Below, in pieces: positions 1 to 64,000 of a DNA stretch of 64,000 nucleotides; positions within the stretch are counted from its first letter, which is position 1, and each line of letters starts with the position of its first letter. The notes under the pieces were generated by a model, which saw only the letters and a list, made by a program, of their open reading frames with translations, was not told the DNA's origin and ran no database searches. Source of the stretch: Octopus bimaculoides (taxonomy: Eukaryota); NCBI RefSeq assembly GCF_001194135.2, contig NC_068981.1:158468007-158532006 (forward strand). The letters are read 5' to 3'. The translations under genes were made by a program, and so were the position numbers.

Positions 1-1256
1 CCTACGCTTTGGCGAGTTTCGGAGAGGTTACATAACCGCAAAGAAAGACAAACAAGCCCTATGTTGTCTTAAGTACTTGACAAAGAAAAATAAAACGTAT
101 TAGTCATCAGCTAATATCATGTTTCTCACATCCTATTAAATATTCAATTTTATAAATTTTCCTCTATTGAATATGCTTTTATCCACCTAATTATTTGTAC
201 GTAACTTAGGAATCGTGGGAACTATATAATTAATAATTTTGTTAAGAACAATGAGTCTTTTCTTCAGTTTCCATAAGCAATAAAATAAAATACTTTCATG
301 TAGTTACTTGATTGGATGTCTGGTAGTTAAGCTAACCGTATAATTTGTACGTCATATAAGTCAGGTAGCCATATGATTGGATGTCAGACAGTTTAACATG
401 TTACATAATTGGATGTCAAACAGCTGAATGACCTAGTTGATTGAACTTAGCGTTTGACGACATAAGTTGGGGTTTAGTAAACATATCAAGCTTTTATTAA
501 TTCAGATCTATACGAACAGTCGATATTTCACCATCTTATATTGCAAATAATGCAGACTGGTAAACAGCAAGACTAGGTCATTTACGTCGTCTAGGTTATT
601 GTTACACTGTTCCAGGATTAAAATCTTATAGTTGACATCTTGCTTCTCAAATGTCAGGCAGCAGTATCATTCCCCTTCCCTTTATTAAAGGAAAATTATC
701 GTGAAATGACAGAATCAAGAACTTAATATCTTATACGAGCAAGTCATTAATGGATTATAGCTTTAATGATTTATAAATGTGACCGGTGAAATCTAGTAAT
801 TCTTCCGATCACGACCAAAGAAAGATTTACATTTCAGACTGCAAACCAATTTTTCATCATTACTGCTGCTTATAACGGTGATTCTTTCCACCATGTGATA
901 TTTATTTACTGTTTGATGGCCTGATCCATTGTGAGTTATGTGTCTTGTCTAAAGAAACACGGTAGAAGAAACTCTCTCGACCACCTGAAGGGTTGTCTGA
1001 TATCTAATTGGCTCAAACTATTTGCTATGCATATCAATAGTAACATCAGAGTGAAGAAGTGTCAATCGTTAACATTTCTTTCTTCTTAACAAAAAAAACG
1101 TTTAAGCCTAACAACCCCAAGTACTTCAGTCTAACAATAAAATACCCTTAAGCATAAAAACAAAAATCCTTTAAGAGTATTAGAGCAAACACGCTTAAGC
1201 TTAATTTTAAAATGGAACTCATTATATGACGATAATGCAATCTTATATTGTTTCAG

Positions 1257-1425
1257 AATGCTCTTAGTGAAAAACCGAAAATCTTAGAACGAGGTTCATT
1301 TACCCAAGCAGCTCCAGTCAAAGAACAAAAGGAACACCGCAGAGTGAGCGATGCTATTGCTAACAACTACAGTCCCAGAGCGAGTCACTTGACCACATCT
1401 TTAATCTATGAAACGACAAAATACG
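1257..1425 (+). CDS. DNAH3: Dynein heavy chain exon 1 (first seen; no in-frame ATG)
   Basis: tttcag|AAT...TACG|gtaag; NALSEK...SFTQAAPVKEQKEHRRVSDAIANNYSP..., resembling the DNAH3 N-terminal WTLAAPFKEQ..HR..SDSIANNYS; phase 0 to 1. Confidence 0.8.
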
Positions 1426-1756
1426 GTAAGAACAAACAGTCAAATGTAATGCTTTGTAGTAGAAAATTTTCTAGAAAAAATATGCAAATATAAACCAGTA
1501 GATATCGGTTTACATTTCAGTTTTGTATTAAACTATCAAATACATTTGATTATAAAAATGTCAAATAAATTTCAGGATGTATTAAAACGTAGAAAGAAAT
1601 TGAAATTTACTTTTGGACAATCAAATTACGTATCTATCCAATTTGTCTGATAGGATAGAAACAATTTAACGATATGTGTATACAATATCACTAACATACA
1701 ATCAGATGTATTATATCATGACACAATATACAAAAAAGTGATACATCGGTATCACA

Positions 1757-1960
1757 CGGTGAGCTGGCAGAAACGATAGCACGCCGAGTGAAATGCTTAG
1801 CGCTATTTTGTCTGTCTTTACGTTCTGAGTTCAAATTCCGCCGAGATCGACTTTGCCTTTCATCCTTCCGCGGTCGATAAATTAAGCACCAGTTGCGTAC
1901 TGGGATCGATTTAATCGGCTGGCCCCCTCCCCCAAAATTTCGGGCCTTTTGGTAGAAAAG
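1757..1960 (+). mobile_element. SINE family A (tRNA-type head, about 200 bp), CpG-intact copy
   Basis: GAGCTGGCAGAAACG...GTTCTGAGTTCAAATTCC (B-box-like)...GACTTTGCCTTTCATCC...GTCGATAAA. Other copies at about 9004-9215, 9220-9432, 13198-13405, 21981-22140, 23359-23571, 25145-25355, 40740-41150 (two), 47860-48045, 51450-51662, 59138-59345 (+) and 35022-35190, 58931-59131, 60975-61130 (-). Confidence 0.85.
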
Positions 1961-2141
1961 TTAAATGACCTAGTTGATTGAACTTAGCGTTTGACGACAT
2001 AAGTTGGGGTTTGTAAACATATCAAGCTTTTATTAATTCAGATCTATACGAACAGTCGATATTTCACCATCTTATATTACGAATAATGCAGACTGGCAGA
2101 CAGCAGTAACATTCTTCTTCCCTTTGTTAGAGTACCACATA

Positions 2142-2280
2142 CAGTAGCACCTCGGTTTTCGAACAACTATGATCACGAATAAATCGTGATTTATCTCCTG
2201 TCTTTCTCATATTCATCCAATAGAGTAGTACCACGGTTTACGAACGCCTCTGTTCACGAATAAATCAAGATACATTTGCT
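2142..2280. mobile_element. Possible pogo/Tigger-type MITE end
   Basis: TA|CAGTAGCACCTCGGTTTTCGAAC TIR-like start; internal repeat of CGGTTT.CGAAC....TCACGAATAAATC; no right TIR found. Confidence 0.35.
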
Positions 2281-2317
2281 CTAATGATCGGTTCTTTCTT
2301 TTTCTCGATATTTTTAG

Positions 2318-2402
2318 GTTTTACTCTTGAAGAAATGCATGTGTTTTGTCCGCGAGCCCAATTTGAGAAAACAGCCATTGTGACAACTGATCAAAAATAT
2401 CC
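2318..2402 (+). CDS. DNAH3: Dynein heavy chain exon 2 (divergent N-terminus)
   Basis: tttttag|GT...TATCC|gtaag; FTLEEMHVFCPRAQFEKTAIVTTDQKY; phase 1 to 2; supported by phase chain, not homology. Confidence 0.65.
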
Positions 2403-2479
2403 GTAAGAACTATTCCTATCTGAAAGAACGGGATAATGGTCAAATCTTGTTTTCAATAACCATCATAATAAGTATTGAT

Positions 2480-2990
2480 TTCATTTGACTAATCTCTATA
2501 TTTTGGGAGAAAGGGGATGTTTCGTTTAATCTGAGGAGGTGAGGAAATGGTCATAAATATGTGGTAGGGAGATGCAGATCCAAGAGCAGAAAAGATTTAA
2601 TGGGTGACACATAGTAAATATACTGAGAAATAGTGAGGTCGATATACAAATCGACATTGATGGGTAACGTTCAGCTTACGGGATCAGAGGAGGAGAAACT
2701 ATTTTAGCAGTGGTAGAAGATAAGGAAGAAGCACCAGCTTATCTGTGGACTGGTGAGTGTATTAGGTTTAATGATGCATTTCTATTAATTTGCTCGATGG
2801 ACTCGCTTTGAAATAAATATTGGTTGTGGTTAGAGGGCGTTTAACTGTAGCTGTTACATCTTCCAAGTCATGAGTAATGTTCTAATGTTGATTTTCCTGT
2901 ACTTTATAGGGGCTAAGCAAGTTCAAGGTAAAGTATATTTTGGTTTTGAAGAAAAACTTTTGCCTTTGAGCTCAGTTTCGTGAAATATTA
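2480..2990 (-). mobile_element. Possible decayed CR1/L2-type LINE 3' fragment
   Basis: Purine-rich plus strand and pyrimidine-rich minus strand with broken LINE-like peptides; no intact motif. Confidence 0.3.
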
Positions 2991-4088
2991 TTTGAAGTGC
3001 AGTCGCCATAAAAGAGTATCATAAATTGTGAATCCAAATATATTTAGCAAAAATCAGCTGTAAGAATTACAACTGTATGATGCAAATGCCTTTGCCAAAA
3101 GTTAAGCGATATATACGAAGGTAAATATGTATTAAACCGATTCACAGGCTACAACGTTTTCTTTATGAAGCTTAAGATAGCTGAATGTATTGAGTTTAGT
3201 ATAAACCTCCTTGTAAGCCAAAACTATTATGACCTTCAGTGAAGACATAAAACGTTACAGTATTTTTAATTTATATGATATCATTGTGTTCAATAATTTC
3301 AAAAATGTTGAAGTTGGTGAAAGTATTTTTAAAAGAAATGAACAATGATGATAGTTCATCATCCAAGAGAATGCCTTGGATAAATAATTGTCCGATCTTC
3401 AGTTAAACCAAACTTTGAGAAAAATTTTTACTTGCTTTGTCCTAAACCTAAGAAATTAACCAAATAGTCAATACTATCTGTACAGTTACTTATCAGAAAT
3501 GTAACGACAAATCTTTGTCTTACAAAATGTTTAACTCCCGCTACATGATAATGTAAGTAGTATTAACGCAGAAGAGAAGGTCAGCGTAACTATGTTGAAT
3601 GTAGGGAACAAATTCGTGCAGAGCTTTGTTGCAGGTGTATTGTATTTTAATAAACAATTTTGTGAAATTTTCGAAAATATCGCTTCCAAGCCAACGGAAT
3701 ATCTTTACCAATTGTTATTTAAAAAATGTTAAGATAAAAATAAATCTTACATTAGTTACCTAGAATCAACTCTTCTTGTTAGTATACATCGAAACCAAAT
3801 ATGATCCTCCACAAATCCAACTTTCATCTATAGTTTAAATTCACTATCTGAAGATTCAATACACTAAAATTATCTTTTGAGTAATTTTGTTCTAAACTTG
3901 CTTTTTTCCGTCTCTCTTTTATATATTCATTTTTGAGCATACTCAATACAGACCTCCTTTGCCACACTGTGTCAACATGTATAAAATGTATCTTGCCATA
4001 TTTGATTTTTAACGATTTCTGCTAGAGGAAAATATTGGAATGTAAACCATTGCATTGTTTTTGGCTATATTTCTGTCATTTTTTCCAG

Positions 4089-4216
4089 GCTTTCAAATAT
4101 AGTCAGAACACCTTCGGAATTGTCACACGAGGGAAAATATTTAACTAAATCTACTCATGTATCAGAATTCCACAGCATTCCATCAACTATCCAAAGTACG
4201 CCACCTGGCAAAGTGG
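4089..4216 (+). CDS. DNAH3: Dynein heavy chain exon 3 (divergent, S/T-rich)
   Basis: ttttccag|G...GTGG|gtaag; LSNIVRTPSELSHEG...STPPGKV; phase 2 to 1. Confidence 0.65.
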
Positions 4217-4258
4217 GTAAGCATTCTGAGGTTTCTAACGTCATGGATGATATAAATA

Positions 4259-4565
4259 CGGAAGTGGGCTGAAAAGTTCACAGGCTAGCTATGATGGAGT
4301 GATCCTAGAGCTTATAAATAACTGCATTGTTTCTTTCCAGGTAAAGTGATATCTGACTGTTCAAAGAAGACCTCAAAAGTAACTAGTAGCAACTTCTCTT
4401 CAAAATGAACAGAATTTGGAATCATAATGTTATGAAGTACCTGCAGAGAAAAGTTTTAGTCCCAAGGACATTCCGACTGACATCGTTACTACATTAGGGA
4501 ACGACGCTCCATCTTTATCAACAGTGCAAAAGTAGGCAACTGAATTTTGGAGGGGAATGGAGAGT
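4259..4565 (+). mobile_element. Mariner 5' fragment (TIR plus N-terminal HTH)
   Basis: TA then CGGAAGTGGGCTGAAAAGTT TIR-like; from ATG 4405 MNRIWNHNVMKYLQRK...TLGNDAPSLSTVQK*ATEF.RG, as in Himar-type transposases. Confidence 0.75.
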
Positions 4566-5140
4566 TGTACTTCTATTCGTCTTCTTCACTCATTCTACCC
4601 TTAAATTCTCCTCGCATTATGATGTGAGCTGCTGGATGCCAATCTCTCCATCCTGAAGACGGGAGCCAGCTTTGCGTTAATGTTTATATGTATCTACTGT
4701 TAGATGCATATTCTTGTAAATTTCTCCTGTTATATATAAATATCTATATGCATATGCACTAATGTTCATTTTCTGAATATTGTAAGTTCTCTCTCTCTCT
4801 CTCTCTNNNNNNNNNNTATAATGAGTAAAATTAATTAGTGTAAGCAATAATATGAAAAACGATAGTCGATACACAGTAGGATGGAATGTCGGAGTCGTAA
4901 TCAGTGTGTAAGGATTGGTTCTTCGTTGATATATATATATATATATACTACATATGTGGAAAATCAGTGTATGTTTGTTTGTGGCGTTGTTAGCTAACTC
5001 CTCCTACATCGTTTTATTAATTTTGAGGAAACTTGACACGTGAGTAGAACTCATGTCTGGAAACCTCGTGACATACTTAGATTGTTGAAAAAAAATCGAT
5101 AGTAGGTATAAAGGTCCCTGGAAGGGACCTTTATATTTCC

Positions 5141-5194
5141 AGATTTCCAGACATGTGTTCTACTCACGTGAGTAGAACACATGTCTGGAAATCT
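5141..5194. repeat. Perfect 54-bp spacerless palindrome
   Basis: AGATTTCCAGACATGTGTTCTACTCAC|GTGAGTAGAACACATGTCTGGAAATCT. Confidence 0.97.
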
Positions 5195-5921
5195 CGTGAC
5201 ATACTTAGATTGTTGAAAAAATTGATAATAGGGCCCTTCCAATGGATCCTTCTATCTACTACATATTACTAATATTTTATTTAAACAACCCAAGGGAAAT
5301 AACCTATACCACCTGCAGATTTTAGTGAAGCGATCAATGTTTGATTCTCACGGTCAGCCGACCTAATTCTGCATTTCACTACTCACAATTTTGAACTGCA
5401 AAACATTATTATTGCACTTCTTTAATTTGAATCTTAAACATTAAAGACTTCATTCATACATTTCTATACATACTTTTTTGAATGCCCATTACTCCGATAA
5501 TTCTACATTTTTACAGTTACACTTTTTCCATGACAGTTGATAAATTTTTTATTCTACAACGTGTTTGTAGTGGCCTCATGCTAGCATAGCTTGGATTCGA
5601 TCCTCGATTGCCAAATTTCACTTAACACTTCAACAGCGTTTTTCTCACGGTAAAACAATAGTTTTTCTGTGAATGACAGCAATTATACATTTCCCAGATG
5701 CCTTCGCTAAGCAGAATAATGTCTTTGCCTCTCGCCAACCTCCGACAACCTCTCTCACCAACCTCCGACAATTTCTCCCTTCTCCAGCTGACAGTTTTTT
5801 GTACTTTTTCGTGACGGAAAATGCACCTTTTGTGGCAGTTATAACGAAATTGCTTTCTACCCCTGAGAATTACCAGGTACACCAGCTAGTGTATATATNN
5901 NNNNNNNNNNNNNNNNNNNNN

Positions 5922-5959
<38 letters not shown>

Positions 5960-6942
5960 GTGTGTATGAATACTTAACAATAGAAATTCAGAAAGACTCT
6001 GTAGAGCCTCATAACAACTTAGAAATAATTTAAACATCATAATATCAAGATAGAATATGCAGTCTGATGATCGAAAGATTGAAGGCTTAAGTTAATGTGA
6101 ATGAGACTAAAGCAGTTTTTCTGTCAGGGATGCAATCCAAAAGTAATAGCAGAATAGGTTGAACTTAGGTTGATAGGCAAGCAGCCTAAACTCAGTCGAT
6201 TCTGATACTTGACCACTTACTAACAATATACTAACCACAGCCGTCAGTCGGCAACGGATATGACTTGATAGCATGTATCATGCTTTCTTTATTTGTTGCT
6301 TGTATAGTTGCGAGAAGCCATAGGCACTGTCTCGCCTCTCCCACTTTTGATCCAACGGAACATCGAGGATATGACAATTGGACAGTGAGAGAGATGGGGG
6401 AGAAGGGGCAGGTTGCACCAGCAACTTGAAATGAAATACCATGCTCAAGAACACAACAAGCCTGAGACCTAATGATCGTGGGCCCAAATGCTAACCACTA
6501 AACCATATGCCTTCACAACTAAGTACTGTATATAGACTTATTTATAATGACTGTGCATTCTTGATGCTACAATTGACAGGAATTAGAAGCTAGTTGTCGC
6601 CTTCAGATCACACTCTATCGAACTTTAAAAAAAGATAATATATTCGTGGATACATCATGAGTAAGTAAAAGACGGGATAGTCACAGTTTGAACGCCTTCG
6701 ATCAGAGCTGATCTGACACTAAAGAATATCAGTAACAACGAAATGTTTGTGAGTGCTTAGTCTTTCCTCCAACGTCTTGATTTTAAATTCTGGTGGAAAT
6801 CACTTTGCATTACAGCCCACTTTTGCCAATAAAATAACTAACTAGTTCCGTAATGACAGATATTAGTCAATTATAGCCTTCCTCGTAAATGTATCTTCTA
6901 GAGACCAGAAGAGAAATCATGAATTTTCATTTCATATTTTAG

Positions 6943-7090
6943 AATCATCAGTAAACAGTAGTCACTCAGTTCAGAAAAGAGAATATAGTGAATTCGAAAA
7001 ACGAATATTAGATGTTCAATTTTACTCCAAAAATTATTTGAGCGAGGGCTTGCCTCGGTCTGGCACACCTATCGGGACAGATCTGACCAG
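6943..7090 (+). CDS. DNAH3: Dynein heavy chain exon 4
   Basis: catattttag|AA...ACCAG|gtaagt; SSVNSSHSVQKREYSEFEKRIL...GTDLT; phase 1 to 2; joins exon 5 to give DLTRYY, like DLERYY in DNAH3. Confidence 0.72.
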
Positions 7091-7387
7091 GTAAGTAAAA
7101 GCTCAGCGAGTTAAGCGGTGAAACTATCTTTTGATAAATTTTAGCATACCTCGGAATATTATAAACATTTCTTTACAAAGTGATTTTTGCGCAGGAGAAG
7201 AATAAATTATTGAGTTGCCGACAAGAAATAAATAGTGGTGTGTGAAAGACTCACCAAGTCAATATACTAAAGTGTATACTTCGCAATAGAGAAAACAAAG
7301 CAAAAAATACAAATCCAGAATTGTCTCCAGGAGTTTGGGGGGAAAAAAGAGAATATAATAGATGATGAAATAAACGGCTATGAATTT

Positions 7388-8360
7388 GTTTCTTTATTGC
7401 CCACAAGGAGCCAACATAAAGAGGACAGCACAGACTGATTGGGGTCAGACACACAAATAATAATAAAAATTTATAAACGTTTACAATAAAATCGGATGAA
7501 TTGCAGTCGTATGAAATACAATACAAAAGACAACATTACACATGCACAATGAGATAGAAAAACAGGTTACGCTTCGACCCCACGAGCCCTGTTCTGCTAC
7601 CGGTACTTTTTTGTTCAGCCTTATGGCACGTTCACGAGGAGTCTTTCACACCCAGCATCCTCGCTACACGCATCCACCTGTCTTTAAACATCCTCTCCGA
7701 CAGGCATCTTCTCTCAAGCCTCACTTCCTTTTTCGGGTGAAAGGTGAAGAATCTCACCAACCCGAGACCGGAGATAAAGTTGCCTGTCGCCATTCCTTTC
7801 ATTCTCGTCTTCCATATCGCCTCTTTCGCAATTGTTACTACTACGAGAAAGCAATTCTTACTTTCTTTCGTGGGGAAATCCGGCGGGTCAATTTTTAAAA
7901 TTGACTCAGACGACAGCTGTACTCTTCTTAAATCCGACAACAGGTGTTCCGCATAAGTCCACACTTCCGGATACTGAACAACAGCGTGCAGGACGGTTTC
8001 CCTATGCTGCTCGCATCTTGGACAGGCCGATGGACCAGGCTGGCCGTGTCTGGTGAGCTTGTCCCGAACGAGTAAGGCTCCTCGGTAACATTACCAGGCC
8101 AGATATTTTTGAAAGTTATCCAAAGTCCCCGGCCCGAATGTCCTTTGGAACAGACTGTCTAACTGCTTATCATCAAGCCTCTGCCAACCTGCTATAGAAA
8201 GATGCGGTGGTACCAAAACCGCTGGCACTACCCGAGCGACGGAACAGTAGGAGGGCCTTTCGACACTCCGCAAAGTATGTACCCAACCTAGATCTTCGAC
8301 GAAACCAGCTTTCTCGTCCACCGAAACTAGTGAACCTAGGAAACATCCTTTTCGCAAGCG
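7388..8360 (-). mobile_element. 5'-truncated Tx1/L1-clade LINE 3' end with 18-bp TSD
   Basis: TSD ATAAACGGCTATGAATTT at 7370-7387 and 8361-8378; minus strand encodes CPRCEQHRETVLHAVVQ (zf-RVT-like) then WTYAEHLLS...AKEAIWKTR...RW. Confidence 0.85.
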
Positions 8361-10594
8361 ATAAACGGCTATGAATTTCGATTAAAAAATGAAGTTGAAT
8401 TATATTAGAACTCTACAAGCATGAATCAACTACAGAAAAAAATGTGCACGGAGCTGTCCATTTCATCTTAGGCTAAAGAGAGATCTTTTCATATTTCATT
8501 TATCATTGAATGTTATTATGATTGAAACAACTCCCGGAATACTCAACTGTAGCAATAGATGATAAAGTGAACCATTGACAATTTCGATTATAAAATAAAC
8601 CTTGAAATAAATACTCTGCAAAGCCTAGTCTCAGACAAAAAATATTCACGCATTCAAACAATGAATTAATTGTAATCCCTGACGATCGAGTTATCCATTA
8701 CACCAAAGTAACTCAGAATGTTTTTCTTACTTAAATTAGTACCTATAAATTGCTGTTACACAAGCTACTCCTTTATTTCGCCTTTTACACGAGAATCTTT
8801 AATATTTTCATAGTCTGTAAATAAGGCTATTTGGTGATCATTTCACGCTCTTTTTTATATTTATCATTGAACATAATTTTCCCCACTGAAATTCCCATGA
8901 TATTATGGCTGAAGCAATCCCATCATACCAGTAACAGATAATTAAGCAAGCAGGTTAAGATTTTCGAAATAAAACAAAGCCTCAATTAAATCAGACGTTT
9001 AATGCGGTGAGTTGGTAGCATCTTTAGCGCGTCGAACAAATGCTTAGCCGTACTTCTTCCGGTTCTTTACGTACTGAGCTTATACGCTGCCAGGATCAAC
9101 TTTACATTTCATCCTTTCAGGTCGAAAAAGTAAAGTACCAGTTAAGTACTGAGGTCGAAGTTATCGACTGACCTTCTGCCCCTAAAATTGTTGGCATTGT
9201 GCCAAAGTTTGAAACAGTAGGTATCGAGCTGCTAGAATTATCAATGCGTCAAATAAATATGTTTTGCGGTATTTCTTTTAATTTGTTATATTCTGAGTTC
9301 GAGTCCCACCGAGATTCACTTTGTCTTTTCAATCTTTCAGAGTCGATAAACATGATCTAGTCGAGTGCTACGGTCGATATAATCTGCTAATACCACTTCC
9401 TATAAAATTGCTGACTGTGCCAAAATTTGAAAAGAAAAATTAAGTTGGACATTCAATAGACATGAATCCAAGACAGAAAAAATGTGCTCCAAAATTAATT
9501 TTATTACAGATAATCGTTTACTTTGTCACTTATTACTTGCATTGAAGGGGTTTGTTTCAAATAGCATGGAAATTTCAGTTGTGAAAATGATGTTATATGA
9601 TAAATAAAGTAATGAAACATAAGATTATCACTTCATAGATTATGATTAAACGTTACGCAACTATCGAGGATGAAACTCCACAGGGTCGTCCAATGTCGAA
9701 AGGTTATGACGTCAGGGTTTGTTTTGATTCTTCGGGTGTCAGCGGACACCAACACATCACAGGAAATTGAGCAGATGGTTCAAAAACACGGGAGGTTGGT
9801 CAAATAAAGTAATGACTCCAGAAAGTTGTTCCAGGGGTATGCGATTAACATAAAAAAAAGATTCGACTTTTATCGCACAAGTAAACTAAAGATTTTTGAA
9901 AAAAAATTGTTGTAAAAGCATCAATTTTGAAAAATGTACTCAGTGGGTTCCGTCACTTCCCATGCTCCCCTATTAGCTTCGTCACTGGCAGCCATGTCAG
10001 AGGACTGCTCATGGGAAACCGTTTTGAGGATAAAACGATAAGTTGTACTCAGTTTCAACATTAGTTACTGCGATAAAATAGAAAGTATTTTTTCGTATAC
10101 GTTGCACCAAAGGTAGAAAAGCTAACGACTCTATTTTTGCACAAACAGAGAATTGTCTTTCAATCCATTTACGTTCAACATTTTGTAAGAAACTGATTTT
10201 TATATTCCAAAGTTAAGAAACAAGAAATTGATCCCTGGAAAGCACATCTCTTGATCAAAATATGTGTTGAAATATATTGGAATACAGCATTGAATTATGT
10301 ATCTTTTACCACTACGATCTTTTCACTCTTATTTCAGAATATTTTACAATCATAACTCCGTATTGTTTTGGTTCATTACTAAACAAAACGTCGTTTTCTT
10401 TCCTTTCCGTGATAGTTGCTCACTATAACTTACTTTCCCTTGCCTACAATCTCCGAATGCCCCATCACCATATACATAATATTAGTTTGACCAGAACTCT
10501 GTATTGGTTTCATTCATAAGTTATTAACCTTGTCCACTAGGACTCAGAGTATACTATTAACTGATCATAATTTTTTATTATTTCCGTTTGTTAG

Positions 10595-10736
10595 GTATTA
10601 CAATCTCATGGCGAAGGCAATTGACTCAGATTTTATCACTCCACTCACCAGAGAGTTTCTCGAACATACACAGCATTTTAGTAGTAACGACACACTTTTG
10701 ACGGCTTTTCCAAAACTAACCAATCAACTCCTAAAG
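10595..10736 (+). CDS. DNAH3: Dynein heavy chain exon 5
   Basis: gttag|G...CTAAAG|gtaaaa; YYNLMAKAIDSDFITPL...NQLLK; phase 2 to 0. Confidence 0.85.
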
Positions 10737-11469
10737 GTAAAAGTGTCATACGGTTAATCAGATTTCATATATTTTCATATCTTAATAATTATTGCATTCA
10801 ATGTTGTTGTTTTTTTCACCCTATATAACTTCATCTAGAGACTGCATTTTGTATAATATGTATGTTTCTATATTAAATTTCTATGATATTAAAACAGATA
10901 AATGATTTTTATATCAATGATAGCAATGATCCTCTTTGATAAATTCTTTACCATGTTTCTCAATATTCATAACGTTTCTTTTATTTTTTTTATTTTTTCG
11001 GCCCGGTGCTCTTTTGAGGTTCCATATTAAACAATATATATAATTAATATAAATTTGAACCAATATGTTCTGTATATAAAACTGCATAATATAGGTATAG
11101 CACCATGTACATTAGCAATACAATACATAAAAAGATCTTACATGGGAATCTTTCATATAACAATGTATAACATATTTGTACGTCTGTATAGCAAATTATG
11201 TATGTGTGTATATATCTGTATGTTTGTATGTGCGTGTGTGTATGTACGTATGTATGTATGCATGTATGCATGTTTGTATTTATGTATCATGTATGTATGT
11301 ACGTATCTACTCTCTTCCATTCAATCCGGTTCCCCACTTGCATTCACACAGGCCAAGAGCAGAAACAGCTCTGAATGCTTCGAACAAATATGCCCATCAA
11401 ATATGACAATGTCCCTTCTATTACACACAAAACATTTCACTCAGAACTTGCCCGTGTATTCGCCAAGTT

Positions 11470-11600
11470 CTTTAATCTCTCACAGGTGTAGAGCCGACCA
11501 GGTCTCCCATCGCTCTCCATCGCCGGCGGTCCCGTGCCAACCCTTCTGCATTCTTCAAGGTGACGTTGAGCCTTTGAAGATTTTCTTTAATCACATCTAG
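11470..11600 (-). mobile_element. RTE-clade LINE 3' fragment
   Basis: Minus strand reads RWLDVIKENLQRLNVTLKNAEGLARDRRRWR, the RTE C-terminal RW.D.I..DL...A.DR..WR pattern. Confidence 0.7.
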
Positions 11601-11646
11601 CCATCTACAAATTTACTGTATTTATGTATTTTTACACTTATTCTAG

Positions 11647-11751
11647 GAGATTGACGAAGATTACATTGAAGCAATCAAGAAAGCCATTCTAGATTACATA
11701 CTTCTGGACCCATCAGAGCAAGTTCGGTTAGGTGTTTATATACAGCCTCAG
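11647..11751 (+). CDS. DNAH3: Dynein heavy chain exon 6
   Basis: ttctag|GAG...CAG|gtaaac; EIDEDYIEAIKKAILDYILLDPSEQVRLG, matching the family K.IVDYIL.DP.E..RL motif. Confidence 0.9.
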
Positions 11752-12142
11752 GTAAACTTTTATAATCTAATATAACCATCCTCACAGACCACAAGACCAC
11801 CAAACTGAATCTCCGTAAAGCATAAAAACTGTCCACGATATCAAATTTTCTTGTATACATTCCATGTAATTTTGGTCATAGTGTAACGTTAAGGATATGT
11901 ATAAGTGATGTGAATTTATAGATGTTTTGTGTTCAAACTCTTTATAAATGTATAGTTAACTGCAATACATTTATGTATATATTTATCTATCCATCTATCT
12001 ATCTATCTGTCTGTCTGTCTGTCTGTCTGTCTGTTGTCTGTTTATCTGTCTGTCTGTCTGTCTAATTATTTATCATTCTATAAACCTGTCAACCTCTCAA
12101 CTTACTTATCTCTGTCTCTATTTTTTAAATCTATTTATTTAC

Positions 12143-12177
<35 letters not shown>

Positions 12178-12427
12178 CCTTTCCTTCCACCTCACTCTCC
12201 TTTCCCCCTCTCTCTCCACCTCACTCTCTCTCTTTCTCTCTTGTTATTTCTCATTATAAGTATATTTAGGTATGGTTGGTTTCTCAGATTAGTTCTCTGA
12301 TGTTTATTCTGCGTATCTACGTCATACATTAAATGTTATTCTTTCAAAAGAAGTTAAAATTTGCAAATTGTTTTATAACAAATGTTTAATGAAACTTTTT
12401 TTCTCTGTCTTTCACAATAACAACAAG

Positions 12428-12558
12428 GTTATGAGTTGTATGAAACATGAACGTTTTCCTTGGCATAATTCAGTCACTGAAGCACGAAACTTTCTGAAGT
12501 ATAATCTGTTTATAACTCATCCTGTCAACACAGCCATCTTGTACACCTTTCAGCATAA
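12428..12558 (+). CDS. DNAH3: Dynein heavy chain exon 7
   Basis: caacaag|GTT...CATAA|gtaagt; ...FPWHNSVTEARNFLKYNLFITHPV..., matching the family PWH motif; phase 0 to 2. Confidence 0.85.
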
Positions 12559-13596
12559 GTAAGTATTATCGTTGCTCGTTGCATATTATTAGCTTGCTTC
12601 TCAATATTTTGTACTTAAGTAACTCCCTGGAGGTAACTATGAGCTGAACATAATCGAATAAAATCAATAAACTCCTTGTTGAAACCATCCACTTTACTAT
12701 ATATGAGTTAGACTCACCAAACTGTAACCTAAGAGCCCCAGAACATCAATGATCAGGAATAATGAGTTCACGTTTGCCAGTAATCGATAAATAAATCTTA
12801 AGCGGTTGGTAGTCGTAATGGCCAGTAGGTAAAGTATGGCTCTGAAAAGACAGAAACTTTACTGACATACCCAACTGATAGCAAGAGGTATGGTTCTCTT
12901 TAAGTCATGTAACAACGTAGAGAGATTTCTAAAATATTAAGAAAAAGTAAAATTAAAACACGTTGCGTCGTCTACAAATTAACGATATTTTAATATTTTC
13001 AGAAATTAAAGGCTGAATGTATTTGTATGAGGCCAAAGGTACAAACTCTACTGACACACCACGATACCGCGAGAGAGATGGTTCTCTTTAGGCCATATAA
13101 CAATGTATAGAAATTTTTAAATATTAAGAGAAAATAAAATAAAAACATGTTGTAACGTCCATTAATCAGCGATAATTTTAATATTTGCATGAGATTAAGG
13201 TGGTCAGATGGAATCGTGTGTACCTCGAGCAAAATGCTTAGCTGCATTTCGTCTGTCTTTATGTTCTGAGTTCAAATTCCACCGAGGTCGACTTTACCTT
13301 GAATCCTTTCGGAGTCGATAAAATAAGTATCAGCTCGACACTGTGTCGGCGTAATCGATTTACCCCTCCCATGAAATTACTGACCTTATCCCGAATTTTG
13401 AAACCAGTATTTGCATGAGACTAAAGATGAATCTAGCTAGGTATATCAAATGTCGTTTGATGGCTTCAATTCAGCGTCTCTGCCTCACAAGCTCTCTGGC
13501 ATACCAATCTATTTCTTAGCCAATATAACAGTGCCAATTAGTGCATTAATGCAACTTTAATTTCACTTTTACATCTATGTCATTTTGAGATCTCTT

Positions 13597-13775
13597 TTGT
13601 TCAATATTGTTCAATATTTCTAGCAATATGTTCAATATTGTTCAATATTTCTAATAATTTGTTCAATATTTCTAGCAATATTATCTTTTGTTCAATATTT
13701 CTAGCAATATTATCTTTTGTTCAATATTTTGTTCAATATTTCATTTTGTTCAATATTTGTAGCAATATTATTTTT
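13597..13775. repeat. Degenerate minisatellite built on TTGTTCAATATT and CTAGCAATA modules
   Basis: Roughly ten TGTTCAATATT cores interleaved with TTCTAGCAATATT. Confidence 0.8.
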
Positions 13776-14025
13776 TATGTTCCTCTTTAATCCCGTTGTA
13801 TTTGATAAATTTTAACAATCTATTGTTATACATATATACATTAGTGGAGATACCTCGGCATATAGTAAGTAATTCCATGTCTTTGAGTAGGATTGGCATC
13901 ACTTACTTCATTTATTCATATTACTTACATCACACCACCGCAGCGACAGACCAGTAAAAACATTATCTATTCAGTGATTTCACTAAATTCTTTCAATTGA
14001 CATTTCTCTGTTATTTTCTGCTAAG

Positions 14026-14224
14026 GTATAGTACGTACCGTCTGTTGTCAATTGATACTCTCAAGCAGTTCCTTCCCATGACAATCGAGCAACTAGTCAT
14101 CTACGTTAAAGAAACAGTGAGAAGAAACGCCAAAAATCTCCAAGAAACATGGTTGTCAGAATGTGCTTCCATCATCGATAGCCGCAGAGAAGATGTAGAA
14201 GGACGGTTTCTTAAAGACAGAACT
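14026..14224 (+). CDS. DNAH3: Dynein heavy chain exon 8
   Basis: ctgctaag|G...AGAACT|gtaaga; YSTYRLLSID...LQETWLSECASII...KDRT; phase 2 to 0. Confidence 0.85.
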
Positions 14225-15340
14225 GTAAGAACCATTTCTAGGTTTTTACCTCGAAAAATTCTTGGCTTTCTCTCCTCCAAAATCTAAAATTTTTTTTTGT
14301 TTTTTTTTTGTTATAGGACACCATTAAGTGGGTATGGTACTGAATTACAAACTGAAAATATATTTATAGATTTTAGCCAACACTGTGGGTAATATCCAAA
14401 CGTAAACACCTTGCCTTTATATACAATACTTTCGTGGACAGATAAAGAAAGTTCAAACCGAACTCGCTTCAATCCTGTGTTAAGATTTCGTCAACGTCTT
14501 AAACTTAGAAACACTGATTATAAATTATAAATTTAAGAGCTTAAAATCATTGGAGAATCTAATTTGCATATATAAATCATTCTTGACAGCTAATTCGATA
14601 TATGTGTGTGTGTGTGTGTGTGTATGTGTGTGTGTGTGTGTGTATGTGTGTGTGTATGTGTGTGTGTGTGTGTTAATGTATGTATGTATATGAATATGGA
14701 TGTGTATGTATCTATAAATATATTTATTTATATCAAAAGTATTTGCATATGACTCTTACATACAGTGTTCACTAAAAGCAATATATATTATTCTGTGGTA
14801 CAGTATAAGTTAGGCAAAAATGTGTGTGTGTGTTAATATTTCGCTTAGGCATAGCGATACAAATAACCTGGTATTAGAATTCAATATACAAGTGCTTCAG
14901 AAAGAAGCGTAGTCAGGTACAGTGAGTAATAAACAATTAAATAAATGACAAGGGAACAAGAACTCATGAAGTTCGTTATGTAATTTATTGTTCCCATGTC
15001 ATTTATTTAATACATATACACATGCAAATCGGTCTATCCTATACTAATGGGTATATAAGCAATATCACTCGCACAGTTAAGGAATGTATTCAGTCGCTGA
15101 TGAAATCCAGTACAGAGTTCAAACTAGTCAGTCTGATCTGTCTTTATCTATCTACGAAAATATTGTTTATAAAGAAACGGCGCTGGCGTGGCTGTGTGTT
15201 AAGAAGTTTGCTTCCCAACCACATGCTTCTGGCTTAAGTCCCACTGCATGACACCTTAAGTAAGTGTGTTCTGTTATAGCCTCAAGCCGACCAAAGCTTT
15301 GTAAGTGAACTTGGTAGACGGAAACTGCAAGAAGCCTGTC

Positions 15341-15386
<46 letters not shown>

Positions 15387-15673
15387 TTGTCTCTCAACAC
15401 CGTTTGACAACCGGTGTTGGTGTGGTTATGTCTCCATTACTTAGTGGTTCGGTAAAAAGAGACCGATAGAATAAGTACCAAGTTTATAAAAAAATAAATA
15501 CTGAAGTCAATTCATTTAGATAAGACTTTTTCAAGCAATGCCCCGGCATGACCGCAGTCCAAGGACTAAAACAATTGAAAGATATCTGTCTATTACATAC
15601 AGTATTAGCTTAAATCTATACATATATTCTATTAATATAGTTCTATATTTAAGAGATGAGGAATTATGTACAA

Positions 15674-15811
15674 TATTTACATTATTTACATTTGGCGGAT
15701 ATTTGTCCTCATCTTGTTTGTTGTTAACACAAGGTTTCGGCTGGTATACTCTCCCGCCTTCATCAGGTGTCTTGGGGAAACCTAGGTTCTTATTCCTAAG
15801 GTATTTTTCGA

Positions 15812-15852
<41 letters not shown>

Positions 15853-15950
15853 TCACTGCCTGGAATCGAACTCGGAATCATGGGGTTAGTAGCCCGCGCT
15901 CTTAACCTGATGAGGATAACTATCCGTCAAATGTAAATAATGTAAATAAC
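15674..15950. mobile_element. Penelope-like terminal fragment with about 40-bp inverted ends
   Basis: 15674-15713 is the reverse complement of 15909-15948 with few mismatches; minus strand carries CTGATGAAGGC...GCCGAAAC. Confidence 0.55.
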
Positions 15951-16524
15951 GTATATATTCTATTGTATTGTACAGCATTAGTAATTTACAAGCATACAGG
16001 TCTTAAATTCTCGTTACTACAAGCAAATCTTTCTATATTTGTGAAGATCATTTTAATTGTATGCACCCCAGCTCTTGGAAATGTTTTCTAGATTAACCTA
16101 CGGTGCCGTCGGCTATATATTGGCATCTCAGCCACACAGGCTCGGGTGCACTCCCTAAAATGTCTCTGTTCAGTGAAAACGCTATGGACATCCTCCAGAA
16201 AAACTGGGTTTGCACCCACTAAGCAAATTTCGTTCACGCACTTATGTTTATCCAGGTAGGTACAGAATTAGGATTGCAGTGGAAGTTGGAGTTAGAGATG
16301 TGTGGAAAATAGCGTGATGAAGAAGTTATTTAAAATAGTAAGTGAAGTTTAAGGACTTTAAGCAGGGTATGAAGTGGACATTGAAGGAGAAATGGAAATG
16401 TATCTACATTGGTATGTGAGACGTGGAACAGAGAAAAGAATTTAGTGAAGGCAAGAGTGAAGTGATTGAAGAGTGGGATAGAAGGACGACTTAACTAATA
16501 TCTGAAAATCGTTTTATATCACAG

Positions 16525-16731
16525 GATAGTCGACTTGATTACATGGACAAATTCTTCTCAAGTGTTGCCTCTCTGATGTCGAACCTTCTTCGAACATGTG
16601 TCCAGGATTCACTATCAGAGTTGTTGACTTTGATAGAATGTTATATGGATGGCAATGATTACAGTGGAGAGTACAATATTATGACTGGACTCGGACTTCC
16701 TACAAAAATGCACGTGCTAAAAATATCTCTG
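16525..16731 (+). CDS. DNAH3: Dynein heavy chain exon 9
   Basis: cacag|GAT...CTG|gtaaat; DKFFSSVASLMSNLLR...DGNDY, like DNAH3 YFASVASFMSLQLR...DGNDF. Confidence 0.9.
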
Positions 16732-16914
16732 GTAAATATTTGTTTGTTGGCATGTTTTATAGATTTTGCTTTCCTTAACCCTACTCTAACATCAACTTTC
16801 AAAATCTTCATTTTTTAATTTTTTTTATAGTATTCTAACTTGCTAGGATTAATTAGTAATATTTCATTTCAAATCTTATTGAAAATAGCTCACCCTTGAC
16901 TTGTATATTTTTAG

Positions 16915-17168
16915 AATACTGATGTCCCGAATGTGTCAACCATATTTGAGCCGTCTTTCGATGTGATACAACACCATCTTTCTGATATTGTCGATGTTAT
17001 TGTCACCAGTACGAGCCATTTCCCTTGTATTGAACATTGTTTGTTCCATTCTGTTGAGAATCTTCCAACAAATTATATCAGATCAGTCGGTCAAAATGAA
17101 CAACTAGTTTTGAATACGAAACAGAAGATACAAAACGTCGTCAATAAAAATTCATGTGGACCAACCAG
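16915..17168 (+). CDS. DNAH3: Dynein heavy chain exon 10
   Basis: tttttag|AAT...ACCAG|gtgatg; IFEPSFD...VVNKNSCGPT; phase 0 to 2. Confidence 0.88.
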
Positions 17169-17594
17169 GTGATGTACTTAGACAATGAACTTCTTTTAGT
17201 ATTCGTTAGAGTATTTTATTGAATGTAATGTATGTATCTGTGTACATTCGTGCCCCTGCACATACATACATACATACATACATACTGTTGTGGCGAGAGT
17301 ATGACACCCTCTGACGAAAACAGACGGGACCACTACATATAAATAGCAGCGGTCTGACGTAGTCGGCAAAGACACTACAGAGACAGACAGAAGAAGACAC
17401 AGAGTGGGAGCACGTGAGGAGAAAAAAGAGAAAAAGAAAAGGCTCAAACCACGCCCTCACAGATACACCTGCACATTCACAACCCAACCAAACATCCACG
17501 CAAATACTCACACAGTCATACACAACATCGCAAACACACGCAGGCACTCAAAAACACATACCCACACAAACACAGCCACAGAATACACAGACCA

Positions 17595-17807
17595 AAGTGG
17601 CGAGCTGGCAGAAACGTTAGCACGCAGGACGAAATGCTTAGCGGTATTTCGTCTGAGTTCAAATTCCGCCGAGGTCGACTTTGCCTTTCATCCTTTCGGG
17701 GTCGATAAATTAAGTACCAGCTACGCAGTGGAGTCGATGTAATCGACTTAATCTCTTTGTCTGTCCTTGTTTGTCCCCTCTATGTTTAGCCCCTTGTGGG
17801 CAATAAA
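17595..17807 (+). mobile_element. SINE family A copy with alternative 3' tail (...CCTTGTGGGCAATAAA)
   Basis: Body near-identical to other family A copies, but ends in a tail shared with the Tx1-like LINE at 7388-8360. Confidence 0.85.
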
Positions 17808-18149
17808 TAATAAGAATATACAGACCCCAATCTTCCCACCCCACACGGCCATAATGGCTATTAATAACAATTTTTTTTTTTAAATGATAGCAAAACAGGA
17901 AATGACAAAGACATTCAAACCACCAGATAACACAGACTCCAGAAAACATCGAACTTCTCATATTATACAGAGAAAATTATAGCTACATAAAAAAAGCTTA
18001 CCCGAGAGACGTTGGTCCTTGGGTGGAAAATTTCTCTGAAAATATGTACAAAGAACTGACAATCAACCCACCAACCACTGCTGAAACGGTTGAGAAAGGA
18101 CCTACTTTCCAGCCGGAACACATTTAAAAAAAAATAAAAGCAAGCACCA

Positions 18150-19612
18150 ATTATGTACTCGCTTAATTTCGGATGTATAAATGTGCGTGACCTGAGATCG
18201 GATTGGAAGCAAGCTTGCCTCCTAGATGATCTCGAGTCACATCGGTTAGATGTAATAGCTCTTACTGAGACCAGACTGAGGAGTCTGCAGGACTTTGTCT
18301 CGCTCCTTAACGACTACGAGAAAGTCAACCGGGGGATGTGAGGTGGGTGTAGTTCTACTCAGGAAGGTGCTCAAACTAGAAACTAGAACAATCTTTGTCG
18401 ATCCGGAAGGCAGGCTGGTCGTCCTAGATGTGACACTCAGTTGTGGTAAGGCCTTCAGGTTGGTGGCGGTCTATGCCCCGGATTGGTGGACAGGACAGCC
18501 TGACTTCTTCAAGAACCTGGAAAAGTTTCTGGGTATGTCATATACGTCAGTGGCGTTAGGCGACTTCAACGCAATCTGCGATGCACGCGTAGATTACGCT
18601 GCCTCGAATCGTTTTAGGAAGGTAAGCTTTTGCCTCAACGATCTGCTCAGATCGATACAGACTAGATCACCCGGATGTTCCACAGTGGACATGGTCAAGA
18701 AACGATGGGTCATCTAGATCTTACCAAGACAGAATATTAATTAGGAGTGAGGACAAGAGTGTAGCTAGTTGTCCACAATTAACCATTGAAATCTACAGTG
18801 ATCACAAACTGGTGACCTGTAAGCTGAACGTATATAGTATGACTAGACAGGAATCCGGCTACTGCAAGCTAAACAAGTCTCTACTAACCTGTGAAGCCTA
18901 CAGGCGCCTACAGTTAGTGATGAGGGTATTGACAGAGATCATTCTTAACAACAAATGATGGTATGCCCTCAAAAGCGCCACAAAAAAAGAGTCAATTAGG
19001 TTTTGTAGAGAGTTAGCAAAGAATAGAAATTGTATAGAAGGTAACTTAGTTAACGCATTAGAGGAGGCAATGAGATCTGGCTCTGCTTCTCGAGTGTTGA
19101 CCGCGAGAATGGCGCTCAGCCATCACCTCAAGGCTAAACACGAGGGCCGCAGAGTAAGAGCTAAGATACGTGCAATGAGCTAAGAGGGTATCAACACCGC
19201 TGGATGGGCTCGTGTGGTAGAATCTCAGCGTGGTAATAATGTCACATTAAGGTCTTTGACGAACCAACAGCGGCAAACGGTATTTGAACCTGAGGAGATG
19301 TGTAGGGCCTTACACGAACATTTCACCGGACTGTTTTTGGGGAGCGATGGGCTGGAACGCAGAAAGGACCTCACGGACTTCCTCGCCGGTCTACCGCACT
19401 CCTCGCAGAGGGAGGTGGAGCGCTGTGAAGGGCCGATCACAGCTACGGAAGTGGAGAAGGCATTGTCGGAGTGTGGCGGGGACAAGTTGCCGGGTCGTGA
19501 TGGTCTCCCCTATGGATTATATTATATTATGCCAGACTTGTTTGGACACCTGCTGGCCTGTGTCTTCAATAACTGGCAGCAGAACGGGAGTATTCCTGCA
19601 TCTGTGAGCCTT
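18150..19612 (+). mobile_element. Degenerate Tx1/L1-clade LINE ORF2 (APE endonuclease plus start of RT)
   Basis: CINVRDL...DVIALTETRL, FRLVAVYAP, LGDFNA, and KLPGRDGLPY..Y...PDLFGHLLA.VFNNWQQNGSIP; frameshifts and stops; ends at (TA)n and a gap. Confidence 0.88.
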
Positions 19613-20613
19613 TTATATATATATANNNNNNNNNNGAAATCAACCAAAGGCAGATCAGGTTAATACTATCTCCTAGCGTACATTTAAGTATTTGGACTCA
19701 CGTGGACCGGTTTCTGCACTGGCAAAAATAGCCTCGGCTTCTTCAGCACGCGGTACCATGATGGAGACCCCCAGCCTATCGTTTTGAAGTCTATATATGC
19801 ATACATACATACATACATACATACATACAAACATACATACATNNNNNNNNNNTGCTAAGATATTATTAATTTTGTTATTATCTAGTATGACTATTTTAAA
19901 AAATGATAATAACAGAATCAATGATATAGGCGATTGCAGGCTCCAAAAAAGCATTAAACAGCTGAAGGATTAAAATCAACCAAAGAACATACTATGTATG
20001 TCTACCTACTGGAAATAACAGTCAAAACTCTTATTTAAATCGCCAAAATACACTGATGATAACTACAGAAATCAACCAAAGGCAGATCAGGTTAATACTA
20101 TCTCCTAGCGTACATTTAAGTATTTGGACTCACGTGGACCGGTTTCTGCACTGGCAAAAATAGCCTCGGCTTCTTCAGCACGCGGTACCATGATGGAGAC
20201 CCCCAGCCTATCGTTTTGAAGTCTATATATGCATACATACATACATACATACATACATACAAACATACATACATATGTGTACATTCATACATACGTAACA
20301 GCTATATATAAAAGAATTTTAATACGAGAAGATAAAATGAACATGCTTTAGTACAAATCACTACAAATGTTTCGGTGCATCATTATCAGCTGGTAATTGC
20401 TGAATGTTACATGTATGATATAAGTTATTACACTAATATGATCCAACACTAGCTGTATACATACGCGTCTTCAGGTTAGTAGGGTCCAAAACATACGCAC
20501 TCACACATATATATGAGTGTTTGTACATATATGCACACACACACACACACATATATATAGGCATGTATGTATATCCTTACTCCTCTATTCTACCTGTGGC
20601 TTCTGTTTTACAG

Positions 20614-20818
20614 GTACTTGAGTACATATACTCCCTTCTACTATCTCATTGACACAAAGACGAGTGATTGGACGAATCAATTCATTAATGAAGATCACTC
20701 CCTACAAGAATACTCCGATATCTTGGACAACATTCTAAGATTACGTAAACAGGTATTCCTGCTGCCTACCATAATGCCAATGAATATGTTTCTACTGGAA
20801 GCTGATCAAATTAACCAG
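20614..20818 (+). CDS. DNAH3: Dynein heavy chain exon 11
   Basis: tttacag|G...AACCAG|gtatat; YLSTYTPFYYLID...MNMFLLEADQINQ; phase 2 to 0. Confidence 0.88.
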
Positions 20819-20939
20819 GTATATTCTACTCTTCCTTGTATTCCATTCTTGTTTGTATCTTGTGTATTCTATTTGTCTGTACTTCATAATGTACTTCAAA
20901 ATCGATGACTTAAGGAAGCCGAGGATGATGCACGGCAAT

Positions 20940-21810
20940 TTGAGTTTTAATTGATAGATAATCTTGTGGTACCTGTTTCTTGTCCGAGTATTGCTAGTGG
21001 TTGCTTTCTTTGTGAGTTTTTCCCTCGCTCTTTGAGTGATTTTAGTTTTAATTATGCTGGTGCCTACTCAATTTCTTCTCCCTGTAAATATCATGAAGGG
21101 GTTTAGTTGCCAGCCATCCCACAATAAGACAGAACATAGAGTTTTTGATTGTTTGTTTCGTTTTCATTAGATCGGTTTGGATTAAGGGGCTCTGCCATGG
21201 GCTATTCAGTCTCTCCTAAACCAATGAGATCGATGTGGCTATGGTATAACTTTAACACTTGCAAGTCGACGATTACAAAAGAAATAAATATGCAAGCAGA
21301 GAATTCTAGAGGATCGACGCTTCTAGAAAAAGAGGACTGAGCAGGGCGATTAGTGTGGGATTTTGGATGGTAGACACAATATGGGTGAATAGGGGAGGAC
21401 TGAAATGTGAGAGTTCGTCTGTGGGCTAGTAACTGAACTGTGTGGCTTTATACCAACTTTGTACCACCCACTTGAGTGACTTTCCTTAAGATGCGTTCGA
21501 GGATGTGCGGGTGTGTTTTTATAGCAGCAGCATTACTCCATATATGAGAGTAGTACTATGTTGTCAGCTTACACGAACATTGTAGAAAGTTAGTAATTGC
21601 TAAAGGCTGAAGCTATTCTAGGAGCGCGTTCTGCCTCATCTTCGAAACGCCTAGTTTAGAATAGAGGCAGCTGATGAAGGAAAAGTTCCATAAGTGGCTT
21701 GTGTGTTTTCCTATGTGTTCATTCTGTTGTCCGTAAAAAAAAGTCCGTTTTTTGTGCTTTGCTTATGTTCCTGTTCCTTCTTTTTTGACGTCCTGTACCC
21801 GGATATGCAT
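20940..21810. mobile_element. Unclassified repeat relic, possibly Penelope-like
   Basis: TCGAAACG and CTGATGAAGG motifs at 21642-21680, followed by a T-rich tail and TA microsatellite; no intact ORF. Confidence 0.35.
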
Positions 21811-21886
21811 CTATATATACATGTAGATGTAGGTATGTACATATATGTATGTATACATGCATATGCTCATATATCATTTGTATTAT

Positions 21887-21928
<42 letters not shown>

Positions 21929-22761
21929 NNNNNNNNNNNNNNNNNNNNNNNNNNNNNNNNNNNNNNNNNNNNNNNNNNNNGAATGCTTAGCAATATTTCT
22001 TCCGGCTTTACGCTCTGAGTTCAAATTCTGCCAAAATCGACTTTGCCTTTCATCCTTTTGGGGTCGATAAAGTAAGTACCAGTTGAGCATTGTGGTCAAT
22101 GCAATCAACTAGTCCCTTCCCCCAAAATATCAGGCCTAAAGTAAAAAGAAATGTATATGTAGATATATATTTCAAGTTATCTCTACACATTTTCAATAGA
22201 ACCTACAGCCACCACTGGAAGTTAACGACGCTCGAATACATTGTTTTTTGTTTTTTTTTGTTAGTATTCTAATCACTGGAAAATGTAAACTTTAATGACC
22301 TTTGACTCAGTGGCCAGCTCGTTGACTTTATTTATGCTGACATTTCATATACAAACCCTAACAACTATTTCTTAACATTTTCAGCGAAAAGTTACCTAAA
22401 TCATCAAGACTGCATTTAAAATCGTTCACAGATAGATTCTGTTACACGTATATGAAGTCAGAACACGATACAAATGTAATATACCATGCCGTAAATAACT
22501 ACCGCAGTGAAACAGAAAAGACTGGTTGCACTCACTGAAAGTCAGTTCAAATTAACTTTGGCGAAATTTATGGCTCAAGCTTGACAAGTCTTGCTACTTT
22601 CAATGAGAAACGGCAGTTCCATTATATTTACGGAACAGAAAAATAATGTTTATAGCTTAATTTAAATATAGATTTAGGAATAAATACGACTATTTTTAAT
22701 TTCAATTCTTAGGCTGATATTGTTTAGTTTAGTATATTATCCACTGAAATTTTGCGAGTGC

Positions 22762-22810
<49 letters not shown>

Positions 22811-23574
22811 TGCGTGTGCGTGTGCACATGCGAAAATATGTATGTGGATGTGAGTGTACAACCAGATACATACAGTAGGATTTTACATGTATGCAGTAAG
22901 GTCTTACATGTATAACTGTGGTTATCAATGCAGTTAGTGGATTAGACAACTAAATTCTGAAAGAGATAACTCTAGTACGATCAACCAATCGATGTCTCTG
23001 AAATTAAGGTCGCCGCAGATGGACGTCGATCATGTCTTTAAAACTGGTGAAAAAGCAACATACATGTTTTGGTATTATTAGTCCTCCTCAGTGACGCATA
23101 TCGTTCTCAGTTGGCAAAACTTAAAACTAGGGGAAATAAAACTGCACATCTTCAAATTTTACGTGAATGCTTAGCCTGACAGATTGCCTCAGCAAGCTAA
23201 AGTAAGTGGGACCAGTTATAGTACTGTCAAAGAATGGTCCAATTAATCATTTTCCTCATAAGTAGCACTGTTAAGTAACTCCTGATGAAATAACATGGTA
23301 TTCCTCCGCAATGTGCCAATTTTTAAGCCCTCAATAGTAGCAATTGTGGAGGTTGATTAAGGCGACGAGCTGGTAGAATCGTTAGCACACCGAGCGAAAT
23401 GCTTAGCGGTATTTCGTGTGTCTTTACGTTCTCAGTTCAAATTCAGCTGAGGTTGACTTTGCCTTTCATCCTTTCAGGGTCGATAAATTGAGTACCAGTT
23501 GCTTACTGGGGTCGATCTAATCGACTGGCCCCTCCCCCAAAATTTCGAACATTCTACCTAGAGTAGAAAAGAAT

Positions 23575-23895
23575 TGTGGAAGTTCATTTGGCCACTCAGT
23601 TTAAATGTAGCCTCACCACAACGAAGAATCTTCGTAGAAGAGTGTACATCGTCTACACATCTTTCCCGGTACCACTTGCAAAATTCCACTCTTCGGTCCA
23701 GAACATCTTACTGAGAGCATGAGCCATTCTTCGATGACAGCACTTGAAAATGTGATTATCACCTGATAATCCACTTGCCGCACAAATTTTCTGACAATAC
23801 GTTTCTCGTACCCTTTCTTGCTTGGTGGGGCTCGTAGATGTCAGCGGTCTTCCGGAACGTTTCTTGTGGACATTCTGAACAGTTTCATCGGTCAA
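23575..23895 (-). mobile_element. Tc1/mariner-superfamily transposase relic
   Basis: Minus strand ...KRSGRPLTSTSP..QERV... and ...GEATFKLSGQMNFHN, like WSDEATF.L.G.VN.HN. Confidence 0.65.
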
Positions 23896-23910
23896 ACCTA
23901 GCTCTAATTT

Positions 23911-24065
23911 GATGGATGGATGGATGGATGGATGGATGGATGTATGTATGTATGTATGTATGGATGGATGGATGGATGGATGGATGGATGGATGCATGCA
24001 TGCATGAACTGTCATCTTTTACAGCTTTTCATCAACCACGCTGATTATTTTGTGAATATGCGTGA

Positions 24066-24144
<79 letters not shown>

Positions 24145-24165
24145 TGTGTGTGTGTGTGTGTGTAT
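23911..24165. repeat. Compound microsatellites (GATG)n/(ATGT)n/(AG)n/(TG)n
   Basis: Read directly; similar arrays at about 11990-12240, 14600-14680, 22765-22830, 25355-25443, 26475-26545, 27840-28080, 34280-34375, 37440-37520, 60628-60670. Confidence 0.95.
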
Positions 24166-24585
24166 GAAAAGAAATAGAAGAACGCATTGAAATTAAAATC
24201 TGGAGACAATGGAATCTTAAATATGTCCGATGCCCTTATAATGACTCACTGTTATATAGGTGGAACTGCTTGAAACTCTTTCATAAATTGGCTTTGCACT
24301 TCGACTGCGTTTACAAACTTCCTATAAAACTTAATGATAAATTTATTTTATTCAAAATTTAGTTTGGTCCCTTTCATTGTTTCTTAAGGGTTTAAATCTA
24401 AAAAGAAATGAAAACTGATCTATTAGCTGTTAAAATGTGTATACATTTTGGGGGAAACATTTTACGGTGAGATTCTTCGTAACATGTATATATGTATATG
24501 TGTATATATATATATACATATATGTGTGCAATGTATGTATGTATGTATGTATGTATGTACTAATTTTTCCTCTTTTCTTTGACAG

Positions 24586-24789
24586 CTTCTCATCAACCAA
24601 GCTGATTATTTAGTGACCACATTGTGCAATAAAGTGATAAGTAACAGTCAGCTTTTCTATCGCTCCATCTGTAAACAGTACGATCAGATAGTAGAAACTA
24701 TCACAAGACACGTGACCACTACCTCGGAACTTGTGGCTTTACAGAAGTACATTGATGGGCTCAGCTGTGGTGAGCTGTTAGCACTGAAA
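24586..24789 (+). CDS. DNAH3: Dynein heavy chain exon 12
   Basis: ttgacag|CTT...AAA|gtaagt; ...SICKQYDQI...TTSELVALQKYI..., like SICNQYSHI...NTKELVSL. Confidence 0.9.
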
Positions 24790-25374
24790 GTAAGTTCACA
24801 CTACTGTTTTACCGCTTTTTATTTGAGTCGATTGATACGTTCCCCTTTCATTGTCTTCTTCATATTCTACAAGAAAGAAATGTATTTTTATTTTACGAGC
24901 TTCAACTACATTTAAGGAAAACCCTCTTTACTTCTTTGCAATGTAGCAAAAACGAATCGCAAAATCTAGCCTTCGATAATGTGACAATGCAAATAACTGT
25001 TTCTAATTTAGACACAATGCTAACATGTTTTAAGAATAGAGGATAGAGGGGTAGTTGATACCGTCAATTCCAGTACTTGAGTACTGGAGTCAATGTAATT
25101 GACTATCCCCTCTTCCAAAATTTCAAGCTTTATGCTATGGTAGAAAGGCGAGCTGACAGAACCGCTAGTACACCAGGGAAAATGCTTAACAGCATTTCGT
25201 CCGTCTTCACGTTCTGAGTTCGAATTTCGGTGAGGTCGACTTTGCTTTTCATCCTTTTGGGGTCGATAAAATAAGCGCCTGTTTAGTACTGGGGTCGATG
25301 TAATCGTCTATCCCCTTCCCTAAAATTTCAGGCGTTTTGTCTATAGTAGAAAGGATTATTATTATTATTATTGC

Positions 25375-25443
<69 letters not shown>

Positions 25444-25444
<1 letters not shown>

Positions 25445-26000
25445 GAGTGAGAGAGCAGTGCATGCCATCAAAGTGACACTGAGTAAAATATACGAAGCCC
25501 GTTATACCCATCATGACTACCCGTCTGATAAGGGTACACCAGGCACATGCATCACAACCATATGTGCATGACATGGTGATCTCATATCAAGATAAACAGC
25601 GCTTGACCTCGCAGGTGGGGCCCAGTTAGAATTTTCTTCAGGTCGAGTAGCCCATCCCACTCAAAAGGTCCCTGAATAAGGTTTGTTTAAGGATGTTGAG
25701 CAAAACACCCATGTTTCCAAAAGTGAATTATTCAAACCCCAAAGAATTCCTCTCAACACATGGCTATGATGCTCCCCCACTACTTCTGCTCATGATCAGA
25801 GATGCACATATCGTCAGCCACCAAGGGACATGCTCAACTGGTTAAGGTCAAACAACTGACAAGCAAATCTGAGGTACTGAGCAGAATATTTGCTGTAGCC
25901 CATCTTTTATACCAAGACAAAACAATGTACATGATAACACTTCCTATCAATTAAGATCAGAAGCCATGAGAGCCAGTGCCTGGTACGCTTCCGGGCATTT
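25444..26000. repeat. About 555-bp putative interspersed element between two (ATT)n arrays
   Basis: Sharp boundaries against (TAT)n on both sides, higher GC than the flanks, no coding signature. Confidence 0.5.
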
Positions 26001-26001
26001 A

Positions 26002-26044
<43 letters not shown>

Positions 26045-26311
26045 TGTTGTTGTTGTTGTTAAGAAAAAGAAAAAGAAGAGTGGGACTGAATAGCCACGAT
26101 TTAACACCATTTCAGTTCCTAACCGACTTATCTCTGGAACGAACAAATCCCTAGGCATTGTTAATGAGAGTTGTCAAAGATCTTACACTGACCACATTCA
26201 TAATTTGAGAGATTAAATTTTAAAATCATATAAAAATATTTTTTCGCAATGTCTGGTCTATCATTGTTATATTTTTGTGTAAATGTGTGTGTTGTTTTTT
26301 TTTAATTTTAG

Positions 26312-26442
26312 GAAAAACAGGAAGTAGCTGCTGCTAATGTGATGTTCATGATGACATATGTTGTAATGAAGAGAGAAGATTTCTTATTGATCAACAATAC
26401 CTTCAGCTGGTCTAACCGTATTACACCAATAATCTCCAAGAT
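26312..26442 (+). CDS. DNAH3: Dynein heavy chain exon 13
   Basis: aattttag|GAA...AAGAT|gtaagt; EKQEVAAANVMFMMTY...EDFLLINNTFSWSNRITPI; phase 0 to 2. Confidence 0.85.
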
Positions 26443-26473
26443 GTAAGTCACACTAGCATCCAACAGACACATA

Positions 26474-26544
<71 letters not shown>

Positions 26545-27299
26545 GCGCGGCACACACAAATCATATATATTCACGCGCGCGCACGCACATATATTATGCT
26601 TTTTACTCAAAACAAAAGAACACTTAATATAAATATAATGAGGATGTATGATATATTTTGATATATTTTAATGACAATAGTCATAAACCCGAGTTTTGTG
26701 TTAAGGTGGTGCCCTACACTCATCAGATAGGCACGTTATGGGTTTAAGTTGAAAACAGCCGAAAATGGTTGCTGCAGAAGTTCTGTGCACAAAAGCTTTC
26801 GAGAAAATAAAAAGTTTTTTTTTTTTTATTTCAGAAAAAAACCTCCCTTATTATTAAGAAATAATATTTCAGTGTGAAGTAACTCATGTTCAAAAGCTAA
26901 AGAGTAATTTCTTTTACCAGAGGAAATGGCATTTTAGCCGTCTAATTCAAAAGAGATAGAATATTATAAGTATAAAGTGAGGAAGCGATAGAGAGTGTGG
27001 GAGAGGGAGTGGAGTAAAAAAGATGGAAAAAAACAATAAAGAAGAGAAATATTAAATAGATGAAAGGATAAATGAATGAAAGGTTGAATGGGGGTTTGGT
27101 CGCGAGGAGCAACTGGGAGAAAGAGCACTGGAGCTGTACTAGTACTTTACAATGTAGTTCCAATCATTTAAAATAGTGTAAGCATCTCCGATTTGGCATT
27201 TAAGTAAATTCCAGGAATTCGTCACTTCTCCGCTCAACGCAATCCACATCTTCTGTTAATGTTAGAGTAAGAATTACATTTCTCGAACAGCTTCCATTT

Positions 27300-27620
27300 G
27301 ATGTATGTATGTGTGGCGACTGCACACTATAACATGTTCGTCCATCGGAGCAATGATGATCATCTAGTCATCTTCAAGGTAACTCTGTTTAAAGTGAAGA
27401 AGAGTAGCGCACGGTCAACACACTCCATTGTCAATAACCACTTTCAGTCCAGTGACAAAACCAGGTTAAGATTACTGAGGACGGAGAAGCATGCAATGAA
27501 TGACCAAGATATCTTACTTGCCTCATCTTGTTCTTTACACTCCATAATGCGTTGCTGAAGCTGTTTTCCCCTCCACTGAACTACTGAAGGTTTCTTACGC
27601 AGAGTCCGCCAAATCCAGTT
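27300..27620 (-). mobile_element. Possible decayed RTE-type LINE fragment
   Basis: Minus strand contains ...RQVRYLGH..., like the RTE R.R..GH motif; weak. Confidence 0.35.
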
Positions 27621-28036
27621 TTCACAAGAATAGGTAGGTAAGCCCTAATATCATAATTAACCTATAGCTGGGACCCTGACCACTGGGACAGAATAGACCT
27701 GGGAATAATAGTGGCTAAGTGTTGGTTCTACTCTCCTCAAAAAACCTTGACTCTCGAAACCGAGCCCCATAACCAGTTGAAGTTTAGTCATACCCAGTAC
27801 AAGTACATACATACACACATAGACATATACACGCATGCATGCGTGCATACATACATACATACATACATACATACATACATACATACATACATACAAACAT
27901 CAGTTTGCAATGGAATTGTATCATTGAGCGGATCACAGAAAGGTAATAAGATTTTTTTATACTAATAATAGACTTACAATACGGAAATATTCGAGAGATG
28001 GGGAGAGAGATAACTGTGAGTGAATGTGTGTGTGTG

Positions 28037-28082
<46 letters not shown>

Positions 28083-28110
28083 ATTAAAGTTTCGTGCTCC
28101 ACGTATATTA

Positions 28111-28788
28111 TTGGGTCATCGCATAAATAATGCGGTTTTTTCAATTGCATGAACTAAAAGTCGGAGGAAGACGAGATAAACAATCTGCATCAACTTATTA
28201 TAAAAGCGGGTAGTAATATTACCTTGTTCTTATCCTTAGAAGAGTGATTTTAACAGTTATTTTTTCAAAGCTATAATGGAAGTTACAAAAGAGCATATTC
28301 GACATATTTTGCTTTATTAGTTCAATAAAGGCAATGACGCAACGGAAAGCACGAGGAATATTAATGCAGTATATAGGGATCGGACAATAATCGTAAGCCA
28401 GTGTCAACGGTGGTTCCAGAAATTCCGAGCTGGAAACTCCAGCCTAGAAGACGAGCCTCGTCCTGGAAGATCAGTAGAGCTCGTTGAGGTCGTCCTGCAA
28501 ACCTCGATGGAACAAAATCCCATCGTAACTGTTGAGGAACTAGCAGAGAAGCTTGGGTTTGGTCGTTCAACCAGTCATTCAAGTCAGCGCTAGAAGAGAA
28601 ACGACTGTCTTTGGTTTCAAGACGAAAGATGTTCTTCCATCAAGATAACGCTTGGCCACATACGGCGAGGATGACATTCCAAAGTCTGGAGCAGTTTGAA
28701 TGAGAAACGATGCCCATTCCAGCGTATTCGCCAGAAATTGCCTCATTTGATTATTACTTATTCCGCAGATATATATATATATATATAA
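28111..28788 (+). mobile_element. Internally deleted mariner transposon
   Basis: TA|TTGGGTCATCGCATAAAT TIR; ATG 28276 MEVTKEHIRHILLY*F...QCQRWFQKFR.G..SLEDEPRPGR; deletion; then FHQDNAWPH and a YSP.(L)A..DYYLF-like motif. Confidence 0.9.
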
Positions 28789-29621
28789 TTTTACATGTAT
28801 AATATTATACATATTTTTACATAAGACTATTATATATTATATATTATTCAAGCAGAAGGACCCGGTTTCATTCGGGTTATAAACTCATAGCCTTAACACA
28901 GTACTCTTTGCTTGTAGTTTAATTTGACACTTTCCTTCTAGGCATGGTTAGGAAAATATGTTGTAAAGGAATTGTTCGTACTTCGTTGTGAAATGATTTT
29001 TTCCACGGGTTTTTTTTCGACTGCATTCAACATATCTGACCTCCAAATGCACCGCAAACCACTTTTTCTAGGAAAGAAAGGGGGAGGGTGGTGGGGACCT
29101 CGAAATTTTCCAGGCAGCTTGAAGTTTCCCACCAATGGAGTTTTGTTTCGTGGGTTTTTGTTTTTCTTTTCCAAGTTATTTCGTATACTTTCAACGAATG
29201 TAATATGGAAATCACACATAAACGGTTCCTTTCCCCCAGAAAAGGGAAGACTTGACTGCTATTTCTAGCACGCTCTGCTACCATGTAACAGCTATTTGCG
29301 ATAAAGGACCAGCCGATATTTCGTTGTGAAATAATTATTGACTTCTCCCCCCGCCCTTTCTTTTCGGTGGGTTTGGAGATCAGATACGTTGAATGTACTC
29401 GAAAATACCTGTGGAAAAATGTTATTTGACACCGAAAGTGAAAAACCTTTTTTAAAGAAGTTAATCTTATATAAACCAATATCATTTATTTTTAATAAAA
29501 AAGATAAAATTAAGACCCTATTATGTATCCGAGATCAAATTATTCATGCACCCCAAGTATGGAACCAATTCGCGCAGCTGTTTCCGCGTGAAAAGCGAAT
29601 ACATACACACACAGGTCTATT

Positions 29622-29774
29622 NNNNNNNNNNNNNNNNNNNNNNNNNNNNNNNNNNNNNNNNNNNNNNNNNNNNNNNNNNNNNNNNNNNNNNNNNNNNNNN
29701 NNNNNNNNNNNNNNNNNNNNNNNNNNNNNNNNNNNNNNNNNNNNNNNNNNNNNNNNNNNNNNNNNNNNNNNNNN
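29622..29774. other. Assembly gap (N-run)
   Basis: Other gaps at 4807-4816, 5899-5921, 19626-19635, 19843-19852, 21929-21980, 37168-37438; most are adjacent to microsatellites. Confidence 1.
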
Positions 29775-30661
29775 TATATATATCAACACAAAGGTTTGCA
29801 AATTTGATCTTGTTTAATAATTATTAGTGACTTTTTTTATTATTCCCTTATTAGCCTTTTATTTCTGTGCGGTAAATGAATGAAGTTCTATATCAATAAA
29901 GTAAATTTAAAGTAAGGCATCGTTCATTAAATATGTTAGACAAGTAATTTTACGGATGGAATAACAGTCACTGTGTTTTCTATTAAATTTACTGGCAGCT
30001 ATAAATATAGATACACACACACCTAAAACGATATGAAACCAGTGGTAAAGGATAGAATTCCACTAATGGTAACCAAGTGCCTGGTATTAGGACTGAATTG
30101 AGTGATGAGTTAAGCATGTCTTTTCTCCATGAGCGGGAAATATTTTTGCGACAGGTTCCACAGCTTCTGTCCACCAAATTTCATATAAATGGCTTTGACC
30201 AATTCGTGGCAATGGTAGAAAATACTCGTACAATGATCTCGAACAAGTTGTGCTGTGAACTTCTTAACCGCAGCCATATTTGCGCTGTTAATTATCTCAT
30301 TGGATCAGTTATATTCAGTACTTTATAGTTTAAAACAGTGATACACAACCTCTTATCCTGTAATGGCCCACAATTTTGTTTTATATCGACCATAGTCCAT
30401 CCGCTATCGACCAAATAAAACCGAAAATCAGTATTTTAACACAAATCTAACTCAAACTATAATTTTAAAATGCACTACTAGCCATTAAAAGCATGAAATT
30501 CAGTAAAAAGAAATGAATAGTTTGGTCGTGAAAAATTCGGGATCTCGCTTATTGTGTGTGACTCAACCTTATCAACAATATCTACAAATCAACCTATTCT
30601 CTAATGTTATTTATCAATGTGTCGGTCAGTATATGTTAGTCTCATACCTTTTGTACTCCTA

Positions 30662-30700
<39 letters not shown>

Positions 30701-31440
30701 ACACACACATACACACACACATACCCACACACAAATTCTTATACTGCTATCATAAAGAGTGTTAGCTGTATTTTACTAAATAAATGATAAGGCATTGTTG
30801 ACACTCATCCGTTTAGAATTACTTATGCATACTTGGAAGAGCCTTATACGAGATTGTGCCTCACCTTCACACATACACTCAAAAAAATTAATAGCCACTT
30901 GTTACAGCACACCTTTAATATTTTACCATCATACTCTTAACCACACCTGCTTGTCAAAGGGTTGATCTTTTTATTTCATGGAGATTAAGACAGTTGCTCA
31001 CGTCATAAATAATTCTACCTTTCTCTCTCTTTCTCTCCCTCTTTCTCTCTCTTCTACCTTTCTTTCTCCGATGTTGGGTACGTCTGTGTTTGTATTGTCT
31101 GCCCTCTGTAAATACCAACACAATATATAATATAAAGCTTCACTCTTGACAGTCTCACGAACAAAAGAAATCGATTAATTTCTTGTTGCTGCTGCTGTTG
31201 TTGTTGTAGTTTGGACTGTCTTATAGTGAAGAGTATTCAAGCCATGGCCATCTTGTCTTTTAGTTTTTCAAGCTTAGCATATCAAGGACAACGTTCGCTA
31301 TTTAATATAACCTTCCCTTTCTTTTCTCTAACAGTAGGCCTTTTAAGATTTGAGGAAGATTTGGCTGCTATTTTTTCTAGTGCAGCAATTCCATTGAAGT
31401 TCTCTGGATACTTTGTATGGAGTATTGCTGCTAATGTATA

Positions 31441-31662
31441 TGACGAGGTGCTGAAAAGTTCCTAACTTTAAAGGTCTCACGAAAGGCCTAGCTGGAGTTC
31501 CAACTTTCCAAGTTCTTTTACAGGGCTTAGAAAAACTGAAGGATCGCTGCAGTGTACGAATCTGAGAGGGGGATATGTTGAATAAAACCATAATCAACTG
31601 ATCCTCCTGTATTTTCTTTTACCCAAAGACAGGAACTTTTTAGTCACCACCTCTTACTCGTA
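31441..31662. mobile_element. Degenerate mariner-type MITE
   Basis: GAGGTGCTGAAAAGTTCCT at the left end versus AGGAACTTTTTAGTCACC...CTCGTA at the right end. Confidence 0.45.
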
Positions 31663-32265
31663 TATTGTCCAGGAGGGTTTGTTTCTTAATCGGCAAAGTG
31701 CCAGGTACAAAACTTAGCTGCTCCGATATGGGTGCAGAAATGGCTGTGTGGATAAGAAGTTTGATTTGAAATTGCGTGGTTTCGGGTTTGATCCCACCGC
31801 GTGGCACTTTAGGTAGTAATCTTCTTCCACAACCTTCGGTCGATCAAACTTGTGTGAAGGAAATTTGGTAGATAGAAACCATCTTGAAGCCGATCGGAAG
31901 AATTACTCCTCTTCTTGGGTACTAGACTCCATTCATTTCCCAGGTAAACAGCACCACCTGAGTCTTGAGTGCATTTAGCAGAACCTGTTCCGTTGCAAGC
32001 ATTCAGTCCAGATCACCAGAATGGGAGACTTCTCGAAAGTCCCCAATTAATAATATATATAATGTGTGTGTGTGTGTGAATTTGCAAAAATCTGATTGAT
32101 ACAGGCAATGAAATTTGTTCTTTAATAAGATATCAATGAATTTTCTCTTTTTTTACCTCAGTATTCTAAACTACAATTTATTTACACGAGAAATCATCAT
32201 TATCATTAGGAAATAATGAAAGAGATGCTAGCTTAATGTAAACTTTCATATTAAGACAAATAAAA

Positions 32266-32580
32266 TTAAGAACTTCCTAGCACTTTCGATATGATATCTT
32301 TGCAGCAAGGCAACATAAACTCTTCGCCGATATTGTGGGGCTTTTTTGCAACAGCTATTGCCATTGAAACTTCGAAGGATGCTTTCAAACTAGCTGTACT
32401 GTCCAGTAAAAACATTCCTGTGTGATCAAGTCTGGATTTCGTCAATCTGGCGGCTTCGCGCCAGAAGAAGTCGACATCTCTATTCAATTGGGATACTTCG
32501 TTTCGAAGTGCCTCTTTAACTTGCTGGGTAGACATCAAAATCTCGGAGTACAAAATGACACTCTGGCTTCTCGTCTCCAC
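32266..32580 (-). mobile_element. hAT (Charlie/Buster-type) transposase fragment
   Basis: DVDFFWREAARLTKSRLDHTG...LKASFEVSMAIAVAKKPHNIGEEFMLPCCKDI, matching the Buster/ZBED5 AS..VA..IAK.KKPH.IGE.LI.P motif. Confidence 0.85.
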
Positions 32581-33039
32581 TAGGCTTTATAAAACCGAAT
32601 TTCAAATACGAATTATCATATCTCATTTTTTTCTTTAGAGGCATTGTAAAAAAAGATAAAATTCAGCAAACCAATTTAATATAACTACAGTGAATATTTA
32701 TTTCGCATGTATCATATACTACGGATGTGCATATATGCCTTATTATGGCCAGCTTTTGAGCGTAATAATTAGCAACAAAGCTTACCTCTCATTATTAATT
32801 GTGAAAGAAAACTTATGTGAGCGTTGTTTTGTCTGTAGATAAACCTCCGTGAACAAAACAGCTCTGTCAGAACACATTGCCATGAAAAATGAAAATGCCT
32901 TATAAAGCCCAGCTACCATGCGGGATGAGAATGGATGTTTGGCAAAGGGCAAAGTCATGCAGGAACATGTACTGGTGAAAATAACGACGGCGAGAGGCAT
33001 GCAAATGTGTGGATTGCAATAGTGGAGTGGTAAATCATG

Positions 33040-33700
33040 TGAGCTTAGAATACCGACAACGCAAGCACCGAAGCGTATGTGTTGTTGTCGAAGAGTCGTT
33101 TTCCCCGCAAATCCACCAGTAGTAAATGTGCTGAAGAAAGTCTGCACCGATTATGGGCTGATGGACATCGGCGATGGTGAATGCCCATGTATATTTTTGT
33201 GAGCCGATGTTGAGAGAAAGGGTGCGACGACTGTATGCCTCGATTGTGGACCCGTTGGCGACTGTTAAAGGTTGGCTCCGCTTTCCGTGTCGAGGTCCCT
33301 TGCCGACGCTGGGATCACGCTGACTTCTGCTCCTGTGTCGATTAGGAACCTGCATCCGGAGCTGCGATCGCGGACATAGAGGAGCAATTGGTCATGTCTG
33401 CCGGCCACCAGGGCGTTCAAATGGCGGCCGGCCCTGGAGTTTCTCTGGATCACTGGTGAAGGGGTCCTGGTTGTTTGCACTTTGTCGCCTTTTTTTCGAA
33501 CTTTGCGTGGCAGAACTTTGCGTGGCAGAAGCACAGGTTTAACCCTAACCTGTCTCGGGGCCGACCCTATGGCGTTGACCATGACACCACTGGATAAAAA
33601 ATGTGTGTCAGTTGCCTTTGCTAATTGCCGCAGGTCCTTGATTTTGGTCTGAGTTATGAGGGCCTGGACCTGGGGTGGCAGCTTGTGGAAGAATAAATAA
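33040..33700 (-). mobile_element. Ty3/Gypsy LTR retrotransposon gag-protease fragment
   Basis: Gag-like LFFHKLPPQVQALI...DLRQLAKATD; aspartic protease FLIDTGAEVSVIP...VANGSTI...ADVHQPIIGADFL; frameshifted. Confidence 0.88.
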
Positions 33701-34276
33701 GATTTTTTGGATAACTCTCTTAAATTAACATAAACATTTATTTACACGAAAGAAAATTACCGGAGACATAACACGTTTTGTTTACAAATATTGACATGTG
33801 CTATTTTCAGGATATTGACGACAAAATGTACAGTCACGTACAAAATGACAGCTTCCAAATCCTGTTTCCTGACTGGGTGAAAATGATCAAACTTTAAACT
33901 TCTATAACTTTTTAAAACATTTCAGTTTGGGCAAGTGTATTATTGTGCCAAATTTTTAAATTCTCAGTAAACTTCAACTTTTGAAATGCTGGCAGCCAAA
34001 ACGATAAGATCCGACAATAGCAAAGTTATAAGAATAGAAAAATTCTAAGTTTTCTTTTTTATTCATATAGGTGATTAATTTTACCACGATATATGCATAC
34101 ATGCACACACACATACACGCACGCACGTACACATGCGCGTACACACACATATACTTACTGCATCAAAACTACCAGAATCTTTAGTGAAGACAGCTAATGA
34201 AGGCTAAATTTTCGTGTTTTTCCTTTTGTTCCATCTGTCGTGCATTTTTATCATTTGTGCTTTTCTTTCAGTGTGT

Positions 34277-34373
<97 letters not shown>

Positions 34374-34751
34374 ATCCTTAAAATGATATTTTGTTTATCC
34401 TTAGTGTTAATGCACTGATATTTAGTTGATTGCCTTCACTGTCTATACGTATTTAGAAGTGTTGCCAATGAGTTTAGCTCCAGATTATCCCTAATCCAGC
34501 TTGCCAATGGTCAAAGATATTCTAACCATTACCACCCAGTATTTTCAAACATAATTCATCTTTGACAACATTATCCAAAATTCCATCACTTTATTCTGAG
34601 TGAGATTTGTCTATTATTTCTAATAGGTCAAGCAATCGACTAAAGGTTCCCTCAGTGGCCAACATTAAGCTATTGGTTTTGTATGTTGTCTCTAAGTTAT
34701 AACCACTAATCACAGATAATTTGTATGTTACATCTTATTTCCCCATTGCAG

Positions 34752-34947
34752 TGAAAGTCAACTTCAAAAACAACATGATTTAGCAGTAGAAAAGCTGAAT
34801 GGTTGGCGTAAACGGATTCTAGATAATGTGAGTGGTTTATCTAAAAAGCTGAAAGAATTTGCAACTAAAGACAGAATGTCAGAAGCTCAACAGATTTTAT
34901 CAGAGATTCGTATCATTGAAAATCAATTGGAAGTTTTGAAAAAAGAG
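34752..34947 (+). CDS. DNAH3: Dynein heavy chain exon 14
   Basis: attgcag|T...GAG|gtagga; ESQLQKQHDLAVEKL...KEFATKDRMSEAQ...KKE; phase 2 to 0. Confidence 0.88.
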
Positions 34948-36141
34948 GTAGGAAGTTTTGAAATTCATGCATTTCATTTACAAATAACATTATTTCTAAT
35001 TTTGGCACAAGGCCAGCAATTCTGAGAGGAGCAATTTGTCAATTGCATTGATTCCAGTGCTTCACTGGTGCTTATTTAGTCAATCCAGAAAGGATGAAAG
35101 GCAAAGTCGACCTTGGTAGTATTTGAACTGCAAATATAAGAGCTAGAGGAAATGCTGCTATGTATTTTGTCCCATGTGGTAATGATCTGACACTTCACTA
35201 CCCTATTCACAAATAATATCAAGTGTTGTATTATAAGAGTGACAGACAGAAGGAGATAAGTTTCTGTGAATTGAATCCATGAACTGGTTTTGAATTGGGA
35301 TCATTTACATTTTCAGTTTACAAACATCACAGAAGCCTAAGATGTCATGACTGCATTTCTTTTCTTCACCTGCTCGTTTTCTAATGTTTTTTAGAGGGGA
35401 AACTATTGCACTCTCTCATCATCATAAACAGGTTGTGAGAGAAAGAAATGAAAGAAAGAATAACATAAACAAACTTCAAAATAATGTAATGAACAGATAT
35501 TCCCTTATGTAGATGTATGCATGTAGGTGAACCACTTGGCTCCATTAGGTTGTAAGATAACCACTAAATATTATGAATCCATTTAGTGTATATCTACTGA
35601 TTCAATTTGAACTCAATATTGAAAGCTAAGAAACTTCTTCATTTTACAGTGCTACCAATGTTTACTGTACTAAAATATACTACCTTCAAGTACAGACAAA
35701 CTGGTGAGCTGGGTCTTTGTAAAGTGAAGTATCTTCATCATGAACTCAGTGAACTCCAGTTATAGGATTTGAACCATTGCCTCTCCACCTTGTAGTCCAT
35801 CACACTATGCCTCAACCAGTTATGTACTGGTCGACTGTTCATGCTACAAACAGTCAGTCAATACTTTAGCCATCTTGTAATATCACTTATTTATATTCAT
35901 TTTATAAAAATATTGAGGGTTAGTCAATCTTGTTGGTACTTTTCACTCATGCTGCTTTCATAATCATAACTATTAGAACTGGTAATTTAAAATGAAATAA
36001 GGAAAAGGAGGGTTCACTTGCATCTTTTTTTTTTTTACTTTCTGCATTGCAATCATCAACATCATCATCATTTAATATCTGTCCTCCATACTGACATGGG
36101 CTGAGTAGTTCAACAGGAGCCAGAAGGCCGTACCAAACACT

Positions 36142-36328
36142 AGTGCTTTTTATGTGGTGCTGGCATGGATGTCTCTTATACAGTGCTGGCACGGGTGCTT
36201 TTTATGTGACACCAGCATGGGTGCTTTTACATGACACCAGCACAGGTGCTTTTTATGTGATACCAGCATGGATGCTTCATACATTGTGCTGGCATCGGTG
36301 CTTTTATGTGGTGCCAGCACAGGTGCTT
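36142..36328. repeat. Degenerate about 26-bp minisatellite inside a family D element
   Basis: Repeated GTGCTTTTTATGTG...C(T/C)(G/A)GCA(T/C)GG units. Confidence 0.75.
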
Positions 36329-37036
36329 AGGCCTAATCTATAACTTGATTTACCACCACCAACTAGTCATTCAATATCTTTAGCAGAGATCGCTCTGTTA
36401 CAAGTAACTGGATCAGATGTCTGGTTTGAAAATAACCCCTATTAGTTTCAAAAACTTTGAGTGTTTCTTTTCCTCCTCAAAATAAACTAACTAAAACAAA
36501 AGAAGCAATGATGGACAAGGGATTAGCATTTCAGCATTTTGGTTGAAAAATCATGAAGTTATAATCCATAACTAGGGCATTTTTCAGTAGAAAAATCATA
36601 GAAGATAACTTCATAAGTTCCTCCAAAGCAGAGTTGATAAAAAAAACAAAAACAAAAGGAATCTGTGTAATGATGAAATGAAAATTAACCAGAAATTGAC
36701 CAGTCAGTGCCGACATTGTATCTTCCTTTAGAAGTTATTGAATGAATGATTTGATTTTATTTCTTTTTATTATTACATTTACACACCTTTTATTGTACCT
36801 AAAAACAAGGTTAAAAGCACACATGTGTATGTGAATGAATCTTCCTGATGGTATATCATAACAATTATTGTTTATATATGAATGACTCATTTACAAAATA
36901 TCCTTCCTCCTACTAACATGGAAGGAAGATTTTTTATGACAATATGAAATTGTAACATTAACACTAACTTCTTAGTCATGATTAACATAAGTGAAACCGG
37001 CTGTCTACATAAATATATGTATAAATATAATTAAGG

Positions 37037-37167
37037 GATCAGCAAAATATTTGCTTCACCATATACCGAAGTTCAGAAAAATAGCAGCTAAAAAAGCTGA
37101 GAATCAGCTTTTTTAGCTGCTATTTTTCTGAACTTCGGTATATGGTGAAGCAAATATTTTGCTGATC
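37037..37167. repeat. Perfect inverted repeat, 64-bp arms, GAA loop, abutting an N-gap
   Basis: 37037-37100 is the exact reverse complement of 37104-37167. Confidence 0.95.
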
Positions 37168-37461
37168 NNNNNNNNNNNNNNNNNNNNNNNNNNNNNNNNN
37201 NNNNNNNNNNNNNNNNNNNNNNNNNNNNNNNNNNNNNNNNNNNNNNNNNNNNNNNNNNNNNNNNNNNNNNNNNNNNNNNNNNNNNNNNNNNNNNNNNNNN
37301 NNNNNNNNNNNNNNNNNNNNNNNNNNNNNNNNNNNNNNNNNNNNNNNNNNNNNNNNNNNNNNNNNNNNNNNNNNNNNNNNNNNNNNNNNNNNNNNNNNNN
37401 NNNNNNNNNNNNNNNNNNNNNNNNNNNNNNNNNNNNNNTATATATACATATATATTATACA

Positions 37462-37508
<47 letters not shown>

Positions 37509-37593
37509 GCACACACACATAAAATTTTTGTGTATTGTTCTTTTTATATTTTTCGCTATATATATTTTTATTGTACCAACTTCATACAATTAG

Positions 37594-37788
37594 AAACAGA
37601 AAATTAACGAAGAAGAGATGATGCTGGGATTGGAAGAAATCAGTGAGTTTGAACAGGTGCAATTTCTAGCAACAGCAGTTGAACCTTATGAAAGACTTTG
37701 GTCAAATGCTGTCAAACTACAAACACAGTATGAATGTTGGATGAATGGGCCACTGCTGAACGTCAATTCTGAAGAGGTGGACCAAGAG
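37594..37788 (+). CDS. DNAH3: Dynein heavy chain exon 15 (DHC_N2 region)
   Basis: caattag|AAA...GAG|gtaata; KINEEE...PYERLW...WMNGPL. Confidence 0.95.
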
Positions 37789-38316
37789 GTAATATTTTGT
37801 TTTCTATTATGGTTGACATCATGATGTCTTAATAAATTCACTATGAAGTGAGTTGATAACTTGGTTTCAGTTCTTAGCTGGAACACCTTTCTTGTTTCCA
37901 TTTTTAAACTCTTAGTGAAAGATTTAAGCATCACAACTTTATTTCTCCTTCCCAGATAAACCTCGGGTATTATTTCCCATTTTACTTTAACAGATGCAAG
38001 AATGCATACAACCCTCCACCTACCACACACACACAAACAACAACAACGGCCAAACCAATTTTAATGCCTCCCTATATTATCACTGCTAAGAATAGTTCTC
38101 AAACATCCCTCAAGTGACACCATAGGATTTAAAAATAAGGAATGATGCCTTCAATTGCAGGCATGGCTATGTTGCTATGAAGCTCATTTTGCAACACTGT
38201 AGTTTCAAGTTCAGTCCCACTGCACAGTACCTTAAGCAAGTGTCTTCTATGATAACCCAAGGCCAATCAATACCATGTGAGAGAATTTGGAAGACAGAAA
38301 GTGAAAGAAGCTCATA

Positions 38317-38356
<40 letters not shown>

Positions 38357-39347
38357 CTTCTGCTACCACAACTTGATGACCAGTGTTAGTTTGTTTAAGT
38401 AACTTGGTAGTGTGGCAAAAGTTACTTATCTAATGGCGACAATGGTATCCCTAATTTACCATCAAGAATATTTACCTTTCTTTAACATCCACCAATATTT
38501 CTTCATCATCATCATCGCTTTAATGTTCACTTTTCCATGTTTGGATGGGTCAAACAGAGTTTGCAGAGACAGATTTTCTATGGTCAGATGCTTTTCCTGT
38601 TGCCAACCTCCACTTATTTCCAAGCAAGGTGATATTTCCTTATGGCCAGACATGTTTTTACAGAATATTGGAAATAATTGACATTGCTTGTATGACAGTG
38701 ACACACATTTACAGTTATCACATGACATCAAGATAAGGAGACACAAATGTACACACACTGACTCTTACACACACACACATATACATACATATATACATAG
38801 AGAGAGATAGATGCACACACACACAAACACAGTGAATGTCTTTCAGTTTCCGTCGCACAAAGACATGACTACATCTATAAGACACACCTATGTCTATTGC
38901 CACGCCTGCACCTATACCCATGCCTGGTAATAAAGTCTTCCTGGAGATTTTCGATGGAATTCTTGACAGTTGGCCAAAGGGTCAACAGTTCAAATTTCGT
39001 CAATATTACCAAACTGTCTCAATAGACACTTACACACCAATTGTCTTTTGCACCTATTGACCTCTCTAAATATGCTTTATCTTTCTCAAAGCTCACTTTA
39101 CTGTCTCAAAAAGTAGAAGGCTATATAAAATAATATAGACTGGAAAAAAACTTAATGATAAGGGTAGAAAACCTTTGGTCATAGGTCTGCTCATTTAGAC
39201 TCAACCTGAGAATAAATAACTTTTATACTCTAAACCCATTTTATCATAATGTCTACAATTGTAGTACTTGTACCTTATTTACCACAAAAATGGTTATTGT
39301 CATTGTCAACTAACAAGGTTAAATTGTGTTATATACACACTATTATA

Positions 39348-39744
39348 GGCGCAGGAGTGGCTGTGCTTACCATCCACATGGTTCTGGGTTCAGTCCCACT
39401 GTGTGGCACCTTGTGCAAGTGTCTGCTATTATAGCCTCGGGCCGACCAAAGCCTTGTGAGTGGATTTGGTAGATGGAAACTGAAAGAAGACTGTCGTATA
39501 TATGTATATGTATATATATATGTATGTGTATGTATATGTTTGTGTGTCTGTGTTTGTCCCCCCCAACATTGCTTGACAACCGATGCTGGTGTGTTTACGT
39601 CCCCGTAACTTAGTGGTTCGGCAAAAGAGACCAATAGAATAAGTACTAGGCATCCAAAGAATAAGTCCTGGGGTCGATTTTCTCGACTAAAGGTAGTGCT
39701 CCAGCATGGCCACAGTCAAATGACTGAAACAAGTAAAAGAGTAA
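39348..39744 (+). mobile_element. SINE family B (tRNA-like head, internal TA/TG microsatellite)
   Basis: GGCGCAGGAGTGGCTGTG...GGGTTCAGTCCCACTG...GCCGACCAAAGCCTTGTGAGTGG...GAAACAAGTAAAAGA; related copies at 15179-15582, about 31720-31900 and about 38160-38420. Confidence 0.8.
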
Positions 39745-40340
39745 ATCACACCCTGCTATCTTAGAAAATAGAACAATTTGGATTGCAGTTCTGGACATGT
39801 AATCCTACAAATACTATAAATGCGATAAAGCAGGATGGTCATATTTGGTATACCTTTGATCTACTTGATCAACACTGACCTGAAACTATACAACAATAAC
39901 TTTCTACACTCATCTTGACCTTTACTAGTGTAACTTCAACTATGCCGCATCTACTAAGCTCAGTACAGAACATTATTTTATTGTTTTAATTATATTAACA
40001 CATTAACTGCCACATGTACTACTGGCAGTTCATCACAAACTTCCCAGCTGTTATATGCACCACCAGTGGTACATTTTTGCAATTTGAAAAAATAGTTTAT
40101 TCTGTATCTTTGATGTGGTTTCAAGGATACTTAATTGATATGAGTACTAAATGATAAAGTTTAATTACGAAATATTCTAAAAATGCAAAAAAAAAAAAAA
40201 ACATTTCCTTGTAATTATACAAAATGCAGTGTGACTGAAAATACGTGGCATCATCAGTAAGTTCCAGTAATAGACTGTGGCAGTTAACATGTTAACTAGA
40301 TTTAATTTTAAAACGTAAATTTCAAATATATCTCTTTCAG

Positions 40341-40529
40341 ATTCAGACATTATGGAGGATTGCTTACAAATTAACCCAAGTTTTTAATCACCCAGACAAG
40401 AAAGGACCATTTAAAGCTGCCAGGGCCATGAAAAACAGACTGGAGAAATTTAAAATAAATATACCACTCGTGAAAGCACTCTGTAACCCTGGTATAAAAA
40501 ATAGGCACTGGAAGATGATGAGTGAAAAG
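40341..40529 (+). CDS. DNAH3: Dynein heavy chain exon 16
   Basis: ctttcag|ATT...AAG|gtagct; LWRIAYKL...LCNPGIKNRHW. Confidence 0.95.
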
Positions 40530-42516
40530 GTAGCTCTTTATAAATATTATTCTGTCCCTTTAAGTTCTGAATTGAAATCTCTCTGTAGTCAATTTTGCCT
40601 TTTGGTCCTCAAGGTTGATAAAATAAAGTTCCCTTAAAGTAGTAAGGATGATTTAGTTTACTATACTCTTTCTCAAAAATGTGTAATCTTGCAACAACAT
40701 TAAAAACCATAATCATTCTTACAAGAACTAGTGTTGTAAGATGGCAGTAGCTTTAGAGTGCAGGGCAAAATGTCTAATGATAATTGTTCTGATTCTTCCC
40801 ACTCTGAGTTCAAAATCTACCAAGGTTAACTGCACCTCTAGCTCTTCAGTTATTGATAAAATAAAGAAACAGTCAAGTACTGTGGTCAATGTAAACACAT
40901 GTTACCCCTCCCTTCAATCTATTGGTTTAGTACCTGTGTTAGTAACAATAATTAGAATAGTTGATCAGCAGAATCCTTAAAGTATGGGACGAAATAACCT
41001 GCAACATTTACATTCTGAGTTCAAATTCCAGCTGAAGTCACCTTTTCCTTTCAGGTCTCCATTGTCTATAAAATAAAGTACCATTCAAGTACTGTAGCTG
41101 ATTTAATTATGTCTGTCCCTAATTTCAGTCCCTGTGTCTGTATTAGAAACTATTATTATTTAATGTGAAAACTGTTCTGATTTCCAATTGAAGTTAAACC
41201 ACTTCCCCTAACTTTTACTAATGAACAGCATACTTTGCCACACAGGCCTCATGGGAAACCAGGGTATTATATTATTTTTCAGTGAGTAACATGACTCTAC
41301 TCATGGTTAAGTAATATTGCTTTTGAGAGAAATACATATGTTTTTCACAACTCAAAAATAACATCTGCAAAAGAAATACAAATAGATTTCACTGTATTTG
41401 AGGAAATGGTATTGGAAGAATTGCTAAGATTGAGTGCTGGTTGGTGTAGAAAAGTAGAAGTGTTTAGAGAATACATTACTCAGATATCATCCACATAAAA
41501 AACTATAGTTATGTTAATGCTAACACATTTAATGGATGGAACATCAAAACAATAACTAGAAATAATCAAGCAATGAGAAAGAATCAATATTAATCAATGA
41601 ATGATATTATTTTAATTATTTTGGCATCTACAGGAAACAACTCTTGGCATATTTTGATCTTATGATGATCTCAACAATAAAACACATACTTCACCTTGTT
41701 GGTATAATTAAGATAAAATATTATTATTATTTTTTGACTAATATTTTTCCCTCAGCACATAATTTGTTTTTTTCTAGGGAACTTCTTAATGCTCCCTGCA
41801 TCAAATATGTTAGCTTTCACTTAACATGTTAATTAGGGAACTTTGTAATATCTGGTGATTGTTCTGTTGTCTACATTGATATCCTAATGTAATTATCCCT
41901 TTCTTATCAGTTGTTAATGAATTTTTTTATTATTTTTTTTTTTTTGTTGTTGAAATTTCATCTGTAGAATTTTGTTCATCCCCAGATCATCCTTGATTGA
42001 GCAGTTCTTTTATTAAATTTTTCCAGCCAGGAACTTCCAATATTCTTTTTTTAGACATTTTATCTAGGTCTACAGTATCTAATGTAATTTTTCATTTAAA
42101 AATGTCATAGTATACTTTGAAGATTTGATTGCAATTTTTAGCAAGTCAGTTAACCCAAAAGAATCTTCTTCATTGGCTTGTCGTGTTTTGTTGTTGCTGC
42201 TGTATTTTGATCCTCAGTATAGAACTTCAACTTGGAAGATTCTATATAACATTTCAAGCAACAATTGCCTGAACAAACGAATAAATTCAACAAGGAAACC
42301 TCTACAGAGTCACTGTAAAAGCTTGAAATAGCAGATGAATCTGCATTAAATCACACTCTATCTTTAGTTATACGAAAGAATTGTTGGATAATATATATTT
42401 CTAGTAAAAAAGATGGTGTGATTACGGGTAGAACACTCTGCGGTTGATTGGAACTAACCAGAGAAATAGACAACAAATACAACAAACAATGAATAATAAT
42501 TCATCTTTTTCTTTAG

Positions 42517-42645
42517 GTTGGCTTTGATATCACACCACAGGAAGATACACCTTTATCTGAGATCTTGAAACTGGACCTTGAAAGGTACTTAGATGAACTG
42601 TCAGCCATAAGCTCTCAAGCTAATAAAGAATTTGCTTTAGAAAAG
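42517..42645 (+). CDS. DNAH3: Dynein heavy chain exon 17
   Basis: ctttag|GTT...AAG|gtgagt; VGFDITP...SQANKEFALEK. Confidence 0.95.
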
Positions 42646-43399
42646 GTGAGTTCAGGGTTTAGTTTCAGATAATCATGTAATAAATAGTATTAATTGACAT
42701 GCTTGAATTTGTAGTGTTTTAGTGGTAGTCTGAATTTGTGTATAATAATTTCAAGAAGATGGTTAATTAAAAAGAAACATTGCATTTGCCAATAGCTAAT
42801 AGAAAGGTTCCTGTGCTTGTCTCATTTTGTTTATGAAGTTTATTCAACCAGTTTTATGTTAAAATTGGCCAGATCTGTCTCCTCACACCTATCCTACAAT
42901 GTCATTCTAAAAATAAGCAATCACACCATGAAAATCTCTTAGCTACAAGATAATGCATGATTGATACAAAATAATGTTAATAAATAAGCATCACATTTGA
43001 GAGAGTAATCTGAATGCTACAAGATTAAAACAAAACAAAGAAATTGAAGCCTCTATGCTCCTTTGGAGCTGACCCTTTTAGTACCAGAGCTAATATGCAA
43101 GTGTGAAAGAACCTATGGAGATCTATATGGGCTGAGAAAAATAATGAATACTTAATTTTACAAAATTCATATGTATACAAATTACTTTTAATTATCATTT
43201 TTATTGTTGGAATTTTACTTTTTTCATGAGTTTTTAAAATTTTCTGCAGTAGACTATTTCTTTTGGAATGTGGCAGCTGGTATCCCACACCTATTCTATA
43301 TAGATGTTCAACCTGCTTAAAACATTAGTCAAATTGCTTTCAAATTACATTCTACTGTCTTAAAAGGCCTAGACAACTCAGGACTATGGGAGAAGATAC

Positions 43400-43900
43400 T
43401 TGCTAAGGTACAACTCAGCCATACCTGTACCCATATGTTAGTTCTACCCTCATATGATATGGCTACAGCCATACTGCTATACTGCTCAGTCTTATATCCA
43501 AGAATTGTTAAATCTGAGAGCAATGGAATGTTATTTGACCATGTACTCATTAGCAGAGATGTTTTACTGAGCTACAAAGATCTCTGGGCTAAAGCAAAAC
43601 AGGTACCCATTTGCCAACAAACAGCAAAATGTGAGTGAGTATGAATAGAAAATATAAGGACATTTGGGAGACTAGAGGGATGTTTGGCAAGGAAGCCTTG
43701 GATTGGATTCCAGGGGAGAAATGGAAGACAGGATGCCAGAGGATTATGTGGCAGATATCAGCAGAAAAGGATGACAGGTATAACAGAGAATCAAATATAA
43801 AGAAAAGCATGAGGCAAAATATATCAGAAGAATCTATGGTGAGTCTATGTTCTGCAAGGAACACAAAGAGGCCCTGATGAAGACATGTTTTTATGTAATA
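43400..43900 (+). mobile_element. Decayed RTE-clade LINE 3' fragment
   Basis: KEALDWIPGEKWKTG resembles the RTE ALDW.P.GKR.RGRP motif; heavily mutated. Confidence 0.5.
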
Positions 43901-44045
43901 GATAAGTTGTTTCTCGAAATTCTGTTTTTGCTAATCCATAATGTAGTCATCATATGTCCACTAATTCTGATGATATCTTCAGTAAGTGTACCAATGATTA
44001 AATTATCTTAACACTCTTAAAAAAGTTCCTGTATGTGATTTTCAG

Positions 44046-44246
44046 GCATTATCTAAAATGAAGGATGACTGGGAAAACATGGCATTCAACTTCACACCTT
44101 ACAAGGACACAGAACTATTTATACTGTCAGCTTTTGATGACATCCAGGCCCTTCTTGATGATCATATTGTTAAAACTACAACAATGAAAGGTTCAGCATT
44201 TGTTGGACCTTTTGAAAAGGAGATTAAGGAATGGGGCTATAGTCTT
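44046..44246 (+). CDS. DNAH3: Dynein heavy chain exon 18
   Basis: tttcag|GCA...CTT|gtgagt; DDIQALLDDHIVKT.TMKGS.F. Confidence 0.95.
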
Positions 44247-44918
44247 GTGAGTATCTCACCATCTCTTTATCTTACTTTCATCAATGTTTCTTTTCTTTTT
44301 GTATACCTCTGTTCTTTATATTATTTCCTTCTTATTTGTGTTTCTCTTTTTCATACCATTCCACTTCTACAGTCTATGGGTCAGGACATTATTTCTGTTT
44401 TCAGGGGATATCATCAAGGAAACTGATGATAAAATTGTTATGCAAGCAATAAAACGTATTAAAGATACACTGGAAAGAGTTAAGCATGCTTATTTCATTA
44501 GAGTTTGAGAAAAAATCATGACTAAATGTGTTTAAGGAAAGCTGTTGGATAGAAGATGAAACAGTATCAATCTATAATAGCCTTCTACAAATGAGACAGT
44601 AAGAGGAATATGAATAAGTTGGTGCAGGTGATATTCAAGATTTATTGCATGCTGATAAGACCTTCATCTACAATGACCTTAAGGGGTTAACAGAACTGCA
44701 AATGTCTCCTTCAGATAACAAGAAGATGCTCCTTTATATTAGTTTTAATAGCAGAGTTCTTAAAGCCTTGGTTTAAAAGCCTTTTGGTTAGACTACTATG
44801 TTTTTAAGGAAGGCATGATCATCATACATTCTCTCTCCATGACTACACCTGGGTAAAAAATTAACATATTTCTACAATTCAAAATGTATAAAATCTAAAA
44901 CATCTTGATTTGTTTCAG

Positions 44919-45058
44919 AATCGTATGAAAGGTATCCTGGAATCTTGGCTGAAGGTTCAATCTGCCTGGTTGTACTTGGAACCAATATTTGGATCGGCAG
45001 ATATCAGAGAGCAAATTCCTGTACAGGGTAAAATGTTTGAAGAAGTTGACCAAAACTG
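44919..45058 (+). CDS. DNAH3: Dynein heavy chain exon 19
   Basis: tttcag|AAT...AACTG|gtaaat; WLKVQSAWLYLEPIF; phase 0 to 2. Confidence 0.95.
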
Positions 45059-46505
45059 GTAAATTATTTAGATATGTCTACTTCAAATTATGTTTCTTTT
45101 TTTTATTTTGTTACATTTTTATTATTTGAACATTTATAAAAGAAGTAACAAAGATAATTGGAGACCCCTTAGCATTTATAAACAAGCAGTTCATGAAATA
45201 AAGATAGATTTAAAGATTTCAATAAGCCTCATGTATATAGAAGGATATATGCATATATATTCTTATTTAATTGAGGTCTGAGGATTGAGATGATATTAAT
45301 AACTTGATTTTGCATGAGCAGAGGGGAAAACTCCTCTCTTTTATTCCTTTATTATGCTGCTATGTTCTTGAGAAAGGCATGAATATCTTATTCTGTTAAG
45401 TTATATATGCATGTAGCTTTATGCTTGTGCTAAGAGATTGACAACTTGTATCCTGTCTATGACACTATGTCGTCCATAAGACATAACTCTTAAAATGGCC
45501 AAGTATACCAAGCTATAAACAAGTACTACATTGAAAGAAAAGCTTCCTTCCTTAAGCAGCAGCAGCAGCAGAAATATTGTTGATTTGGAAGACCTAAGTT
45601 CAATTCTATGTTGGTATCCCATCCAGCAGAGAAATCATTGTAGAATAGAATGGAACACAGAAAAACTTATTTCTTTAAAGATAGAATAGAAGCAGGAGAA
45701 TTAATTGCTACTGAATGTAAAGTTAAACACCCTGCTTCATGGATTGTTTAGGCTTTAATCTTAAATCAGATTAGTCTAATTTGTAGATTTGACATAACCA
45801 TTAAGAAAGATTTTTGATTTGTTTTCTTTTTATTTTTACATTGTCTTCTTTTGTTGATCATTTTAATGGTGATATTGTATTTTTGCTTATGCCTGATCAT
45901 CTAAAATAACAATATTTTTGCTGTAGCCATATTACATAAAGAATATTCAAGGAAGTTATCAATATATAGTATCTGATCTATCCACAACTACCAACACAGT
46001 ATTCTGATTTTTCATTTATCTATACTTTGACACATGTCAATTAAAGGTAAATAACAAGTCATCTGAGATAGTAACCTTGATTTGAATGCTACCTGAAACT
46101 GTTTCAGTTCACAAGGTTTATTGGTCTTGGAAAATTCATTAAAACTGCAACTCTTATTTCTTATCTCACATGAAAATATGAAGCCTTAAGAGCCAATGAG
46201 TGAGCCTTTACAAAGTCACCGGATCTGCTACAAATACTGCCAAATCCCCTTCAAATAACCCCTACCATCTTTTAAAAAGAAGTGACACATTGAACAATGT
46301 AGTCCTACATACACCATGTATGAAATAAAAGAAACAGTCACACCATTCTGCATGAGTTTAGTTGCTCAAGACTGACATGAGTTAAGCAATGATACTTTCA
46401 TCCACCGCTTTATACTTATAAATAACAATAATGAGCTTATAATAATAATAACGATGAAATTCTAGAGAAGGTAATGAGGAAACATTTCCAGCCAATTCCT
46501 TTTAA

Positions 46506-46947
46506 CCCTTTCATTACCATATTTCTGTTGAAATGCACTACCTTTGCCTCGATTAATTTTGAAAATAACAAAGAATTTAATAAAATCATTTTGCCAATAT
46601 TAAGCTGGTAGGTAGAACATACATTAACCCTTTCGTTACTGTATTTATTTTAAGATGCTCTGTGTTTCTTTCAATTACTTTGAATATAACAAAGAATTTA
46701 GTAAAATAACTTAGTTATCATGATGCTAGTCTTAGGAACATAAATTGTGACTAAGGTTTGGGGGAAGATTTTAATTCTGAACATTTGAAAACAAGACATT
46801 TGTACTCAGAGCCAGAGGCGGTTTCAGCCGGGTTGGTAACGAAAGGGTTAACATAAAATTTTGATGGAATGTTTTAATTTAAATCACTTCAAAACAAGAA
46901 GTTTGTATCAGAGCTACAGGCAGTCTCAGGCAGGTAGGTATCAAGAG
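46506..46947. mobile_element. piggyBac-type MITE (outer, older copy of the same family)
   Basis: TTAA|CCCTTTCATTACC ... GGTATCAAGAG|TTAA; about 218 bp once the inner copy is removed; shares internal blocks with it. Confidence 0.75.
46628..46847. mobile_element. piggyBac-type MITE (inner, younger copy)
   Basis: TTAA TSDs at 46624-46627 and 46848-46851; perfect TIR CCCTTTCGTTAC / GTAACGAAAGGG. Confidence 0.9.
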
Positions 46948-47109
46948 TTAATACACTGTGACAAAATCATAGAAAACTAGTTTTGAAAATAAGTCCTTTT
47001 AAATGTCTTATTTATTCATTGAATATTATTCTTATTAAAACTCAATTTTTGTTTTAAATAATTGAGTGTCTGTGTTCCATCTAAACGTAATTAACATTTT
47101 TTTCTTTAG

Positions 47110-47200
47110 GAAACAGATCATGTCAACTGCTAAGCAGAGTCACAAGGCCCTAACTGTTGCTTCCCAGGACCAGATGCTTGAAAAACTACAATATTCAGTG
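47110..47200 (+). CDS. DNAH3: Dynein heavy chain exon 20
   Basis: ctttag|G...GTG|gtaaat; (W)KQIMSTAK...QMLEKLQ; phase 2 to 0. Confidence 0.92.
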
Positions 47201-48388
47201 GTAAATACACTCTACAACATTACTATAGCGGCTGTTGTTGGCTGTTCAAGTGCTTGTTATTAACTGGAATAACAGCTAGTATGAATTGCTATAAGACATT
47301 TTTGTGTATAAATATAGTGTTTATTCTGTGTTCACCTTTTGTAGTGGAAGCATGTAGTATGATACAAAAACATGTGTGTTTACGTACAAAGGAAGTTTTG
47401 GTTTTTGCTTTTGCACTGAAAGAAATAACATATAATATTTGTATTACAGCATGTATTCAAGTGTGTAATGAGAACAGTCATTTTGAGAATGTGTGTGTGA
47501 TAAAATATCTTCGCTTATGAACCATATATCTTGTGTCGAGGTGAATAGACATGTGAGTCACACATGGGAGACTTGCGCATGGAGCTACAGAGAAGACATA
47601 TGTCTTTGACTGAAAGCTGGCATGAACTGGAGAGCTTCTACTGTGTAGCTTGGAATGAGGCTTGTGTCTCAGAACGAGGCTACCGTATCAAAGCAAGACT
47701 AGATGCCTCATCGATATATTCATCTGCTGTGCAGGTCGAATCACATATTACTATGTAATATGTAGCTCTGCTACACTACAATTCATTTAGGGAAATTTAT
47801 AATTTAGATAAGTCTGAACCTATCTAAAATTTATAAACTTCACTAATTGTTTTTATTTTAGCATATCAGTCAAAATAGCAACATTTCTTCTGGCTCTTTA
47901 CATTCAGAGATCAAATCTCACCAACTTTGCTTGTCATCCTTTCAGGATTAATAAAATACAGTATCAGTCAAGTACTAGGGTTTATGTAATCAACTTGCCT
48001 CCTCCCCTCATTATTACTAGCCTTGTCCCAAAATTAGAAAGAATTATTATTATTTTTGCTTGCAACAGACATAATCAATTTTTTTGAATTTATAATTGAT
48101 TTGTTTTGATTCTCAAAAACATTCCATAAAAATCATTTCAAAATTTTGTTTCTTTTCAAATTTAAGAGTCTGGAATTTTTGGAAATAGTTACCTTCAATA
48201 TAGTTTTTGTGTCATATATTTTGACTTTTTCTTTTTTTCTGCTGGTATAGTCTGATTGTTAATTCAGACAGCTTGTTGTTGGTGGTGATGGTGATGTTAG
48301 TGATGATGATAATGATGACAATGACAATAAAAATGAGATGGAGGATAACAGTGATAATGAGGATGATGAAACAAGAAAAGGGATTATA

Positions 48389-48770
48389 CAGGGTGTCCAC
48401 AAAGTCTGGGTACATGGGGATTAACACATACTTTAAGAAATTATTATTTCTTATACTTAATTGTTTATGTTATGATTTTATTTACTCCATGTACCCATAT
48501 GGGGATTAACACATACTTTAAGAAATTATTATCTCTTATATTTAATTGTTTATGTTATGATTTTATTTACTCCATGTACCCATATGGGGATTAACACATA
48601 CTTTAAGAAATTATTATCTCTTATATTTAATTGTTTATGTTATGATTTTATTTACTCCATGTACCCATATGGGGATTAACACATACTTTAAGAAATTATT
48701 ATCTCTTATATTTAATTGTTTATGTTATGATTTTATTTACTCCATGTACCCAGACCTTGTGGACACCCTG
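48389..48770. mobile_element. Tc1/mariner-type MITE with four 85-bp internal tandem units
   Basis: TA TSDs; TIR CAGGGTGTCCACAAAGTCTGGGTACATGG / CCATGTACCCAGACCTTGTGGACACCCTG; units start at 48414, 48499, 48584 and 48669. Confidence 0.92.
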
Positions 48771-49274
48771 TAGTTATAAAAACAAGATGACAGTAATGAG
48801 GAGAAAATAGGGAGAGATGAGGCAACTGAAATGGAAGAGACAATAATAGAAATAGAGATGATAATAGTTTTCGTAATATTGGTGATGATTGCAATCATGA
48901 CACATGATATAAAACTAGTGACTTGTTCACCATTTACAAAATGTTTCACTGGGACACATTTTCTCAAAAACCTTATGCCATGTCACTGTATATGTTCACA
49001 TCAAAATCAAAACAGTTTCTTTTGGTGCACAAAAAAGTACTACCATTAAGTATGGCACATCAACTGATCGTGCCTCTAAAAAGAGCCTTCACAAAATTTT
49101 CTGAGCTGCTGAAAATATTAGCTTAATCTCCCTCAAATCCCATTTTAATGTCTTTAAAAAATGCATTGGATAATGTTGTCCTATTTACACAGGCACATGG
49201 CTTAGTGGTTAGAGTATTCAGCTCATGATAGTAAAGTTGTGAGTTCAATTCCCAGTGACATGTTGTGTCCTTAA

Positions 49275-49563
49275 CCCATTACCTACCAGTGATCTCATAT
49301 GAGATCACTTAAAAATTACAAATTTCGTAATTATCTGTCAATATTTACACATATCTAACCTTTTTGCTATATCTACTAGGTATATTTCTCTGATATTCAA
49401 ATGAGGTTTGCTAATTTCTCACCCAATATCTCACTTATTTCTATTTAAAATGTTATTTTGAAATGTTATTTTGATCATTCCAGCATGTTTCTAAGGCTGT
49501 TTTATGCTAGAAATCAAAGTTTAAAAAAAAATTCCAGTTAATAAAATTATGGGAGGTAATGGG
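49275..49563. mobile_element. Second piggyBac-type MITE family, inserted in a tRNA-type SINE
   Basis: TTAA|CCCATTACCT ... AGGTAATGGG|TTAA; SINE head (GGCTTAGTGGTTAGAG...GAGTTCAATTCCC) to the left, SINE-like body continuing to the right. Confidence 0.85.
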
Positions 49564-49954
49564 TTAAGCATGTTGTATCCTTTATTTCATACTGCTCTAG
49601 TTCACTCAGCTGGCAAAAGAATATGGTACCTGTATTTCAAAGGGGCCAACCTTATCACAGTTTGTTTCATGCCAAATCTCCCTGAGAACCACATTAAGGG
49701 TATATGTGTTTGTGTGCTCAACCTCTTGCACATTATTTTCGGGAATAGTGTATTACGGTGACCAGATCAACTGGAGCCCTTATCATCATAACTGACTGAT
49801 TGCCAGTATTTATACAATATTTGAAACAAAACAAAAAAAGACAAATAGGTTGTTCATAGTTGAAATATTTTTTGACATAGGACTGTTTGATCAGAGTTAG
49901 CCAACACCTAATCAGCAACAACATCAACAACACTTTCTTTATTTTTTCCCCCAG

Positions 49955-50022
49955 ACTTTACTAGAAGACATACAGTGTGGACTAAATGATTACCTGGAGA
50001 AAAAGAGACTATTTTTCCCAAG
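49955..50022 (+). CDS. DNAH3: Dynein heavy chain exon 21
   Basis: ccccag|ACT...CCAAG|gtaaga; LLEDIQCGLNDYLEKKRLFFPR. Confidence 0.96.
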
Positions 50023-50361
50023 GTAAGAAATAATGCTTTATTCACCCTCTCAGAATGGGGTAAATATTATAACAAAAAATAATTTACAATGTCTAACTAA
50101 GGTTAATTAGAGTGTGAGACAAGGGAAAACAGTATCTTGGATGAGATATGCAGAGTAAAAAACAAAATGTTTACAAAAATTCTGTTGAAGTTGAATTAAA
50201 TATAGACCACATCTTAAAATAAAGCCATTTGATTGACAGGTTAGTGAAGTGAATAAGTTAGCAGTTTGTTCTCTCTAACTATGTCTGGTCAGAACCTTTC
50301 TACTGCAGTCACCATCGAAGCCCACAAAAATAAGAGAATCACTGATGTTTTACTATCATCA

Positions 50362-50580
50362 TCATCATATGTCCATTTTCCATGCTGACATGGGTTGGAT
50401 AGTTCAACAGGAATTGGTAAACTAGAGGTCTGTATCAAGCTCCAATGTCTGCTTAAGCATGGTTTCTGCAGCTGGATGCCCTTCCTAATGCCAACCACTT
50501 TACAAAGTGTACTTGGTGTTTCTTATGTAGTACTGGCACAAGTGAGGTTACCATGTAGGTAGCAAGACAAGACCCTTCGA
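50362..50580 (+). repeat. Interspersed repeat family D (SINE-like or LINE-tail-like)
   Basis: (CAT)n then TTTTCCATGCTG.CATGGGTTGGA...GGCTGGATGCCCTT(C)CTAA.GCCAACCAC; also at about 52040-52260, 36066-36335 and a variant at about 38525-38700. Confidence 0.7.
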
Positions 50581-51698
50581 CTGATGTGATTATGTTATAA
50601 TAAATGATTCTCACTGCAACCAACACAATAGCCAACAAATATGTCACCGTGTGGTTGTTTGATATGCTAAAAATAACAACCAAATCTCTCTTTAAACTAC
50701 ATCCTACCACCTTAGATAAAGAAAGGAAATATTATATATAAAGAGCATTACTACAGAATAATGCTACAGAATACATTTCATTCTGGTAATCGTGAAATCG
50801 GTCGATACATAGTTGAGTTTTTTTTTTTTTAATGTTGGTTTCGTTTGAGGGTTGCTTTTCCTCGCATTCGGTACTAAAATGTGTTTATTTGGGAAGTCTG
50901 GTGTGTGGCATTATTCTGTAGTAATACCCTTTATATATATATAAACGAATAAGTATATTCTTGGGAATAGAAATTTCCCTTAGGAATTTTTTTACACACT
51001 AGCTTCCTGATAAAATTCTTGTAAAAGATTTTTATCCTATTTTGATTTTATCAACGAAAGGAAATATTAGATAGCTTAACAACATATAGTCTACTTGTTT
51101 TTTTGCTCCTCATGTGTTAGACTTCATATAAATTTTCAGTGGTGCCAGAGTTCCCTGATCTAATAATATGTTAGAGAACACATTACACCTACAAAGTTAT
51201 GTTTTTTATCTTGTAATCAAGGAGTAAGGCAGTGCTCACTACCCATTACAGAAACTTTGAAACTAGTGGGAAGAAAGTATCCTCAAACCAAAGATTTGAC
51301 CTGGATGCTTGCAACAGAGTGGACTCTGCTAAAAGTACCCAAAGACTAGGTGGTCACATTTAACCAGGTGATAGATTAAGTCCACCAATCAAGAGACATC
51401 TTTTATTCAAATAGTGTTTCTTATATTTTGATATTTTTTAATAAATTTAAAGGCAGTGAAATGGCAGAATTGTTAGCATGCAGGGCAAAATTCTTAGTGG
51501 CATTTCGTCCATCCTTACATTCTGAGTTCAGATGCTGCTGTGGTCAACTTTGCCTTTCATCCTTTTGGGGTTAATAGGATAAGCACCTGCTGAACACTGG
51601 GGTTAACGTAATGGAATTACACCTTCTCCCAAGATTGCTGGCCTTGTGCCAAAATTTGAAACAAATATTTTTTAATGAATTTCATGATTTGGTTTCAG

Positions 51699-51927
51699 AT
51701 TCTTTTTCTTATCTAATGATGAACTTCTCGAAATTCTCTCTGAAACCAAAGACCCTTTACGTGTGCAGCCTCATTTGAAGAAATGTTTCGAAAGCATTGC
51801 CCAGTTGGTTTTCACCCCTGAGAAAGTTATTGTAGCCATGGAATCATCTGAAAAGGAAAGGGTGAATTTCTGTACCAATATTGTCCCATCTGAAGCACAT
51901 GGACTTGTTGAAAAATGGCTTCAACAA
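51699..51927 (+). CDS. DNAH3: Dynein heavy chain exon 22 (linker)
   Basis: tttcag|A...CAA|gtaagt; [31 protein letters not shown]...EKWLQQ. Confidence 0.97.
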
Positions 51928-52766
51928 GTAAGTTAAACAACAATTGCAGTGATAATTGGTTAAATTGTCAGTTAAAAATTACCTCAATTTATACGTTCAT
52001 TATTGGGTTAGGTTTGTTCAAATAATAATATAGTTTCATCATCATTGTTAAACAATCATTTTCCATACTGGCATGAGTTGGATGTCTTGACAGAAGCTGA
52101 TGAGCCAGAGGATTGTACCAAGCTCCAATGTTTGTTTTGGCATAGTTTCTATGGCTGGATGCCCTTCTTAACACCAACCACTTCACAGTGTAATGACTAT
52201 ATTTATGTGGTGCTGGCACTAGTGAGGTCACCAAGTAACTTGTAAGACAAGACCCCTCTTCTGAAGTGTGGGTACTACTGAGGGAGGTGGCTTTATGCTA
52301 GGTGATGAGATGTTAAAGCATGATACATGGATGAGAACAGCAGTTTTTCAAAGAAGATATACATGGCTGTCTCAGTTGGAAAATGAGGGATTGAGTCAAA
52401 GATGTGTCAGGATGTACCCTCAAGTTACAGGGCAAATATAAGAAAAGTGGTCAAGAGGATTGGGCAGAGTGAATGGATAGGTAAGTTTACAAGAGTGTGA
52501 AACGAGAGGGGCAGATGGATAGAGATGAGGATAGAAGTGAATGCAGTGAATGGTGAGCACAGGTGGAGGCATGATCAATGGGGAAACATTAAATATATAG
52601 GAAATAGGGAGAATTAAAGTTTATTACCAACTGGAAATTGGATAGCCCTCATCTGGTACTATTTAGCTCTCATCAATACAACATTGGTGATTGCATCCAG
52701 TACATGGATTTAATCACTGTTGTTTGAAGAATAAGTTATCTTTGATCTGTTTTCCATTAACTTCAG

Positions 52767-52919
52767 GTAGAGCATGCAATGAAACTAAGTCTGAAACAAG
52801 AAATGGCTAAAGCTGTGGAGAGTTATATCCAGAATCATCGAAACAAATGGGTTTTAATGTGGCCCGGACAGATTGTGCTGGCAGCCAGCCAGGTACATTG
52901 GACAGCTGAAATTACAAAG
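52767..52919 (+). CDS. DNAH3: Dynein heavy chain exon 23
   Basis: cttcag|GTA...AAG|gtttgg; WVLMWPGQIVLAASQVHWT. Confidence 0.95.
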
Positions 52920-53764
52920 GTTTGGTAGAAATGATATTTCTATATCTTAAATTAAGTTAAGAAAAGACATTGGAAATTATTTTTATGATTAACTTCATCT
53001 GTTATTATTGTAATCTCCGATCTTCCTCAGGTTTCATATTTCAAGCTTATTTTTAATACATATGACTTCCTAGTTTGAACATGTACAACTTTATGTTATG
53101 AATGTATTCAGCTGCATATTTTGATTATGTACAACTTCTTCAAAAATTACAAGGACTTGTTACCCTGTATTAAATGGTTATTTACCATTTTCCTTTAGGA
53201 TGTTCTTTGAAATATTGTATAAACTACAATTTAGGTTCAAATAAGTAATATCTTATCATCCACTGAGTCATTGGTGTACCACTGAATACTTCTACTTCAA
53301 AAAGCTAATGAGATCATCTCTACATTATCACCTAACCTGCTAAAAATAGAAGCTAAATCTTTCCCAAATAGCATACTACCATCTTCAATAAACAGAGAAA
53401 CATTGGACCATTTTTCTTTGTTTATTTAAAGTGTTGACTGGAGAGAGATTTAGCTGTATTACCCTAATAAAACATGATGGAATGGTCACAGAAGGAACGT
53501 CTTTGATCATTGGTCTGCTCAACCTGCAGTTGTTGTTTAACCTAGGGTTAAACAATAACTTAGTATAATCCAGTTGCAGAATACAATACTGGAATCTTTA
53601 ACTAATACTTTATCAAATCAGTCACCACGTACAATTCAAATAATCTTTACTCTATGAGATTGGTGAAATGAATAAAAGCAGTGAAATTTGTGGTTAAATA
53701 TAGCATGATTTGTTTCTTTTTAACAAAATTAATTTGGATACATTTTTCTTTTTATCCATTGTAG

Positions 53765-53903
53765 GCCATCGAAAAGGGGTCTATCCAGCAATATGTGGAG
53801 AAAAGGCAACACCACATTGAAGAAATTGTGGAAATTGTTCGTGGTAATATTTCAAAAATGGCCAGAATCACTCTTGGAGCTCTCATTGTCATTGATGTTC
53901 ATG
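53765..53903 (+). CDS. DNAH3: Dynein heavy chain exon 24
   Basis: ttgtag|GCC...CATG|gtaaga; VRG...RITLGALIVIDVH; phase 0 to 1. Confidence 0.96.
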
Positions 53904-54797
53904 GTAAGAGATAGAAGTTCAGTTACTCTTCATGTTGTTCATATTTAGTTGAAAAAATGTTGCACACAAGAACATTGATTTTTTCACAATGATTATTGTT
54001 ATAATTGGTGTTGTTGTAGTTCAGCTCCAGGTCAACCCTGATTGAAAAGATTTATGATCAAAACATTTACACTATGACCATCCTTTCATAAGTTATCCAT
54101 AATAGTCTCTAGCCTGAAAGTCCTGCAAAACAAACCAGCTAGTTCATCCTCATCAATGTGTAAGGTTTTTCCAAGCACATCATTGCACTTATCAACAGTT
54201 GGTTCCCTATATATTACAAAAGTGGAACTTTCACCAACTGCATTGCTCTGTTTGTAGAGAGTTATGAACACCTGATGACTTTCCAGATGCCAGGCACCCT
54301 GACTGGTGTGTTGTGGTAGTAGCAGCATCCATTGTCTTCCCCCTCATTATTTACATTTCAGAGAATTGTAGTTGTTGTTGCCTCTGCAACTGCCTATCGC
54401 TACTCTTCTCCTACTTTTCCTGTTCCCTTGTTAAGCAGCAGGGCCTTTATATGGTTTGTACTCCCATATATGTGTGGCAGGTGGAATTCTCACCTGCACC
54501 ATTAGTCTGATTGACCTCTTTTCCATTCCCACAATGGAGTAAAATTCTGAGATAGTCTCATGTTCTTCATGCATCTAAAGATACACAGACTCTATGACTA
54601 CATGTTGTTAAGTGTCACCTCTGTGCTCCCCACCTACCCATACTGTACCACAAAGGTGACAATAAACTAAGGGCCCACATCAACACAAATATCTCTGGCT
54701 GTGAGCCTTATATTCCTCTTGCTTGTATACTTACACCAAGTTTCCATATTCTCTTGTCTTTATCATTTCTTTGTTTCTCTTACTTTTTCCCAATTAG

Positions 54798-54996
54798 CTC
54801 GAGATATTGAGTCCCAGTTAATCAGTTCTCAAGTAAGTAATGTACAAGACTTTAACTGGATTAGCCATTTGCGGTACTATTTTGAAGACCAGTCTGTAAT
54901 AGTTCGAATGGTGACCACCTCAGTTGCATATGCCTATGAATATCTGGGGAATTCAAGCCGTCTCGTAATCACACCACTTACAGACAGGTGTTACAG
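54798..54996 (+). CDS. DNAH3: Dynein heavy chain exon 25
   Basis: caattag|CT...TACAG|gtgagc; ARD...YEYLGNSSRLVITPLTDRCY; phase 1 to 2. Confidence 0.97.
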
Positions 54997-55426
54997 GTGA
55001 GCAACAGTTTATGGATTTGTATTACATCTAATTTATTTCCCTGTTATTGTTATTGTTGCTTTTGTTGCCATCCCTCTTTGTGTGATTGGGGAACAGTATT
55101 TCTGAACTGTAGCGATTATGGTTAGCTGCTCTGTGGCATTAGACAGCAGCATGTTTCTGTGTATTATTTCATTTGTGGACAATTATGAAATTTTATATTA
55201 ATTAAAATCAGTTAAAAATTTCTTGGGAACACAGTACTTGAATGTTGATTTGATAAAATATGTATTAAAAAATTGTTCATTAATATTGATGAAATTTATT
55301 CTTAAAGTAAAACTTTCGTTGATGTGATTGTATTAATAATGTGCACAAACATTTTGTATATGCATCATTTTGCACATATGTTTAGTGTGTATTAGTCAAT
55401 TCTTTTTAACTTTTGACATTTTTTAG

Positions 55427-55535
55427 AACTCTTATGAGTGCCATCAGATTAAATTTGGGTGGAGCACCTGAAGGACCTGCTGGAACTGGGAAAACAGAAA
55501 CATCAAAAGATTTAGCAAAAGCAGTTGCAAAACAG
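55427..55535 (+). CDS. DNAH3: Dynein heavy chain exon 26 (AAA1 Walker A)
   Basis: tttttag|A...CAG|gtagta; [22 protein letters not shown]. Confidence 0.98.
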
Positions 55536-56553
55536 GTAGTACAACTAATATGATATATTCAGCGGGTTAGATATCAAGTGGTGCAATGAAAATTATCTCA
55601 GTAGTAAATGTTATCAAAATAAAACAAAACCTAGAAACAATAAATAGCATAGATTACAGCATACTGGACATGTATATGGACGACTCAACAGGGTGAGATG
55701 AATAATCAGATGGAAGACTAGAAATTTGGATCCTGTCACACACAATTCATGTAGCCCTAAGTGGGCACCATATATATATTTATATATTGTTATAGTTCAC
55801 AACTGTAAATTGTTGTGTATTTTTCTAAACTCACAATATTGAGTTCAACTCATCCTGAGAGTTTAATGAATGTAATAGGAAATCATTCCAGTTTTAGTCT
55901 TATCTTGAACCTCAACATGAAAATTAGATTTACAAGTGTGCTTCAGTTTTCTGTTTTCAAGAAAATGTAACATACTGTAATAGGCCCCAATACACATAAT
56001 TTAAATCCTGGGCTGAGTGGAAACCAAACTGCTTTGAAATTTGGTAAGATACATTCTATAGATAAAAACAATATAATTGCTTTTATATTTGATAATGCTT
56101 AACAAACTTCATCAATGAGCAAAGCTTTCTGATTTTATGGTGCAGAAACACAGAAACTGAAAAATGACTTAACAAGCAGCTAAGAACAACTTCACATGCT
56201 CATGAATTATATTATACTTGAAGTAATCTAGAAAGATCATTAAACAACGAAGGGAAATTTGAAAACAAACAAAACTATTTGATATTTTATCATTTTATTA
56301 AGTGACCCTCATAAAAACCTATCGTATGTCTGCTATCCAGATACTGTTTTGACATGGTTGAAACTCTGAGCTATCAAATTTGTTACATCACATACTATGA
56401 CTGATAGTCAAGACATCAAATTGTTGCACATGTTCTGTCATTTAATCAGTGTCATTTTATCAATCCTGGCTAGATGAAAAGTTACACTTACCTCTGACTG
56501 ACCTTCATCATCCAAGGTAAACAAAATCCAAATACCATTTTTAGTTATCAGCT

Positions 56554-56886
56554 CAGGTAGGAGACTCCGAAAGGGGTTTCAGGGAGTAACGTCTCTGCCT
56601 TCCTGAACTAGTTTTCCACCACATTTCTTTAAAAATTATGGTGGAAGCCTTGGTCTCAGGACCACTCATGTCTAGAAACTGAGGTTGGGAGTAAGCAAGG
56701 GCATGCTCCCCATAGAAAATCCAGCTCCAAAAAAAGCCTTATGATAGCAAAGGAGAATGGGCCTCAGCCAGCCCAATGGTTGGGGTGGACTACACCTGCC
56801 TACCTCGGTTGCTATGGTATTGAGGTAGATCCAGCCACCCCCATTAACAGGGACGAAAACCAGATTTAAAACACTGGATGATGATG
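56554..56886 (+). mobile_element. Non-LTR-type short retroposon with (GAT)n tail and 17-bp TSD
   Basis: TSD ATTTTTAGTTATCAGCT at 56537-56553 and 56887-56903; tail GGATGATGATG. Confidence 0.8.
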
Positions 56887-57052
56887 ATTTTTAGTTATCA
56901 GCTGAAACTATCTGTGATTATCATAAATGTATATCTTTAAATCCTGTGAAAGAGTTATAAATGCCTCAATTTCCATATCTTCTTTGATCAATAAATTTTA
57001 AAATTTCAAACATAATTATGTAATCATTATGGATTCTATAATTATTTTACAG

Positions 57053-57172
57053 TGTGTTGTTTTTAACTGCTCAGACAGTCTGGACTATAAAGCCATGGGC
57101 AAATTTTTTAAAGGTCTGGCCCAGTCTGGTGCTTGGGCATGTTTTGATGAATTTAACAGAATAGAATTGGAG
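57053..57172 (+). CDS. DNAH3: Dynein heavy chain exon 27 (AAA1 Walker B)
   Basis: tttacag|TGT...GAG|gtaagt; [37 protein letters not shown]. Confidence 0.98.
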
Positions 57173-58248
57173 GTAAGTGTTACTAGTTAGCTGAAGTAAG
57201 TATTGCATGTTGTATGTATAAGAATAGGTAACAGATTGTAATTTTGAGTGGTAAATATGACTTATGACTTATGTCATCATTGCTCTTGAGAAATGTATGA
57301 ATAGCACAACACTTCATTTCTCCCCTAATATGAATATTAGGCTTTCTATATATGAAATCAGTAGTTTATCATGTGGTTTGACAGTACCACAAAGTAAGAG
57401 AAAAGTTTTTAGCAGAGCTTTTCTGTGAGCTGATTTCAATAACTGACTTACTTCTTTTATAAACTAACATATTTAAAGCAGATATGAACATTACAAATGC
57501 TTCAGTTTTTTAGTATTTTCAAAAAGTTGGTACCAGTGGTTAACTATAGAATATAATGACCAAAATGTTGCTCCTGTGTGAAAAGAATATGTAAAGTCTA
57601 CATTATGGATTGGATAGACTGAAGCAAATTAATTAAAAATGACTGAGTATTGAACTTATTTGTTTACCGGTTCATGTATCATAAAAATAAATTCTGCTGC
57701 AGGGTTTTGCTATATTTAGCTACATTTATGCTTGTTCTTATCCACAATTGTATAGACTAGATTAAGTTTAAGAATTTATTCATAACAATGATGAACTTAT
57801 TGTATACAGTGCTCAGGCACACTACAATTTCTGAACAAAATTCTTGACTATTTATATGTCAGTCATGGTTATCCACACTGAAGATCAACAGAAAATCATT
57901 TTAATATAACCCTTATTATGAGGTCTGTCCAAATGTAAAATGAATTTTTAAAAACAAAATTTGTCGTTTTATTTACAATTTAATCAAATATGTCCCCCTC
58001 TGAATAGTTCCCTCCATTGTTACGGGACCACTTCCAGCAGACTCTAGATGGTTGGTCTGCAAGAAAGAACAGCCAAAACTCTCACAAATTTTTAAAAGAT
58101 AGATACAGATCTGTTTGATTAGAGCTAACCTAGTGTTAAACAACAATGGAATTTTGATGCCTGTAATGAAGCTCATTAAATGCATTAAATGTGGTAAAAG
58201 CTTCAACACCTTGATTTGTTCTCTTTTTCATTTGTCCTCTTTCTCAAG

Positions 58249-58557
58249 GTATTGTCTGTGATTGCTCAACAACTACAAACTATCCAGCGTGCTATAATAG
58301 AACAACGGAATATGTTTGTCTTTGAAGGGACATACATATCTCTTGATCCTACCTGTACTATCTTCATCACAATGAATCCTGGATATGCAGGTCGAGCAGA
58401 GCTGCCAGACAATCTGAAAGTATTGTTTCGTACTGTGGCCATGATGGTACCTGACTATGCCATGATTTCAGAAATCCTCCTATATTCAATGGGCTTTGCT
58501 GATGCCAGAAATCTTTCAACAAAAATTGTTGCTACCTACAGACTCTGCTCAGAACAG
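58249..58557 (+). CDS. DNAH3: Dynein heavy chain exon 28 (AAA1 sensor region)
   Basis: tctcaag|GTA...CAG|gtagaa; [32 protein letters not shown]...YRLCSEQ. Confidence 0.98.
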
Positions 58558-58930
58558 GTAGAAAGTTCTATTCTCTTCCTCAGACTCTCTTTGTAATAAT
58601 TATTCTTTTTGCCATTTCCTACATTTCAATGAATATCATTAATTTCATTCTATTTAGCCTCCTCTTCCAGTTATTTTCTTCCATTTCATTAGTAAATGGT
58701 GTCATCATTACCATCTTTTTCATCATCATCATCATAGAAAGTATATCATTGAAATTAAGTGACCTAGTAACATAATATGTAGTGCAGCAACTGTACTTAG
58801 TTAAGGTAACATTATATATACTGTTAACAATTGGAGAGAAACGTGGTAAAGCTGTATGCTTATATGTAACACAATATAGGAATGTAGTCAAACCTTGTAC
58901 TATACTTGCTGTGCATAAATATCATTTTCA

Positions 58931-59345
58931 AATTTGGACTCAAAGCTAGCAATTTCAGAGTAGGAGGTAAGTCGATTACATCAACCCCAGTATTCAACTG
59001 GTACTTATTTCATCAATTCTGAAAGGATGAAAGGTAAAGTTGATCTCAATGGAATTTAAACTTGGAACATAAAGACATATGAAATGCTGCTAAGCGTTTT
59101 GCTCAGCATACTAATGATTCTGTCAGTTCACAAGGCAGTGAGCTGGCAGAAACGTTAGCATGCCGGGTGAAATGCTGAGTGGTATATCATCTGTCCTTAC
59201 GTTCTGAGTTCAAATTCCGCCAAGGTCGACTTTGCCTTTCATCCTTTCAGGGTCGGTAAATTAAGTACCAGTTGTGTTCTGGGGTTGATCTAATCAACTG
59301 GCCCCCTCCCCAAAAATTTCAGGCCTTGTGTCTAGAGGTGAAAAG
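58931..59345. mobile_element. Head-to-head inverted pair of family A SINEs
   Basis: Minus copy 58931-59131, 6-nt spacer AAGGCA, plus copy 59138-59345. Confidence 0.8.
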
Positions 59346-60395
59346 ATTCTGCCAGTTCGCTGCCTTCTCACTGTACATAAATATAGTAACACTAATTATG
59401 TAACTAAACATCTGTAGAAATGTATATGTAAAATACCCACTGTCCTGGGCTGTGGTAACACTATGTGTGCTATGCTCACTGTATATAATATACTCATAGT
59501 ACAAAATTATTGCGGTACTGTACATGTATCATGCCCACTTCACAGATATAGAGGGACGCTATATATACTAAAAAAAATATATGTAGTTTTTCTCCAATCC
59601 TCCTTCAAAAGAGCTGCACTCCTGAAATATTCACTCCTCTCTCACCTTTTCTCTGTTGGTAAACTGTAACTGGGCATCAATAATACTTCTTATCATACCC
59701 TGTTATCTTTATCTTATTAGCAAAAATAAAGATAATAAGCACTGATGATCATTTTTTTTTTTTTTTTTTTTTAATGTTTAATCAGAGAATAAAGAACAGC
59801 ACCCATGGTCTGTTGAAGGACTCCAAGACTGTTGGTTAAAAAAAAGTGAGTGGGACTGGAGGTTTGGTTTGAATGCTTGCAACAGAGTGCACCCCATTAA
59901 AAACATCTAGTTGTTGTAAATGATCTCTCTGATAAGCTTCTGCAAAGTTTTCATTACTCAGTTTCCTTCATAAAGCTTTTTGTCAAACTGAGGCTATAGT
60001 AGAAAATATTTTACTGCGCAGTAAGATCAAATCTAGAACCATGTAGTCACAATGCTGTTGAGAGGAAGCCCTCCAAAACAGTGCGCATGCTCTCCTATTA
60101 ATCTCATAAGTTTGCTAGCATCTGGTATGCAGAGCTTTCAACTGGTAGCACTTGCATCAGCAAGCTGTTTGCAAAAAGTCATATGCAATTGCTGTGTTAT
60201 AGTCCCTAAATAAATTTAAAAGTTTTAATTTAAAGATAAGCTGTCAGAAGCCTTGCCTATTCTCTAGTTCCTAGACAAATAAATATGTTTTAATCTTAAG
60301 TTATCAAAGTCCTTACCTAATTCCTAAAAAAATGTTATTTCAAGATAAGTTACCAAAGTCAAGCAATTATGTAAATTCTGTTATTTTCTGTCTAG

Positions 60396-60539
60396 CTCTC
60401 CACACAACAGCATTATGATTATGGAATGAGAGCTGTGAGGTCTGTATTGACAGCTGTGGGTAACCTCAAGCTGATGTACCCAGACCAAAGTGAAGCACTT
60501 TTGGTCTTAAAATCAATCAAAGATGTCAACTTGCCAAAA
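60396..60539 (+). CDS. DNAH3: Dynein heavy chain exon 29
   Basis: gtctag|CTC...AAA|gtaaga; [14 protein letters not shown]...DVNLPK. Confidence 0.97.
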
Positions 60540-60624
60540 GTAAGATTTTATTTTTATCTTTGCTTCTGTTTGCTGACACTTTTTTTGTTGTTGATCTAGG
60601 GCAATTTATATGTAGGATACTGAC

Positions 60625-60668
<44 letters not shown>

Positions 60669-61585
60669 ATACATGCATGTACATGTGTAGAACTGCTCCC
60701 TACATATATAAATATAAGATATCCTATGACTGAGCTTATGATGAAACTGAATGCTGTTAAGTATATATACCACAATAATAACAGACAAATCACCCTCAAA
60801 TCACTTTCTACTATCTTAAGAAGTTCACATTCAATAATGTAATCCAAAGTGAAGTATTTAAAGGGAAACAAAGACAGTATTGTTCATGGTTTTGATTAAC
60901 AGTCTACTCAATCAGACCCCCATTACTTAGGGGTGAATAAAGGTTTCAAATTTTTGTGTGAAGTCAGCAATTTTAGAGAGAGAGGGAATAAGTCAATTAC
61001 ATTAATGCCAGTGCTCAACTGGTACTTATTTTATCGATCCCAAAAGGATGAAAAGCAAGTGAACTTCAACAGCATTTGAATTCAAAATGTAAAACTGAAA
61101 GAAATACTGTTAAACATTTTATCTGATATGATGAATTAAATAACAACAACAATAATTGATCTATAGGTAAGCAGTTCATATCATAACCCCAGTATTATAT
61201 AAAGTCTTTGATCAAGACACATAGTATTCAATGTTAAAATTCACCTAAAGTAGGTGTCACAGGCTGGTGTAATTCACTGCTATAAGAAGCAGTAGGCCTG
61301 TGGATTTGAGAAATGTAGGAGTTTTTTTTTTTCCAATACAGGTTTTTCTAATGCTCATGACAAAATATATGTGCAATATAGCAACATACTGTCCAAGACA
61401 GATTATTTTCTCATCAACATATTACTATGCATGAGAAAAAAAAACTGAAATGATCATTAGTTTCCATTGACAGAAACAGATAAATAAAGAATTTCAAGAA
61501 ATACTATAGCATAATAAGAACCAGTAGTTCAGGGTGTTAACTTTACAAATCTTCATCATCATTCCTTTAATTTCTTATATTGCAG

Positions 61586-61750
61586 TTCCTTTCTCAAGAT
61601 ATCACATTATTTGAAGGAATAATATCAGATCTGTTCCCAGGATTAGAATTACCTCAGAGTGAATACAGTCATTTAGAGATGGCAATAAAGAAGACTTTAG
61701 ACATAAGGAACCTGCAGCCTGTACCTTGGTATATTGAAAAAATAATCCAG
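61586..61750 (+). CDS. DNAH3: Dynein heavy chain exon 30
   Basis: ttgcag|TTC...CAG|gtattc; FLSQDITLFEGIISDLFPG...LQPVPWYIEKIIQ. Confidence 0.97.
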
Positions 61751-62257
61751 GTATTCATCTATCATTTTTTTACTATGTAGAGCAAGAGTGAATCTGCTTA
61801 TTAAAATATACATGTAGGAATGGATGGATGCATGCATACATGTATGTATGAATATATGTATATGTTATACCATTCATATTATGAATATTAAATGCAACCA
61901 TTTGACATAATAGCACATTCATTGCCATTCTCTTTTCCTACATGCCATTCTAATCCATGATTCCCCACGTTCACCACCTCAACTATGATCATCACTGAGT
62001 TTCTGAGCATGCTTCCCCAGCCAAAATTAAACATAAACACCGCATGCTCATTCATCATTAACATCAGACTCAGCTTTTACATTTGACTCACTCTTAACAA
62101 ATGATCTAATCTTGACATATTGCCTAAAATTATTGTCTTATCTGCGAGCAATCATATTTAATAAAATAAGAAAACTATATGTGATATATTTTCATAATGA
62201 AAATATTGTTAATTTTATGTTGATATATTTATATTTTCTTACCGTCAACCCTGACAG

Positions 62258-62392
62258 ATATACAATATGATCTTGGTACGCCATGGTTTAATGATTGTTG
62301 GGGAACCTATAGCTGGCAAGACCTGTGCCTATAAGGTGCTGGCTGATGCTCTTGGAGACCTTTCTCAACAAAATCTTATGGATGAGAATCAG
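62258..62392 (+). CDS. DNAH3: Dynein heavy chain exon 31 (AAA2 P-loop)
   Basis: ctgacag|ATA...CAG|gtaaga; [16 protein letters not shown]. Confidence 0.97.
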
Positions 62393-63669
62393 GTAAGATA
62401 TTGCTTTGTTTTATTACATTTCTTCACTTTCCATAATTACATTTATGGCAAGCAAAGGAATTTGATGATGGTTCTCTAGTCTAATGGATACTGTAGCATA
62501 AATAGTTAGCTTCTGTCAAAATGAACCAGTGATCCAGGTTCATTTATTTTCTTCTTCTCTTCAAACAGATGCAACTGAGATGCATCTCGCAATATTGCAC
62601 CAGGAGTCTTTATCCTCCATCAACTTTGGTAAAGCTGCAATTTTATGTTGTTGTCTTTACCAATAACATAAAGGTAGTTGAGTGAATGGACTTAGTCCTC
62701 AATTAAGATGCAGAGGTTTCTAAAATACATAAGATATGACCTGTTGTTCAGCAGGATAACAGTGGCCAACTTTGAGCAATGATAGTAGAAATGAGTGTTA
62801 GCTATTTTACTGTTTGAGGGTTTATTATTTACTGAAAGGAAAAAAGACAATGTGGATTCATGTCATCCTATTTCTTGCAGAATCCCTAAGACTAGTTGAA
62901 GAAATGATGAAAGAACTAGAGACCTAATCTGAATGCTTGCATTATGAGAGTTTCTCTCATAGTAAGTACAGCAGTATAGTGGGGACAAATATTACCTCAT
63001 AGTACAAAATGTTATCACTCTAGTACATATTATGTATGATGTACAAACGATATATCATACACAATTTATATAGACAATGCTGGGATATTTCTGACAAATA
63101 CCAGACCATGTTATAACATTTTCTGTTGTAATATATAATAGTATCCTCTGCAGAGTCCAGATCAATGCAAGGTTTTATTATGGAAGACCGACAGCTACTG
63201 TTACAATAAATTTCTCTTCTCCATGCCATTGATGTTGCCCTTGGGAAAGGCTGAGCTGAATACAGTGTGCCATCTGTGCCTTTGCAGGAAACTCAGAACA
63301 TCAAGAACCAGAACAAATACCACTAATCATTTTGTCCAAAGTACTAAGGATTTTGAATTTTATTTATCAACCCTACAACTCCAGAAAGATGAAAAGCAAT
63401 GTTAGTACACATGTTCATAGTGGGTCTGGTAGATATACAGAGTTGCCCCCATCCACTGCTACCTTAAACTGTTACAATTTCTACTGTATAACACATAGAT
63501 GAGGATGAGGATAACAGCAATAGTAGTTGCAGGAGTGGTGGCAATAATGATAACAATCATATGTTGTTGTTGCTGTTATTTTTGTTGTTGATTGGTGATG
63601 AGTGATGATGATGATGCCAAACTTACAGTCAACCAGAAAAATTGAGTTTTATGTTATTTCTTATTGCAG

Positions 63670-63757
63670 GTTGACTACCGAATTATTAACCCGAAAGCCA
63701 TAACAATGGGTCAACTGTATGGTAGATGTGACCCAATCACTAATGAATGGACTGATG
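63670..63757 (+). CDS. DNAH3: Dynein heavy chain exon 32 (last in window)
   Basis: ttgcag|GTT...GATG|gtaaac; INPKAITMGQLYG...EWTDG. Confidence 0.97.
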
Positions 63758-63824
63758 GTAAACTCATTGTGCATGTTTCCATTAACGCAATGATAGATTG
63801 CTACACACGTTTTTTTTTTTTTTC

Positions 63825-63980
63825 TCTCATTGTTTCTCTCTGTGTTCCTTTCTGTGGAAGAGCATAGGCTCGAAACGTTAAAGACTTTTTCAATTCCCGA
63901 GCGTTATACTAATACATTTGTTTATTTTCTACACCACCTGTCTTCGTCTTTTGTTTTTTGGGGGAATTCTCCCTATATAT
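63825..63980 (+). mobile_element. Penelope-like terminal repeat fragment
   Basis: GAAGAGCATAGGCTCGAAACGT motif, CpG-rich in a CpG-poor region, ending at (TA)n. Confidence 0.5.
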
Positions 63981-64000
63981 ATATATATATATATATATAT

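What the first reader, a model, noticed from the sequence alone, without database searches (positions are those of the whole stretch)
34460..35000. Sharp CpG-rich to CpG-depleted boundary inside the dynein gene at exon 14
Seen: by-eye counts give 11 CG in 8401-9000 and about 15 in 30300-31200, versus 1 in 45061-45660 and about 2 in 35000-35700. Family A SINEs keep CpGs 5' of the boundary (1757, 17595, 23359) but show CG>TG/CA decay 3' of it (51450: GGCAGTGAAATGGCAGAATTGTTAGCATGCAGGGCAAA). The switch lies within one contig (29775-37167), not at a gap. Known: mollusc methylation is mosaic gene-body methylation, starting downstream of promoters of broadly expressed genes. Inference: only the motor-encoding 3' half has been germline-methylated long term. 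This could reflect an internal promoter near 33-34.7 kb giving a tail-truncated dynein (exon 14 has an in-frame ATG at 34876, MSEAQQ...), or an overlapping antisense or neighbouring transcription unit ending here.
Basis: partly seen in the sequence, partly recalled or inferred. Interest (0 to 1): 0.7.

Follow-up and report, generated by a model that had tools for sequence, protein, structure and literature searches.

The report
CpG-depletion boundary inside a dynein gene
Inside one axonemal dynein gene the DNA switches, within about a kilobase, from normal CpG content to four-fold CpG depletion. This is the mutational footprint of long-term germline DNA methylation covering only the downstream part of the gene, a pattern already reported for thousands of octopus genes.

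Summary
CpG o/e is 0.78 over 1-34,350 and 0.19 over 34,351-64,000. There is a single change point (support 34,281-34,531; LLR 180 against at most 33 in 2,000 block permutations). A step fits best, and the 10-90 % transition width is at most about 1.3 kb. The switch lies in intron 13 of a DNAH3-like inner-arm dynein gene, about 400 bp upstream of exon 14 (34,752-34,948), on a (GT)n microsatellite.

It is not a repeat-age, GC or assembly effect. Thirteen copies of one SINE family have equal non-CpG divergence on both sides (18.4 vs 17.5 %) but keep 63 % vs 11 % of ancestral CpGs. Only CpG falls, and TpG/CpA rise. Exons and unique intron DNA show the same contrast. Exons 13 and 14 are contiguous in an alignment to DNAH3.

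The best reading is a stable boundary between a germline-unmethylated and a germline-methylated domain. This matches the "MP3" class described by bisulfite sequencing in Octopus bimaculoides (6,545 genes with an unmethylated 5' third and a methylated 3' part).

The CpG-dense block next to the boundary is a degenerate antisense retroelement fragment, and antisense ORFs give no Pfam hits. The feature is real but ordinary.

The parts
1..34350 (.). CpG-replete domain, inferred to be germline-unmethylated. It covers the dynein tail exons up to exon 13 and their introns.
   Evidence: CpG o/e is 0.78 overall, 0.74 in exons and 0.70 in non-exon, non-SINE, non-TE DNA. SINE copies keep 58/92 ancestral CpGs, close to the roughly 67 % expected from their non-CpG divergence.
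34351..64000 (.). CpG-depleted domain, inferred to be germline-methylated. It runs from exon 14 to at least the AAA2 exons and reaches the end of the window.
   Evidence: CpG o/e is 0.19 overall, 0.24 in exons and 0.17 in unique intron DNA. TpG/CpA o/e is 1.32 against 1.15 upstream. SINE copies keep 9/79 CpGs.
34281..34531 (.). Support interval of the change point, in intron 13.
   Evidence: Poisson change point with 2-lnL support. A step fits best. It is the only change point in the window.
34268..34374 (.). (GT)n microsatellite that coincides with the change point. It is paired with an imperfect (CA/CACG)n tract at 34,084-34,154.
   Evidence: Sequence read and repeat finder. There is roughly a 5 % chance that a 250-bp interval touches one of the 12 such loci.
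30091..30249 (+). Dynein exon 13, the last exon in the CpG-replete domain. The donor is at 30,247 or 30,250.
   Evidence: Sequence read. It aligns to DNAH3 directly before exon 14.
34752..34948 (+). Dynein exon 14, the first exon in the CpG-depleted domain. It holds the in-frame ATG at 34,876 and retains 3 CpGs.
   Evidence: AG acceptor at 34,750-51 and GT donor at 34,949. Aligns to DNAH3 at about residues 735-800. ATG checked.
33048..33741 (-). Degenerate LTR-retroelement fragment (aspartyl protease, at least 2 frameshifts). It forms the GC-rich, CpG-dense block just upstream of the boundary.
   Evidence: The frameshift-bridged ORF passes the Pfam gathering cut-offs for gag-asp_proteas (28.8 vs 28.2 bits) and RVP (21.8 vs 20.7). 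CpG o/e is 0.90 over 32,200-33,800. No LTR pair was found.
14072..30250 (+). Dynein tail exons located upstream of the boundary: 14,072-14,203; 16,516-16,725; 16,933-17,166; 20,666-20,818; 24,622-24,789; 30,091-30,249.
   Evidence: Collinear single-stretch alignment to DNAH3 (9fqr_Xx residues 370-916, E=1.8e-37). Coordinates.
37603..63771 (+). Dynein exons downstream of exon 14: 37,603-37,788; 40,380-40,532; 42,517-42,645; 44,121-44,249; 44,900-45,059; 49,955-50,023; 51,697-51,930; 52,764-52,919; 53,765-53,908; 54,797-54,997; 55,422-55,541 (AAA1 P-loop); 57,050-57,175; 58,243-58,560; 60,396-60,539; 61,592-61,756; 62,255-62,401 (AAA2 P-loop); 63,667-63,771.
   Evidence: tblastn of dynein fragments P0002, P0009 and P0001. 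PDB matches to DNAH3/7/12.
1745..25370 (+). Seven tRNA-type SINE copies in the CpG-replete domain: 1,745-1,965; 8,985-9,215; 13,195-13,400; 17,585-17,770; 21,981-22,150; 23,345-23,600; 25,135-25,370.
   Evidence: Self-BLAST and MAFFT alignment. CpG retention per copy is 40-92 %.
35040..61135 (.). Six copies of the same SINE family in the CpG-depleted domain: 35,040-35,210(-); 47,860-48,060(+); 51,445-51,680(+); 58,930-59,140(-); 59,120-59,370(+); 60,960-61,135(-).
   Evidence: CpG retention is 0-8 %, except 43 % in the least diverged copy at 59,120.

Best explanation
The window crosses a boundary between two long-lived germline epigenetic states inside a single DNAH3-like inner-arm axonemal dynein heavy-chain gene. 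Upstream, over at least 34 kb that include the tail exons up to exon 13, CpGs have not been methylated in the germline and decay no faster than other sites. Downstream, from intron 13/exon 14 through at least the AAA2 exons (at least 29.6 kb), CpGs in exons, introns and embedded SINEs alike have been methylated. They have been lost by 5mC deamination to TpG/CpA about 5 times faster. Shown here: the CpG-specific footprint, that it is independent of repeat age, GC content and sequence class, its sharpness, and that the gene is continuous. Inferred: that the cause is 5mC, and that the state is set in the germline and propagated by maintenance methylation. The locus fits the partially methylated gene class ('MP3': unmethylated first third, methylated 3' part) found by bisulfite sequencing in Octopus bimaculoides. 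My working mechanism, which is inference only, is as follows. Gene-body methylation is recruited by transcription-associated chromatin in germ cells; axonemal motor genes are testis-expressed in octopus. A large 5' regulatory or promoter-proximal chromatin domain excludes methylation, and the border is then copied faithfully. What fixes the border in intron 13 is not known.
For: A single change point at about 34,351, LLR about 180, far above the permutation maximum. A step is preferred over gradients. Only CpG changes (0.77 to 0.19), with reciprocal TpG/CpA gain, while GpC is unchanged. The same contrast appears in exons (0.74 vs 0.24 at equal GC of 0.39) and in unique non-coding DNA (0.70 vs 0.17). 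The SINE family has non-CpG divergence of 0.184 vs 0.175 (p=0.58) but CpG retention of 58/92 vs 9/79 (p=1.4e-12). The copy only about 700 bp past the boundary keeps 1 of 14 CpGs. Tail exons on both sides align collinearly to DNAH3 residues 370-916 in one stretch. Motor exons match DNAH3/7/12 best. Literature: the MP3 class of 6,545 octopus genes, with patterns identical across tissues (PMC9476566); testis expression of cilium-movement and motor genes in octopus; germline restoration of gene-body methylation guided by transcription-associated chromatin in a cnidarian (PMC13345969).
Against: There is no direct methylation measurement; CpG depletion is only a proxy and reports the past, not the present. 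One repeat copy inside the depleted domain (39,364-39,740) keeps as many CpGs as its upstream relative. The TE-rich 32.2-34.26 kb stretch may be young, which could exaggerate the sharpness and shift the true border by up to about 2 kb. The molluscan comparison locus (Elysia) shows no strong depletion in the motor region (o/e 0.4-0.8), so the pattern is not obviously conserved.
Confidence: 0.85

Rival explanations
1. An internal promoter in intron 13 (about 33-34.7 kb) is used in germ cells or broadly. Only the DNA downstream of it is transcribed where methylation is set, and the product would be a tail-truncated dynein starting at the ATG at 34,876.
For: Methylated domains follow germline transcription units in other systems (PMC13345969; mouse oocytes, PMC6102241). 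The boundary is sharp. An in-frame ATG exists in exon 14. The TA skew of non-exonic DNA is nominally positive only downstream: 0.022 [0.005, 0.041] vs 0.007 [-0.022, 0.033].
Against: No transcript data exist. The CpG-dense block at 33.0-33.75 kb is a frameshifted retroelement protease fragment on the opposite strand, not a unique CpG island. No LTR is detectable, and the element's sense promoter would point away from exon 14. The skew confidence intervals overlap. A protein lacking about 735 tail residues would lack most of the tail, the region that holds a dynein heavy chain in the axoneme (general knowledge of dyneins). The same 5'-unmethylated pattern occurs in 6,545 octopus genes, so a special promoter is not required.
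Confidence: 0.12
2. The methylated domain belongs to another transcription unit that overlaps the 3' part of the dynein gene and ends near 34.4 kb. This could be an antisense or non-coding RNA, a nested gene, or read-through from a downstream neighbour.
For: The MP3 description includes high methylation 'around the TTS', which is compatible with spread from downstream. The window ends inside the gene, so the neighbours are unseen.
Against: Antisense ORFs of at least 45 aa across 34.3-64 kb give no Pfam match. No unmethylated, promoter-like CpG-rich gap occurs in the depleted half; the highest 500-bp o/e is 0.72. Non-coding or short-exon genes cannot be excluded.
Confidence: 0.1
3. The contrast is compositional and not epigenetic: younger, CpG-rich repeats upstream and older ones downstream, or a GC gradient.
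For: The recognisable coding TE fragments all lie upstream and are CpG-rich, with o/e 0.77-1.01: LINE at 7.4-8.4 and 17.9-19.9 kb, mariner at 28.2-28.75 kb, retroelement at 32.2-33.8 kb. GC is slightly higher upstream (0.371 vs 0.341).
Against: After masking exons, SINEs and TE blocks the contrast persists (0.70 vs 0.17). Exons at identical GC differ 3-fold. SINE copies of equal non-CpG divergence differ 5.5-fold in CpG retention. GpC o/e is unchanged. Gradients are rejected.
Confidence: 0.02
4. Assembly artefact: contig 29,775-37,167 is a chimeric join at the (GT)n microsatellite between unrelated loci or paralogues.
For: The change point sits exactly on a roughly 105-bp microsatellite. A perfect 64-nt palindrome abuts the gap at 37,168, which shows that contig ends in this assembly are not flawless.
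Against: Exons 13 and 14 are consecutive, in phase and on the same strand, and align to DNAH3 without missing or duplicated residues. At worst some intron sequence is missing, and the boundary would still lie in intron 13. The two domains extend more than 29 kb on each side across several contigs.
Confidence: 0.03

Closest known systems
'Methylation pattern 3' genes of Octopus bimaculoides (Macchi, Edsinger & Sadler 2022, BMC Biol 20:202; PMC9476566)
   Same: The gene body is unmethylated in its first part and methylated toward the 3' end. The pattern is fixed across tissues, so it is presumably inherited. Embedded repeats follow the state of the host gene body.
   Different: That class was defined by bisulfite data averaged in 30 bins per transcript. 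Here there is only the evolutionary CpG footprint, though at near-nucleotide resolution, and it shows a step rather than a ramp. Whether this gene is in their MP3 list could not be checked, and the host species is unconfirmed.
Mosaic methylated and unmethylated domains of invertebrate genomes, with bimodal CpG o/e (for example Ciona, oyster, Nautilus; PMC12532940)
   Same: Long CpG-poor methylated domains alternate with CpG-rich unmethylated ones, and methylation is targeted to transcription units.
   Different: The unmethylated 5' part described in Nautilus is the promoter plus the first exon.
Transcription-defined methylated domains of mouse oocytes, including LTR-initiated transcription units (Brind'Amour et al. 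2018, PMC6102241)
   Same: Sharp domain borders can lie inside annotated genes. The mechanistic logic, methylation following germline transcription and H3K36me3, would explain a step at an internal start site. A retroelement fragment lies next to the border.
   Different: No LTR is detectable, and the element is antisense to the methylated side. There is no transcript evidence. This is a resemblance in how it might work, not membership.
DNAH3/DNAH7/DNAH12 single-headed inner-arm dynein heavy chains (PDB 8j07, 9fqr)
   Same: The motor exons match DNAH3 best (E about 1e-237). The tail exons are collinear with DNAH3 residues 370-916.
   Different: Orthology within the DNAH3/7/12 group was not resolved by phylogeny. 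The N-terminal roughly 370 residues were not located.

Membership tests
Partial gene-body methylation, 5'-unmethylated / 3'-methylated (octopus 'MP3' type) | The 5' part of the transcription unit lacks CpG methylation. | tested here: met
   By proxy only. CpG o/e is 0.78. SINE CpG retention of 63 % is close to the roughly 67 % neutral expectation from non-CpG divergence.
Partial gene-body methylation, 5'-unmethylated / 3'-methylated (octopus 'MP3' type) | The 3' part of the same transcription unit is methylated. | tested here: met
   By proxy only. CpG o/e is 0.19 in exons, introns and SINEs, with TpG/CpA excess. Both parts belong to one gene. [quoted passage not shown]
Partial gene-body methylation, 5'-unmethylated / 3'-methylated (octopus 'MP3' type) | Direct 5mC measurement (WGBS, RRBS or nanopore) shows the pattern, and it is the same across tissues. 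| not testable with these tools
   No methylome data are available. The Macchi supplements held as text contain no dynein names.
Partial gene-body methylation, 5'-unmethylated / 3'-methylated (octopus 'MP3' type) | The host is an octopus or other cephalopod with mosaic methylation. | tested here: inconclusive
   There are no same-species or close proteins in the database. The best named hit is the gastropod Elysia at 77 %. The SINE core was not found in papers.
Axonemal inner-arm dynein heavy chain, DNAH3/7/12 group | AAA1 and AAA2 P-loops and linker, with best similarity to DNAH3/7/12 rather than to outer-arm, I1 or cytoplasmic dyneins. | tested here: met
   DNAH3 scores 789-792 bits, DNAH7 723-733 and DNAH12 716-721, against 639 or less for DNAH1 and 501 or less for DNAH2/5/9/10/17 and cytoplasmic dynein. 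[10 protein letters not shown] is at 55.4 kb.
Axonemal inner-arm dynein heavy chain, DNAH3/7/12 group | A collinear tail region. | tested here: met
   A single alignment stretch to 9fqr_Xx residues 370-916, E=1.8e-37. Residues 1-370 were not located.
Internal (alternative) promoter or CpG-island-like TSS at the boundary | A unique, non-repeat CpG-rich segment at the 5' edge of the methylated domain. | tested here: not met
   The CpG-dense block at 33.0-33.75 kb is a frameshifted antisense retroelement protease fragment. The remaining 33.8-34.35 kb is microsatellite-rich.
Internal (alternative) promoter or CpG-island-like TSS at the boundary | Transcript 5' ends mapped in intron 13. | not testable with these tools
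   No RNA data are available.
LTR-initiated transcription unit shaping a germline methylated domain | An LTR at the domain edge, oriented toward the methylated side. | tested here: not met
   There are no direct repeats of LTR type in 29,775-37,167. The element's coding strand points away from the methylated side.

The most novel reading that the evidence does not exclude
Intron 13 harbours a germline-active internal start site, or a dedicated boundary element at the (CA)n/(GT)n pair. It has held the methylation border at the same place for the whole lifetime of the SINE family (about 18 % neutral divergence). A motor-plus-linker dynein transcript lacking the first roughly 735 tail residues would then be made in germ cells.
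Probability: 0.1. Interest if true: 0.55.

Novelty: new member of a known kind. Interest (0 to 1): 0.3.

Why it matters
The finding shows that sequence alone can locate a germline methylation border to within a few hundred bases. Using interspersed repeats as internal clocks, it also shows that the border has stayed put over a long evolutionary time. That makes this locus a clean test case for what positions such borders in mosaic-methylated invertebrate genomes: an internal start site, 5' chromatin exclusion, or sequence elements such as microsatellites. It does not reveal a new kind of biology, because genes with an unmethylated 5' part and a methylated 3' part are already documented in octopus by the thousand.

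Tried and rejected
1. Same-species or cephalopod orthologues for a comparative boundary test. The tail-exon query gave no hits. The motor query returned only fragments shorter than 950 aa from other phyla, at most 77 % identical. The Elysia locus reached only the motor region.
2. Locating the dynein N-terminus and canonical 5' end in 1-14 kb by phmmer against PDB dyneins. Nothing was found.
3. Identifying the host taxon from LINE ORFs (about 30 % identity, unnamed hits) and from a literature search for the SINE core. Both failed.
4. Looking up the gene's methylation class in the supplements of Macchi et al. They hold no dynein names.
5. Pfam on unbridged ORFs next to the boundary gave no hits. 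Only the frameshift-bridged protease passed. The hAT-like impression of ORF 32,269-32,586 was not confirmed.
6. Transcription-associated strand skews as a proxy for germline transcription. The confidence intervals overlap, so the result is inconclusive.
7. Explanations rejected: repeat age or GC gradient, a misjoin between unrelated loci, and an LTR-driven unit.

Full report
**1. Observation**

The CpG counts in the four quoted intervals are 11, 15, 1 and 2. The ATG at 34,876 starts MSEAQQ in the exon frame, and the quoted decayed SINE sequence is at 51,450.

In 2-kb bins, CpG observed/expected (o/e) is 0.57-0.99 from 1 to 34 kb and 0.07-0.35 from 34 to 64 kb. GC content is similar on the two sides and GpC o/e is about 1 throughout.

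- A Poisson change-point model, with expectations taken from local C and G frequencies, puts the switch at 34,351. The 2-lnL support interval is 34,281-34,531, the LLR is 182, and o/e is 0.78 on the left and 0.19 on the right.
- In 2,000 permutations of 250-bp blocks the largest LLR was 33, against 180 observed.
- Binary segmentation finds no second change point anywhere in the window.
- A logistic transition fits best as a step. Scales up to 300 bp lie within 2 lnL, and scales of 500 bp or more cost at least 3.5 lnL, so the 10-90 % width is at most about 1.3 kb.
- The switch lies inside the contig 29,775-37,167; the nearest N runs are 29,622-29,774 and 37,168-37,438.

**2. What the gene is, and whether it is continuous**

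Plus-strand open frames carry dynein heavy-chain exons on both sides of the switch.

- The motor exons match human and mammalian DNAH3 best (789-792 bits). DNAH7 and DNAH12 follow, with clearly lower scores for DNAH1, I1, outer-arm and cytoplasmic dyneins. The gene is therefore a single-headed inner-arm axonemal dynein.
- Tail exons taken from 14.0 kb to 40.5 kb align in one collinear stretch to DNAH3 residues 370-916 (E=1.8e-37).
- Exon 13 (30,091-30,246/9) and exon 14 (34,752-34,948) are adjacent in that alignment, with no missing or repeated residues, and they are in phase.
- tblastn with dynein fragments maps fourteen further exons between 44.1 and 63.8 kb, including the AAA1 P-loop exon at 55,422-55,541 and the AAA2 P-loop exon at 62,255-62,401. 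Three more, at 37.6, 40.4 and 42.5 kb, come from the open frames; the first two were in the tail alignment, and the 42.5-kb exon is placed from its open frame alone.

The switch is therefore in intron 13, about 400 bp upstream of exon 14, at roughly DNAH3 residue 735. That position is inside the tail, ahead of the linker and motor.

**3. Is it methylation decay or something else?**

- *Dinucleotides.* Of the 16 dinucleotides only CpG changes materially (0.77 to 0.19). TpG and CpA rise reciprocally (1.15 to 1.32-1.33). This is the 5mC deamination signature.
- *Sequence classes.* Exons differ 0.74 vs 0.24 at identical GC (0.39). DNA left after masking exons, SINEs and coding TE fragments differs 0.70 vs 0.17. 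Within the boundary contig, 29,775-32,200 has 0.56, 33,800-34,350 has 0.82 and 34,351-37,167 has 0.17.
- *Repeat age.* One tRNA-type SINE family has seven copies upstream and six downstream. I defined 14 ancestral CpG sites from the alignment. Upstream copies retain 58/92 (63 %) and downstream copies 9/79 (11 %; Fisher p=1.4e-12). Divergence at non-CpG sites is the same, 18.4 % vs 17.5 % (p=0.58).
- *Decay rates (inference).* With 18 % per-site divergence, about 67 % of CpG dinucleotides should survive if CpGs decay like other sites. The upstream domain matches that. The downstream domain has lost CpGs about five times faster.
- *Position of the nearest copy.* The copy only about 700 bp past the change point (35,040-35,210) keeps 1 of 14 CpGs.

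The border has therefore been in about the same place for the whole lifetime of these SINEs.

An exception is a copy of a second repeat family at 39,364-39,740, which keeps as many CpGs (9) as its upstream relative. It may be a younger insertion or a local hypomethylated patch. I could not tell which.

**4. The surroundings of the border**

- The change point coincides with a roughly 105-bp (GT)n tract (34,268-34,374). An imperfect (CA/CACG)n tract lies 110 bp upstream. With 12 such microsatellites in the window, a 250-bp interval touches one by chance about 5 % of the time. This is suggestive but not significant.
- The GC-rich, CpG-dense block at 33.0-33.75 kb might have looked like a CpG-island promoter. 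It is a minus-strand retroelement fragment. Once two frameshifts are bridged, the ORF passes the Pfam gathering thresholds for gag-asp_proteas and RVP. No LTR-type direct repeats are present in the contig.
- Because 32.2-34.26 kb is TE-derived and may be relatively young, its CpG richness is weak evidence about methylation state. A conservative placement of the border is 32.2-34.4 kb.
- Downstream there is no CpG-island-like gap; the highest o/e in any 500-bp window is 0.72.
- Antisense ORFs of at least 45 aa across 34.3-64 kb have no Pfam match.
- Transcription-associated strand skews in non-exonic DNA do not separate the two sides.

**5. Explanation**

The best-supported reading is a stable border between a germline-unmethylated domain and a germline-methylated domain within one gene.

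- *Shown here:* the footprint, its specificity to CpG, its independence from repeat age and composition, its sharpness, and the continuity of the gene.
- *Inferred:* that the agent is 5mC and that the state is inherited through the germline.

Three papers bear on this.

- Whole-genome bisulfite data in Octopus bimaculoides define four gene classes. [quoted passage not shown] The same patterns appear in two brain regions and in hatchlings (PMC9476566).
- The same paper reports that cilium-movement and motor genes are testis-expressed. That gives a plausible route to germline, transcription-coupled methylation of an otherwise tissue-specific gene.
- In the cnidarian Nematostella, gene-body methylation is restored specifically in the germline and follows transcription-associated chromatin (PMC13345969).

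What fixes the border at intron 13 is unknown. Composition or repeat age (about 0.02) and a misjoin between unrelated loci (about 0.03) are effectively excluded.

**6. Comparison with what is known**

- The locus behaves like an MP3-type gene, but membership is shown only by proxy. No direct methylation data exist here, and the host taxon could not be confirmed.
- It differs from the usual promoter-plus-first-exon hypomethylation, as described in Nautilus (PMC12532940).
- It resembles the transcription-defined domains of mouse oocytes (PMC6102241) in how it might work. The defining feature of an LTR-initiated unit, an LTR pointing into the methylated side, was tested and not met.
- A comparative test in another mollusc could not reach the tail. 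The Elysia motor region has CpG o/e of 0.4-0.8, so it gives no evidence for conservation.

**7. Verdict**

This is a real, statistically overwhelming and unusually sharp feature. Its core interpretation, long-term germline methylation of only the downstream part of the gene, is well supported. It is an instance of an already described class rather than a new phenomenon, and the more exciting reading, a tail-less dynein from an internal promoter, gains no support from the sequence. Interest is 0.3 and the novelty class is "new member of a known kind".

Noticed in passing
window 37,037-37,167: A perfect 64-nt inverted repeat (arms 37,037-37,100 and 37,104-37,167, 3-nt spacer) ends exactly at the N gap that starts at 37,168. 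It looks like a fold-back artefact at a contig end.
   Followed up: no
window 39,364-39,740 (compare 15,209-15,582 and 38,180-38,400): A copy of a second repeat family inside the CpG-depleted domain keeps 9 CpGs, as many as its upstream relative (CG-to-TG/CA polarity 5 vs 4). The neighbouring partial copy at 38.2 kb has none. It is either a younger insertion or a local hypomethylated patch, and it accounts for the o/e bump at 38.75-39.75 kb.
   Followed up: partly
window 34,084-34,154 and 34,268-34,374: An imperfect (CA/CACG)n tract and a (GT)n tract form an inverted pair about 110 bp apart, exactly at the CpG change point. The chance of a coincidence with any of the 12 GT/CA microsatellites is about 5 %.
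   Followed up: partly
window 7,635-8,090(-), 18,138-19,604(+), 28,321-28,590(+), 33,048-33,741(-): The TE fragments with Pfam-confirmed coding domains all lie in the CpG-replete half: LINE zf-RVT (weak hit), LINE endonuclease/RT, Mos1-type mariner HTH_48, and a retroelement protease. Plus-strand ORFs of the depleted half were not scanned with Pfam. An ORF at 43,635-43,874 may be a TE remnant whose Arg codons have decayed to Cys/Trp/Gln, but this was not verified.
   Followed up: partly
window 48,414-48,752: A tandem minisatellite with a period of about 85 bp lies in a dynein intron. It is visible as repeated ORF text (FYLLHVPIWGLTHTLRNYY...) and as self-BLAST hits.
   Followed up: no
window 32,269-32,586 (-): A 106-aa ORF (…KPHNIGEEFMLPCCKDIIS…) reminded me of hAT or GTF2IRD2-like transposases. 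It has no Pfam match at E<=1, so its identity is unconfirmed.
   Followed up: partly
L001 (Elysia crispata JAWDGP010002817.1, 490,235-558,096): The DNAH3-like gene of this gastropod is annotated as at least three separate gene models (272 aa, 445 aa, 1,836 aa). One of them also hits a DDE_Tnp_1_7 transposase domain, which suggests a fragmented or TE-contaminated model. CpG o/e there is 0.4-0.8.
   Followed up: no
Homologous-protein results: Every dynein hit returned was shorter than 950 aa, although full-length DNAH3 homologues (about 4,100 aa) should have scored at the top. The searchable collection seems to lack very long proteins, and this limited the comparative work.
   Followed up: no
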